From Emiliania huxleyi CCMP1516 (taxonomy: Eukaryota): a stretch of 64,000 bases of DNA. The DNA lies in NCBI RefSeq assembly GCF_000372725.1, contig NW_005201113.1, positions 190,763-254,762 of the forward strand, written 5' to 3'. The notes beneath the pieces are model-generated. The model saw only the letters and a list, made by a program, of their open reading frames with translations, was not told the origin of the DNA and did not search any database. Below are positions 1 through 64,000 of the stretch, one piece after another. How positions within the stretch are numbered: the stretch's first letter is position 1; every line of letters starts with the position of its first letter. Both the position numbers and the translations under genes were made by a program.

Positions 1-221
1 CATTGACAAGCTCCGAGCGCCTGTTGTATACGCCGTTGATCATACATTTCGTAGTATACGGCATCGTATATTTTCTGGGCAGCTCGCCCACGAGCGCGAT
101 CGTCTCATCGCTCATGTGTGTACGAGTATTTCGCCTGCGGCTCTCGCGCGAAATTCTTCTTCGTTGGCGCGGCGTTTTCCCTTAAAGACTAATTTTTTCT
201 GAGGCGATTCCAGTCTAGTCC

Positions 222-325
222 TCGGAGCCTAAGTGACTCGCCGTCCTCGCAGGGGTCGCTTAGGCGGCTCCCGTTGTAGGTATATTGTTCCCGTTGTGTA
301 CCCTTTTTTGGTGAACCTTTTTTTT
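222..325 (+). repeat. Dispersed repeat with conserved stem-loop and T-rich tail (probable retroelement 3' end)
   Basis: GCCTAAGTGACTC-GCCGTCCTCGCAG-GGGTCGCTTAGGC. Homologous to the minus strand of 6440-6500 and 37805-37850. Confidence 0.6.
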
Positions 326-810
326 GATAAGCACTCGGAGTGACCTCGACATTCTTTTTCTGACTTGGGCGAACGACGTGGGCGATCCTCCGTCTACTTC
401 AGACAAGTCTCTTTCCTGTCCTCTCGGACCCAGTGTATGGGTGCGCGCCGCCTTTTCGCCCGACCGGCAGCGCCGCCTCGGTCCGGCCTCACCGCGCTCC
501 CGCCCCGCGCGCCACCACCGCAGGCGGTTATGTTCCTCCTCATCTGCGGAACCAACAGGGTTCCGCACCAGGCGCCGAGCGGCCCGAGCCTGCACACGAC
601 CCGGCCCTCTGCTCTCCCATCGGGCCCGGCCCGGGCGCCTGCCGAGCGCCGCCTGCGCCACACTCGCTTACGCCACCACCCGCGCCTGCTCCGCGCACCC
701 CTCGCTAGTCCTCTCACCGCGGCGCTCGCTCTCCTCCACTAGGCGGCGGCGGCGGCGGTGGCGGCGGACCGCCGCCGAGCGGCGGCGGCGGACGCAATCT
801 CGAGGCGCTC

Positions 811-2440
811 ATGAGCAACATGAGCGTCGGCGGCGGCGGCCGCCAAGGCTACGGCGACCGCGGCGGCGGCGGCTACGGCGACCGCGGCGGCGGCGGGTAC
901 GGCGACCGCGGCGGCGGCGGGTACGGCGACCGCGGCGGCGGCGGGTACGGAGACCGCGGCGGCGGCGGGTACGGCGACCGCGGCGGCGGCTACGGCGACC
1001 GCGGCGGTGACCGTGGCGACCGCGGCGGCGGCTACGGTGGCGGTTCGCGTCGCGACCTCAGCGGCTTCTACGGCGGAGGCGGCAGCAGAATCGCAGCGGT
1101 GCAGAGGTAGGAGCGGGCTGTTGCCGTGAAGCGTCTCGGAAGCTTCGCGTAGGCGGCGGCGGAGACCGGTGGTATGGGCTGGACGGCGGGGACAGCTTCG
1201 AGGCGCGGCGCTCCTCTCTTCCGCCCTCTCCCCCTCCTCTCCTCTCCTTCCCGCCGCGCTGATAAAGCTTCCGAAATCCTCCCCCCCCCCCACTTTCCTT
1301 GCCCGCCGCGCACTTTTCTACCGCCGCTTCCTCCGCCGGCCGCAGCTCTCCCCCCNNNNNNNNNNNNNNNNNNNNNNNNNNNNNNNNNNNNNNNNNNNNN
1401 NNNNNNNNNNNNNNNNNNNNNNNNNNNNNNNNNNNNNNNNNNNNNNNNNNNNNNNCCCCCTCTCCCCTCCCTCACCATGCCCCTCCGCTCGCCCCTCTGC
1501 AGGACCAGCGCGAGCGCGAACGCGCGCTCGGTGACTTCAAGAGCGGGCGCATCTCTGTCATCATCGGCACCGACGTGCTCGGCCGCGGCATCGACGTGCC
1601 CGCGGTGACGCACGTCATCAACTACGACGCCCCCGGAGACATCGAGGACTACACGCACCGGATCGGCCGAACGGGTCGCGCGGGACACCAGGCACCTCGC
1701 CTCTCTCTCTCCAGCCGCCCCGTCCCTCGCCCCTCTCTCTCCCCAGCCGCCCCGCACCTCGCCTCTCTCTCTCCAGCCGCCCCGCACCTCGCCTCTCTCT
1801 CTCCAGCCGCCCCGCACCTCGCCTCTCTCTCCTCAGCCGCCCCGCACCTCGCCTCTCTCTCTCCAGCCGCCCCGCACCTCGCCTCTCTCTCTCCAGCCGC
1901 CCCGCACCTCGCCTCTCTCTCTCCAGCCGCCCCGCACCTCGCCTCTCTCTCTCCAGCCGCCCCGCACCTCGCCTCTCTCTCTCCAGCCGCCCCGCACCTC
2001 GCCTCTCTCTCTCCAGCCGCCCCGTCCCTCGCCGTCGCCGCCGCCCCGCACCTCGCCTCTCTCTCTCCAGCCGCCCCGCACCTCGCCTCTCTCTCTCCAG
2101 CCGCCCCGCACCTCGCCTCTCTCTCTCCAGCCGCCCCGTCCCTCGCCGTCGCCGCCGCCCGTTGCTGCCGCCCTCGTCGTCCTCGCCACGCCACCGCCCT
2201 CGCCGCCGGCCCCCACCACACCGCCGCCGCCGCGGCCGCCGTCATGCGGCTTCCCGCCTCCCCACCCTCCCCACCGCCGGCACTGCACCTCCCAGGGCAT
2301 GGCGACCACGATGCTCAACGACCGCGACGGGAACATCGCCCGCGACCTTTTCGACATGCTCACGCAGTCGAACCAGGAGGCGCCCGACTGGCTTCGCCAG
2401 ATCCGCGGAGGAGGCGGCGGCGGGAGGCCTGCCTTCCTGA
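811..2440 (+). CDS. DEAD-box RNA helicase, DDX3/Ded1/Vasa-like (core lost in the assembly gap)
   Basis: N-terminal (GGGGYGDR)n repeats at 811-1080. Exon 1503-1691 reads [32 protein letters not shown]...[14 protein letters not shown] (motifs V/VI). GC-AG intron 1692-2295, then [11 protein letters not shown]...QEAPDWL, which matches the DDX3 C-terminus. The 3' end is approximate. Confidence 0.85.
1356..1455. other. Assembly gap (100 N)
   Basis: Run of N. Confidence 1.
1692..2160 (+). repeat. Intronic 30-bp minisatellite (GCCGCCCCGCACCTCGCCTCTCTCTCTCCA)n
   Basis: About 14 head-to-tail units with no spacers, inside the helicase intron. Confidence 0.95.
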
Positions 2441-2588
2441 TCGGTCTCGGTAGAAGAAAGCAAAGAGATATCGCCGTTGTCGATACAGCGGTCAGCGCTC
2501 CAGCCCTCCAAGCCTCATGCCCGCCGCTCCACCGTGTCGCTGCACAAGCAGCACTTCCCCACATTGCAGTGCTTGACGCAATACGAAG

Positions 2589-3997
2589 ATGTCTGCGACC
2601 ATCGACTCCACCGTGCGTCGCTGCACAAGCAGCACTCCCCGCCTTACCAGCAGTGCAATCGCATCGCGCCCGCTCGGCCGATGCGCGCTCGTGTCCTCTT
2701 CTGATGCGCTGCTACGGTATAGATTTGGAGATGCCATTGACAGCCACGACGAGATCGTCCGCTTCAACCTGGCGCCCGTGCCAGGTCAGCCTCTCCCACT
2801 CCTGCCACTAGACCACCCACAGCATAGCACGTGAGAGGCAATCACCTTGGCTTTTGCTCATTCACCGCTCACGTTCGTCATCAGCAGCCAGACATCCTCT
2901 GACTGGCGATGCCCGCCCCTCGACCCCAGAGGCGCTGCACCACCATGTTGGCCGCCGCACCACCACGGTGGTAGTTGGCTATCATGTCTTGCTTCTCCTT
3001 CAAGAGAGCGTCGCGCGTTGGCTGCGCCAGCTGCAGCCGCTGCAGCCGCTGCAGCCGCCGCAGCATCACCAGCTCCAACCATTACACGCAGACGACAACG
3101 GTGGTCGCAGCGGCTCGCCTCAAGTCGCGGTGCTTGTCTCCGACAACTGGTGTGTGACGGACGATTACAAGTGCCGAGTGCCCGGCAAGTCGCGCTAGAT
3201 GACAGCTATTCACTGTCACCCACATCTTCCTTCGGCCACTGGCAGTGCTACCACTGTATCGGCCGTTCTCAAAGGCGCCAAATGCAGCGCACATGATCTC
3301 GCGATAGGCAAGTCGCGGCGCTGGGCCCAGCGCGGCGGACGAGCAGGCGGGCCGCCGCTATCATGCCCCAAGCAGGCCGCCTCTGTCGGGAGATGCCGAT
3401 GCATCGCGCACGCGTTGCCTGGTTGGATCGATTGTGCGCCCGCCCCGTCGAAGGAGGAGGTGCAGGAGACGTGGCGACTCTACCTGGAGCAGGCAGATGC
3501 TTAGAAAATAGGTAATAGGTAAGAAAATGGCACACGACCGCACACGACCGGCTAGCCGTTCGTGCCACCAGAGGTAATGCAGCGCCAATCCTCGGCAGGC
3601 AAACGAGTCGTGCGCAAAGAGCGGCCCGTCGACTGGTCTCGCCGCCGCGATCCACTTTCTCCGCCGCTGCAAGAGAGTTACGCTGTTTGGCTTTGGTCTT
3701 CCGTCGCGTGGAGGTGGCGACGGGGATCTCCAGCAGACGATCGGGTCCGCGGCCCGGCGGTCGATCTGCGCCTTCTCAGCGGTGGAGGGGATGTGGGCGG
3801 TACGTGCGGACCGCGTGGTGCTGCGATGGCTTGACGAGTGCGACTCCCAGCGTCGACTTTTTGACCCCACGGAGCCTCTGCTGCTCCGGGGGGGGCGGGG
3901 GGGGGGGTCTGCAGACCACCCGGCCGAACTTCAGAGTGGCGGTGGTCCTCAAATACCGCTCAAACGCCCACGATGTTGTGGAGGGGACATATGCTGA
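2589..3997 (+). CDS. Sialyltransferase-like protein (glycosyltransferase family 29), spliced
   Basis: Sialylmotif L: RCALVSSSDALLRYRFGDAIDSHDEIVRFNLAPVP|EALHHHVGRRTT, across intron 2785-2929. Sialylmotif S: PSTGLAAAIHFLRRCKRVTLFGF at 3626-3694. Further putative introns at 3185-3307 and 3493-3598. Both ends uncertain. Confidence 0.75.
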
Positions 3998-4074
3998 TGA
4001 TCCCGGCCCGATTGGGTCGCTCAGAAAGCTTCTGGGCGGTCGCTAAGGTTCGCTCCCCGCACACGGGCCCCGGA

Positions 4075-4212
4075 ATAAGATACATCATAGAGCTGCGCGT
4101 CTACCCCGGCGCCGCACACGGGATGGGTCACTTCGGGCCGCACCAGCACACCGAGCAGGGGGAGGGGGCGCTGCGAGCCCTCGAGGCGTGGTACGCAGCG
4201 CACCTGCCCTAG
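4075..4212 (+). pseudogene. C-terminal fragment of an alpha/beta-hydrolase (dienelactone hydrolase/peptidase S9-like)
   Basis: ELRVYPGAAHGM...ALEAWYAAHL* resembles the catalytic-His region. No 5' part found. Confidence 0.45.
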
Positions 4213-4632
4213 GCAGTAGGCTCTGCCTCGATGCGGATGTACGTGATCGACCTCTGTGATCCTGTTGTTGTACCAGGTTTACGTTCGAATGATTTATTTT
4301 TGTAGAGCCGCCGCCGCCTTGTGTGGTGGCCAGTGGTGGTGGTGGTGGTGGGTGGGTGGGGGGGGGGGGGGCACACATGGAAGTGGCCGCCCTCAAGTCT
4401 CTTCAAAATATTTTAGATTTAGTTTGTTTAAAAGGGGCAGGTTAGGTGCTGTTGCTGTGGGGAATTCAGCCCCTGGAAGGACACCCGCGCCCTTTCGCAG
4501 GCGGTCGAAAGGCCCTTGCCAGGACCGTCTCGCATCGCACATCCATCGTGAGTGCCAGCCCCGCGCCCGCCACTGACCGCCGACACGCGCGTTCCCAACG
4601 CGTGACTCACCGCGAGTGTGTCCGTCAGGACA

Positions 4633-5424
4633 ATGATCTTCTCAAAGCTGATGCTGCTCGCCGTCGGCGCTGGCGTCGTCAACGCTCTGCCGATCCTCAC
4701 CGTGCCCGACGCGCAGGAGGACGGCCTGGTTGATCTCGACTCGCCGGCCTCCCAAGTCTCCATTCGCTTCCTAAACGGGGACAACTCAAAGGCGGTGCTT
4801 GTGAAGTACACTGACAACGGAGTCTTGAAGCAGCTTCACATCAACGCAAACAGTGATACGGCCAGCTACGCTGTGGATCCAACAAAGGAAATCACGATTC
4901 TGTCGGAGGATCCCCACTACTACCGCGTGTGCACAGTGGCACCTGACACGCTCAAGGAGGACGATGCCGTGTCTACTGCGAGCCCGTGGGGCAACTCGTG
5001 CAAGGTCTCTCGCCCTGCTCCGTCTCCGTCTCCGGCTCCGGCTGCAGAGGACCTGCAGTTTCAACGCTGCTTCAACAGCCAGGAATGTCCTTGTGTCAAG
5101 CATCTTGATGGTCTCTGCCTTCTTTACGCCTTGTGTAACACGGCGCTCAACTATTGTGAGATTGGATCTGCCGTTCATAACTGCAACCAAGATTCCGATT
5201 GCCCAGGATCTCCTGTTACTTGTTACCAGGGGTTCTGCTACTACGGTGCGCAAAAAGCCAATGGTGCTTCTTGCTACTGGAATTACGAATGTGAAAGCAC
5301 GTATTGCAATGACGGGCATGGCGGTGGCAAAGGGAAGTGTCAAGCTTTGGGAAATACTGGCGATGATTGCGCTTGGCACCAAGCTTGCAAGTCCTTCTCA
5401 TGTCATGGTGGGAAATGCACCTAG
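4633..5424 (+). CDS. Secreted protein with cysteine-rich C-terminal repeats
   Basis: Signal peptide MIFSKLMLLAVGAGVVNA, PAPSPSPAP linker, then repeated Cys units such as CNQDSDC, CYWNYECESTYC and CAWHQACKSFSC. Confidence 0.75.
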   Translation: MIFSKLMLLAVGAGVVNALPILTVPDAQEDGLVDLDSPASQVSIRFLNGDNSKAVLVKYTDNGVLKQLHINANSDTASYAVDPTKEITILSEDPHYYRVCTVAPDTLKEDDAVSTASPWGNSCKVSRPAPSPSPAPAAEDLQFQRCFNSQECPCVKHLDGLCLLYALCNTALNYCEIGSAVHNCNQDSDCPGSPVTCYQGFCYYGAQKANGASCYWNYECESTYCNDGHGGGKGKCQALGNTGDDCAWHQACKSFSCHGGKCT

Positions 5425-5571
5425 TTTGCAGGTTGCTCACCCACGGCACCGGGCCGGTGCTTGCACTTTGAATGCCGTGGGGCTCCTGCCCGTGTCCCGG
5501 GCGTGGAGATGCGAGGGTCGCCCCCCCCCCCCCCCGCCCCCCACTTTGTGTGTGTGGAGACGTTTACCTTA

Positions 5572-5680
5572 CTTGGCGGGGCGTGGGGGCCCTAGAGGGT
5601 ACCCATGCAGGGGGGGGGGGGTTCCCATGGCCCGCAGGCCGGGGCCGATTTTGCGGGATTTTTTCTTTTGCGTTTTCGTT
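5572..5680 (+). mobile_element. Diverged left end of the MITE family seen at 43333-44222
   Basis: GGGGCGTGGGGGCCCTAGAGGGTACCCA...TCCCATGGCCCGC...GCCGATTTT matches 43340-43425. Confidence 0.6.
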
Positions 5681-5832
5681 GGGTCCACCTGGGACCGAAC
5701 CGGAGGTGGCTGTGAGCTCACGTCCGTGTTGTCGTAGTACGCTTTACGAGACTGATACTGTACGAGAGCTAAACTGGGTGCGGACCCAGTCTAGCAAGAC
5801 ACTCCTACGGAGTAGTAGACGGCGCAGGCATT

Positions 5833-6228
5833 TTAATCACCCATCTGCTCCTGCAAGGCATCAATCACGTCGCCATCTTCCATCCCGCACTCCTCGGGCG
5901 TCTCGCTTCCCAGGGATGGGACACGCTCGCCGTTGAACACGAGTCGGAGGCCTTGGGGGTTGACGCCTTGGCGCTGACCGATCGCATTCTTGATCTTTGA
6001 CAGGTGCGTGTTCTTCTTGATCTTGAAGAAGACCTCCTCGCCACTCGCGTGTACAACCTTGACGTTGATGCTGAGGGAGTCGCCCGCCTTGAGAGACTCG
6101 ACGAGAGCGGCGGCGAAAGCCGCGGCGTCCGCGACCTTGCCGTCGCGCACAGCCGCCGCGGTGATGCGCTCCACGTCCGACTCGAGAAGGCGCTTCAGGC
6201 GCTGTGCATTCCACTCACCGCCGGCCAT
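5833..6228 (-). CDS. SUMO-like protein lacking the C-terminal diglycine
   Basis: INVKVVHASGEEVFFKIKKNTHLSKIK...LRLVFNGERV...TPEECGMEDGDVIDALQEQMGD*. Confidence 0.85.
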   Translation of the reverse strand: MAGGEWNAQRLKRLLESDVERITAAAVRDGKVADAAAFAAALVESLKAGDSLSINVKVVHASGEEVFFKIKKNTHLSKIKNAIGQRQGVNPQGLRLVFNGERVPSLGSETPEECGMEDGDVIDALQEQMGD

Positions 6229-6344
6229 GCTGCTCTCCAGCGGCAAGCCGAGCGCCGCCCTTCCTTCCGGTGATGGCGGCGCTTCCGTCCGGGCGAGACG
6301 TTCGTTAGTGCAGTGCGCGCCAGAGCGCAGAGGCCAGTAAAGAT

Positions 6345-6500
6345 AGAATTCTTAGATAGAAAAAAAATTGTACAAGCAAACTCCCTTCGCACGACACTTA
6401 GGCACGGGACTGGCGCGCACTGGCACTAACACAGGTACACCACGGGAGCCGCCCAAGCGACTCCCGCGAGGACGGCGAGGCACTTAGCTCCGTGCACTCC
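6345..6500 (-). mobile_element. 3' end of a non-LTR retroelement family (stem-loop, GTGCCAGT motif, T-tract, AGAATTCT)
   Basis: Shares sequence with 37805-37850, 48115-48180, 55823-55886 and 222-295. Confidence 0.6.
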
Positions 6501-6779
6501 CAGAAAGTCGAACAGACAACCCAAGGAGGCACTCCTGCGCCCGCTCCCTCCCGCTTGGCGCCCATCCCGCCCTCCGCCCTCGCCCTCCGCCCTTGCCCTG
6601 GCTGGCCTGGGTGGCATCTCCGCATCATCACGCGCCAAGTGGGAGGGAGGTGGACGGGGCCCTGAGCCGACCTAGCCCCAGACGGAATGGGGCGCCCAAC
6701 ACGATTACTGTGCCTTCCCCGCGCATCTCAATCACCAGTGCCGTTACAGTGCCGTTACGGTTACGTATACCGACGGGGG

Positions 6780-7197
6780 ACGACAGCTCAGTATCAGACT
6801 CCCTATGCTGACGATACCGGCCTCCCCTTCCTTCTGCTCACGCGCTGACTTGGAGCAACAAACGCCGCTCCTCATGACGCACTTTGCGGATTGGGGCATG
6901 GAGATACATGCCGGCGTGCTCGATCCCATGGAAGGTCCACTCTGGACTACTCGACTTCACCGCTCTGCCGCCGATCAAGAAGTCGAAATCTGAGGTGCTG
7001 TTTTGTTCAAAGCCGCACCACCTCTACAGATCCGACCTCGTTCGACGGCACCGACCTTTCCCCGATCATGCTGCCAAACAACGGCTTCATGGAGGTGGTA
7101 GATCGCTTCCCGTACCTCGGCGACATCGTCTCGCGCGACGGCGACGACGCAGCAGCGGTCGACGCCCGCGTCGAGTCGGGTGGCAAGGCATTTGGCC
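6780..7197 (+). mobile_element. Degenerate LINE reverse transcriptase fragment (RTE/CR1-like)
   Basis: YADDTG at 6804, then ...FADWGMEIH...KSKSEVLF...VDRFPYLGDIVSRDG...VDARVESGGKAFG, spread over three frames (frameshifted). Confidence 0.8.
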
Positions 7198-7236
7198 GCG
7201 TAAAATTCTTTCCGGCCGCTGCTCCGGTGTGCACAC

Positions 7237-8283
7237 ATGGACTACTACGCTGGCGGCCCCCACTGGCGGCAGCAGGATCGCCGCCCCGCCTACCGCCGCG
7301 CGAGTGCCCGCGGCGGCCACTACAGCGAGGCGCGGGGTGGACAGGTGGGCTGGTACGGGCATGGGACCGGCCACGGAGGCTGGTATTATGGCAACGCTCC
7401 TGGAGGTGGATGGGGCAACCTCAGTGCTGGTGACGGCTCGGGCTCCTTCTACACCGGTGGAGGCGGCTACGGCGGCGCCACCGACCAGGCTACGGGCTGG
7501 GGCGGCGGCGGAGGGGGGCAGCATTGCCGCAGGGCGGCCAATGAGCAGGAGTATTGGACGTGTGCAGGCTGCTCGACCAAGAACTGGACGTCGCGGGAGA
7601 GCTGCCGCAAGTGCTCGCGGCCGAGACAACGCTGCGCCGCGCCGCCGCACTCTCCCACCCGCCCTCCGCCGCAGCCACCGCGCGAGCCACCGCAGCCATC
7701 GCATGAGCCGCCCCTCGCGACCGCCAGCTCTGGCGCGGGCTGGTTCGACGACGGCCCTTCGTGGCCCTCCTCGGCCTCCTCCGAGTCCCGGAAGCGGCCG
7801 CAGGCCACGACCGGCGGGCCCGGCGCCAGCGCCACCGCTGCGTCAGCTCCGGTGTCGGACCTGCGCAGCAAGCTGGCAAAGACCAGGCACATCCTGAGCG
7901 ATGCGACACGATGTCTACTCGAGGGCAGCAGGCCGGGCAGCGCGGCGGCGGGCGCGTCCGCCCAGGGAAGCTCCTCCGTATTTTCTCGCTTGGGGGTCAG
8001 AGAGCGTGCGGCCCGATCCGCGAGCGGTCCAGTGCGCAGTCCCGAGAAGATTGGGGGTCAGAGCGAGGCGGCGCCTGTGGCAGTCGAGGCGACGGGGCAT
8101 GCGAGCGACGTTGACCGGGCGCCCGCTGCATACACACACACACACGCCGCGCGCGCCGCACACCCACGCACACTGGGCCTGACACATTTATTACCGTGGG
8201 GCTCCTGTCTTTGGACGTGGAGTCGTGAGGGATCGCCCGGCCTCTGCTCCACGCCTCGTGTGTGTGGAGAAGTTTCCCCCTAA
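7237..8283 (+). CDS. Gly/Tyr/Trp-rich protein with a RanBP2-type zinc finger (possibly element-derived)
   Basis: YWTCAGCSTKNWTSRESCRKCSRPR fits W-x-C-x2-C-x3-N-x6-C-x2-C. 3' end uncertain. Confidence 0.55.
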   Translation: MDYYAGGPHWRQQDRRPAYRRASARGGHYSEARGGQVGWYGHGTGHGGWYYGNAPGGGWGNLSAGDGSGSFYTGGGGYGGATDQATGWGGGGGGQHCRRAANEQEYWTCAGCSTKNWTSRESCRKCSRPRQRCAAPPHSPTRPPPQPPREPPQPSHEPPLATASSGAGWFDDGPSWPSSASSESRKRPQATTGGPGASATAASAPVSDLRSKLAKTRHILSDATRCLLEGSRPGSAAAGASAQGSSSVFSRLGVRERAARSASGPVRSPEKIGGQSEAAPVAVEATGHASDVDRAPAAYTHTHAARAAHPRTLGLTHLLPWGSCLWTWSREGSPGLCSTPRVCGEVSP

Positions 8284-10381
8284 TCTTGCCTTACCTTGAC
8301 CAGGCGCAAGGCGACGCGGTGGCAGCGTGTGCGCAGGCGCGGGCGACAACGCCAGAAGAGGCGGCGGAGGCGGCGGAGGCGGCGGAGGCGGCGGAGGCGG
8401 CGGAGGCGGCAGACTCGCAGGCGGAGGAGGCGCAGGCGGAGGAGGGGGCGGAGGCGGAGGCGGCGGCGGATTCGGTGGCGGCGGCGGCGGCGCTGGTGGC
8501 TGCAGAGCCAGACGGGATGGAAGAAGCCGCCCTGCGAGCGCTGCTGCGGCGCGTCCAGCCGCTCCTGAGGGAGGCTGTGGCGGCACGGCGGCCGCAGGCA
8601 TCCGAGGGGGGCGGGCGGAAGACGCTGGGCCTCGCCAGAGGCGGCAGGACGAAGGCATCGCCACAGAGGGCGCCAGCCGCGGAGGCGGCGCTGCAGCAGT
8701 CGCCGGCAGCGGTGGAGCGCAGTCGGGCCGCGAAGCGGTGGCAGTCTGGCGACGAGGCGGGAGGGAAGGGGCGAGGCGACGAGACGGGCGGCGAAGAGTC
8801 GGACGACGCGATGGGCTAGGGGGTTAGCTGAGCGTTTTTGCTCAAACATCGAGTGAGGTGGTGATCGCGGGTGGTCGTTCTCGTTGCTCGTTCTCTCGAG
8901 TAGAGGAAAGACATCAACATAGAGATATTAAGAGCTGATGTGGTTACACCTTGTCCGTACCGAATACCGTGCGTACTGAGGCAAGAACTGTCTGTACTCC
9001 CTGACGCCCCCCAAGCCCCATCGCAAGCAGGTCATGCAGTTACCCTGCGTACACCCCCTAGAGAGAGTAGAAGTAATAGACGGCTGCTGTGGAGGCTCAA
9101 CGCTCACCAAGCGGCAGTGCCCTGCCTTCCACGCCCTCGCCCAACGCCGAGTCGCGCCGAGGCGAGCCAGAGAGGGTGGCGTAGCGGACGATTCCAAAGG
9201 CGACGGCGGTGAGGGAAAAGATGGTGCCCAAAGTATAGCGAATCATTTCGTTTTTGGAGGCCTGGGGAGGGTCAAGAGCCTCTCGTTGAGGACGCTCCGA
9301 GACTGTCTCCGCCAAATATCACGGGCGACCTCACCTCGATCTTTGTGTACAGCCGGCCGATATCGAGCTCCAGCTTCGCCTCTTTGGCGGAGAAGGTATT
9401 TTGCGCCTGTTTTCAGGAATGCGCGACTGCTCTGAGATCGATGGCAGCAGGAGGATCCACAACGTCCAGAGAAGGTGAGGTCTTACCTTGCGGAGGTCCT
9501 CGCGAATCTTGCCGTCCACGAGTGAGAGCTCCACCTACGGGGCGCTGAGCGGTGCAACATTAGATCTCGCGTACGGGCCGTTTGCCTGCCTCCCCTACCG
9601 ACGCTTGACCCCCCCCCGCCCCGGGCCGATTGCTCCGCCTTGTATTGCGACGTGAGCCGCTCGATCTCGTGCTTGCTCTCGCCTGTTCACATCAAAGGTG
9701 TGACGAACTTCGTCCTTCCAGACAGCCACCCGATCGCGCTTGTTCGCCGCGTAGACGGTCGCCGAGCGCGAAGCCCTTCTCCGTCACCTCCTTAACCTGC
9801 GCAGTCGTCTTGGCATCAGCGTTCTCTTGCCGCGCCCGGAATCTCTTGATGTCATCCCTCATCCGCCTACGCCGCCTCTGATCCGTCAGGCCCATCGTAC
9901 AAGCCGCGTGGCGTGTCACACAAAGGGTTTGCTCCTGAGCTCAAGCTCGATGAAGTTCTTGAAGCGCTCACGCGCCGCCTCCTCCTCAATCCGCCGCGCC
10001 TCGCCCGACGCGCTGAGCGCGTCCAGAACGAACTGTGTCACGCACTCGCTCTGCTCGGCAGGCATGCCGGCCGCCTGAGAGGTCGGCGAGGAGGCTCGAG
10101 AGGCGCGTGTGCGGGCTCGGTTGCGCTGACGTTTACTCCTGGAGCTGCCGAGCCAGCGCAAGCGAGTCAAATGGAAAATTGGAGCGGCGCAGCGGGTCGA
10201 TGGTTGAAGCAGAGGTGGCGGCGGCGGCAGTTGTTTGCGCGGAGGAGGTGCTGCAGAATCGGAGCATGGGCATGGGCCCACGGGGGCCTCGAACGCGACA
10301 CACATTCGCGAACATATTTGTCGCGCTGCGGAACGTAAACCACTGAAGTCATGTCCTCATGACCTCGGAGCCTGTGCTCTT

Positions 10382-10506
10382 GTGAGCACTTGAGCACTGG
10401 ATAGGGTCGATTCCGCATGGTACGGGACCCCTCGATCGTCTCGCCCTCCCTCACTGGCGTGTTCATTGGGGGGGGGGGGGGGTCATAACAAACACGGTAC
10501 AGGATC
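10382..10506 (-). repeat. ~125-bp dispersed repeat, inverted copy of 28357-28472
   Basis: GAGCACTTGAGCACTGGATAGGGTCGATTCCGCATGGTACGGGACCCCTCGATCGTCTCGCCCTCCCTC...TCATAACAAACACGGT is the reverse complement of 28357-28472. Confidence 0.9.
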
Positions 10507-10609
10507 GAGGTGCACGCTGCTGAAGCAGTGTCGTCCCCCCTCTCCATCGTCTGGTAAGGGAGCCTGTGCTCTTGACGAAAAACTCTGGTAGTCCGTCCAC
10601 GGAGATCGC

Positions 10610-12340
10610 TCAAGGGCGATGCACGCACAGCACGACCTCACACAACGCGCTGCACCGCGCGCACCGCGACCTCTCGGCGGTACCCTCCCAGCAGGACCGA
10701 CAGAGCGCCGCGTGCTGGCACGGCAACGCCATCATTTGCGACTCTCTTTCACCGCACTCGGCGCACCGCTTGGGAGCGCGCGCCGCCTCCGCCGCGGCCG
10801 AGACAGCTGCTTCAGCCTCCACCCGCGCTTTAGCCGCCTGCTCGCGCCGCGCGCGCCTCTCATCAGCGCGTCGGCGCCCCTCGAGCTCTGCGTCGCGCCC
10901 GAGGTCGCGCTTTTCCGACGCGGTCCGCCGTCGGTGGGCGCGTGAGCCCTCCCCAGACTGGAAGTGGCCAATGGAGCGGCAATCCCAATAGTAGTTGTTG
11001 TAGTTGGTGCAGTCGCCACGGAAGCCGCCGCTTGGCCCCCCAAGCTGGCTAGAGGACCCGTCCAGCTTCGAGCGGAGGGTGCGCGCGTATTTGCGGCTGA
11101 CGGGCGAGAGCTGCACGTCGGCGGCGTCGAAGCCCATCCACGTCCGCCACCGCCGCTCGCAGCCGAGCGGACCTGGCGCTTTGGCTAGAACGTCCGCCAT
11201 CGTCGCTGTCGCGGAACGTAGCAACGTTCGGACGGAGCGTCGGAACTCGTGCCAGCAGCGCATCCGCCTCTCGTGCTCTTCCCACTCCCGCCGCGCCGCC
11301 GCCTCGGCTGCCTTGACGGCGAAGCGGCCGCCGGCGCGGTCAGACCGTCCCCAGGGCCTCTCGGGGCCACCCCTTCCCTCCCACCCTACGCCGCCGCCAC
11401 CGCCGCTCGCGTGCGCCTCGCGCGTCAGCCGGCGGAGCTCACGGCGGCGCGTGAGCTTGGGGGACGGGCGGCTGGATCGGGGCTCCGGCTCCGGCTCGAG
11501 CGAGGGCACGCTCAGGCGGCCGTCGAGCAGGCAAACGTCCACAGCGTGGCTCGATCCGACGAGGAGATGGACTCCCTCCCCTGGTGTGCGGCAGAGCGCG
11601 CAAGTGCTCGAGTGCCGCGCCCAGCCGGCGTGGCAGCGCGCGCACATCGCGAGATGGCCGCACGGCTCCATGATGACGGTCGCGACCGACTCGGAGCAGA
11701 TCACGCACACGCCGAGCCGCTCCTCGAGCGCCTCTTGGCAGCCGCGGTCGAGGCAGCGCGAAGAGGAGGAGGAGTTGCCAAAGGGCGGAGCCGGGAAGTG
11801 GACCAGCCATGGGCGCCGCTCCTCCCTCTGCAGCATCCGAGCGATGGCCTCGTCGCTCCGCGTCTCGCCGCCGTTGCCCTCGCTGGGCCACGCGAGGCTC
11901 TCGGGTGTGTGCGATGCGGTGATCTCGTCGCCAACGATGGTCCATGCCGTCTCGGTGGCACTCACGACCGACCACTCTGAGCGGATATCGTCGGCGCTGA
12001 GCAGCTCGTCGCACTCGCTCGGGAGGCTCGAAAGGCTAAGGTGGAGGAGAGACCCGTCGGCAGGAGGAGCGGTCTTAAGAGCGGCGTTCCGCTGACTGCG
12101 AGCCTTGCGCCGTGCAGAACCATTGGAATTTCGGCGCTCTTCACCTTTCCAATCCTCCTCCCAAGCTTCTGAGCACTCCTCGCCGTCGCTCACACCTGAA
12201 AGAGCCCAACGCCGCAGCTTGCGGTGGGTCGTGCCTGAAGGCTGCAGCACGCGGGTTTCGTAACTGCCATGTGTGTATGAGAGCTCCTTGGAACGACACG
12301 CCTGGCGGACTCCTCGCCGGCTGTTGTGGGAGCGGCCCAT
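10610..12340 (-). CDS. Double RING-finger (C3HC4) protein, putative E3 ligase
   Basis: CVICSESVATVIMEPCGHLAMCARC...CALCR and CAECGERESQMMALPCQHAALCRSC...CARC, plus a UIM/MIU-like SDEAIARMLQREE. Confidence 0.8.
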   Translation of the reverse strand: MGRSHNSRRGVRQACRSKELSYTHGSYETRVLQPSGTTHRKLRRWALSGVSDGEECSEAWEEDWKGEERRNSNGSARRKARSQRNAALKTAPPADGSLLHLSLSSLPSECDELLSADDIRSEWSVVSATETAWTIVGDEITASHTPESLAWPSEGNGGETRSDEAIARMLQREERRPWLVHFPAPPFGNSSSSSRCLDRGCQEALEERLGVCVICSESVATVIMEPCGHLAMCARCHAGWARHSSTCALCRTPGEGVHLLVGSSHAVDVCLLDGRLSVPSLEPEPEPRSSRPSPKLTRRRELRRLTREAHASGGGGGVGWEGRGGPERPWGRSDRAGGRFAVKAAEAAARREWEEHERRMRCWHEFRRSVRTLLRSATATMADVLAKAPGPLGCERRWRTWMGFDAADVQLSPVSRKYARTLRSKLDGSSSQLGGPSGGFRGDCTNYNNYYWDCRSIGHFQSGEGSRAHRRRTASEKRDLGRDAELEGRRRADERRARREQAAKARVEAEAAVSAAAEAARAPKRCAECGERESQMMALPCQHAALCRSCWEGTAERSRCARCSALCEVVLCVHRP

Positions 12341-12556
12341 GGGCCCTGGTTGTCTGCGTTCCTGTCCTGGCCCTGTCCGACGGTTTCGTGGACGGCGTGT
12401 AAGTAGGACTCGTACGGAAATAAATAAAAACGGACATCTCTCTACTGTGAGATGGGTAAAAAGGAACAGGCCCCCGCCCTTGCGATCTTTCTGCAGGGTT
12501 CTTTGTGGGTGTGGTCGGCGACTAGCCGGGGTCGTCCTCCCGATGGGGGACTAGCA

Positions 12557-13546
12557 CTAGCCGTCTTCCACATGGTCCCTCGGGTCCCTGCTGCTCCTAA
12601 TCTCTTCGTACATCCTCCTGCTGATCTCCGCAAAGTCCTGCTCCCTCCCTCGTCTCGCCCCGCGCGTCTGCTCCGCCTCACCGTCTTCTGCCCTGCGTCG
12701 TCTGGCGACGGGTCCTCCATATTCGGTCGAGGTCGCCGCCCTCCTCGTGCCTCTTCCCAACGTTCCCTCGGCGGCCGATGCCGTCTGCTCCGGCTCCCCA
12801 GTCCCCGGCTCTGCCCTGCTCTCGTCTGCGCTAGTTTCTGCTTCGTCCTCACCGGCGTCTCTCCTCTTCCTTCTCCCCTTCTTGTATGCTTTGCACATCG
12901 CGTCGATTCCTTTTCGCGTGAGCACCAGCCTGAAGCCCGCCCAGCAGCTGAACCGCTCCCTAAGTCGAAGGAGCATCATCAGTCTCACCCACTTCGCTCG
13001 CTGCCCACTGTCTCCGCTCCCTCCCGCTTGAGCTGCCGTCGCGGCCCTCGTTCGTCCCACTGGCTGTTGGCCCGTCCCTGCGTTGCCTGCGTTATCCCTC
13101 CTCCTCCGCGACTCCCTCAAGGCCGGCCGAGCCTCTTTCCACCCAGTGAAGAGCTTCCTCAGCCACTCAATGTGTTCCTCTCTCTTCATTATGCGCGCCG
13201 TAGCCTCATCATTGAGCTGGATCCACCTCTGCACCGCTCCCGTCGCCGCCTCGGCCACGATTTGCAGGTTCCTCTTGACCCCGGCGCCAAGGTCCCTCCG
13301 GCTCTTCTCCGAGAGGTCATCTACCAGCGCCGGCAACACCCCCCCGACGGCTGGGGCTAGTGCATCGTACCCGTCCTCATCCAGCACCCTATAGCGTGAG
13401 CCCTTCAGCGCAGCGACATGCGCTATCCTCAGCGTCTTCAGCGTATCCTTGGAGTCGAGTGCCGCCTGGGCTACTTTGCTGATCGCCGTCCCCATCTGCG
13501 CTCGCGCTACTCTGAGGAACCATCTGGCCTGCTCCCTATTCCCCAT
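12557..13546 (-). mobile_element. 3' portion of a LINE-like ORF (same family as 61445-62680)
   Basis: 13297-13543 is nearly identical to 61446-61693, where it follows a CCHC-like knuckle remnant and a chromodomain. Confidence 0.5.
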
Positions 13547-14048
13547 GGACTCGTACGGAAAAGTCCGCCGACTAAATGATTTTCCACGACCGCACGGAAA
13601 CGCAGGGCCCCCCCCCCCCCCCCCCGACCGAGCTGCGAAACAGCGGCGTCCACACCGGCCGCCGCTCGAGAACCAAAACTTTCTTCGGCGCTGCGCGCCG
13701 CGTTCAACCCGATGACCAGTCCGGCTCTACAGCACGTGTGTAGCCGAGAGCAGTTGTGAAAGTGTGCGGTGTGTGTGTGCGCGACTGTGAGGGACGTGCA
13801 AACGTTGCATTTACGTAGACGGCGGGTACGGATTCATTTTGATATCGTAGAGCCGAACTCCGCGGGGGCGAGGGTGGAAGCGCACACTGAACACACTCTC
13901 GAGAGAGCGGAGTGGTGTGGCAGCCTCGCTATAGCGGGGGCGTTGCAGGGAGCCAGCGTTGAGCGTCCTTCTTTTGCTTGCTGAAGCGTCGTACGCGAGT
14001 GAGTTCGCCGCGCCGTATCTGCCTCTCTGGCACTGGGCCATGAATCAC

Positions 14049-15503
14049 TCACTCCCGCGACCACACCTCGATCTTCTTGGGCAGCAGCTGGTTCGACAGG
14101 TCCTCTCCGTGGCCTAGGCAGCGGTGGCCGCCCTGGCCCCAGGCAAAGACAGCGCCGTTGGCAGTGATGGCGAGGCCGTGGCTGCGTCCAGCCGACACAA
14201 CGACGACTTGATGGCCAGCAAAGGCTTCGATCTTCCTGGGCAGCAGCTGCCACAGCTGGTCGCCGTGGCCCAGCTTGCCAAAGGCTCCACCGCCCCAGCT
14301 CCAAGCGGCGCCATCGGCGGTAAGGGCGAGGCTGTGGCGGGCTCCTGCCGACACAGCGACGACGCGCCGCCCAGCAAAGGCCTCGATCTTCTTCGGCAGC
14401 AGCTGCGTCTCCTCGTCGCCGTGGCCCAACCGGCCAGAGTATCCCCAGCCCCAGCTCCAGACGGCGCCGTCGGCGGTGATGGCGAAGCTGTGGTCGCGTC
14501 CAGCCGAGACAGCGACGACGCGCTGACTCGCCAAGGCCTCAACCTTCTTTGTCAGCAGCTGGTCCTGCGTGTCGCCGTGGCCCAGCCGGCCGTAGTCTCC
14601 CCAGCCCCAGCTCCAGACGGCACCGTCGGCGGTGACGGCGAGGCTGTGGTATGCTCCAGCCGACACGGCGACGACGCGCCGCCCAGCGAAGGCCTCGACC
14701 TTCTTGGGCAGCAGCTGGTTCTGCTCGTCGCCGTGGCCCAGCTTGCCCCAGTCTCCATCGCCCCAGCTCCAGACGGCACCGTCGGCGGTGATTGCGAGGC
14801 TGTGGCCATCTCCAGCCGACACAGCAACGACGCGCCGCCCAGCGAAGGCCTCGACCTTCTTGGGCAGCAGCTGGTCCTGCGCGTCGCCGTGGCCCAGCTG
14901 GCCCCAATTTCCAGCACCCCAGCTCCAGACAGCGCCGTCGGCGGCGAGGGCGAGGCTGTGGCCATCTCCGGCCGACACGCTCACGGCGCGCTCGTCACCC
15001 AGCGTTGACGGGAGGCGGGTCGGCGTGTTGAGCTGCGTCCTTCCCTCGCCGTGGCCGAGAAGGCCTGGAAACTCCTCGTCCTCCTCCTCCTCCTCCCCCT
15101 CCGTTGCCACTGACCCGCACGACGAGAGCCGCCCCTTGCCGTCGATGAACACGCTGTGCCATTCGCCTGCTGCCGCCCTCGCCGGTGGGTTGGACTCGTG
15201 CAGCAACGCCGAATAGCACAGCCAGCGCACGGCGCAGGTCTCGTCCTCGGGCTGCGCCGGCAGCTCGAAGCCGCGCTCTTGCGCCCACAAGCGGATGCCC
15301 TGCTCCGCGAGCGAGGCGTGAAAGAGCAGGGAGACGGCCGCGACGCGAGCGATGTCGGCGGGGCTGTCGCAGCGAGAGAGGGCGCGCTCGACGAGCTCCC
15401 TGGGGAGATCGAGCAAGCGGACGGGCGGCGGCGCGACTGGCGAGGGCGCGGCGGTGGCGGCGGAGGCGAGGCGGCGCGAGCTGCGGCGCGGCGGGGTGGA
15501 CAT
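14049..15503 (-). CDS. F-box + RCC1-repeat protein
   Basis: RLLDLPRELVERALSRC...IARVAAVSLLF, followed by about 7 repeats of VSAGxxHSLALTADGAVWSWGxGxxGxLGHGD. Intronless. Confidence 0.9.
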   Translation of the reverse strand: MSTPPRRSSRRLASAATAAPSPVAPPPVRLLDLPRELVERALSRCDSPADIARVAAVSLLFHASLAEQGIRLWAQERGFELPAQPEDETCAVRWLCYSALLHESNPPARAAAGEWHSVFIDGKGRLSSCGSVATEGEEEEEDEEFPGLLGHGEGRTQLNTPTRLPSTLGDERAVSVSAGDGHSLALAADGAVWSWGAGNWGQLGHGDAQDQLLPKKVEAFAGRRVVAVSAGDGHSLAITADGAVWSWGDGDWGKLGHGDEQNQLLPKKVEAFAGRRVVAVSAGAYHSLAVTADGAVWSWGWGDYGRLGHGDTQDQLLTKKVEALASQRVVAVSAGRDHSFAITADGAVWSWGWGYSGRLGHGDEETQLLPKKIEAFAGRRVVAVSAGARHSLALTADGAAWSWGGGAFGKLGHGDQLWQLLPRKIEAFAGHQVVVVSAGRSHGLAITANGAVFAWGQGGHRCLGHGEDLSNQLLPKKIEVWSRE

Positions 15504-15819
15504 CGCGAAGAAAAGAATTCACTCGCCGCAATAAACACACTTGGTTTTTCTGAGGGGCCAGGATATGCAGCAAGGAGGGCGGAGCTGCGCCGAAAGGCGA
15601 AAGAAGCCGAGAGAACAAGGGAACGGCAGGCGGCGGCGGCGCAGGACGAGGCGGAAGAGAATGACGCGACGGAGGAAGTGACAAGGGAGAGAACGACGAG
15701 AATGGGACGGCCGCGAGGTGGCATGAAGGTTGCAGCGAGAATCGGCGAGAGACTGCGAAAAGAGATAGGAAGAGGCAGACTCCCTAGGGTGGGCGACGGC
15801 TAGCGCATCACACTCCTCT

Positions 15820-15945
15820 CCTTAAAATCCCTGTGTGGTGGCGGCGTGCCGTCCTCCCATCCCTCCCTTGGGTTGTCTGTTTTCTTTCTTTCTTTCTTTG
15901 GTTTTTCTGTTTTCTTTCTTTCTTTCTTTCGTAACACACACACTC
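15820..15945 (+). repeat. Dispersed repeat with (TTTC)n tail
   Basis: TTAAAATCCCTGTGT.GT.GCGG.GTGCCGTC.TCCCA...GTTTTCTTTC also at 19855-19910. Tail part at 60285-60332 and inverted at 28477-28523. Confidence 0.7.
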
Positions 15946-16040
15946 ATCAGTAACCAGCCTCCGGCGGGGCCCCCTCTCCGAGAGCGCAGCGCAGACAGAC
16001 TGACTACTATGTCTAGACAGAGGCTCAAGATGACTCAAGC

Positions 16041-16246
16041 GCCAGCTGCTGCCGAAGAAGGTCAAGGCCTTGGCTGGGCAGAAAGCCGTCGCTGTGTGGG
16101 CGGGATCATGGCACAGCATTGCCCTCACCGCCGACGGCGCCGTTTTCACGTGGGGCAAGGGCGAAGACGCCTGCCTAGGCCACGGAGAGGACCTGTCGAA
16201 CCAGCTGCTGCCCAAGAAGATCGAGGCGTGGGCGCCGGGGCAGTGA
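16041..16246 (+). pseudogene. 5'-truncated RCC1-repeat paralogue fragment
   Basis: QLLPKKVKALAGQKAVAVWAGSWHSIALTADGAVFTWGKGEDACLGHGEDLSNQLLPKKIEAW, which parallels the end of 14049-15503. Confidence 0.8.
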
Positions 16247-16479
16247 TGAGAAGTGCGAAAGGGTGCAAGGCTCTCTGTTGCCGCGTCGCCCACGTGCCTA
16301 TTCGCCACCTGCGAACGTAATAGATGATCGTAACACGTGTATTCCAAAAAAGGGTTCGTACGCGCTTCTTATTATTCTAATCGTGCGTGCGCGCAGGGCT
16401 CGTCTTTGCTTTCTTCTACGAAAGCGCTGGGGGCGTCACTGTGAAGGCTGCTGCCAGGACGGCTTCGATCCAATAATCA

Positions 16480-16920
16480 GACACGTCTGCAGTCGGTGCT
16501 CCTGCACAGAGTGCATTGGGGCGCACAGGCTGCGGTACAAAAACGGTGGCAGCGAGAAGGTGGACACCGGCTTTGTGACGTTTATGCGGCGGAGCTGCAG
16601 GAGAGAGAGAAGATAACCCACGCAAGAAGGGCCGGACGAGCCGGGCACTGCTCACAGCACGCGTCTGCTCTCAGGCGCACGAGCACATGTTCGACAGAGA
16701 GAGTGGGGGCGAGCATCCAGCCATGGGCGTGACGGAGGCGCTCGAGAAGGTCGCTGGCTTCAAACCCGCCTATCCGACCTTCGACGCCGCAAGCGATGTC
16801 ATGAATATCACGATCACAGGGCACAGTCTTGGGGGGTCGCAGGTGCAGATGCTGTGCCTACGAGTGTTGCATCCAGGCACGCCCCACGATCGCGGCGATC
16901 TTACCTCGAGACGAGTGTGA
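16480..16920 (+). pseudogene. Class 3 lipase fragment
   Basis: ITITGHSLGGSQ nucleophile motif. Upstream KVDTGF resembles VHxGF but lies in another frame. Confidence 0.55.
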
Positions 16921-16963
16921 AAACGCCCTGCGCCAAAACGCAGCGCGGGAAGCTGCTCAGCAC

Positions 16964-19090
16964 ATGCCTACGAGTGAGGCCCACTGGATCGCCCTCCTCG
17001 ACGGCGTCTTCGGCGACGACGACATTCTCAACATCATATTCAGCACCCTCAAACCGCTGAGCGACAAGCCTCGTGCCAGTCAAACCTGTAAACGGTTCTG
17101 TGCGCAGTTGAGCGAGCCGCAGTACAACACAAGGCGGAACTGGCTTATCAGCCGTACCTGCTATACGCAAAGCTTCAACGCAAGTCTGCTGCGTGCTCCA
17201 TGCTGGTGTGCGTGTGGCTGCCTTCGCGTTGCGTCCGCAGACGGCAGCAGCAAAATCTGGCTGCAGGGAAGGTGCGCGCATTTTCAGCGCCTGCTGTCTC
17301 TTGTCAAGCAGACTCCAGGCCGCTCGTACGACAGGGAAACCCACGCATGGTCAGTGGCGACGGAACACCTTCGCTCGCTCCTCGATCGAGTGTACCGCAG
17401 CGAGCCCGACGCACTGTTGCCCGGAGTTCGCGAGGCGCTCGCGAGGCTGCAGGCGCCTGGTCCGCCTGTGCCGACCGGCGCGGCTGCGAGCGGCAACGAC
17501 CCTGTTCGCGACTACTCGCGTTTCGGCGGCCCTTCGACGGTGCCCACGCGTCGTGCCGCGCTGATGCTGAGGGAGGTGGCCATGCGGGGCGAGGAGCAGC
17601 GACTCCGCGGGCTGTCGCCGGCTTATTTTGCGCGCCAGCAGCAGCTGCAGCAGCTGCGAGAGGCAGTGCGTGTCGGATCTGACATTCTGACGCGCAAGAG
17701 CGCTTCTCCAGACGAGTCAAGCAGGCTGACTGAAACAGCACAGGCCGTCCACGATCTTCACGAGGCGATTGAGGCGGTGCGTCCGCCACTTTCCGGCGCG
17801 ATGAAGCCAGACGACGAGAAGAAGATGTCCAAGGCTCGCGCGCTCGAAGAGGAGCTGAAAGCCGAGCGTCTGCGCGCGGCCGATGCTGTGGCTGAGCGGC
17901 GGCGCGTCGAAGCCGTCGATCGCCTTCGAGCCGCAATGTGTCCTCGACTGGACGACGAGCCTCTCGCCGAGAGGATGCATCTGCTCGAGGTGGCAATCAG
18001 CGAGGCCGAGGAAGAGGACGCTGCCGCGCAGGATGCTGCGCTGCTCGTCGAGGCAGCAGCGCGGCTCGATGCGCTACGTGAGGCGCGGGCGGAGGAGCTG
18101 CGAAAGGAGGCCGAGGCAAACGCGGCGGCAAGAGCGGCGGCCAGAAAGGCGGCGGCCATCGCCCAGCTTCGAGCCGTGCTCGCGGAGAGTGTCGACGGGC
18201 CTGTCGATCGCCGGCTGCGTCGGCTGGAGGCGGCGCTGTGCGAGGTGAAGGCGTCCGGCGTGATCGAGCTGTGGACTCCATCCGGCGTGATCGTGCACGT
18301 GGACGGCGAGCCCCAAGTCGAGCACGAGTTGCTCGAGGAGGCAGCTCGCCTCGAAACAGCGCTTGCGCACGAGCGACAGGAGGAGCAGGCTCGCGCGGCA
18401 GCGGCGGCGGAGGCGGCCAGACAGGCGGCGGCGGAGGCGCGTGCAGCGTCCAGAAAGAAGGCCGCCATCGAGCGGTTGAGCGAGGCGGTCGACAGAGCAG
18501 ACGAGGCGGTCGACAGCGCGGACGAGAACGAGCACGAGGGAGATCTTGAGGACGTGCTCACGCTCAAGGACGTGCTGGAGGAGCTGCAGACGGCGCTGTG
18601 CGAGGCGAAAAACGCCGGCGTGACGCCTGATGTGCCGGTGCACAACAGCACGGGAGGGGACGGACTGCTTGCCGCGGCGCGTGAGCTGTTGGTCGCAGTG
18701 AAGGCGGCGCACTGGGCGCGGGCCATGCGGCTGCCACGGGACGAGTGCGCGGTGGCACTTTGCGAATGCAACCGACCGCACGAGATGGGAGAGCTCGGGT
18801 ACCACGTGTGCCGCTTTTACGGCTTCTTCTCATGTCGAAGCTGCGGCAACGACTGGGAGAGCGGGCGCACACACGTCGATCTCGGCCGCAAGGTGCCGCT
18901 AGACTGCCGCCGCTGCCGTCGCGCGACCGAGCCGTTCAAGATGCAGCTGCTTCAGGATGCTGGCGGACACGGGGAGAGGGGCCGACATCCAGCGCATTTG
19001 TGCCACATGTGCAGGCGGCTCCAGCGCGAGCGCGGAGATCCGGATGCACGCTGTGACGGGAGGCGGCTCGACGGTCTGTACAATGATTGA
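16964..19090 (+). CDS. F-box-like + HARP-like + coiled-coil + 3CxxC zinc-finger protein
   Basis: DDILNIIFSTLKPLSDKPRASQTCKRF; LLSLVKQTPGRSYDRETHAWSVATEHLRSL; long A/E/R coil; FYGFFSCRSCGNDWES...CRRCRR...HPAHLCHMC. Confidence 0.7.
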   Translation: MPTSEAHWIALLDGVFGDDDILNIIFSTLKPLSDKPRASQTCKRFCAQLSEPQYNTRRNWLISRTCYTQSFNASLLRAPCWCACGCLRVASADGSSKIWLQGRCAHFQRLLSLVKQTPGRSYDRETHAWSVATEHLRSLLDRVYRSEPDALLPGVREALARLQAPGPPVPTGAAASGNDPVRDYSRFGGPSTVPTRRAALMLREVAMRGEEQRLRGLSPAYFARQQQLQQLREAVRVGSDILTRKSASPDESSRLTETAQAVHDLHEAIEAVRPPLSGAMKPDDEKKMSKARALEEELKAERLRAADAVAERRRVEAVDRLRAAMCPRLDDEPLAERMHLLEVAISEAEEEDAAAQDAALLVEAAARLDALREARAEELRKEAEANAAARAAARKAAAIAQLRAVLAESVDGPVDRRLRRLEAALCEVKASGVIELWTPSGVIVHVDGEPQVEHELLEEAARLETALAHERQEEQARAAAAAEAARQAAAEARAASRKKAAIERLSEAVDRADEAVDSADENEHEGDLEDVLTLKDVLEELQTALCEAKNAGVTPDVPVHNSTGGDGLLAAARELLVAVKAAHWARAMRLPRDECAVALCECNRPHEMGELGYHVCRFYGFFSCRSCGNDWESGRTHVDLGRKVPLDCRRCRRATEPFKMQLLQDAGGHGERGRHPAHLCHMCRRLQRERGDPDARCDGRRLDGLYND

Positions 19091-19311
19091 TTCTCATCAT
19101 CCTGGAAGCAATTACAGCTGTTTGAGCTGTATCCAGTAACAAGCGGTACTACTGTGTATAGAAGCAAATACCTTTCCAGGCTCCCGCCACAAAGCACCTC
19201 GCAAAATTCTGTCATCAAAGCTGCTGGGTTGTCGTAGAAAAAGACGGCGCCGAAACTGGTGGCCATGGCAAGCACAAGCACAAAGATCCGGACGCACACC
19301 GATCCTGGCAT
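19090..19311 (-). pseudogene. N-terminal fragment of an MFSD1-like transporter
   Basis: RIFVLVLAMATSFGAVFFYDNPAALM...YLLLYT resembles MFSD1 FGSYFCYDNPAALQ. No downstream part found. Confidence 0.55.
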
Positions 19312-20039
19312 TTGAGACGCGCGGGCTCACTCGTGACGAACTTGGGCGATGAGGTCGGCATATGTCCACAGTGGACGCGCGTCTCGGGAGCATATGGATA
19401 TGCGGCAGGCAAGGACGCGGGACGTGAGTAAGTCGGCGTCTACCCGCGGTTACAGTTGTATTACATCAGCAAATTTTGCGCATTGCGGTCCCACGCGGGA
19501 GGTACGATCTCGTGTTGGAGATATCTGTTCAGAATTTCACAACAAAAACCACCTTCAAGCCACACGATTCCCCGGCTAGTCATGCGGAGCGTCATGACTC
19601 ATGTGCTGTCACACACCGGTGATCGGGTGCGTTTGGTTGTCTGTCTTCTTTCTTCTTTCTTCCCCCAGCTGCACGAGCAGGATCTCCGTGTTCTCCGCCC
19701 ATCGGAGCTGGCCGACGACCCCGAGATACAACGTATCCATCCCGAGGTGCTGCAGCATCGCGCTATCTCGGTCGATCTCGGGCCCCGCGCTGCGCGATCT
19801 CGGGAACGGGATCTTGCACGTATCTTGCGCTATCTCGGAGCCCCGAGTGCGGCTTTAAAATCCCTGTGTAGTAGCGGTGTGCCGTCGTCCCAGGACCCTT
19901 GTTTTCTTTCTGGGCCAGTGCTCAGTGCGAGGATTTTTTAGAGTGTCCGTTTTATTTTGCTCGTTTGGCGCGTGCTTCACCTAGGCAAACCCAACCCAGT
20001 CCCTTGGTAACTCTCAGAGAGACGAACCTCAACCGCTGT

Positions 20040-21587
20040 TCAGCAAAGCTTAGTGCTGCTCCAGCTGCCCCGCGCAGCCTCCGCCTCCGCCACCGCCCGC
20101 TCCGCCGCCCTCTTCGCCGCCTCCTGCGCCGCCTCCTTCGCCGCCTTCTCTGCCGCCCTCTCGGCCGCCGCATGCTCCTCGAGGGCGCGCACGCAATCGA
20201 TGTGGCCCTGCTCCTTGGCAATCTGCAGCGCTGTGTGTCCACTCGCCGCGCGCAGTTCCGTGTCGGCGCCCGCCCGCAGCAGGCAGCGGAGAGCGGCGGG
20301 GTGGTTCTGGTAGGCGGCGATCATCAGCACGGTGTTGCCGTCACTGTCCTGAAGGTTGATCTCCGCGCCGCGCTGCAGCAGCAGCTCGACCACCCGCTCG
20401 TGGCCGCAGAGGGCGGCGAACAGCAGCGCGGTGCCGCCGGCATTGTCCTGCCAGTCGATCTCCGCGCCGTGCTGCAGCAGCGCGTCGACCACCCGCGCGT
20501 GGCCTTGTCGGGCGGCGTACAGCAGCGCGGTGCGGCCTTTACTGTTCTGAAGGTCGATCGAAGCGCCACGCTGCAGCGACGCCACGGCCAGTCGCTCGTT
20601 GCCGCAGGAGGCGGCGGCCATCAGCAGCGTAATGCCGCTCTCATCCTCACGGGTGAAAGTCGCGTCCACCCGCCCGCCGCCGTCGAGCCACGCCAGCACC
20701 GCCTCGCCGCCTCGCCAAGCCGCCTCCACGATCTCCTTGGGGACGGCGTCCTCGCCCGTTCCACTCTCCACGCCGCCAGAAAAGGACGCGGCAGTTGGTG
20801 CCGCCGCTGCCCCCTTGCTCGAGGCGGCATCGCCGTCCGCCCCTGCGCCGCCCGCCGCGCCGATGTCCTCGGGAACAGGCCCGCTGCTGCCGCCCGAAGC
20901 GCTGCCTGCCCCCGCGCCGCCCGCCTCGACCGCCGCCGCGTCGCGCCTCTCCGCCGCCACCTCGCCGAGAAATGTCTTGACGGCGGCGACGCACTCGGTG
21001 TGGCCCTTCTCCTTGGCGATCTGCAGCGCCGTCTTGCCGTCCGCAGTGCGCAGCGCCATGTCTGCGCCCGCCCGCAGCAACTGGAGCACGACGACAGAAT
21101 GGCCATTGAAGGCGGCGTTCGCGACCGCAGTGTAGCCGTCGCTGTTCTGCAAGTCGACCTCTGCCCCGTGCCGTAGAAGCAAGTCGACCAGGCGCTCGAG
21201 GCCTCGGTTGGCGGCCAACGTTAGCGCAGTGCAACCGTGGCTGCTCTGTAGGTTGATCTCCGCGCCGTGCTGCAGCAGCGTCTCAGCCACCTGCACCTGG
21301 CCCGTAGCGGCGGCCGCAATCAGCGCGGTGCTGCCGACGCTGTTATGCGCGTCCGGCTTCGCGCCCCGCTTCAGCAGAACCTCGACCAGCTGCTTGTGGC
21401 CGTTGGTGGCGGCGATCGCCAGGAGCGTCCAGCCACTCACACCGCCACGCTCGCACGTCGCATCAACCCGCCCGTCCCCGGCGAGCCACGTCTGCACCAC
21501 GCCCACGAGCGCGAGCGGCGCAGCAGCCGCCGTTGAAGCGTGTCCGCGCCGGGAGGCGGCTGAGCCAGCTTTTGGTCGGCCGGGCAT
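20040..21587 (-). CDS. Ankyrin-repeat protein made of two duplicated ankyrin blocks
   Basis: Repeated G.TALxxAAxxGHxxVVxxLLxxGAEINLQ. Both blocks begin with WLxGxGRVDAT and end with TALQIAKExGHxxCV. Confidence 0.92.
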   Translation of the reverse strand: MPGRPKAGSAASRRGHASTAAAAPLALVGVVQTWLAGDGRVDATCERGGVSGWTLLAIAATNGHKQLVEVLLKRGAKPDAHNSVGSTALIAAAATGQVQVAETLLQHGAEINLQSSHGCTALTLAANRGLERLVDLLLRHGAEVDLQNSDGYTAVANAAFNGHSVVVLQLLRAGADMALRTADGKTALQIAKEKGHTECVAAVKTFLGEVAAERRDAAAVEAGGAGAGSASGGSSGPVPEDIGAAGGAGADGDAASSKGAAAAPTAASFSGGVESGTGEDAVPKEIVEAAWRGGEAVLAWLDGGGRVDATFTREDESGITLLMAAASCGNERLAVASLQRGASIDLQNSKGRTALLYAARQGHARVVDALLQHGAEIDWQDNAGGTALLFAALCGHERVVELLLQRGAEINLQDSDGNTVLMIAAYQNHPAALRCLLRAGADTELRAASGHTALQIAKEQGHIDCVRALEEHAAAERAAEKAAKEAAQEAAKRAAERAVAEAEAARGSWSSTKLC

Positions 21588-22070
21588 GAGGGCGCGTGTG
21601 GGCGGGAGGAGGGAAGAGAGCGCGCTCCGAGCACAGGGTGTTTCTTTCTTTCCGCGCCAGTCCGCGCCCTTGTCGTGCCAGTGTGCTGTGAGAGAGGCTT
21701 GTATCTTAAGAATTCTTTCTTTCGCGAAAGAGAACCAGAACGGCGTTGGTCGGCAAGCTAGTGTCTCTCCTGCCGCTGAGGCTGAGGCCGCGGCGCGCGG
21801 GAGAGACCCCTCCCTCAGGACTACTTTCTCTCCTTACATCCGGCGAAAGAAAACCAAACACCCTGAGCGGACGGAGCGAGCGGGACAGATTCGGGAAAAG
21901 AACAAAAGCTGCGAAAATAAACGTCCCCACCTTTGCAGGAAGGATTTTGCAAAAGCGAGGGGGAGGGGGCGCATAGCGGCGCTGCTGGGGATCTTCTGGC
22001 GCAGCGGGTTCTAAAAAGAAAAACGCCCCCCGCCTGTGGCCTTGAATGGACGTGCCCCGGCGCCTGTAAC

Positions 22071-25000
22071 ATGTTCGCCGTTCTTGCCCTCGTGCCGGCG
22101 GCACCGGCGGTGACCGAACCGTGCGCCTGTGCATTGAATTGGACGTATCCAGAGGGTGGCCAGGCTTGCAGCGAGACGCAGTTCGGTTGCCCGCCGGTCG
22201 CGTGCGACGGACCGTACCCACCGTGGTGCGTCGTCGAGTCGCTGCCGTGCACCGACACTGACCCTGATTCAGGTATCAACACTGGCGGAGATTGGATTCA
22301 TTGCGAGCCGGAGTATTCGCCACCGCCGCCGCCGCCGCCCTTTTCTTTTCTTCGCATCGGCGCCCTCTTGCCGCGGCAGCTGCCAAGCGGCGAGTTGATG
22401 CACCTTGGCCGGGCAGAGGAGCTGACGTCCGTGCTCATGGCAATCGAGGAAATCAACAACAAAACAGACGGCGTGGCGGACGATCTGCTTCCAAACACGC
22501 AGCTTTTGCTCGCACACCGCGACTCGCGCTGCGACCCGGCATTCGGCAGCGACGCGGCCTACCAGCTACTGCACCACGCGTTCGACGGCGCCGGCTGCGA
22601 CGCGCTGGTTGGTGCATACTGCTCAAGCGCGTCCATCCCCGCTGCGAGGCTGGCGGAGCTGACGGCCACCCCGCAGGTACTCACTCTAAGAGGACCGTGT
22701 GAGTGTTGCTTATGCAGTCTATAACGGTTGCTGACTCAACTGCTATTAGGTCTCTCACTCCTCTCAGAGCCCGGAATTGAGCGGCGACGACTTTCCCTTC
22801 TTTGCGCGGGTTGTCACCTCTGACTCCCTCATGGCTGTGGCTTTGGCTGAGGCCACTCGAAATCTCCTCGGCGTCAAGCGCGTGGCCACCATTGCGTGCA
22901 CGGACGCATACTGCACCGCCGGCGTGGCGGCCTTTGAGGCGGCTGCGTCTGCTCAAGGAATCACTGTCCTTGAGTCCGTCCGCTTCGAAAACGGTCAGAG
23001 CAACCTCGGCGAGCCCCTCGCTGCTTTGCGCGCCTCGTGTGCGACCGTCTTTGTCACCATTGCTCAAGCAGAGGATGCAGATCGCCTTTTGGAGCAAGCC
23101 CTCGGTGCACGGCTCGTCGGCCCTGAATTCACCTGGGTTGGCGACATCGGTCTGTTCGGAGGGCTGGGCTCGCTGGCCGGCCGTGGCCTCCCCGTGGACG
23201 ATTTCCGCGGAATACTCGCGATCACAAACTCAATTGCGCCAAGCGTGGCGTACGACGGCTACGCCTCTCGCAAGCGCGCGCGGCCATCCACGCTCGGCGA
23301 CGGGACAAATTGCGACCCGGCAGACGACGACGAGGGGCACAAACTCTGGTCAGTTGATACGGATGAGGATAGAGCGCCACGCTGCTTCGGTGCCAACAAT
23401 CAGTTTCCCGAGAGCGTCTATGCCCCGAGAGCTTACGACGCTGTGTACGCTGTGGCGCACGCAGTCCAAGCGCTGGTGGACGACCCGTTGGTTCAGCGTA
23501 TCGACGGCGACGCTTTGATGGCGGCCCTTCTCGCCGTCCGGTTCGAGGGCGTGACGGGCAAAATCTCCTTCTCATCCGAGCCGGCCACCCTCGGCGATCG
23601 CGCGGATGGCGTCCTTTACGACGTGATGAACGTGAACGCGTCAGGCGCGTGGGTCAAGCTGGGCACCTGGCAGCCGGCCGACAACTGGGAGCAGAGCTTT
23701 GCCGGCAACGGTCAGGCGCTGACGAGGCCAACGCCCGACAACAGCAAGCCGCCAGAACTCGTGGGCGATACGCTGCGCGTCGGAGTCTTTTGTGATCATT
23801 CGCCTTTGTCCTTCGTATACGAGCAATGCCAGCACATGATGCACATCATTGACCGGATCAATGACAAGAAGGACGGCTTCCTCGATGACTTACTTCCGGA
23901 TCACAGGCTCTTTTACTCTATGGTTCAGGCAGGGGTCGGTTGTGAAGAGACTGAGGAATCCATGCGAAGCAAGTTCGATCAGCTGTATTCCGACTTGAAT
24001 GGAGTCGTCGCCACCATCGGCCCGTTCTGCTCGGATGACGTGGCTGCTGTGACAGCCGCCGAGTGGCGCGCTGGAGCCGACATCTCCACCGTCGTGCTCT
24101 CGCCGTCGTCGACGGCTCCGATCTTGGCGAACGTAGGCGCATACCCGAACCTGTTGCGCCTCTCGAGCAACGACAAGCACATCGCGTCTGCCCTTGCAGC
24201 ACTCGCAGAGCGGCTGAGATGGCAAGCCATTTGCGTGCTCCATGACGACAGTCTATGGGGACGTGGGGCCATGCAGTCTTTCACCTCAGCCTTTGAGAGC
24301 TCAGGTGGGAAAGTCGTGAACAATGGTACGGCGGAATTTTCCAAGGCAGCTTTTGACGGCGGCAACTTGACAGGGAGCAACCTGCTCGACCAGCTCGAAG
24401 ACTGCCCTTCGCAAATCATCCTCCTTGTTGCCTACCCGGCTGCGCAGCGGGCGGTGTTTGCTGCCGCCTATGACGAAGACCGGCTTTGGGGGCCGGGCTA
24501 CGCTTGGCTCAACGCGTATCCGGCTGAGTCGGCCTTCTACAATGCAGATGGCTCGGTGAACACGTCCGCTGTGCTTGGCTCGGAAGGGTTGCTCGGAGTC
24601 ATCGAGTCATCCGGCGTGAGCAGCGCGTCCGACCTCAGCCTCAAGTATCGGGCGCTGTGGGATGAGGTGTCGAGCAGTCAAGGCTGCACCAACATGAGCC
24701 CGCAGTCCCGACCCTTCTGCGACCACGACGACGACGCCTCGACCCTTCCCGATTACACGGCAATGCACGTGGATGCAGTGATCAAGCTTGCAGTCTCTGC
24801 CGATGCTACGATCCGCAACGGCTCACGGCCAGAAGACGCAGATGCGCTGTTTGCGACGATGCTGGCAGCTGACACCGTTACGGGGCTGAGTGGGCCTAAT
24901 GTTTTCGACGCCAGCGGAGATCGACTCGGCACCTTAAACGTGCTCAACTACCGGCTGCTCACCGAAGCTTCTCAGTCAGGGCGCCGCCTTGGCGTATTTC

Positions 25001-26742
25001 TACCGCGTTCGTTGCTTGAGTTCTCAATCGTGGGCAGCTACTCTACCGCAACCTCGACGCTGCAGCTACCAGACGTTGGCGCTCTCGTCTTTTCGGGAGG
25101 GTCGACGGAGGTGCCACAGCACTCCTCCCCTCCTCCGCCGCCTCCGCCGCCATCACCTCCTCCTGAGCCGCCGTTGAGCACTGGAGTACTCGTCGTGATC
25201 GTCTTGCTTTCGATCCTGACCCCCGTCGTCGTGATTTGGGTCGCCGTTCGAGAGTGGCGCCGTCGGCGGGAGCGCGAGCACGAACGGACAAGACGGCAGT
25301 GGCTGAGATATCTCTCAACGGGACAGCCCGTGCAGCTGGAGCCGCTCACAGACGGCAACAAGTACCATCTCTTTCTGTCCCATTCGTGGCTTTCCGGACA
25401 GGATGCTGTCCGAGTGATGAAGGAACGGCTGCTCGATCTGTTGCCAGACACGAAGATCTTTCTCGACGTGGACGACTTGGCGTCCGGGCGAGGCGCAGCC
25501 GAGGTTGCTGTGTCCAAGATCCTCATCGTCTTTATGTCGGATGGCTACCTCACGCGCCCCAACACCGTGCGCGAACTGCTTCGGGCGATGACCCTTGAAA
25601 AGAGCATCATCACCGTCTTCGATGAGCGCAGCGTCTACATGGACAAAGATGTGCTCAGAGCAGCGATCGACGCAGCTTGCCTGAACCTTTCGAGGTGGGC
25701 TCTCGACGGCGCCTTGGCGAGCTGGGGCACAGAGGTCCCAACTGCGGCCGACATCTTTGCTGCGCTGACAGCCCGGCCTCTGCTGTGGACTCGTGTTCCA
25801 GCTTTCATGAACGTCACTTTGCACGCGTGCGTGACACCGCTGGTTCAGCCCAAGGCGCCCATGATGCAATCTGTCCCGTCTTGGGCGCCCATGTTGCGAC
25901 CAAGCGCAGACGGGAAAGCGGTTCTCTCCCCGGAGGCGCTCGAGCGCGCAATCGAGATGACGCAGACTGCTGCTGAGCCTGGCGCGGCGGCTTCGATGAG
26001 GCTGTACACGCGAGCCGGCATCAGCTTCACCTGGCAGAGGCTCCGCGTTGGAGAGAGCTTTCGAATCTACGCCAGCCCACACAACCCCGGCGCGCTCGAG
26101 CTCACCCAGGAGCTGTCTTGCCTGCTGCAGCAACTCGACATAGAGCTCGAAGTGACGACCTCCGTCGCCGACCTCACGGCCTGCAGCCACATGCTGCTGT
26201 ACCTCGACAAGCGCACCTGGACGGACGATGACCAGCGGATAGCCGCGCTCTCGAGCGACGTGAAGGCCGCCCTGGCCAGGCGCGTCCACCTGCTTCTGGT
26301 TCACGAGAGCGAGCCGTTTGAGTACATGGAGGGCAGCCACGCCGGCGTCAAGTTCGACGACCTCCTTGACTGCGTGGATGGCGGCACCCCCATAGAGCTG
26401 CTTCAGCGACAGGTGAGTCCCCGCGCTCGCTGCATCAGCACGCGTAGCACAGTGCCGTCGACTCACCTCCACCTCTGTCTCGCTCAGGTCTACTCGGAGG
26501 TTGCGGTGCCGCTCAAAGAAGGCATCTATCGGCCCGCAAGCCTGCTGCTGCTCGCACGCGCTGTCAGCGACCAGACGCGGGCTTCGGCGCTGCGACAGCT
26601 CACTTCTTCATCCAAAGAGCTGCGCCTGCCCTCTACGACTTTGGCGGAGGGCAGTGCAAGTCTGATGAGCCGGACGAAACATGACCGCTCGAGCCGGCAG
26701 AGCACCACACTACATGGACGGAGGGCGCTCCCTCCTCTCTGA
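22071..26742 (+). CDS. Single-pass receptor: Cys-rich N-terminus, two Venus-flytrap (ANF-receptor) domains, TM, TIR, second TIR-like domain
   Basis: Introns 22677-22749 and 26413-26487. VFT1: LRIGALLP...AIEEINN...DSRCDP...GAYCSSAS...PQ|VSHSSQSPELS...FPFFAR. VFT2: LRVGVFC...GPFCSDD...SPSSTAPIL...YPNLLRL. TM about 25180-25250. TIR: YHLFLSHSW...FLDVDDL...NTVREL. Confidence 0.88.
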
Positions 26743-27446
26743 GGGTTACCTGCCCGGCATTTGGGCACCACTTCTCTTTGCTCACTCTACAGTCGTTGCC
26801 AAGGTAAGCTAGCATCTTTGGTACGGCTGTGAGCGCAGCCGCCTCGTCCTCTGTCGTCCTAGATAATGTACAATTGCACTTGTAGTACTGCTCGCAAAAC
26901 TGCCTAGACGTTGGCTGAGTGGTTCTGTGTGTCGCTCCTCTGTGCGCCCGGTTCCCCCGCACCCGCACAATCTCGCGTCCTCAATCACTCTGCTGCCGAC
27001 GCGGAGACGCCTCCGCGCAAGGTTCAACGCATGGCGCACGAGCTCTCGTGACCTTTCCACCGCTTTTGCACGCGCAGAAGCGCCTCCTGCTGCAGAAATC
27101 TCTGCTCCAGTGTCAGCAGCGGCGGCACCATTGAGTCCGTCGCAAGGCAAGGCACTCGCGCAGGTTGCAAAGCGCGTCGGCCGCTGCCAAGGCGGCTCGC
27201 GGCTCTCTGACAAGACAGCACAGTTTCCGCGTGGCGTGACTCCGAGCGAAGCGCCGCTCGTGGAGACCTACACAAGCACCTGCGCAAGCACGCACTTCGG
27301 ACTGTCGATCCGGAGGTCCTCGGCCTCCACAACCTTGAGCCGACGGACGAGGCGCTGACGCAGGCGCAAGCGGATCAGATTCTCAAAGAAGTGGTCGCCG
27401 TCCTCGACGACACTGCTTCGGCAGCGTGCACCTCAATCCTGCACCG

Positions 27447-27467
27447 AGAGAGAGAGAGAGAGAGAGA
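27447..27467. repeat. (GA)n microsatellite
   Basis: gagagagagagagagagagag. Confidence 0.95.
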
Positions 27468-28356
27468 TGGTCTTCACGCCGGTGGGAGGCACCGAGGCGT
27501 CTAGGGCGCTCAGCTCTACCTTAAGCTCCTGAGGGGCGCGTGGTTTTAACCACGTAGTAGGACTACAACCCACCACAGACACCCTCCCCACTCCTCACGT
27601 GTACACACTCCCTCACCCTCTCCTCTCTCCTGTCTCTCTCTCTCCTCTCTCTCTCTCCTCTCCTTGTCTGTGCTGTCTGCCTGACTCAGGCACTAACTCT
27701 GCCGATGCGTGATTGTGTGTGGGCTGCTCCGAGGGGGCCCTCTGTGCGATCCGACGGGTAGGGGGGCTGTGCCCGGGCGGTGTCCGGTGTGGAGTCCCCT
27801 TCTGATCCCGCCTGGGATGTTGGGTGTGAGGTTGTGGCGGCTTCGATCCCAAGGGGGGGAGCTGATCCCACTCAATAACCAACTCTCAGGGGCAGTAGGT
27901 GGGCGAGCTTCAGGCACGCTCATCTCGATCGTCAAGACGTTGCTACGCGCGGTCTTCCGCGGGGGGAGCTGCGTCGACGGGTGCGGGACCGCGGCGCAGC
28001 CAGTGCCGCGGCGAGGCCTCCGGCTGTTTGCGGCGGGCGGCTTGCTGCTCGCTGCGATGGCGAAAAACTCGTCTCGCCACACGCCAAGGGCTTATGCTCT
28101 GGCGAGACGTGAGGCGCATGCGCCCAGGAGGGGAGGGGGCATGTGTAACGACACTGCTAGAGATGCCTTTCGGGGCCCAGAGATAAAACTTCTGTGATGC
28201 CATGCGTGACCTAGTAGTGTCCCCAGCTATGGGCGTGTCCACGTTGGAGCCAGGTGTGGTGTGGGCGCGAGAATAGCTCCGCCGTTCATGGAGGCAACCG
28301 ATGCGAGTCGACTGGTGTGTGTCGTCGTGGTTTCGTATCAAGAATTCTCTCTCTCA

Positions 28357-28472
28357 ATCCTGCACCGTGTTTGTTATGACCCCCCCCAATGAGCACACCA
28401 GCGAGGGAGGGCGAGACGATCGAGGGGTCCCGTACCATGCGGAATCGACCCTATCCAGTGCTCAAGTGCTCA
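28357..28472 (+). repeat. Dispersed repeat (copy of 10382-10506)
   Basis: Reverse-complement match. Confidence 0.9.
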
Positions 28473-28578
28473 TCGTAGAAAGAAAGAAAGAAAGAAAGAA
28501 AACACACAACCCAAGGGAGGGACTCATCGTAGAGTCCGAGCACAAGCGAATCAACACTTGATTTTTCTCCCAGCTCCG

Positions 28579-29727
28579 ATGGCCTCCCACCGCATCGGCG
28601 CCCGCGTCGCGGGCCTCTCGCCAGCGCAGCTGTGCGCCATCATCGAGGCGCAGGCGGGCGCGAGCGACGCCGCGCTGCGCGTGGCGGAGGAGCACGCCGC
28701 ACGGCTCGTGGAGCAGCCCGAGTGGGTGCTCTCCGAGGTCCTCCTCTCGCCGGACCTCGCCCCGCACATCCTCGCCCATCTGCCGACCAAGGAGCACGCC
28801 GCCAAGGGGACGTGCCGCGCGTGGCGCCGCGGCTGGAAGGAGACGCTGAAGAAGCGCAAGAGGCCGCGCCTGCTCGTGATCGGCGGTGAAGGCAGCAACG
28901 ACGAGTTCGTCTACTCGGTGGAGCGGTACGACCCGTCAACGAATGCGCGGGAGGAGAAGGCGATGGCGCCGATGCCGTCGACACGAAGCTATGTCGGCAC
29001 GGCGGTCCTCGATGGCAAGCTCTACGCGGCGGGCGGCCATGATGAGGCTGACGAAGCAACTTCCAACCTTTTGGAGCGGTACGATTTTGAAACGAACGCG
29101 TGGGAGGCGGTGGCGTCGATGGGGACGGCGCGGCAGGAACACGCCGTGGCGGTGCTCGACGACAAGCTGTACGCTGTGGGAGGCTTCAACTACGACGACG
29201 GCTACCTCAGCTCGGTCGAGCGGTACGACCCGGCGACGAACGCGTGGGAGGCGGTAGCGCCGATGACGACGGCGCGGCATGAACACGCCATGGCGGTGCT
29301 CGACGACAAGCTGTACGCTGTCGGAGGCTATAACGACGACGACCACTACCTCAGCTCAGTCGAGCGGTACGACCCCGCCACGAACGCGTGGGAAGCGGTG
29401 GCGCCGATGGCGGAGGCGCGGCAGTCTGGCGTGGCGGTGCTCGACGGCAAGCTGTACGCTGTGGGCGGGTACGGTGGTGGCCACCTCAGCTCGGTGGAGC
29501 GGTACGACCCGGGGACGGGTGCGTGGGAGACGGTGGCGCCGCTGACGATGGCTCGCTTCGGGGCCGGGGTGGCGGCGCTGGAAGGCAAGCTTTACGCTGT
29601 GGGCGGCAGAATTCTCGATCCTGACAGGCCGGTTCACTCGGTGGAGCGGTTCGACCCGGCCTCGAACGCCTGGGAGGAGGTGGCGCCGATGGCAACGGCG
29701 CGGGCCTTTCCTTTCGCGCTCCTGTAG
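28579..29727 (+). CDS. F-box-like + Kelch-repeat protein
   Basis: VLLSPDLAPHILAHLP...KGTCRAWR, then about 6 repeats of AVLDGKLYAVGG...SSVERYDPATNAWEAVAPM. Intronless. Confidence 0.92.
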   Translation: MASHRIGARVAGLSPAQLCAIIEAQAGASDAALRVAEEHAARLVEQPEWVLSEVLLSPDLAPHILAHLPTKEHAAKGTCRAWRRGWKETLKKRKRPRLLVIGGEGSNDEFVYSVERYDPSTNAREEKAMAPMPSTRSYVGTAVLDGKLYAAGGHDEADEATSNLLERYDFETNAWEAVASMGTARQEHAVAVLDDKLYAVGGFNYDDGYLSSVERYDPATNAWEAVAPMTTARHEHAMAVLDDKLYAVGGYNDDDHYLSSVERYDPATNAWEAVAPMAEARQSGVAVLDGKLYAVGGYGGGHLSSVERYDPGTGAWETVAPLTMARFGAGVAALEGKLYAVGGRILDPDRPVHSVERFDPASNAWEEVAPMATARAFPFALL

Positions 29728-29844
29728 GCAGGGGCATAGGTGAGCTGTGAGCTGCGAGAGAGAGCGGCATGGACCCGGACGGGACGGACGAGGGCGAGAC
29801 GAGACGAGACGAGACGAGGCGGACGACCTCGAAACAGCGTTGGG

Positions 29845-29920
29845 CATGCTACGACCTACAGCACGCCGTCGTTGCCCGGCGCGGCCGAGCGCATCTCGGT
29901 CACATTTCGCCAGGTGTGGT
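29845..29920 (+). pseudogene. Possible AlkB/2OG-Fe(II) dioxygenase C-terminal fragment
   Basis: YDLQHAV, a frameshift, then AAERISVTFRQV, resembling HxV...RIxxTFR. Confidence 0.35.
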
Positions 29921-31124
29921 GCCAAGCCAGAGGGCCAAGTTCGAGAAGATGATCATTTTACGCCGTGGACGCATGGCGCTGTCGTTCCGTAGCCACGTCG
30001 TGCGGCAGTGGGTTTACGATACGTGTCGTTCGTATACAGGGTCCGTTCAGAGGGTACTGATCAGCGTTCTCTATTTCCTCGATCAAAGAATCCGCGCGCT
30101 GCCGCACCACGCGATCGTCGCTGCTCGCTCGCCGCTCTCCTCAATTCTCAATAGACCTTGAGGAGCTGGTCTCCGTCTCGTATTAAAAAAAATCAATCAC
30201 CTCGGAGAGAGCGGCCCTCTAGCAGCGGCGTTGTCCGTTGAGCGGACTGTCTCCTCGGACGCTCGCCCATCGAAGTGTCAGCTCTCTCTCTCACCGCGAC
30301 GCAAGAATTCTTTTTTGTCGACAACGCTAGTCTCACAATGCTGACTTACCCATACTAATACGGACCCTCTACGATGCGGCTCCGCCTCTTCTCGTCTCGT
30401 TGTCGCTTGTCGCCTGTGCGGCCGCCGCCTCCTCCGAGCTGGCGTTCCGCGGCACTCCAAGGCCGATCAGCTGGTTGCCGCGGGGGCGGAGCCGTGCCGG
30501 CCGCGTGGGCGCCTCCGTCGTACGGCAGCCCTGGCTCTGCGTGGCTGGGCCATCCTCTCCAACTGGCTCTACTTTTTCTCTCCCTCGGCCTCAACGCCGA
30601 CACACACCGCCGCGCGCGCACGCACGCGGCCAGTCTCCGCGCGCGCGCCGCGCAGCGGTACACCTGCTCAAAGAAAATGAAAGAATCGGAGCTCACGTCG
30701 CCACCGCCTCCGCCCCGGTCGGCACACGGCAGCACGACCCCAGCACATACAGGCTCGCAGCAGCAGGACGAGAGTGCGGTCGACGGAAAGTGCGGCCTGG
30801 GCCGCTGTGGACCTCCCGGCGCAGCTAACTACGGCTTTAGTAGCTTTGAAAGCGGTCGGGGCTCCGGCCCAAGCGCCAGCGGCCTCCCCGTGCACCCTCA
30901 GCAGAGCTGCGGCGGCGGCGGCGGCTGCTGCTTGGGTTGGCGGCGAGCAAGCGCGCGACGTCGACACGTCGTGCAACGCGTACGTGGCGACGTAGCAGAG
31001 GATGAAGGAGGAGGACGCCGAGCTCGAGCGTGTACTTGTAGAGGGCACCCCGCCGCCTTGACGCAGCGCGGCCCAGCCAACGCGGGGCGCCCTCCCACCT
31101 CCGTTCTGTCGCGGGTGCGAGCGA

Positions 31125-32342
31125 CTACTCGTCGTCGGAGTCGTCCGAGTCGTCGTCGTCCGAGTCGTCGTCGTCCGAGCCGTCGTCCTCGGTCTCCGGC
31201 GTCGGGAGCTCGCCGCCGCCAATCACGCCGGCCGACCGCGCGTCGCTCACCGCAAACGCAGCGATGTCGAAGAGGAAGGGCTCTGCTCCGAAGTTGAAGC
31301 GGCAGCGGTCACCGTCCTCGTGCAGCGCCACCGTCGGGTAAAGTCGGGGGCAAAGTCGGGACAGGCAGCAGTTCTCAAAGGCAGTGCCCTGCAGCTTGCC
31401 ATTTTTTGTGAAGAAGACGGAGCGGCGGCGTAGGTCGAGCCCGCAGCCCACCGTGTCGACCGCTGAGCCGCGGTGGCCCCCGAAGGGCTCGCCGAAGGTG
31501 ACGCCGTTCATGATCGCGCCGTTCGTGCGAGGGCCCGCGACCGCGTCGTGGCGCCACTTCGCGCCGTCATCGCTGTGGTAGCCGTACGCCGTGCTCCGCC
31601 AGCCGATGTGCAGTGCACGCTGTCCATCGTACGCCGAGCCGACCGTGACGCCGACCGAAGAGGCGCTCGTGGAGACCTCAAAGTACGCGAGCTCGTCCTC
31701 GATACACTGGAGCGGGCGGCGGCCGCGCAGCACGAGACCATGGTGTCTGTACGTCAAAGTCTGTAGGCCGACGGCCGTCGAGAAGCCGTGTTCGTCGACC
31801 TGCACCTGCCCCGATCCGCCCAGCAGGTTTACAAACTCGAAGCCAGTGTGGCGGCGTCGGAAGCGAAGCCGCCACTGTCCGTGCAAATTCTGCGGCTGCA
31901 CGTGGAGCGCTTCCTCGTCAAGAGTTGAGGCGGCGTAGTCTTCTGCGCTGAGGGTCTCTCCAAACAGGGGAGGGAGGGAATAAGCGCGGGTCATGACCTC
32001 GATCTGATCTCGAAGGTACCGTTCCCACGCGACGAGATTCACGGGTTTGACTCTCCACGTCCCGTCCGCCTCATTGTCCAACACCTGCGCCACCCGACCG
32101 TTCAGGTCTGGCCTCGCAGTCAGCCCGGAGAGCTCGACAAAACAGCCCACGCGGACGTCGCGCAGCGGCGGCTCCGCCGACCCCACCCGCGGACCCCAGA
32201 CCTTGCGGTAGAGCGCGCGCCACACGCGGTCGTCGCGGCCCTGAACGCGCCACAGCCGTGCGACCGCTGCCGCCGCAACGAGTGCGTGCGCGTCCGGGAG
32301 CTGCGCGAGGATTGTGCAGAGCAGGTCGGGGTCCTCAAGCAC
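31125..32342 (-). CDS. F-box + SH3-like + SPRY (RanBP9/10-type) protein
   Basis: LEDPDLLCTILAQLP...AAVARLWR; VELSGLTARPDLNGR; YFEV...VGV...IGWRSTAYGYHSDDG...DTVGCGLD...VFFTKNG...LYPTVAL...FNFGAEPFLFD; acidic tail. Start codon not resolved. Confidence 0.85.
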   Translation of the reverse strand: MLEDPDLLCTILAQLPDAHALVAAAAVARLWRVQGRDDRVWRALYRKVWGPRVGSAEPPLRDVRVGCFVELSGLTARPDLNGRVAQVLDNEADGTWRVKPVNLVAWERYLRDQIEVMTRAYSLPPLFGETLSAEDYAASTLDEEALHVQPQNLHGQWRLRFRRRHTGFEFVNLLGGSGQVQVDEHGFSTAVGLQTLTYRHHGLVLRGRRPLQCIEDELAYFEVSTSASSVGVTVGSAYDGQRALHIGWRSTAYGYHSDDGAKWRHDAVAGPRTNGAIMNGVTFGEPFGGHRGSAVDTVGCGLDLRRRSVFFTKNGKLQGTAFENCCLSRLCPRLYPTVALHEDGDRCRFNFGAEPFLFDIAAFAVSDARSAGVIGGGELPTPETEDDGSDDDDSDDDDSDDSDDE

Positions 32343-33337
32343 AAGCGTCGAAGTCTCTGCGGCCGCGCTCTCCTTGCACCGGACAAGAGTGCGCTGGCGC
32401 GTTCTTCCCGGCTGTGAAGCCGCATTGCGAGCCGGGGACTACTCTCGCGCACGCTCTATCGTATTCGGGTAGGAGCATACGCATGAGACCTTTTAACGAC
32501 TGTGGCTGGACCCAGAGGTCGCGCCTAGGCGCCTTCGTTCGAGCTCCTTCGGGTCCTCCCCCGGCTTCATCGCTAGCATCGCAATCCAGTCATTCCCGCG
32601 GATACGCTTCTCCTGCCCCTGCGGCCGTTCCAGCCGTGGTTCCACGCGTCGGCCGTCCACCCCGCTCGTGGGGGGGGGCCTAGCTCTCGTCTCCCCTCGG
32701 GAGGGGGGGGGGGCAGGGCCCGGATTCGCCGACGGCCCCGCCTCTCCCCCCCTCCGCTCCGCATCGGGCCGCAGACTGCGCAGTAGTCGCGTCGCCTCCC
32801 CCTTCGCCCGGTCCTCCTCGATTCGGTCCCTCACTGACCGGATATCAAAGGCCGAGTTGTGTTCGGATAGCGGCCCGCCGATGCCACCCGCCTCTTCACA
32901 CGGCAAACGTACGCCTTCAGCGCCTGCTCCCCCGACTGTGTCGGTCCCGGTGCAATGTCGTTGACGAGGTAGTCCTCCCCCTCCCACCGGAAAACCTGTC
33001 CAAGAAGGTCCGTCGAGCCAACCAGTCGTCTCGCCAGGCTCCGCACTTCCCGCGGCTGCACCGGCCTGAGAACGCCGGTGCTGACCGCGAGCGACAGACC
33101 TATCGCCCTAAGCTCCGCCAGGACCGCCTTCTCGCCCGCCGCCGCGGCCGCCCGATCCATCTCGGCCCCTCGAATTGCCTCCTCCCGTCTTCTTGCTCTG
33201 TCTGCCGCCGGCACGAACCTCGTCGGGCTGCCTCGTGTCCTTCCTGGCAAGATCCGCGTCGGGGCCGGCCGATCCGCCTGTGCCGCCCCGGCTCGGGGTG
33301 CGGTCGCGCCCTTGTAAAATTCTCTTTCGCCAATGCG

Positions 33338-34656
33338 ATGACGGAGCCCGCAGACGCCTTCGAGTGGGACTTTGCCGATGAGCACCTCCTCGTCCTGCTC
33401 GCCCACCTCCCGACACAGCAGCTCCTCCGCTGCGCGCGCGTCAGCCGCCAGTTCCGCGCCATCGCCGGCGAGCTGATGCGGCGCGGCCTCTCTCCCGGCA
33501 GCGCTTGCCACGCGCACTGGGCGGCGGGGACGGTCGAGTGGGCCGCGGGCGAGGCGCTGGCCGTGGCGCGCGGCGAGGTGGAAGACCTCTCCTCGGAGGG
33601 CCCGCGCCGGCGCAAGGCCGGCGCCTCTGCCGCCGCCAAGGCGAGCATCGTCGTCGCGATGCTGCGGCTGGCGACGGCGCAGGCGTTCAAGGGGCTCGCC
33701 TGTGGCGCGGTGCCCGACGTCGCGTTTGTGTTTGCCACCGACAGCCTCTGTGCGTCCAAGGCCAAGACCTGCGACCTCGCGGATAGCCTCTCGCGGCTGC
33801 TGCCTCCGTCGACGCTAGTCATCGCAACGCGCTCCACCGGCGTCATCGGGCCTGCTCCGTGCGCCGCTGAGGCCTACGACGACGGAGCCGCGGGATGGGA
33901 CGCGCCCGCCGTCGAGATTGAGGACGGCCGCGCGCTGGTCGTACTGCTCGGCGCGCTGCCGGGACGGGAGGTGTCCTGGTTCGTCGGCCAGGCTTGCGGC
34001 ACTTTGACACGGCACGAGGGCGCGTGGTGGCAGCAGTCGCTGGCCGCCCCGCCGCCGCCGCCGCCAGCACGCACGCACGGCGATCCAACTCCACCCGGCC
34101 AGACACTTCGCGACTTCGTCGACGGCGGCGAGCCGGGGTGCGGCTTCGCCTGCCTCTCGACGAGCTGTGAGCGTGAACAGCGCCTCTTCACGCCTCCAGT
34201 GTGAACAGGCGCGGCTTCGTCTGCCTCTCGACGCCGCGCCTCGACAAGATGGAGAGGGACCTCTTCCACCCTCAAACCGGCGCCGTCGAGCAGTCCTCGC
34301 GCGGCGACGCGGGCTTCGCTCTCGCGGGCGGCGTGGCGGAGGTGGTGGCGTTGCGCGCGCCACGCCGCAGCGCGAGCTCGCTGGGCTCCTCCTCCTCCGC
34401 CGCCGCAGCCGACGGCGCGGTGGCAGTGAGCGCCCTGCTGCTCCGATTTTCCGCCGCCGAGGGCACCGCCGAAGAGGCGCGGCCGCAGTTCACCAGCGCG
34501 ACACTGCCGTCGGACTTGCTGGCATGCGCCCCTGCGCCGACTTGGGCAAGGTACGCGATGCCGAGAGACAGCCGATATTCCATACCGATATACAGCGGAG
34601 TTTACCCTCCCGCACCTTGCCTAGGTACGGCGTCAGCCCCGTCTCGGCGGCTTCGG
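33338..34656 (+). CDS. F-box + FIST-domain protein (FBXO22-like), runs into the gap
   Basis: DEHLLVLLAHLPTQQLLRCARVSRQFR; PDVAFVFAT...LVIATRSTGVIG...EIEDGRALVVLLGALPG; intron 34138-34208; LAGGVA. Confidence 0.7.
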
Positions 34657-34756
34657 NNNNNNNNNNNNNNNNNNNNNNNNNNNNNNNNNNNNNNNNNNNN
34701 NNNNNNNNNNNNNNNNNNNNNNNNNNNNNNNNNNNNNNNNNNNNNNNNNNNNNNNN
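34657..34756. other. Assembly gap (100 N); the right flank looks low-quality
   Basis: N run followed by homopolymer-rich sequence. Confidence 1.
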
Positions 34757-35795
34757 AGGTAGGGGGTAACCCCCTTTTGGGGGGTTTGGGGACTCGTCGG
34801 GGACGTCCGGAAAAGGAGCTTCCCCCGGACTCCGGGGGGAAGGCCCGCCCCCCTGGTTGTTAGGGGGGGGAATTTGGGGCAAAACCTCAAGGGGGCCCCG
34901 GTAACGCATTTGGCCGCCGCCGCCGGGCCGCCGCGGGGGCCGGGGTGCGCTATTGTTTTTGGGTGCAACGGCCGGGGTGGGATTTGATCCCCCTCCCCTG
35001 CATTGGGACCCCCCCCCCCCCCTGCAGCCCCCGCCGCCCCGCAGCCCGCCGGCTGCCCCCCCCCCCCCTGCCCGCCTCCTCCGCCGCCTCCACCGTCGCT
35101 CCCTCCTCCCTTGCCGCCGCCTCCGATGCCGCCCTCTCTCCCCTCCCGCAGGCGCGGACGGCCACCACGGAAGGCGCAACGTGGACGCGGGCGCCTTCGC
35201 GTCGCTGCTGCAGAGCGTGGCGGCCGGCGACACCGCCGAAGGCGCGCCGGCGCAGCGGCCGGTGGCAGGAATCATGGCAGGGGGCGAGTTTGGCCGGGAG
35301 GGGCCAGACTCGGACGATGAGGACTTTGCGTCTGGGGATGCGTCCGCTGGGCGCAATACCTTGGGGCTCGCGTTTTCGTGCGTCGGCGCGATGCTCAGCT
35401 GATTTCGGAGTGAGGCGTCGCCGTGGTCCGAGGCTGGGGCACTAGATGCGCGGCATGCGATGCAAGGGCGCGCCCAGGGCCGGGACCTTACGTGTGCTGA
35501 GTGACGACGCACGGACGCTGCCACACCTGGCGGCCAGCGCTCCGGGAGATGTCCGAACACCCCGAACGGCGAAGGCCGCGGCTGTCCGTTTTTTGTCGTG
35601 CGAATGCGTTGCGTATCTGCAAAAAAGGTCAGCTCTCTCCGCACGGACACCTCCTCCCACCATGGTCATGCACGCCCGGTTTCGTAGAGTGTCGGGGCAC
35701 CAAGTTCATGAGGCTCGCCTCACGACAAGACGCGTTGACGACACTCGACAGTACGGTACACCTCCCGCCCCCCGCTCCCCGGGGCGTCGCCTGCG

Positions 35796-37296
35796 CTACC
35801 GTCGCGCCGCGCCGCGCGCAGTGTAGACTCGCAAGCGGGTGAAGTTGAAGTACGCCTCCTCGGCGACGCCCGCGTCGCTCTCCCGCGCGTTGATGAAGGC
35901 GTTGCATGCCTGCCGTGCCCCCGACTGAGTCAGCTTGCCGACACCGCCGCTGCGCTCGCCGCCGAAGTCGCCCCACTTCGAGGCGCAGCTCTCGCCGAGC
36001 AGCTGCTGCATCCAGTTAAAGAGGAAGCCGCGCCCGACCCACCCGTCGTCGAACTGCCGCTCCCAGTCACCGCCCGCCCAGTCGCCGCAATACGCGATGT
36101 TGATCACCAGGTTGAGCGGCCTCAGCTGCTCCCTCGCAGTGGGGCAGCCCTGCAGCGGGTAGTAGGACCACATGCGGCCGACGTCCCACGTCGACGGCTC
36201 CGGGCTGCCCGCCGCCAGGTCGGCGGGCACCGCGCTGCGAGGAAAGTTCCACACCTTCATCGAACTGCTCGACCACTCAAAGACAAATGTGCCCGGCGCC
36301 GCGTTGATCTCTTTGGGGGTCGGCCAGGCGTCGTACCGATTGGGCGCGCATCCGTAGCGCGGCCCGGCCCACGGATGTGGGAAGAGGGAGTCGGTGGCGG
36401 CGGGGAAGTACTCTGTGGCGCAGTCAAAGCCCATCCCATTCTTGTCGAGGAAGGGTCCGCACTCCTGCACCGCCGTCGCGTTGAGCCGGCACTGCGCATC
36501 GGCGCCAAAGTGGAGGCTGCGGGAGAGAGCGGGGGCAAGCCATTACGCGAACTATACGCGGACGAGCCGACCCACGCTACCGATGGCCGAACGTCTGCGT
36601 GATGGGCGGACCGGCAGAGGGAAGGCTAGGACGCACGCACGTGCGGGCGAGCCGAGCCACTAGACACGCCGCGCACCTGGTCTTGGAGAAGAACTCGTTT
36701 GCAAACTCGAGCAGGTCGATCTCGCCGTTCTGAGGCCACGGTCCGCACCGCCCGTCGGCGGCGTCGGCGAGGTCCGAGCCGTCGCAATACATCCACAGCG
36801 CGGGCCAGACGCCGCAGCCGTGCGGCACGTGCGTGTAGCCCACCTCGAGAAGGAAGCCCTGCTCGCGCCCGTCCCACGCGTCGCGCGAGTGGATCCGCAC
36901 GCTCCGCCGCAGCGGATTGCTCGCGTCGCTCGCGTCGCGCGTCCCGCCCCGCAGCACCGCCCACCCGTCGCCCTCCTCAAGGAGACCGCTCTCGAGCGCG
37001 TCGGCGTGCGAGAGGTAACTCGTCGGTCCGCCGGTCGGGTCGGGCAGCGTGAAGTACTGCCACTGCGCCTCGTCGAAGAAGGAGCCGCCGCCGCCGAAAA
37101 AGTCATGCGACAGCTCGTAAGCCGCCGCGCTGCCCGGGCAGTTCCCGGTGTGACGCGGGTGGAATGGCGGCAGCGAGCCGGTGCCGGCGAGGAGCGTCCC
37201 GCCGACGCCGACGAGCGCTGCTGCCGCGATGCATCGCATCGGCCAATGCGGCTGCGGCGTCGCCTTCTCCGCGGTGAGGAGCTTCTCCGTCTGCAT
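35796..37296 (-). CDS. GH16 beta-1,3-glucanase (Lam16A-like) with N-terminal membrane anchor
   Basis: RRSVRIHS...PHGCGVWPALW...WPQNGEIDLLE (EIDxxE). Intron 36517-36676 joins KTS|LHFG. Also MKVWNFPR and NIAYCGDWAG. Confidence 0.9.
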
Positions 37297-37804
37297 GCCT
37301 CGTGTAGTGAGGCCGGCTTATCTCGCACAGACGAAAAGAATTCTTGGAGGCCCACCTCCAACGCTGATACAAGAAAAAACCCATGCCGTGCCGTGCCCAG
37401 ACCGGAAACTCGAGCGAGCCCAAGCAGCGCCGGGACGCTCCTCTCCACCGTGATGCTCCTCGCCATCGTCGTCACCACGACGTGGCTGCGGACGGGCGTC
37501 GCCCACGACATCGTGCGCCCGCTCTCCAACGTCGCCGAGATCCCTGCCTCGCCTGCCAGGAGCGGCGTCGAGCTCATTGCTGGGCAGGTGCGCGGGTAGA
37601 GCTCTCCACTATACTCTGCCGCGATCCCGGCTGCTGCGAGCACGGCGCCGCCCGGTGCGCGCGAAATGACCCCTGCCGTTCCCGCGCGCACGCAGGTCGC
37701 CGAGGAGGACGTCGAGTGCCAATGCGCAAGCACGACAAATGTGCGCGCGTCCGCCGCCGCCATGCAGCCCCGCCCCTTCCCGCCGTCGATTTCGTCGCCG
37801 TCCG

Positions 37805-38145
37805 AAGCGACTCCCGCGAGGACGGCGAGGCACTTAGCTCCGTGCACTCGACCGCCCTCGCCGCTGGCAAGCTCATTCACAATCTGCTCTGCGATGGCCG
37901 TGTGAAGAACGACTGAGATGCGCTGCTTCTGCAGCCCCAGCCAGCTCTTGGTGGTCCAAGTCACCTCATCGAGAGGTACTGCGCCCGCGTCAGCTTGTTC
38001 TGCAGCACGTTCGCCGCCCCCCAGAGGTTCTCGCCGACCCCCCCTTCCCAAACCCACCGAACGACTCGAACAGCAGCAGCCGCACGTCGACGTCCTTGTC
38101 CTCCCTGGCGTAGCGATACTCGCCGCCATAGGACGGTATGCGGCG
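37805..38145 (-). mobile_element. 3' end of a non-LTR retrotransposon with a restriction-like endonuclease domain (CRE-like)
   Basis: DVRLLLFESFGGFG...WTTKSWLGLQKQRISVVLHTAIAEQI, followed by the shared stem-loop repeat. Confidence 0.6.
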
Positions 38146-38369
38146 ATCGCCGACCACTACCCTGCCCCCCCTAGTATGCCATCGACCAGTCCCCTGCCCC
38201 CTCTCGCCCTTGCTCTTCCTCTCTCCCTCCATTCCCTCGCCCCCATACCCCTCACACTCCCCTCCCTCCCCCTCCCCCTCCCCCTCGCCTCCCTCTCCCT
38301 CCTCGCGGTAGGGCCCATACGAGAGGGAGAGCCTGACATGTCTCGGAAGTGTCTCGGAAGTGTCTCGGA

Positions 38370-38965
38370 AGTGTCAGCGAGACGGCGTACGAGAGGGAGA
38401 GCCCCGCCAGCCCCGCCGCCATGGCTGCGCCGCCGCCACCCGACGCGTGCGCCGCCGCGTGCAGCCCGACGGCGAGGGCGGCCACGCCAGCGATGATGGC
38501 GTTGCCGATGGCCTCAAGCCGCACCGAGAGCCACCGGTTCGCCGCCGCCGTCGCGCGAAGCCAACCTTGATGTTTGCGTCGAGCCGCTGCCGCGCCTCGA
38601 GCCCGAAGCGGCGGGTCGCGCCAAAGGCGACGATGGAGGTCGCGCCCTGCAGCGCCTCGGAGAAGGCGGCGTAGATGGGCGACTTTGAGACGGAGTCGAT
38701 CCGCTGCAGCTCGCGCGACGAGGCGCGGTAGTACCTCGCGACGACGAGGTACGCGACGCCGAGCGGGGGGAGGCCGAAGGAGATCTGCCACGCGTTTGCG
38801 ACGACGAGGAGGAGAGTGCCGATCAGGTTGAAGACGCAGAGGCCGAGTGCCTGCGGGGGGCGTGCCGGGGAGGGTCGGGCGGGGCTGCAGGGATTACGCG
38901 CCACCCCTCCTCCAGGCCGATCGCGCCTGCGTCGTCATCCGCAGCTGCACGTCCACCACCTGCAG
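38370..38965 (-). pseudogene. ABCC/MRP transporter TMD2 fragment, frameshifted
   Basis: LQVVDVQLR; YYRASSRELQRIDSVSKSPIYAAFSEALQGATSI; frameshift near 38550; ANRWLSVRLEAIG...AGLSLSYAVSLT. Confidence 0.8.
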
Positions 38966-39090
38966 GAAGGTTGGTTTGAGAAAGAATCGTGTGGGGGTGG
39001 GGCGAGGTGGGGGGATGCCTGTGGACCGATCATCCGTCCCTTCCTCTCTAGATACACGGCGGCGAGAATCGGCGAGCCAGGGACGACAAA

Positions 39091-41637
<2,547 letters not shown>

Positions 41638-41849
41638 AGCGTGCTGTGTTAGTTACGAGATACATGTACATGTGCATGGTCGTTGAAAACAAACGTGCGA
41701 CACTCGCGAAACCACATGCACATATGTAAGCGCGCTCTCTGCACTCTGGCTTCGCCGGCCTTTCTGTGTGCTTTCTCGCGTGTCGCCGCGAGAGCGGAGA
41801 GGTCGCTCTCTTGACCAATGCGGGCCCGGCCACACGCTAACGCTCGTGC

Positions 41850-42870
41850 TCCGCTCGCCGTCGCGCCTCCTCTCTGGGTGCACTCCTCCGCTCCGCATCG
41901 CGCCGCCGTGCACTAGAGCCGCCCGAAGCGGCGCTCGAGAGCCGCCTCTCGCTTGGCCTCGACCGCCTTCTTGCCGCCCGCGCGCCCGGCGTCGGCTGCG
42001 GCCTCGCGCGTCCCCTCCGCCGCCGCCCTCGCCGCCTTGGCCGCCCTCTTGCTCGCCCCCTCGCTCGCGGCGGCCGCCGCCTATGGGAGAGCGCAGGCAA
42101 GCAGCGCCATACGCGTGCGCTCGAACTCTAGCGCAAGCCCGCGCAACGCGAGGCACCTTGCTCGCAGAAACCGCCGCCTTGCCGGCGCCCTCGGCCGCGG
42201 CGCTCGTCTCCGCTGCCGCCTTGGCCGCCGCCGCCGCCGCCGCCCGCCCCGTCTCCTTGCTCGCCTCTGCGGCCGCCCGCTTCGCCTCGGCCGCCGCCTG
42301 GCCCGTCCCCTGTGCAACCGCAGCCGCCGTCTCCGCGGCCGTCTTGCTCGCCTCCTTGCCTGCGGCCGCCGCACGGGCCGCCGCCTCCGCCACCGATCGG
42401 CTCGTCTCCAGCCTCGCAGCCCGGCTCGCACTGCCCGCGGAAGACAGCGCCCCCCGCATCTCCGCCCGCACCGCCGCCGCCGCCTCCCTCAGCCCGCTCT
42501 GGCCCGCGCCCGCCATCAGCGCGCCTGGCGGCTCGACGCCAGGAGTGGAGAGGTAAGCCACCGCTGCGGCGGCGGCCACCGCCACGACGTACTTGATGCC
42601 GTCGTCGTCGCCCTCCGTACCCTTCGTCGCAAGTGCCGCCACAGCCGCGCTCTCATCCGCCGCCCCCACCTCCGCCCTCGCCTCCGCCTCCCGCCCCGCG
42701 CTCCCCTCGCCCGGCTCCCGCTCCGCAGCCGCCTCCGCCGCTCGCCGCTCCTCCGCCGCCCGCGCCTCCGCCAAAGCCTTGTACTCCTCCTCTGCCGCCG
42801 TCGCCGCTGCCTCGCGGGCCGCCGCAGCCGCAGCCTCGTCCGCCTTCGCCCGTTCTGACACAAACTGCAA
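41850..42870 (-). CDS. Ala/Glu/Lys-rich low-complexity protein with one hydrophobic segment (partial)
   Basis: Long A/E/K helical ORF with [16 protein letters not shown]. Probable intron near 42080-42157. Confidence 0.35.
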
Positions 42871-42927
42871 CTTTCAACTTCGAGTCCAAGTTCGCCTGTT
42901 CTGACAATCTGTTCTGACAATTTAAAA

Positions 42928-43125
42928 GAGGAGGAGCAGCTGCTGCCCAAGAAGATCGAGGCCTTTGCTGGCCGGCGCGTCGTTGCCGTGTGGGCGGGAT
43001 GCGACCACAGCCTCGCCCTCACCGCCGACGGAGCCATCTGGAGCTGGGGCGATGGAGATGATGGCGAGTTGGGCCACGGTGACGAGGAGGATCAGCTGCT
43101 GCCTAAGAAGATCGAGGCGTGGCCG
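42928..43125 (+). pseudogene. 5'-truncated RCC1-repeat fragment
   Basis: EEQLLPKKIEAFAGRRVVAVWAGCDHSLALTADGAIWSWGDGDDGELGHGDEEDQLLPKKIEAW. Confidence 0.8.
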
Positions 43126-43332
43126 CCCACGCCCGCATACTTGGAACGACTGAAAACCGCAAATCTTTGCAGGGCGCGGGGAGAAACGCACGTCACTGCC
43201 GGGGAGGTTCGTTTCCAGTTATCGCTATCGTCATTCGGCGGTCCAAATGCATGCAGAGCCGGATACGGGAAAGGTTATTATGAAGGTCCAAGCGAAGGTT
43301 ATAACGTAAGTAAAGCCGCACAGGGGAGGGAA

Positions 43333-44222
43333 CTCTGGGGGGGCGCGGGGGCCCTAGAGGGTATCCAAGCGGGGGGGAGATGGGGTCCCATGGCCCGCCG
43401 CAGGCGCCGATTTTTTGGAATTTTCTTTTTTGCGCATTTTCACTTGTTTTCATTGGAATTCGGCGTACTTGCGGCCATGCTATCACGCCTTGCGACAGCC
43501 TGTCGGCGCTGATCACCTGCATAGCTCGCGGCCTTAGTATCAAGCATTCAGTGACGACCTGATCGTACGGCCAGTAGGAAGGTGTCCTTCCAGCTGCGTG
43601 CACGCTTCTGGCGCAATGCGCGTCGCCTCGGATTGGCTGCTGGCACTCTTGAGGCTATGCCTACACAGCCTCGCGCGCATGGGCAGTCAAGAGGGACCAT
43701 GCACCTTCTCAGGACAGCGCCAGTGCCTCTCTCTTGGACCCTCCGGCAAACGTGGTGGTCTCGTGTTACCAATGTGGGACCAGTGCGGCATCGCGCCATC
43801 GACAGCTCTGAACTGCGCCTCACCACTGACCGGGAAGGCCGCCAAGTGGGCCAGCACCGGTCGCACATTGTGGCAGCAGTCAGCAGTGCATGTCTGATAG
43901 CTAGAGCAGCAGCGTCAGGGTCTCGCAGGGTCGGATCGTGTCAAGCCTCTCGCCCGGCCGGCCGCGTGCAGACGTCGGCCCCTGTCTGCTGTCTGGAGTG
44001 ATCTGTCGGCGGTCAGTACGACCAATCAGGTCGGAGTTTTCTGATGGTTGGAGGGTCTATCTGTATGTACTCCTCGAGATCTCTCCGAATCTGCCCTCTA
44101 CTCAACCATACTCATTCGGGAAGTTGGTGCTAGTAGAGACTAGTACTCTGCCGGAGCTCCCCGTTTCCGCACTGTGCTGCGCGGCGCACGGTGCCTCCGG
44201 GGGCCCCCGCGCCCCCCCAGAG
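43333..44222. mobile_element. Non-autonomous DNA transposon (MITE), 890 bp, 22-bp TIRs, 8-bp TSD
   Basis: TIR CTCTGGGGGGGCGCGGGGGCCC at 43333-43354 and its reverse complement at 44201-44222. GGAGGGAA at both 43325-43332 and 44223-44230. Confidence 0.88.
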
Positions 44223-44478
44223 GGAGGGAACGGTATTAGGATTTGGTATTACGTACACATCACTGTAGGTGAGCATGTAAACCTTCACAAACAAAATAAG
44301 AACGTACTGTGGCGACTGTACACACAAGACTCAGCGGACTGAGTACTAGGAACTACAAAGACAAACATGGTCCATGCACTTGCAGACGCAAAGCTCACCG
44401 TGAAATCGACTGCACCTCCGCGAAGTACAACTGGCGAGCTGAGTGCAGTGCGAAAAGCACTTGGAAAAGCGCAGCAGA

Positions 44479-47400
44479 TTACTCGATCAGAAAGCCGTCG
44501 TGCCGATGCTCTACTGCCTGCAGCAGCTTCGCCTGCAGTTGTTGACGGGTCGCATACGGCGGCAAGTGCACCTCGTGTGTGCAGGTGTGGACGTTGGGCA
44601 AGTCGTGCACGTCGGCGCCCTCGTAGAGCTTGAGGGTGATCGGGTCCTTGAGGCCGCCGCAGGGCAGCGCCGTGAGCGCCGTGCTCCACTCGAGCAGCCG
44701 CATCCGCCCGAGACTGCCCAGCCCCGTCTCGGGTGACTCGTCGAGGATGATCTCGCGCAAGTAGCGCGGCGCGTCGGAGCCGGCGGCCGCGAAGCCCGCC
44801 TTCGCCGCGGCACTGTCCGACGTGTCCGGCCACGCGAAGCACGCGAGCAGCTCCTCGCAGCTCAGCTCGGTGTTTCCGCGCAGCATGAGTAGCAGCTCGG
44901 AGGCGCTGAGCGCGCCGAGCTGCTCCCGGAGGTCCACGACCTCCGTGAAACCGTCGCGCAGCGCGCGGAGGCTCGCCTCCCGGCTGACGAGCAGCTTGTG
45001 GCGGCAGCCGGCCAGCACCGCCCGCTCCATCGCCGCGCTCTCCGGCGGCACCTCCTCCGCCGCCGCGTCCTCGTCGAAGAAGTCGAGCGTCAAGCCGGCG
45101 GTCGGCTGCACGAGCAGCTGCGCCCACCGCTGCGAGAGCTCGGGGTCGAAGTCGGAGAGCGCGGCTAGCGCGGAGTGCACATCCTTGAAGACGCGCCACT
45201 CGTGCGTGTCTGCCAGAAACTCGAAGACGAAACGACCGAGCCCGCGGCCGAGGGGCTGGTCGTCGAGCACGCACCGGCACATGATGCGGCCGATGTTGTT
45301 CATCGACTGCAGGTCGGCGGTGGGCGAGGGCAGCAGCCCGATGCTCGTCGACGCATCGTCGCCGGCGCCCTCGAAGAGGCCGGAGCCGGCGAGCAGCACC
45401 TCGCGGAAGAAGCAAGAGTAGAGCTCGACAGTCAGACCGCCGAGGTCCTCCCCCTCCTCCTCGCCGCCGTGCGCGTCGATGAATGTCACCTCGGTGCGCT
45501 GGAAGAGCTTCTGTCTGGCGTTCGTGGGCGAGAAGTACTCGATGACGTCGCGGCAAAGCTGGTTGCGCCGCACCTTCAGTCTCCACGGTTTGCTGCGCGC
45601 CGTCTTTGATGGCAAGTACTCCAGCAACATCTCGACGTACTGACGGAAGGCGACGAAGCGCCGGAGGAAGGCGCCCTCGTCGAGCTCGTTGGACGTCGCC
45701 ACGATCGTCAGCTGCTGCTGGAGCTCCTGCTCGCGCTGGTGGGAGGCCTGCGCACGCCGTTCTGCCTCCTGTCGCTGCTCCTGCTCCTGCTGTGCCCGCT
45801 GCTCGGCACGCTGGCGAGCCCGCTCAGCCTCGGCGAGCTCAGCTACTGGTGGCGGTATCGGTGGCGGCGCTGGATCGGCGGGGGCGAAGGCGCCGAGGTC
45901 GCCGAGCAAGCGGCGAACAGTCAAAGAGACGGATGCGTGGCAGGTAGGGTGGGCGGTGCCAGCTGCAACGAGGGCGGCAAGGCCACCCGCGCCAAGAATG
46001 GCTAGCTTGCACGCGTCGCTGCCGACAGCCATGTTCTGCAGCGCGCCGCAGCCATACCGCTGCAGCTCCACATCAGCAGCGTGCCTGCCCATCGCCGCCA
46101 CCACAGCTGCAAGCCCGCCCGCGTCCACCACCGCCTGCTTGCACGCGTCGCTGCCCAAAGCCATGTTCCGCTGCGCGCCGCAGCCCAACCTTTGCAGCTC
46201 TGCGTCCGCATCGTGCCTGCCCATCGCCGCCACCACAGCCGCAGCCCCGCGCGCGTCCACCACCGCCTGCCTGCGCGCGTCGCTGCCGCCAGCCATGTTC
46301 AGCAGCGCGCCGCAGCCAGCCCACTGCAGCTGCACATCTGCAGCGTGCCTGCCCATCGCCGCCACTACAGCCGCAAGTCCGCCCGCATCCACGACGGCCT
46401 GCTTGCACGCGTCGCTGCCGATGGCCATGTTGCGCAGCGCGTCGCAGCCCAACCTTTGCAGCTCTACGTCCGCATCGTGCCCGTCCATCGCCGCCACCAC
46501 AGCCGCAGCCCCGCCCGCGTCCACCACCGCCTGCTTGCACGCGTCGCCGCCAGCCATGTTCAGCAGCGCGCCGCAGCCAGCCCACTGCAGCTGCACATCT
46601 GCAGCGTGCCTGCCCATCGCCGCCACCACAGCTGCAAGCCCGCCCGCGTCCAAAACCGCCTGCTTGCGCGCGCCGCTGCCGACAGCCATGTTGCGCAGCG
46701 CGCCGCAGCCAGCCCACTGCAGCTGCACATCTGCAGCGTGCCTGCCCATCGCCGCCACCACAGCCGCAGCCCCGCCCGCGTCCACCACGGCCTGGATGCA
46801 CGCGTCGCTGCCGAAAACCATATTGCGCAGCGCGCCGCAGCCAGCCCGCTGCAGCTCCACATCTGCAGCGTGCCCGACCATCGCCGCCACCACAGCTGCA
46901 AGCCCGCCCGCGTCCAAAACCGCCTGTTTGCGCGCGTCGCTGCCGCCAGCCATGTTCAGCAGCGCGCCGCAGCCATTCCGCTGCAGCTCCACATCTGCAG
47001 CGTGCCTGCCCATGGCCGCCACCACAGCCGCAGCCCCGCCCGCGTCCACCACCGCCTGCTTGCACGCGTCGCTGCCGAAAGCCATGTTCTGCAGCGCGCC
47101 GCAGCCAGCCCACTGCAGCTGCACATCTGCAGCGTGCCTGCCCATCGCCGCCACCACAGCTGCAAGCCCGCCCGCGTCCACCACCGCCTGCCTGCGCGCG
47201 TCGCTGCCCGAAGCCAAAATGTTCATCGTGAGGCAGCCATACCGCTGCAGCTCCACATCAGCAGCGTGCCTGCCCATCGCCGCCACCACAGCTGCAAGCC
47301 CGCGCGCGTCCACCACCGCCTGCTTGCGCGCGTCGCTGCCGGCAGCCATGTTCCACAGCACGTCGCAGCCAGCCCGCTGCAGCAAAAGATCTGCGGGGTG

Positions 47401-47616
47401 ACCGACCATCGCCGCCACCACAGCCGCAAGCCCGCCCGCATCCACCATCGCCTGCCTGCACGCATACCTGCCTGCACGCATGTTGTTGCGCAGCGTGAGG
47501 CAGCCGTCCCGCTGAAGCTCAACATCAGCAGCGTGTTCGCGCATATTTGCCACGACAGCCTCAACAGCCTCAGCCCCCGTGCACCATACCCACGAGTCCG
47601 CCATTGCCAAGGCCAT
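44479..47616 (-). CDS. Armadillo-repeat HECT E3 ubiquitin ligase
   Basis: About 12 near-identical 44-aa ARM repeats and a coiled coil, then HECT: LKVRRNQL...VTFI...EEGEDLGGLTVE...LPNVHTCTHEVHLPPY...GFLIE. Intronless. Confidence 0.92.
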   Translation of the reverse strand: MALAMADSWVWCTGAEAVEAVVANMREHAADVELQRDGCLTLRNNMRAGRYACRQAMVDAGGLAAVVAAMVGHPADLLLQRAGCDVLWNMAAGSDARKQAVVDARGLAAVVAAMGRHAADVELQRYGCLTMNILASGSDARRQAVVDAGGLAAVVAAMGRHAADVQLQWAGCGALQNMAFGSDACKQAVVDAGGAAAVVAAMGRHAADVELQRNGCGALLNMAGGSDARKQAVLDAGGLAAVVAAMVGHAADVELQRAGCGALRNMVFGSDACIQAVVDAGGAAAVVAAMGRHAADVQLQWAGCGALRNMAVGSGARKQAVLDAGGLAAVVAAMGRHAADVQLQWAGCGALLNMAGGDACKQAVVDAGGAAAVVAAMDGHDADVELQRLGCDALRNMAIGSDACKQAVVDAGGLAAVVAAMGRHAADVQLQWAGCGALLNMAGGSDARRQAVVDARGAAAVVAAMGRHDADAELQRLGCGAQRNMALGSDACKQAVVDAGGLAAVVAAMGRHAADVELQRYGCGALQNMAVGSDACKLAILGAGGLAALVAAGTAHPTCHASVSLTVRRLLGDLGAFAPADPAPPPIPPPVAELAEAERARQRAEQRAQQEQEQRQEAERRAQASHQREQELQQQLTIVATSNELDEGAFLRRFVAFRQYVEMLLEYLPSKTARSKPWRLKVRRNQLCRDVIEYFSPTNARQKLFQRTEVTFIDAHGGEEEGEDLGGLTVELYSCFFREVLLAGSGLFEGAGDDASTSIGLLPSPTADLQSMNNIGRIMCRCVLDDQPLGRGLGRFVFEFLADTHEWRVFKDVHSALAALSDFDPELSQRWAQLLVQPTAGLTLDFFDEDAAAEEVPPESAAMERAVLAGCRHKLLVSREASLRALRDGFTEVVDLREQLGALSASELLLMLRGNTELSCEELLACFAWPDTSDSAAAKAGFAAAGSDAPRYLREIILDESPETGLGSLGRMRLLEWSTALTALPCGGLKDPITLKLYEGADVHDLPNVHTCTHEVHLPPYATRQQLQAKLLQAVEHRHDGFLIE

Positions 47617-48114
47617 CGAGGTCTCGAGGTTTTATTTCTTCCGCGCCGCGCCGCCGCGCGCACAAACCGCAGCGCCCCGCCTAGGAAAGAGATGAGGAGA
47701 TTGAGGGGCCCGAGGGAGGAATAGTCTCAACGCGTATGGGAGGTAAAGGTGGCGGCGTCACGCTCGCTGCCCGCGGCTTCCCGGGACAGCCCCGCCCTTG
47801 CGAGGCAGGAAGGAAGGTGAACGACTGACCCCATACGCCCTGCGACTAACTACCCCCTCGCCGACCGCCCAACCCCCCCTTCCCCTTCTCCAACCTCGAC
47901 GAGCCGATGACCGTTGAGTTTCTGCCCTGCGCGCCCCCGCCCTGCGCCGCCCCGCACAAACACACACCCCACACGCGAAGTAAAAAGAATCCTTCAAATA
48001 CAAGCCTAAAGAATTTTCGAATCCCAAGGGCGCCCGTTGCGGCCGCGCGCGAGGTGCGCGCAGCGCGCAAGCCGTGTTGCGCAAAAGCTATTTGCCCGTT
48101 CAACACGCCGTGAC

Positions 48115-49570
48115 AAAATAATTTTACAACCAAACGCCCTCGCACGACACTGACGCGCACTGGCACTATAAAACACAGGTCACCAATCCAGAAAAGAATT
48201 GTTACATCTGCGCAGCACACTGACGAGAAGAGCCGCGGTGTGGACGGTTTTTTTCGCGGTATCCGCGGCGGGATATGGCGGGATATGGCGGGATACCGGG
48301 AGATACCGGGAGATACCGGGAGATACCGGGAGATACCGGGAGATACGAGATAAGGGCGGATACGGGCAGATACGGGCAGATACGGGGAGATACGGGGAGA
48401 TGCGATGAGATGCAAGGAGATACGGGGAGATACGGTCAGATATTGCATAGGAGATACATCAAGATACCGCAAAAAAACCGTCCGCACTAGGGCTCGCTCA
48501 GGCGGCTGCTCAGGCCGCTCAGGCGGCCGCTCTCGGACGGTACAGGTTGGTCAACGCTTGGTTCTATCCTCTCGCGGCGACTGGTACACCTTGTACTGGG
48601 ACGGCAGCGCGGCCGATAACGGTCCGACCGCTCCTCCGACGACTCCTCCTCCGACCAAGACTCAAGCGGCTCCGGCTCTACTAGCGAGGCGAATGACATA
48701 TTCGACATCCTCGACGACCATCTCGGCTACAGTTCCGACTCCGGCGCTCTTACAACGTAGGGGGCCCACACAGCGTCCTAATCTAAAATCTGAGGATTCA
48801 GGATTCAGGCATCGCTTCAGTGAGGCCAAAGTGAGTTTATGGATGTGTGAGAACGGTACGGGACACGAGGAGGCACGCGGACCAGCTCGTCGGTGACTCT
48901 GCTGCACGCCGTTTCCGATTTTTTCTCAGCGTGTGTGAGCGAGACGTGGAAGAGTGCCACCGTCGGGTAGGACGGGTCGGCCCGAAGCATCGGAGTCGCC
49001 GCCGTGGTCGCGGCGAGCAGCGCCGGCCACTCCGGCGCCGCGTCGGCACCGTGGGATCATGTCCACCGCCACTTCGCGGTCACAGCGCTGTTGTCGCCCG
49101 AAACGCCGCATGTACCTCTGGCGGGCCAAAGATCGACTCGCATGTCGATTTTGACTTGACGGCGGCATGGAGGCATCACGTCTCCATGCCGCCGTCAAGT
49201 CGGAGCCAGTCTGCGGCGATCACAGCGCTCGCAGGAGTACATGCGAGCTTTTCTACAGAGTCAAGCGATTGCGCGAATCCCACACTGGTGGATTTTGGGG
49301 CGCTGTGGACCCCCTATTACAAGCCTACTCTGTGAATTCGCGGAGCGAAGAAAATTTTATACGGAATACGTCCATTTTTGGAGCTTGGAATACGGCGTAT
49401 TCCATGGAATACGTGGAATGCGGGTGGAATACGGGTGGAATACAGGCCTCTGGGAGGTCATTTGGAATACGATATACGTGGAAAACGTATTCACAGAGTT
49501 GGATTACAAGCTGCCGAGCCCAAATCACTGAGTGTGCCACATTTCTTGTTGGCTTCTAAAAATCTCTCTC
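48115..49570. repeat. Composite dispersed element sharing blocks with 55823-56552
   Basis: 48115-48170 matches 55826-55886; 48495-48745 matches 56115-56470; 49507-49570 matches 56486-56551 and, inverted, 54915-55001. Confidence 0.75.
48268..48462. repeat. 10-bp tandem repeat (GGAGATACCG and variants)
   Basis: Direct tandem copies. Confidence 0.95.
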
Positions 49571-49595
49571 TGACACGACAAGGGCGCGGAGGCGA

Positions 49596-49656
49596 TCAAT
49601 AATAGTACTCACCACCTGCGCCTTGATGTGGCCAAGGCTGCTGCTGTTGCTACTGT

Positions 49657-49701
<45 letters not shown>

Positions 49702-51001
49702 GGACCGCCGTACCCATGCATGTAGCCGTCCTCCTGCGGCACGGACGCGCCGGCGCCCGCCTCCTCGCATGTGACCGTGAACACGGCCGCCTCTGGCTCG
49801 CGGATGTCCAAGCTGATCTGCTCGCCATGCTGCAGCGCGTGCGTGCCGTCGAACCTGTGGAGAGGGGGTCACGTGGAAGGCGATGGGACTAGAGGAGCAC
49901 CGGTGCCCTTGACCGGCTACGGAACGGCCTCGACTACTTCTCGACGCTTCGCTCACTCTCGACGATCTCTCCGCCACACGCGCCACACCTCCGCCACGTC
50001 TCCGCCACGTCTCCGCCGCCCCACAGCCGGATCTCGGCGAGATCTCGGCGAATCTCGGCACCCGATGTCGTCTCCGAGCGGCCTCGCCTTCCGCAGCACC
50101 ATCCACGGAGCGGACTCGTGGGCGCGCCACAGGGTCGGAGGCCTGCGAGGTGGGAGGCAAGGTAAGGTGAGCGTCTCCACACACAACACGCGTAGCGGCA
50201 GAGGAGTGGGGGAACGGCACGTGCTTCGCAGCCTTGTTATCGAGAAGACGGTCCATCGCATGGCGCTGTGCGCTGGTCTGTGAGAGGTTGAGGTGCGAGC
50301 CCTGGACGCCCTGGGGATGGGGGGAGACTACCTTCGCATCTAGGGGCGGCGCGCTTGCCAATGGAGAGGAGCGTCGCGGCGCCGCCCTCCACGTGGACGA
50401 CGCACTGCAGCCGCGACACGTACGGCGACGGGTCGGCCATGTCGGACCGCCCTGCGTGGACGCGTCACGGGGTCAATGCACAGGCATCGCCATATCTCAA
50501 AGGGGTGTCAAAGAGTCTCGGGCGCGCGCCTCAAAATGTCTCCGAGAGGTGTCCTCGGAAATGTGTCCCGCAAACGCATGGAGGTTGTGTGTCTCTGAGG
50601 TGGCTATGTGCGCGCCCAGCGTCTGCTCCTCCCCAGCACAGAGCGGCATCGCGAGCGTGCATCCCGCGTACTCGTAGCGGATACCGGCGTGGGGCAGCAC
50701 GCGCCAGACGAGCGAACTACTGTACGCAGAAGGAGGAACCTGCCACTGCGCCTCGCCGGTGTCGGCGTTATAGTAGTACGTTTCGCCGCTCGCCTGCCGG
50801 TAGGCGAGACACAAAATCATTCCTGGTGTCAAAAAACGGGAGAGGACAGGATCATCTACTGCTCGCCTCGTCGACGGCAGGGTACCAGTTGTTGTCTTGC
50901 GCGATGAGCTGGCACCGGTGTCGTGTCCGCAGAGACGCCGGACGTGTCCAGACGGCAGGCTGCAGCGCAAAGGCCGACGCCGCGAGCCAGGTGCCGAGCA
51001 T
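49596..51001 (-). CDS. WW + FHA-like domain protein with poly-Q tail and possible plastid-targeting presequence
   Basis: MLGTWLAASAFALQ; WYPAVDE|ASGETYYYNADTGEAQW (intron 50794-50866); QTLG|RSDM...YVSRLQCVV (intron 50452-50615); ALQHGEQISLD; (CAG)n. Some junctions unresolved. Confidence 0.6.
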
Positions 51002-51217
51002 GCAAAAGACTGAAACAAACGTTCACCCGCGCTGTCTGGCTTATTTCTGCTTTCTTCTTCTTTGTTTAAAAATTCTTTTCTTCACGCCGTCGGTGTGTGT
51101 GTGTGTGTGTCACACACGCCGTCGGCGGCCTGCCGCCGCTCTCTGCCCTCTCGGCGGCCGCCGCAGCGAGCACCCACCCGCAGCCCGGGGGCCACGCGGC
51201 CGGGCACCAGGCCTTCG

Positions 51218-52710
51218 ATGGCGGCCTCGCCCGCCATCGACCTGGGAGAGACGCTCGCGGCTCTGTTCAAGCGCGCGCGCGTCGCCGACAACCTCTACCG
51301 CAGGTATGAGGGGCGGCTCGCGGAGCTGGGCGTTGGCGACGCTGGCGACCTCCTCGAGGAGGTCGCTGAGAAGCAGAAGGGCATCGGCTCGCTCGACATC
51401 CACGACCGCCAGGCGGAGAAGCTCCGCCGGGCTCTTCTCGGCCGGCGGGGCTGGGGGGACGCAGCTGCGGTCTTGGCATCCCTCAGCGGCCTGTCGCTGG
51501 GCGACACCCCAGCTGGGGTGGCGGCTGGCGATCAGGCGGCTGCTGGCGGGGCAGCGGCTGGCGGCGAGGGCCGCGGCGGCGCGCGCCCCCAAGAGGCGGA
51601 CGGCGGTGCCTGCGACGCGCAGGCCGCAGAAGGTGGGTCCGGAGGTGGGACCGAGGGATCCAGTTTGGACCCCTTGGAGCCCGCGCTGCCGGAGAGTGGC
51701 GATGGGACGATCGCTGCCGCGGGGGGGGAGGAGGAGGTCGAGGGCGGGCGGAAGGCGCCGCGGCGCCGCCGAGGGCGGCGCGGCCGTGGCGCCAGGGGTC
51801 GCGGGGGAGGGCTCGAGAAGGGGCCCGACACCGCGGCGGGTTTGGCTGCTGAGCGGCCCAACCCAGTGGAGGAGGTTTCCACCGGCGGCGCGGCGCCGGC
51901 GGAGGGGGAGGAGGGCGGCCGCTCTCGCTCGCCGAATGGACCTGGACGTGCCCCATATTGGGGGCCCGCCGGCATTACCCCGCCCGAGACGCCGGTCTCG
52001 GACGCGCTGCTGGCGCGCCCCACCCTTTCATTCTTTCAGATGAGGCCACGGGTTCTGAGGCGGGCGAGGCGGCTGCTGAGGCGTTGGCGGAGGCGGCGGT
52101 CGACGCCGTCTACGGGGCGCTCGTGGCGGCGACGCTCGAGGAGTGGGCTGGAGCGAGCACGGACAACCCCATCTCCGCGGCGGACGCTCGAGGCCCAGGC
52201 CTCGAGTGTCAGCAGTGCTTTGGGAGCTTTTACGACGAGTTTGGCGTGGAGCCGTGGCTGTGGCGCCGGGCGTTGCGTGAGGGCTGGTCGGAGCTGGGGG
52301 GCTGGTCGAGAGAGGAGATGGAGGCGGCGGAGAAGGAGATCTGGCGCGGCGAGAGTTCTGAGATCTCTCAGCTAGGCGAGTGGGTCTGCGATGCTTGCCT
52401 GGAAGGCTTCTTGGGGGGTGGCTTCGGCGACTACTCGATGCTGCGGAAGGGGCATGCGCCGTCTGCGAATCACCCCTGGATAGGTCGCTCGCGCGACCTC
52501 TCCTGGATGCGCAAGGGGCCCATAGGGGTCACGCGGAGGGAGGCGCTGTTAGCGGCGGAGGAGGCGAAGGCGGCCGCGCGGGCGGCGGAGAAGGCGGCGC
52601 GGGCAGCGGAGGGGGGGAAGGGCGGCGGCAGCGGGCGGCAGTCCCGCGAGGCACGCCGGCGGAAGGGTTCGTCTTCGCGGGGCGGGGTGCACTGCGCGCC
52701 GCGAGGATGA
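51218..52710 (+). CDS. Uncharacterised ORF with a SAM-like N-terminus and CxxC...CxxC motif (possibly element-borne)
   Basis: LFKRARVADNLYRRYEGRLAELGV...LDIHDRQAEKLRRAL; CQQC...WVCDAC; probable acceptor at 52039. Confidence 0.3.
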
Positions 52711-53321
52711 GGAGCCTGAGCCAGGGGAGGGTTGGGAAGGGGGGGCGAGGCCGGAGGAGTATGACGGCCTCTTCGACGGCCCATAAGGGGCCGTTGTCTG
52801 CTGTGCCTTTTGTGGTGCTAGTTCGTGCCAGTCTGCTGTGAGAGGGGCTTGTATTGCTAGAATTCTTCTTTCTTCGAGCTGCGCAGCGGCTACGTTGCGC
52901 CGTATTCGAGTAACCCCTGGATAGGTCGCTCGCGCGACCTCTCCTGGATGCGCAAGGGGCCCATAGGGGTCACGCGGAGGGAGGCGCTGTTAGCGGCGGA
53001 GGAGGCGAAGGCGGCCGCGCGGGCGGCGGAGAAAGAAGGCGGCGCGGGCGGCGGAGGGGGGGAAGGGCGGCGGCCACGGGCGGCAGTCCCGGGAGGCACG
53101 CCGGCGGAAGGGCTCGTCTTCGCGGGGCGGGGTGCGCACTGCGCGCCGCGAGGATGAGGAGCCTGAGCCAGGGGAGGGTTGGGAAGGGGGGGCGAGGCCG
53201 GAGGAGTATGACGGCCTCTTCAACGGCCCATAAGGGGCCGTTGTCTGCTGTGCCTTTTGTGGTGCTAGTCCGTGCGCGTGCCAGTCTGCTGTGAGAGGGG
53301 CTTGTATTCGTAGAATTCTTC
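52472..53321 (+). repeat. ~400-bp direct duplication (52472-52868 and 52913-53321)
   Basis: Near-identical copies, both ending CTTGTATT...AGAATTCTTC. Confidence 0.92.
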
Positions 53322-53409
53322 AAGCATGCGCGAGGCTGCGTGTCTTGTGAGCTTGTGTGTGTCTGTCTCTGTGTGACTGTGTCGCTCACGCGTGTCGTCA
53401 TCATCTGTC

Positions 53410-53480
53410 TCGCGTCCACACCCATACCGCGTTGGTGTCCAGTCCGAGCCTGACTGTTCTTCACCTTCCTACCTGCCTAC
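53410..53480 (+). repeat. Dispersed repeat, also at 63877-63945
   Basis: CGCGTCCACACCCATACCGCGTTGGTGTCCAGTCCGAGCCTG.CTGTTCTTCACCTT. Confidence 0.9.
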
Positions 53481-53800
53481 CTAGCTGGCTAGCTGCCTCT
53501 TTGCGCCGCTGGGGCGGGGACGCGACCGATACTTTCTCCTTTAATAGAGCATAGTCCATAGAGGTATCACTATCAGTTTTATTATTTGTCAGTTTTATGT
53601 TTATAGCTCGACGGTTGTTTAGTATTAGCTGTAAAGTTTAGGAAGAGCAAACAACATCTCCTCTGAAGAGAATAAGATATAAGTGGGCAAAGTACCTTGG
53701 CCCTGCGCCCCCAACCCGAGGGCGCGCCTAGAAAAGGCCGCCCGCGCCCCTCTGCGCTCCGACTCAAACCTCTCCTTCCCGCTGCGGGGCCGAAGCGCGT

Positions 53801-54584
53801 CTACGAGATCTGGCCGCAGTCGGCGATCACCACCTTCTTGGCCGTCTGGCCCGACTGCGAGCCGACCGCCTCGATCGCCTTGACCACCTCCATGCCCTTG
53901 GTGACGGAGCCAAAGACGACGTGCTTGCCGTCGAGCCAGTCCGTCTTGACGGTGCAGAGGAAGAACTGGGAGCCGTTGGTGCCCGGGCCGGCGTTGGCCA
54001 TCGAGAGGATGCCCGGGCCGGTGTGCTTGAGCTGGAAGTTCTCGTCGGCAAACTTGGCGCCGTAGATGGACTCGCCGCCGGTGCCGTTGCCCGCCGTGAA
54101 GTCGCCGCCCTGGCACATGAAGTTGGTGATGACGCGGTGGAAGGCAGAGCCCTTGAAGTGGAGCGGCTTGCCGCTCTTCCCCATGCCCTTCTCGCCCGTG
54201 CAGAGCGCGCGGAAGTTCTCCGCCGTCTGCGGGGCGGCGGCGAAGGGAGCGGCGAGGGCAGCGGGGGTGAGAGGCGGTGAGGGAGGCGGAGAGAACGGCG
54301 GTGGGTGGAGGTGAGGCCCCTCGCACCTTTGGGACGACGTCGGCGCGGAGCGTCATCTCGATGCGGCCGGCCGGCGCGCCACCGATGGTCATATCCTGCG
54401 AGGGCGGGCAGAGTGCCGATGCGGACACCACACGGCGACATTTGTGTGTCGCGAGGCGAGGCTCGCGGAGGGGGAGCTGGCGGCTGCTGCAGGCGGGTTG
54501 CGCCGTCCGCAGGCCGTGCGGAGGGACGGCGTGCTGGCTGTGTGGGGTGCGAGGGCGCACGAAAAAGACGACGGGGCAAGACAT
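53801..54584 (-). CDS. Cyclophilin (divergent-loop type)
   Basis: Exons 54584-54561, 54395-54327 and 54226-53801. [33 protein letters not shown]...CQGGDF...[10 protein letters not shown]. Confidence 0.95.
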
Positions 54585-56942
54585 GATGACGAAGGAAGGA
54601 TTGCGAGAAGCGATGCGCGCTGTGGGGCCAGTGGCCGAGGTGCCAGCCACGGGATGGGGTGGGGGCGGGGTCCCCACTGTTGTGTGTACGCCAACTCAGG
54701 GTGTGTGGCAGCCAGCTGGCTGTGTGTCTTGTGAGCTGCTCCCACCAGCCACGGGATGGGGTGGGGGCGGGGACCCACTGTTGTGTGTTAATTGAGTGAG
54801 AGTTTTTGTCGCTTCCTCCCCTCGGTAGGTCATGCCGCAGAAGCTGCCCGTACCCCACCCGGGTACGTTGTGTTGGACGCGTCTTGGGCTCAACTAGACT
54901 CTAGAGTTGTTTGGAGAGAGAGAGAGATTTTTAAAGACCAACAAGATATACCTAAGAACAAGAAATCACGACTCTCACAGTGATTTGGGCTCGGCAGCTT
55001 GTTAGCCCTCAGCCGAAGCTGGGGCCGGTCCCGTAGCCGAGAGAGCCCGCGCCGTCCGCCGATGAGTTCGACGCGCCGGCCGGGGGCCTGCGAAGAGGCC
55101 AGCGAGATGGCGATCGCTGTACTTCATGGTGTCATCAAGTGACTGGCTGACAAGCCAGAGGTCGATACTCTGGACGACCCATAGGATGCCACGAATGCCT
55201 GAAGGAGAGGGAGGCGAGGCCAGAGGCAGGCTCAGCTGCTCTCGGGTGATCCCGCTTTGGTGGCTGAAGGACCCGTCTCTCTCTTGTTTGGTATTGCTAA
55301 AAATCTCTCTCTCAACCAGGTTTTCCGGAAAACAAACAACGAAGGCGCTCTCAAAAAAAAAGGAAAACAGAGGGTCCCCGCAGCACTTTGCGTTTCCGGA
55401 AATTTCCAGGGAAAACAGAGGGTGTTTGGTGCTCCATTCTGGAAACTCGCGAGTTTCCCTGAGTCTGAGAGCTGGTCTGGGGCAAAATCTGAGGCAAAAT
55501 TGAGGAAATCGACAAAATACCCAGGCGGTCGCAGGGTAATTTCCAGGACCAGGTATACACGGGTTCTCCGCGAAATTCCCGGCATTTTGCCGATTTGGCC
55601 TAAAATTTGGCTGATTTTGGGCCCAAACCAGCCTCAGTGCTCAGACTCGGCTCAGAGCCAAAAATTTGACGATTTCCACGCAGTTTTCCCGGCAAAATAG
55701 AGAGGAAAAGAGAGGGTGCTGTAGAGAACGAAAAGGAAAGGAAAACAGACGGGGTGCGAGAGGCAAACCTGGTTGAGCCCAAGCACGCGTCCGAACCAGG
55801 TCCGAACCAACCACGCGTGTCAAGAGAATTTTACAACAAAACTCCCTCGCACAACACTGGGCACGGGACTGGCGCGCACTGGCACGTCAAGAGAATCTCC
55901 TCTCTCGCGCGTGTCCCTCCTTTCATTCACACTCCCAGTCCTTCCTTCCTGGCTGGCGGGTCTAGTCAGTGCCCGTGTTCTCCAAACGCCGGTCTACATA
56001 CCCGTCGTTCCACGTTCGTGCGAATTTGAAGAAGAAGGCAAAACGACAAGAAGCGCGCCAAGGCCAAAGCAGCGGCTATCGCCGCTGCAGCGGCCGAGGA
56101 GGCTGCTGCAAAGGCGGCTGCTCAGGCGGCCGCTCAGGCCGCTCAGGCGGCCGCACTCGGACGGTACAGGTTGGTCAACGCTTGGTTCTATCCACGCGGC
56201 GACTGGTACACCTTCTACTGGGATGGCAGCTCGGCCGACAAGGTCGCAAGGCGCGCTACCTACCCGACGCTCGAGCACGACGACCACGACCCCGGCCCCC
56301 TCGCAGAGCGCATCAGGCGCGACAAGCGCGAGGCGTCCCACCGCTCCTCCGACGACTCCTCCTCCGACCGCGACTCGTGCGGCACCGGCTCCACTAGCCT
56401 AGCGACTAGCGAGGCGAATGACATATTCGACACCCTCGAAGACCATCTCGGCTACGGTTCCGACTCCGGCTCCGGCTGGTAGTCGACAAGCTGCCGAGCG
56501 CAAATCACTCTCTCTGACACATTTCTTGTTGGCTTCTAAAAATCTCTCTCTCTCGCGAATTTGGGCCTTCCTTCTTCAGACGTTTCACCTACTAGACGCT
56601 AGACCTAGAGCGAGTGGCGTCTGGCGACGGTTACTGTCCACTATGAAGTGTGGACCCGCGTGAACAGCAGCTCCTGACCACGGCGCCGCAGGCGCCTGTT
56701 GAGAGAGAGATTTTTAGCAATACCTTGTTGTTGATGTTGTTGTCCTGTTCGTGCACGTGATAGCCCTGGATAGGCAATGCATACGCCTAGTTGGGCCTCG
56801 GATCGCCCGACCTCGTCCCGGTGCTCTGTGGTCGGATTTGTGACGCCGCCGCACCGCGCCGCGGCCGGGGCCCTCAACAGCAGGAACAACTCGGGCCTGT
56901 TTTTCTTGTGACGCTCGCACGTCTCGAGCCGCCCCTTTCCCC

Positions 56943-57676
56943 ATGCCGGCAGTCGTCTATTTCGTGCGCCCGCTTCTGCTCGCTCGAGGGCCTCCGCCCC
57001 CGCACGCGAGAAGCTCACCCTCGATCGCGCTCACCGCAGGATATGACCATCGGTGGCGCGCCGGCCGGCCGCATCGAGATGACGCTCCGCGACGACATCG
57101 TCCCAAAGGTGCGAGGGGCCTCACCCGCCGCCGCCCTCGCCGCCTCTCCGTGGCCGTGACCGCCGCTGCCATCACCGCCGCACTCGCTGGCGCCCTCGCC
57201 GCCGCTGCTCTCGCGCCTCCTGCCCGCCGCCGCCACTCACCACCACCGCTCCCTTCGCCGCCGCCCCGCAGACGGCGGAGAACTTCCGCGCGCTGTGCAC
57301 GGGCGAGAAGGGCTTTGGCTACAAGGGCTCTGCCTTCCACCGCGTCATCACCAACTTCATGTGCCAGGGCGGCGACTTCACGGCGGGCAACGGCACCGGC
57401 GGCAAGTCCATCTACGGCGCCAAGTTTGCCGACGAGAACTTCCAGCTCAAGCACACCGGCCCGGGCATCCTCTCGATGGCCAACGCCGGCCCGGGCACCA
57501 ACGGCTCCCAGTTCTTCCTCTGCACCGTCAAGACGGACTGGCTCGACGGCAAGCACGTCGTCTTTGGCTCCGTCACCAAGGGCATGGAGGTGGTCAAGGC
57601 GATCGAGGCGGTCGGCTCGCAGTCGGGCAAGACGGCCAAGCCGGTGGTGATCGCCGACTGCGGCCAGATCTCGTAG
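56943..57676 (+). CDS. Cyclophilin (CypA-like, no divergent loop)
   Basis: Exons 56943-56963, 57040-57108 and 57272-57676. [26 protein letters not shown]. Confidence 0.95.
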
Positions 57677-58118
57677 GCGACACTCCTTGCCTAGACGCCG
57701 GGCGCTCCCCGGCTCATATCTCTGTTCTCTCGGGGGGATGATCTCGCTCTTTCATCACACTCCGTTTCTCCCCATCTCGCTCGCGCCCTAGGGGATGGCC
57801 ATGACTGGAAAACAGCTTACATGTAGGGTTTACTAGGTTTTGTCGTCGCGGGGTATTACGTTCAAAGATATGCCATCACCAAACAACGCGCGGGAGCCGT
57901 GGTGGTGTGCCGGGGAGCGGGGAGGGGGACACGGTCGCACGGACCACGGTGCGGCTGCGGCGTGCGGGCTGCGGCGCGCGCGGTGCCGTGCGCGGTGGCC
58001 GACGGTATAAGGGGTGAGCGGCCATACGAACGCGCCTCGACGCTCAACACAGGTACAAGTCAACCCGCCACGGCCCGGCCAGTCTGCTGTGCGCCGTGGC
58101 GCGGCATTCCTAGAGCGA

Positions 58119-60091
58119 CTAGCGTCCCGCCCTGCCGCGCTTTTGCACTCGCTGCTGCGCCGCGGCGAAGGCTTCGTCGCTCAGCGGGTCCTCGGGCAAG
58201 GCGGAGCCACCCCGCTGTTTGCCGCTCTTGCCGCCCTTTGGCGCCTGTCGGAGACAGAGAGGGAGCGGTGAGGGCGCACCGCGCCGCGGCCTGCAGCGGC
58301 GTCGGGGCGGCGCGTTTGACGCTGCAGACCCGGGGCCACCGCACCGCCAGAAGGCAGTGCGTGCTGCCGAAGGGAGAGTGCCGCTGACAGTGTGTGCTGC
58401 TGAGGGCAGAGTGCCGCTGAGGGCAGAGCGAACACACCGCCGCGGCGCTTCCGAATCGAACTTCCGGTGGCGCTCCCGTGGCCGCAGCCGCATCCCCCGC
58501 GTCCGTGGTCCACCGCTCTGTTGTCCCGTGGCGTGGAATGAGGACGGCCCTCCACAGGGCGCAAGGACGTGCCGGCTGCAACGCGTGTATCGCATCTACG
58601 CCCGCCCGCCTTGCCCGCCTTGCCGCCTCCCGCATACCGCTCCTCCAGCGACTGCAGCATCGAGCCAAACTCGCTCTGCCTCGCCGCGCCACGCGCCATC
58701 AGCGCACTCTTGAGCGCGTCGTCGCCGCCGCCGCTCAGGCCGAGCTCTGCCGCCGCCGCCTGGGGGGAAGGGGGGGGGAGCGGAGGCTCGGGGAAGGCTC
58801 GGGGAAGGCTCGGGGAAGGCTCGGGGAAGGCTCGGGGAAGTTTCACGAAGCGAGAGGCAGAGCTCTGCCGCCGAGGCCGAAGCAGCCTCCTTGGTGGCGC
58901 GCAAACCTCGGCTCGATCTCGCTCGATCTCGGCTCGATCTCGGCTCGATCTCGGCTCGATCTCGGCTCGATCCCGGCTCGATCCCGGCTCGATCTCGCCT
59001 CGGCCTCCGCCGCCTCCTTCGCCGCGCGCCGCTCGCGCTGGAGCCGCTTGCTGTCCTTCTCGCCCTCAAACTGGCGGTACATCCGCAGCTCGCCCGCCTC
59101 GACCAGCCCCCGCCTGAGGACGCGTGGTAGACGTGTCCCGGACGTGTCCCGAGGCCGGCCCCTCGCCCGCCTCGGCCGGCCCGCGCAGCGTCTCGCGAAA
59201 GCGCGGCTCGTCGTCGGCGGTCGAGAACATCATCGCGTCCATCACCTTGCGAGGACGCGTCGAGGACGTGTCGAGGACGTGTCACGGACGTGTCATGGAC
59301 GTGTCGCTGGAGACGTGCCACTGGGAGCGCGCGTCAATGCCGTGTCAAGGACGTGTCGAGGACGTGTCGGTGGGGATGCGCCAGTGAGACGGCGTCATTG
59401 AGACGCGACGTGTCGTGGACGCGTCTCAGACGTGTCTAGTGGCGTGTGATCACCTTGCCCATGTCTCCCTTGGCGGCGATGTAGTGGGCGCGGAGGTCGG
59501 CGGCCTCCTCCTCGGTGTGGCGGTAGCTCGCCGCCAGCGCGTCCAGCTTCTCGAGGCTCACCCGCTCGAACGCCTCGCGCCAGTAGGAGGCGTCGCCGCC
59601 GCCGCCGCTGCCTGCGGCCACCGGGAAGGCGGAGGCGGGTGGCGGCGGTGGTGAGGCGGCGGCGGCGGCGGCGGTGGCTCGGTGGCGGAAGCGATGCGCG
59701 TCGTGGTTGCGGCGGTGTGGCGGGCGATGGCAGTGGTGGCGGCGAGCGGTTGCTGGACGGCAGAGAGTGGCGTGGGAGTGGCGGCACCGTCGTCGACCAT
59801 CCCCGTCTCGTCATACAGCTTGCGCTTCTCGGCGTCGGAGAGGACGGCGTACGCGCGGCCGACCTGCTGGAAGCGCTCGGTCGCCGCCTCGTCCCCGCCA
59901 TTCTTGTCGGGGTGCGTGTCGCGCGCGGCCTTGAGGTACGCCTGCAGTTGGCGGGAGTCGGCGGCGCAATCAGTGCGGCGAGAGAGATTAGGGGAAGTGG
60001 AGCGGGCCGCGGCGATGCGCGCCCGCTTGATGGCGGCGGCGTCGGCGTCGGCCTGGACGCCGAGGAGCTCGTAGAGGCTGCTCGTCGACAT
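58119..60091 (-). CDS. J-domain protein, DNAJC9-like (multi-exon)
   Basis: LYELLGV...[17 protein letters not shown]...[18 protein letters not shown]...[16 protein letters not shown]...[30 protein letters not shown]. Introns filled with 10-bp minisatellites. Confidence 0.85.
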
Positions 60092-61263
60092 CGTGGAGTC
60101 GGGTTGAGAAGGAGAGGCGCGGCCCGCAAAGCGCGAAGGAGGGAAAAAGAATTTGGCCGCGCATGAGCCCTGGCAGGCGGGCACCGCGCTGCGAGCCTGT
60201 CGTGTCCCTTGTCAGGAGCAGGAGAGCCCCACCTGTCCCCCTGATCGTTCTTCCAAAATCCTGCTCGTGCAGGTGGGGACCCTGTCCTCGTCCCATCCCT
60301 CGTTTGGCGTGTCTGTTTTCTTTCTTTCTTTTCGGCGGGCACGCGGGACATGCACAGGCGCCAAGGGGCGCAGAACCGACCTAACCCGTCGGAGGTGGGG
60401 GGAAGGGAGTACCGCCGGGTTCCCCTGCGTGAGCGCAAGAGTAACCCCAAGAGGGCTGAAGATGAGCGGTGCGCGCAGGGGTCGGCGTGACGGGGCGAGG
60501 GACGCGCCGCGCGGGACGCCGCCTCACCGGCCCAAGTGGCGCAGGGCGAGGCGGCGAGAACCGAGCGAGCACGTCCTCGTGAGCCCCGTGGCTCCAACCA
60601 GGCCCTTCCTTTTTGAGCAGGTGTGACGCCGCGCGAGCGACGCTCCGAGATCGCCCGAGATAGCGCGGCGCGGCCCCGAGATCGCCCGAGATAGCGCGAG
60701 ATCGCCCGAGATCGCGCGGCGCGGCCCGGGGCGGGGTGGATGGGTTGGGAGCGAGGGGGCGAAAGTGTTCAGTGCGGTAGATGGTAAGCTCGAGGCGCGT
60801 GAGCCGGACTTGTGAGCCGGACCACCCCCTCTTGTTCCCTGCGTTGTTGAGCCAGGACTCAACATACTCGGGCTGTTCATCCCAAACTGTCACTCCCCTT
60901 TCTCCCGGCCGAGGTGGGGCGCGCGCGGGGGCGGCGGGTGTGCGGGATGTCTGTGGGCCCGAGAGCGATATGCCATGTCCGCCTTGCGTTTGTTTTATAA
61001 CATCGAAGGCTAAGCTCAAAAAGAATTGTTAAAACCGCAGCGACGCAGCGAGAATCGGCGAGGGACTGCGAAGAGAGATAGGGAGAGGCAGACGCGCGCC
61101 GAAGTCCGACATGCGTCATGCGTCAAGATCAAGAATCAAGATGTATATCATATAATGTAAGATAAAGCCGATAGGCTTTAAACGCGATCTCGTCGCGAAG
61201 AAACGGCTTTATCTAGGAGATACGAGAGTTCTGTCAGGTGCGCGACCGCGGCTAGAATCTGTG

Positions 61264-61445
61264 TCAGAGCCGGAGGCTCTCGAGCTTGAGGGCGAGGTGC
61301 GTCGACTCGTCCTTCATCTGGACGGTGTAGCGCCGCCGCTCGCGGTCAAAGGAGACCACCTTGCAGGTGGACCCGTTCCAGCGCGGCTGCGAGACGAGCC
61401 CGACGACGGTCGCCCTCGCCCCCGGAGGCAGGATCAGGTTGTCCT
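61264..61445 (-). pseudogene. C-terminal fragment with an SH3/KOW-like 'GL..P..NG' domain, abutting the LINE remnant
   Basis: LPPGARATVVGLVSQPRWNGSTCKVVSFDRERRRYTVQM...LKLESLRL*. Confidence 0.45.
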
Positions 61446-62680
61446 CCGGCTCTTCTCCGAGAGATCATCTACCAGCGCCGGCAACACCCCCCCGACGGCT
61501 GGGGCCAGTGCATCGTACCCGTCCCCTCATCCAGCACCCTATAGCGTGAGCCCTTCAGCGCAGCGACATGCGCTATCCTCAGCGTCTTCAGCGTCTCCTT
61601 GGAGTCGGGTGCCGCCTGGGCTACTTTGCTGATCGCCGTCCCCGTCTGCGCTCGCGCTACCCTGAGGAACCATCTGGCCTGCTCCCTATTCCCCAGGCAG
61701 CGCCGCTAAGCAAGTGCGCCATCGTCGCTCTAGGCGGGTTCTCATCTTCCTCGGTCCATTGCTGCGCGGCTTTCCGCACGATCGGACACAGCGGGTCCCG
61801 CTTTAGTGCCGCCCTCCTCGCCGCGTCCCTCGCGGCCTTACAGACGAGGCCGCCCCTGAGTTCGCTCCTTGTGGCGGCGCCCGGGGTCTCTCTCCCCGCC
61901 TCTCTCCGCATAATCCTCTCGTGGTGCGCTCCGTGTGGCACCCCCGCCTGCTGCCGCACACGCGCTCCCATGACGGTCTTTGTCACCACGTTATGATCAT
62001 CCACGTCGGCGAATTCAATCTCGCGCTCGCCGTGCTGATCCTTGATCCGCTGGCGCTTGTTGATGCGTCGCGGTGCCACGCCCGCACCGTCTCCTCCCGC
62101 CGCCTCCTCCTCCCCTACGCTAGTCTCCGCCTCGTGTCCTCCCGGGTCACCTTGTTATCCTCGGGTATCTCCTCCTCCCACGCCTTACTCACTTCCAGCC
62201 CGGGCGTCCCCTGTACCTTCTTGCCATCCTCCTTTCCCGTTGCCGTCTTGTCCTTACTCCCGAGATAGAGTGTGCGCCACTGCCAGTCCGCCTCTGAAAG
62301 TGTGTTCGGCGAGGTTGGGACCTCGCCCATGCACACCTCCTTCGCCGCTGTGCTGTACCCAAGGAAAGCCTCTAGTACTACTTCCCACCCGTCTTTCCTG
62401 GCTCCGTCACACGTGGCCAGGGCGCCCGCGGCTTTCTTTTTCCCGAGGCCGGCGCTTCTCTCCCTGCGTCGCGCCTCCGCCTCTAAGCCACTCCCTAAAG
62501 GTGGCCGCGACGCGTCGCAGCCGCCTGGCCCTTTCCATGTCCCTCCTCACCTCTGTGGTGCCCATCTCGTCGTGCCGCACCCACGAGTCCTCCCAATCTC
62601 CCTCCCATTTGCACAGGTATTCCCACCCCGTCTCCTCTCCCTCCTCGCCACACACCCCACACCGAAGCACCTCTAACTCC
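61446..62680 (-). mobile_element. Degenerate LINE-like ORF with a chromodomain
   Basis: WEYLCKWEGDWEDSWV (chromodomain-like); DPLCP...ATMAHLLSG (knuckle remnant); frameshifts; shares a block with 13297-13543. Confidence 0.55.
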
Positions 62681-62775
62681 TAAGACCACAGAAGAGGGAG
62701 AGAAGCCGTAATAAAAGTAAAGGGAGGAAAAGTATATATTGAATATTGTGAAAGGTAGTTTCTAAAGTACACCAA

Positions 62776-63840
62776 TCAATCCACCTCCTCAATCACAAAA
62801 TCTCGACGGATTGATCGCGTATCGCAAGCACTGTTCAGCTGCACAAGCTCCCCCCCATCCAGGGACCCGGCTGCCAAGTAAATTAGCGCCGGAAACGCGC
62901 CGTCGCGAAGGGCAGCGGCAAGCGTGTTGAATCCGCTGGCGGAGAGGCCGCTTTGCGGCGCGCCAGACTCCAGGTCCAGGTAATAGTCGACGAGGAGCAC
63001 CTCGAGCCGCTGGAGGCCCTGCTTGCCGCTCTCGGCGAGCGCCCCGAGGCCGGCGTCGTCGATGAAGTTGTCGCGCATCCCTAAAATCCTGAGATGCGGC
63101 GCCGCACCGGCCCCCAGTGCGCCAGCCAGCGCAGCCACGCCGTGGCCGGTGATGCCGTTGCGATCCAGGTACAGCTCCTGCAAAGCTGTGCACGCTGAGA
63201 GCGCTGCGGAAAGCCCTACGCAGAAGGAGTCGCCCAGCTTGTTGTCGCCGAAGTCGAGGTGGAGCAGCCGCGGCAGCGCGCCACCCGTGAGCGCGCGGAT
63301 TATTGGCCCCAATCTGTAGTCATCTTCAGCGGCTGTCCTGAAAACCTCCCACCACATCACCTCTGTTGCACACTGTGCCTCTTCCGTCTCCGGGTTCGGA
63401 AATCGAAGGGGGAGGCGGAGATGCCTGGTTTCGCCGTGCTCGCGGAGCTCGTCTGCAAAGCCCCACGGCGGCGGCTCGACCGCCTGATTCTCTGGTGCTC
63501 TGTCCAGCCCTCGTAGTTTTACTTTCTGAAGTTGGTTGATCCAGCCTGAAGTCATGAGCTCGCCGAAAGTCAAAGCCTCGCCACTGCGAAAGTCCACCGC
63601 GACAAACTCGGTCGCCCGGGCGAACACCGTCACTCGAACGAATTGTCGCCGCAGCCGCTCCTCAGCGGAGCGGTCGTGGGGTGCAGCGCGGCTGCGCACA
63701 GCTGCGCGCAAACTCTTGCACGTGCTGCCGAATGAAATCGCGGCGAGGGGGGCCAACGGATTGGCCACCTTGTTGTAGACGAGCCGCAGCAGATCTGGCG
63801 AGAGGTCGGAGAGGATCAAGCTTGGCTCAGCGTTCGCCAT
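62776..63840 (-). CDS. F-box-like + ribonuclease-inhibitor-type LRR protein
   Basis: LSDLSPDLLRLVYNK...FGSTCKSLR; LLHLDFGDNKLGD, LQELYLDRNGITGHG, LRILGMRDNFIDDAG. Intronless. Confidence 0.85.
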   Translation of the reverse strand: MANAEPSLILSDLSPDLLRLVYNKVANPLAPLAAISFGSTCKSLRAAVRSRAAPHDRSAEERLRRQFVRVTVFARATEFVAVDFRSGEALTFGELMTSGWINQLQKVKLRGLDRAPENQAVEPPPWGFADELREHGETRHLRLPLRFPNPETEEAQCATEVMWWEVFRTAAEDDYRLGPIIRALTGGALPRLLHLDFGDNKLGDSFCVGLSAALSACTALQELYLDRNGITGHGVAALAGALGAGAAPHLRILGMRDNFIDDAGLGALAESGKQGLQRLEVLLVDYYLDLESGAPQSGLSASGFNTLAAALRDGAFPALIYLAAGSLDGGELVQLNSACDTRSIRRDFVIEEVD

Positions 63841-64000
63841 GGTTTGGGTTTGGGCTCCTTGCCGTTTGGGAGCTCGCGCGTCCACCCATACCGCGTTGGT
63901 GTCCAGTCCGAGCCTGGCTGTTCTTCACCTTACTACCTACCTACCTACAACGCTGTTCTCCCGCGCGCTCTCGCTCGTGGCCGCAGTGGTCCCCAAGCTG

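What the first reader, a model, noticed from the sequence alone, without database searches (positions are those of the whole stretch)
22071..26742. Double Venus-flytrap / single-TM / TIR receptor: a Toll-like architecture that may sense small molecules
Seen: after removing two short introns, one reading frame encodes a Cys-rich N-terminus, two tandem periplasmic-binding-type domains, a Pro linker, one TM helix and a TIR domain (YHLFLSHSW...FLDVDDL...YLTRPNTVREL, Glu codon at 25573). A second degenerate TIR-like unit follows (FRIYASPHN...HMLLYLD...LLLVHE). Established: Venus-flytrap domains bind amino acids or small ligands and dimerise in class C GPCRs, iGluRs and receptor guanylyl cyclases, and TIR domains with this Glu often act as oligomerisation-activated NADases. 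Inference: an extracellular metabolite could trigger TIR signalling or cell death in an alga, for example on viral or grazer cues. I do not know a characterised receptor of this design.
Basis: partly seen in the sequence, partly recalled or inferred. Interest (0 to 1): 0.88.

Follow-up and report, generated by a model that had tools for sequence, protein, structure and literature searches.

The report
Algal twin-flytrap, twin-TIR surface receptor
A bloom-forming marine alga has a real, spliced and transcribed gene for a protein with two Venus-flytrap domains, one predicted membrane helix and a TIR immune-signalling domain followed by a TIR-like partner, which likely turns binding of a small molecule outside the cell into NAD-based signalling inside; a one-flytrap relative was already described in 2025.

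Summary
The gene (22071-26742, +) has three exons and gives 1507 residues; both GT-AG introns are spliced in public transcript data. Pfam finds two Venus-flytrap (ANF_receptor) domains above cut-off. One hydrophobic helix follows, then a domain whose model matches SARM1 TIR (Z 15.0) and whose Glu is kept in 141 of 141 aligned relatives. The second TIR-like unit is not decaying: it is a conserved domain of its own. The organism is Emiliania/Gephyrocapsa huxleyi or a close relative. The TIR + TIR-like module hits 1706 sequence clusters; most relatives with a readable N-terminus are multi-pass, and the outer domains vary. The two flytraps come from different lineages (22% identical), and a second double-flytrap receptor was built from a third lineage. 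The idea is partly in print: Shaler et al. 2025 described a one-flytrap/EGF/TM/TIR protein of G. huxleyi and proposed receptor function. This gene is not among their 15. Best reading: a ligand-gated, dimerising NAD+-cleaving receptor; ligand, catalysis and role are untested. New variant of a known kind.

The parts
22071..22676 (+). Exon 1 (202 codons): short hydrophobic N-terminus (likely signal peptide), Cys-rich segment, Pro linker, first part of VFT1
   Evidence: similarity to metagenome contigs L001/L002 begins at 22071; CCMP1516 models start at the same Met
22113..22325 (+). Cys-rich N-terminal segment of unknown family (about 70 aa)
   Evidence: no Pfam family even at E 5; ESM Atlas best 0.78, chance level; 86% identical in the CCMP1516 models
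22347..23679 (+). Venus-flytrap domain 1 (ANF_receptor, mGluR-like), interrupted by intron 1; borders approximate
22677..22749 (+). Intron 1, 73 nt, GT..AG, phase 0
   Evidence: skipped in contigs of X1, X5, X6
22750..26412 (+). Exon 2 (1221 codons): one open frame from VFT1 through VFT2, TM and TIR1 into TIR2
23761..25119 (+). Venus-flytrap domain 2 (ANF_receptor; best PDB sequence hit GABA-B1); borders approximate
25120..25182 (+). Pro-rich stalk
   Evidence: sequence
25183..25248 (+). Single predicted transmembrane helix, followed by an Arg-rich stretch (REWRRRR)
   Evidence: hydropathy window
25360..25845 (+). TIR1, full TIR fold, predicted self-pairing surface
25573..25575 (+). GAA, putative catalytic Glu of TIR1 (residue 1144 of the spliced protein)
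   Evidence: Glu in 141 of 141 relatives with a residue in the column
25846..26010 (+). Variable linker between TIR1 and TIR2
   Evidence: low pLDDT; dN/dS about 1.2 on few changes
26059..26565 (+). TIR2: conserved TIR-like domain, interrupted by intron 2; Asp (GAC, 26257-26259) at the position of the TIR1 Glu
26413..26487 (+). Intron 2, 75 nt, GT..AG, in frame and without a stop
   Evidence: skipped in X17 reads and X1, X5, X6 contigs
26488..26742 (+). Exon 3: last strand and helix of TIR2, Ser/Arg-rich tail, TGA

Best explanation
This is an expressed three-exon gene of a coccolithophore for a predicted single-pass membrane receptor whose two Venus-flytrap domains likely bind amino-acid-like small molecules outside the cell and whose inner TIR domain would then pair up and cleave NAD+ to make a signal. 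Shown: gene structure, splicing, the two flytraps, family conservation. Predicted: outside-N/inside-C topology, TIR fold, a symmetric TIR1-TIR1 dimer. Inferred: ligand closes a flytrap, this brings or re-orients the TIR1 domains of two or more receptors, Glu1144 cleaves NAD+ into an ADP-ribose-type messenger; TIR2, which lacks the TIR1 pocket motifs, likely acts as a built-in partner or brake. The two unrelated flytraps likely read two different ligands. The gene is one member of a large family in which a fixed TIR + TIR-like output is joined to exchangeable sensor modules. Whether the cue is danger (lysate, virus, grazer) or nutrient is open.
For: Splicing and sense transcription. Whole gene contiguous at 93% in metagenome DNA contigs L001/L002, frame open in L002 from VFT1 to TIR2, and full-length in the public model EMIHUDRAFT_454995. 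dN/dS 0.23-0.50 in the domains against 1.2 in the linker, one pair, few changes. 8 N-glycosylation sequons and 24 Cys in 1007 residues before the helix, 2 and 5 in 470 after it, Arg run just behind the helix. TIR fold. TIR1 Glu 141 of 141, Asp of FLD 135 of 137, His 120 of 123, Trp 121 of 123 among rows with a residue. Pocket positions aligned to the mGluR motifs GASASS, SYAST, VPPDS: Ser kept in 9 of 10 algal flytrap rows (the exception is the 7TM protein P0159), Thr or Ser in 9 of 10, Asp in 9 of 10; S165 and T188 bind glutamate in mGluR1 and D208I loses the response (PMC5372683, passages; mapping of these numbers onto the motifs is recalled). A relative carries a type-II periplasmic-binding domain (NMT1) on the same output module (P0162). 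Complex model of two copies of the cytoplasmic module: score 0.52, best of 3 controls 0.00, runs agree in at least 22% of contacts, pLDDT at least 71; the mark was reached by 21 of 30 solved pairs and 0 of 23 single chains (microbes), 17 of 29 and 0 of 30 in eukaryotes; the interface (W20, G23-Q24-D25, R28, R155 of the construct) uses residues conserved in the family. TIRs of several protists make cADPR and a Chlamydomonas TIR makes 3'cADPR, Glu-dependent where tested (bioRxiv 10.64898/2026.04.20.719644, passages).
Against: No activity, ligand or location was measured. TIRs with the Glu can be inactive (IL-1R9, IL-1R10, TLR2); amoeba TirB and TirD showed no NAD+ processing where TirC did (10.64898/2026.04.30.722052). 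Pfam TIR_2 is under its cut-off. This TIR1 has Thr where 122 of 141 relatives have Cys three residues before the Glu. VFT1 has Gln at the Thr pocket position here and in CCMP1516 (Thr in P0006), and VFT2 has Trp at the Tyr position, so the ligand need not be an amino acid. The N-terminal hydrophobic stretch is short and no signal-peptide predictor was available. The complex pass may come from memory of solved TIR dimers: in eukaryotes only 1 of 7 pairs without an older solved relative passed, the alignment was not used, and the chain held the 25 intron-2 residues. No listed transcript contig bridges the Pro stalk with 31 letters on both sides (294 pieces were not shown). The gene is not among the virus-responsive TIR genes of Shaler 2025.
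Confidence: 0.5

Rival explanations
1. The receptor senses a small molecule, but its TIR pair works as a scaffold, as in Toll-like receptor signalling, recruiting other TIR proteins without cleaving NAD+.
For: Glu-bearing TIRs without measurable activity exist. IL-18R, IL-1RAcP and MyD88 TIRs score Z 12.7-13.2, not far below SARM1 at 15.0. The species has at least 15 other TIR proteins, some cytoplasmic. Cys-to-Thr change near the Glu.
Against: The Glu is invariant in 141 of 141 relatives down to about 30% identity, whereas most TLR and interleukin-receptor TIRs lack it.
Confidence: 0.2
2. The flytraps bind a peptide, protein or particle surface, or only hold the dimer together, as the flytraps of natriuretic-peptide receptors and the N-terminal domains of ionotropic glutamate receptors do (recalled); the receptor is then a pattern or contact sensor.
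For: Single-pass topology as in receptor guanylyl cyclases (recalled). Relatives carry Cys-rich Ephrin_rec_like repeats, beta-helix, C-type lectin or CUB domains on the same output. Contigs 8-10% apart lie on the same stretch within one run, as expected of diversified immune receptors or of paralogues. Pocket changes in both flytraps.
Against: Ser/Thr/Asp pocket positions are kept across three flytrap lineages only about 20% identical; best solved relatives are mGluR, GABA-B, CaSR and Leu/Ile/Val-binding proteins.
Confidence: 0.18
3. The receptor is a death switch: activation drains NAD+ and kills the cell, as SARM1 or bacterial TIR effectors do, instead of making a messenger.
For: SARM1 is the closest structure; Shaler 2025 propose NAD+ depletion for the cytoplasmic TIRs of recovered cells.
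Against: The gene is found transcribed in several studies; the same paper assigns the membrane-bound TIRs to a signal-making role; a large family with many sensors fits signalling better.
Confidence: 0.1
4. The architecture is an artefact: a mis-assembly, two fused genes or a pseudogene.
For: One CCMP1516 model (EMIHUDRAFT_451652) lacks the TM segment; no single listed transcript piece spans the gene.
Against: VFT1 second half, VFT2, TM, TIR1 and most of TIR2 lie in one 3663-nt open exon; independent DNA contigs hold the whole gene; the 98.8% identical sister model 454995 has the TM; the layout recurs at 60-70% identity (P0006, P0005).
Confidence: 0.02

Closest known systems
G. huxleyi receptor-like TIR protein cogent1101_i1 (Shaler et al. 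2025, New Phytol, PMC12489294)
   Same: Same or nearly the same species; extracellular type-1 periplasmic-binding (flytrap) domain, one TM helix, intracellular TIR with the Glu; receptor-like signalling proposed.
   Different: That protein is listed with a periplasmic-binding and a Ca-binding EGF-like domain and has another TIR sequence subtype; it is induced 0.5 h after infection (log2 3.4, adjusted p 5e-8). The window's gene has two flytraps, is not among the 15 listed, and a second TIR-like domain is not mentioned in the section and table I read. Neither has been assayed.
Public gene models EMIHUDRAFT_454995 and _451652 (E. huxleyi CCMP1516)
   Same: Orthologue or close paralogue: 86-99% identity per domain, same layout in 454995.
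   Different: Named only 'hypothetical' or 'receptor ligand binding region domain-containing protein'; Pfam at E 0.01 does not report the TIRs.
Toll-like and interleukin-1 receptors
   Same: Ectodomain, one TM helix, cytoplasmic TIR (established knowledge).
   Different: No LRR or Ig ectodomain; Glu invariant in the family; second TIR-like domain.
Class C GPCRs (mGluR, GABA-B, CaSR) and receptor guanylyl cyclases
   Same: ANF_receptor flytrap with kept pocket positions; single-pass layout as in receptor cyclases (recalled).
   Different: No 7TM, kinase-homology or cyclase domain; two flytraps in tandem; output is a TIR.
Enzymatic TIR NADases (SARM1, plant TNL TIRs, Thoeris ThsB, protist TIRs)
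   Same: Fold and Glu in the helix after the third strand.
   Different: Activation would come from an extracellular flytrap across a membrane, not from ARM/SAM, NB-ARC or phage sensing; activity untested.
Dictyostelium TirE (tandem diverged TIRs; 10.64898/2026.04.30.722052)
   Same: Two diverged TIRs in tandem, missed by earlier Pfam models (passage).
   Different: RCC1 repeats, no flytrap; relationship not tested.

Membership tests
TIR domain (TIR1) | Five-strand, five-helix TIR fold | tested here: met
   Model vs SARM1 TIR Z 15.0, rmsd 2.2 A, 128 residues; ranks 1-14 are TIR or TIR-containing chains; Foldseek
TIR domain (TIR1) | Pfam TIR or TIR_2 curated cut-off | tested here: not met
   TIR_2 17.4 of 28 bits, TIR 13.2 of 21.3; some relatives pass, e.g. 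P0008 38 bits
Enzymatic TIR NADases | Catalytic Glu in helix C | tested here: met
   E82 of the construct lies in helix 77-88 after strand 62-69; 141 of 141 relatives. Residue-level match to the SARM1 Glu was not printed by the aligner
Enzymatic TIR NADases | Self-association | tested here: inconclusive
   Model supports a TIR1-TIR1 dimer, 0.52 vs best control 0.00, may be from memory
Enzymatic TIR NADases | NAD+ cleavage | not testable with these tools
   needs an assay
TIR domain (TIR2) | Homology to TIR by profile | tested here: met
   HHalign TIR1 vs TIR2 family profiles: probability 88%, E 3e-6, 90 columns, acidic residue in register; single-sequence HMM scores are weak (best 10 bits)
TIR domain (TIR2) | TIR fold distinct from other Rossmann-like folds | tested here: inconclusive
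   LepA GTPase Z 9.8 and SARM1 TIR Z 9.6 are tied; Foldseek is headed by nucleoside deoxyribosyltransferases
Venus-flytrap (ANF_receptor) domain | Pfam PF01094 above cut-off, twice | tested here: met
Amino-acid-binding flytraps | Ser/Thr/Asp/Tyr pocket positions | tested here: inconclusive
   VFT1 S,Q,D,Y; VFT2 S,T,D,W
Toll-like receptors | LRR ectodomain | tested here: not met
   no LRR family at E 0.1
Toll-like receptors | Single TM helix and cytoplasmic TIR | tested here: met
   (hydropathy window only)
Class C GPCR | Seven-helix 7tm_3 domain | tested here: not met
   one helix; no 7tm_3 hit
Receptor guanylyl cyclase | Kinase-homology and cyclase domains | tested here: not met
   no such Pfam hit; cytoplasmic part accounted for by TIR1 and TIR2
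G. huxleyi receptor-like TIR proteins (Shaler 2025) | Extracellular periplasmic-binding domain, one TM, TIR with Glu | tested here: met
G. huxleyi receptor-like TIR proteins (Shaler 2025) | Induced during EhV infection | tested here: inconclusive
   TIR sequence not among the 15 rows of Table S9; ids 451652 and 454995 and PF01094 absent from the spreadsheet; the large text supplement could not be read

The most novel reading that the evidence does not exclude
Haptophytes run a large receptor system of their own in which a fixed TIR + TIR-like enzyme module is gated from outside the cell by exchangeable sensors: one or two flytraps from at least three lineages, a type-II binding protein, multi-pass domains, and possibly a class C GPCR-like 7TM. 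This gene would be a two-input, metabolite-gated NADase: a surface receptor that makes an ADP-ribose messenger directly on binding an amino-acid-like cue, the TIR counterpart of a receptor cyclase.
Probability: 0.35. Interest if true: 0.8.

Novelty: new variant of a known kind. Interest (0 to 1): 0.52.

Why it matters
G. huxleyi blooms are ended by giant viruses, and how single algal cells sense lysate, virus or neighbours is largely open. A flytrap has a pocket that can be screened and a TIR has an assay, so this receptor makes a cue-to-messenger route testable in vitro. A TIR enzyme gated by an extracellular metabolite would add a new input type to TIR signalling. The family is large and under-annotated because many members fall below the Pfam cut-off. 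The general design was already proposed for a paralogue in 2025, which lowers the surprise.

Tried and rejected
Sequence search of TIR1 against PDB chains: 0 hits at E 10. Family profile against PDB: best hits NELF-C/D at E about 1e-3, lying over the helical tail and linker, set aside as chance; TIRs follow at E 0.018-0.9. Foldseek's top RPP1 hits span 385 columns at rmsd 17 A and say nothing on the TIR1-TIR2 arrangement. Separate origins of the single-pass receptors from the TIR1 tree: two starred groups in a quick tree, but one clade is not rejected (p-AU 0.44), so not claimed; the tree used 63 of 179 TIR1-bearing proteins (88 cut at the N-terminus, 12 short, 16 near-duplicates dropped). No close relative in viral contigs (0 of 6 candidates) or prokaryotic genomes (0 of 86); single-protein patterns find only close relatives, so this does not show absence. 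Cys-rich N-terminus: no Pfam family, Atlas 0.78, no match to the Cys-rich start of P0162. Joints 22337-25129 link the two Pro-codon repeats with sides of 20-25 letters and were read as foreign reads, not splicing. No genome is held for the window, so paralogues in this genome were not counted. Earlier scan notes: nothing by words or sequence; two bacterial membrane-TIR notes did not bear on the reading. Paper searches with 0 hits; searches gave no paper on this architecture.
Full report
Gene structure. The region holds one gene on the + strand: exon 1 22071-22676, a 73-nt GT..AG intron, exon 2 22750-26412, a 75-nt GT..AG intron, exon 3 26488-26742; 1507 residues. Nine of 17 listed public runs hold half or more of the sampled words. 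I laid four of them. Intron 1 is skipped in contigs of X1, X5 and X6. Intron 2 is skipped in all four, with 6 raw poly(A) reads in X17. In X17 the reads over the coding region, including the spliced ones, lie almost all in one orientation, which fits sense transcription. No listed contig spans the gene, and none of those shown bridges the Pro stalk firmly (294 pieces not shown). But VFT1's second half, VFT2, the helix, TIR1 and most of TIR2 lie in one open exon. Two metagenome DNA contigs with the same match coordinates (probably one population) carry 22071-26657 at 93%. Against one of them dN/dS is 0.23 (VFT1 part), 0.39 (VFT2), 0.48 (TM region), 0.50 (TIR1), 1.21 (linker) and 0.43 (TIR2); the counts are small. 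The closest named proteins are two E. huxleyi CCMP1516 models. EMIHUDRAFT_454995 has the full layout; its 98.8% identical sister lacks the helix, probably a modelling error.

Domains. Pfam ANF_receptor hits twice above cut-off. The best solved relatives are mGluR6 for VFT1 (E 1e-15) and GABA-B1 for VFT2 (E 1e-6). A hydropathy window finds one helix, followed by an Arg run; sequons and Cys are concentrated before it (8 and 24 in 1007 residues against 2 and 5 in 470). Pfam TIR_2 is under cut-off. The model of the cytoplasmic part, built on 83 sequences, has pLDDT 86.8 and pTM 0.84. Residues 11-172 match SARM1 TIR at Z 15.0, rmsd 2.2 A over 128 residues, with other TIRs next (Foldseek agrees). 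The Glu at 25573 sits in the helix after the third strand.

The second unit. It folds confidently alone (pLDDT 87.4). Structure search leaves its family open: a GTPase domain (Z 9.8) and SARM1 TIR (Z 9.6) are tied, and Foldseek lists nucleoside deoxyribosyltransferases first. The TIR1 and TIR2 family profiles align at 88% probability, E 3e-6, with the TIR2 Asp in register with the TIR1 Glu and a 9-residue gap in the loop after the second strand. Across 127 relatives that position is Glu 85, Asp 30, other 12, and several other positions are nearly invariant. It is a maintained TIR-like domain that lacks TIR1's SH-W and DVDD motifs. I infer a partner or brake, and cannot exclude a second active site.

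Family. The TIR1+TIR2 stretch hits 1706 clusters at 50% identity (E up to 1e-3); the best 150 were returned. Of 156 relatives examined, 142 entered the TIR1 alignment, 127 the TIR2 alignment and 113 both. The TIR1 Glu is present in 141 of 141 rows with a residue. The nearest Atlas clusters are eukaryotic, mostly Haptophyta among the 13-19 members with a record; this is a lead only. Among 63 proteins kept for the tree, 52 have four or more predicted helices before the TIR, 8 have flytraps and one helix, 1 has an NMT1-type binding domain with CUB, 2 are other; the flytrap class is enriched by my targeted searches. Pfam on 83 protein entries (a few near-duplicates) shows Ephrin_rec_like repeats, beta-helix, C-type lectin, CUB, ankyrin, PDZ, C2 and EF-hand additions. 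The flytraps fall into three well-supported lineages about 20% apart. The window's pair joins two of them (22% identical), whereas P0161 has two flytraps of the third (43%), so a double flytrap was put together at least twice. P0200 has a third-lineage flytrap but a TIR1 sister to this gene's, which points to exchange of ectodomains. P0005 has the VFT2 type behind a different N-terminus. The nearest outside relative of VFT2 (35%) is P0159: 5'-nucleotidase C-terminal domain, flytrap, weak 7tm_3 hit, ending in the first motif of a TIR; this is a lead, as the record stops there. One clade for all single-pass members is not rejected by the TIR1 data.

Pocket and assembly. Aligned to mGluR motifs, VFT1 has Ser, Gln, Asp, Tyr and VFT2 has Ser, Thr, Asp, Trp at the four pocket positions; Ser, Thr/Ser and Asp are each kept in 9 of 10 algal rows. 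This favours amino-acid-like ligands without naming one. Two copies of the cytoplasmic module with NAD scored 0.52 against a best control of 0.00 (agreement at least 22%, pLDDT at least 71; 21 of 30 solved pairs and 0 of 23 single chains reach the mark in microbes, 17 of 29 and 0 of 30 in eukaryotes, but only 1 of 7 without an older solved relative). The symmetric interface lies on TIR1's first helix and the loop before its last helix, on conserved residues. It resembles the AE interface of plant TIRs (recalled), so the pass may be from memory.

Literature. Shaler et al. 2025 (PMC12489294; seen: abstract, passages, section 20 whole, spreadsheet parts 1, 234, 235 and searches, PDF supplement passages; the large text supplement could not be read and nucleotide cells were cut) list 15 differentially expressed TIR genes. 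One, cogent1101_i1, has a periplasmic-binding type 1 domain, an EGF-like domain, one helix and a TIR with Glu, is induced at 0.5 h, and is proposed to be receptor-like. The window's TIR is not among the 15, and the two CCMP1516 ids are absent from the spreadsheet. bioRxiv 10.64898/2026.04.20.719644 (passages) shows active TIRs in several protists; its tables of about 16,000 TIR proteins with architectures were not seen and may list this one. 10.64898/2026.04.30.722052 (passages and section 5) notes uncharacterised eukaryotic TIR clades and a tandem-TIR amoeba protein. PMC3727952 (passages) reports class C GPCR-like proteins in diatoms and E. huxleyi, one type with a 5'-nucleotidase C domain, with no mention of TIR. 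PMC5372683 (passages) gives the mGluR1 pocket residues. 10.64898/2026.10.11.758280 (passages) concerns a viral TIR-nuclease. Ten searches found no paper on a double flytrap with a TIR, on the TIR + TIR-like module, or on a biochemical test of such a receptor; the library lacks most subscription papers.

Verdict. The flytrap/TM/TIR design and the receptor idea are in print for a paralogue. What this adds is the two-lineage double flytrap, the conserved second domain and the size and modularity of the family. I commit to a ligand-gated, dimerising NAD+-cleaving receptor at about even odds; ligand, product and role remain to be measured. New variant of a known kind, interest 0.52.

Noticed in passing
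proteins P0159 and P0187 (metagenomic): 5'-nucleotidase C-terminal domain + flytrap + weak 7tm_3 (E 1e-4, 3.5e-5, under cut-off), ending in a TIR first-strand motif: a possible class C GPCR-TIR fusion; the record stops there.
   Followed up: partly
protein P0162 (metagenomic): NMT1/THI5-like type-II binding domain + CUB + one TM + the same TIR module: a second small-molecule-binding fold on this output.
   Followed up: partly
window 24336-24735 and 25833-26095: Single runs hold two versions of the stretch, 0 vs 31 differences in 400 letters (X1) and 1 vs 26 in 263 (X6): very divergent alleles or paralogues; not compared with a control gene.
   Followed up: no
many relatives: An unnamed 6-8 helix membrane domain (weak Pfam TRP PF06011 hits in a few) with Cys-rich Ephrin_rec_like repeats or a beta-helix precedes the TIR module in most long members.
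   Followed up: partly
proteins P0043, P0045, P0135: Apparently soluble members of the same TIR + TIR-like family, two of them (P0045, P0135) with ankyrin repeats; P0068 has two TIR_2 hits.
   Followed up: no
window 20040-21587 (-): Ankyrin-repeat gene head to head with the receptor, about 480 nt between start codons.
   Followed up: no
window 21500-21700 and 21921-21963: Short repeated elements upstream: very high depth and many loose ends in all four runs.
   Followed up: no
window 10610-15518, 16805-19090, 28393-34204, 44479-47631, 62776-63924: The neighbourhood is rich in ubiquitin-system and repeat genes: RING, RCC1, Kelch, F-box-like (with SPRY), ARM-HECT, LRR; also AdoHcyase at 40147-41637 and a helicase at 1266-2453.
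   Followed up: no
window 26413-26487: Intron 2 is in frame with no stop, so retention would insert 25 residues into TIR2; retention was not listed or tested.
   Followed up: no
L002 5262-5532: Sequence downstream of the gene in L002 matches six other short places of the window (84-96%), a dispersed repeat.
   Followed up: no
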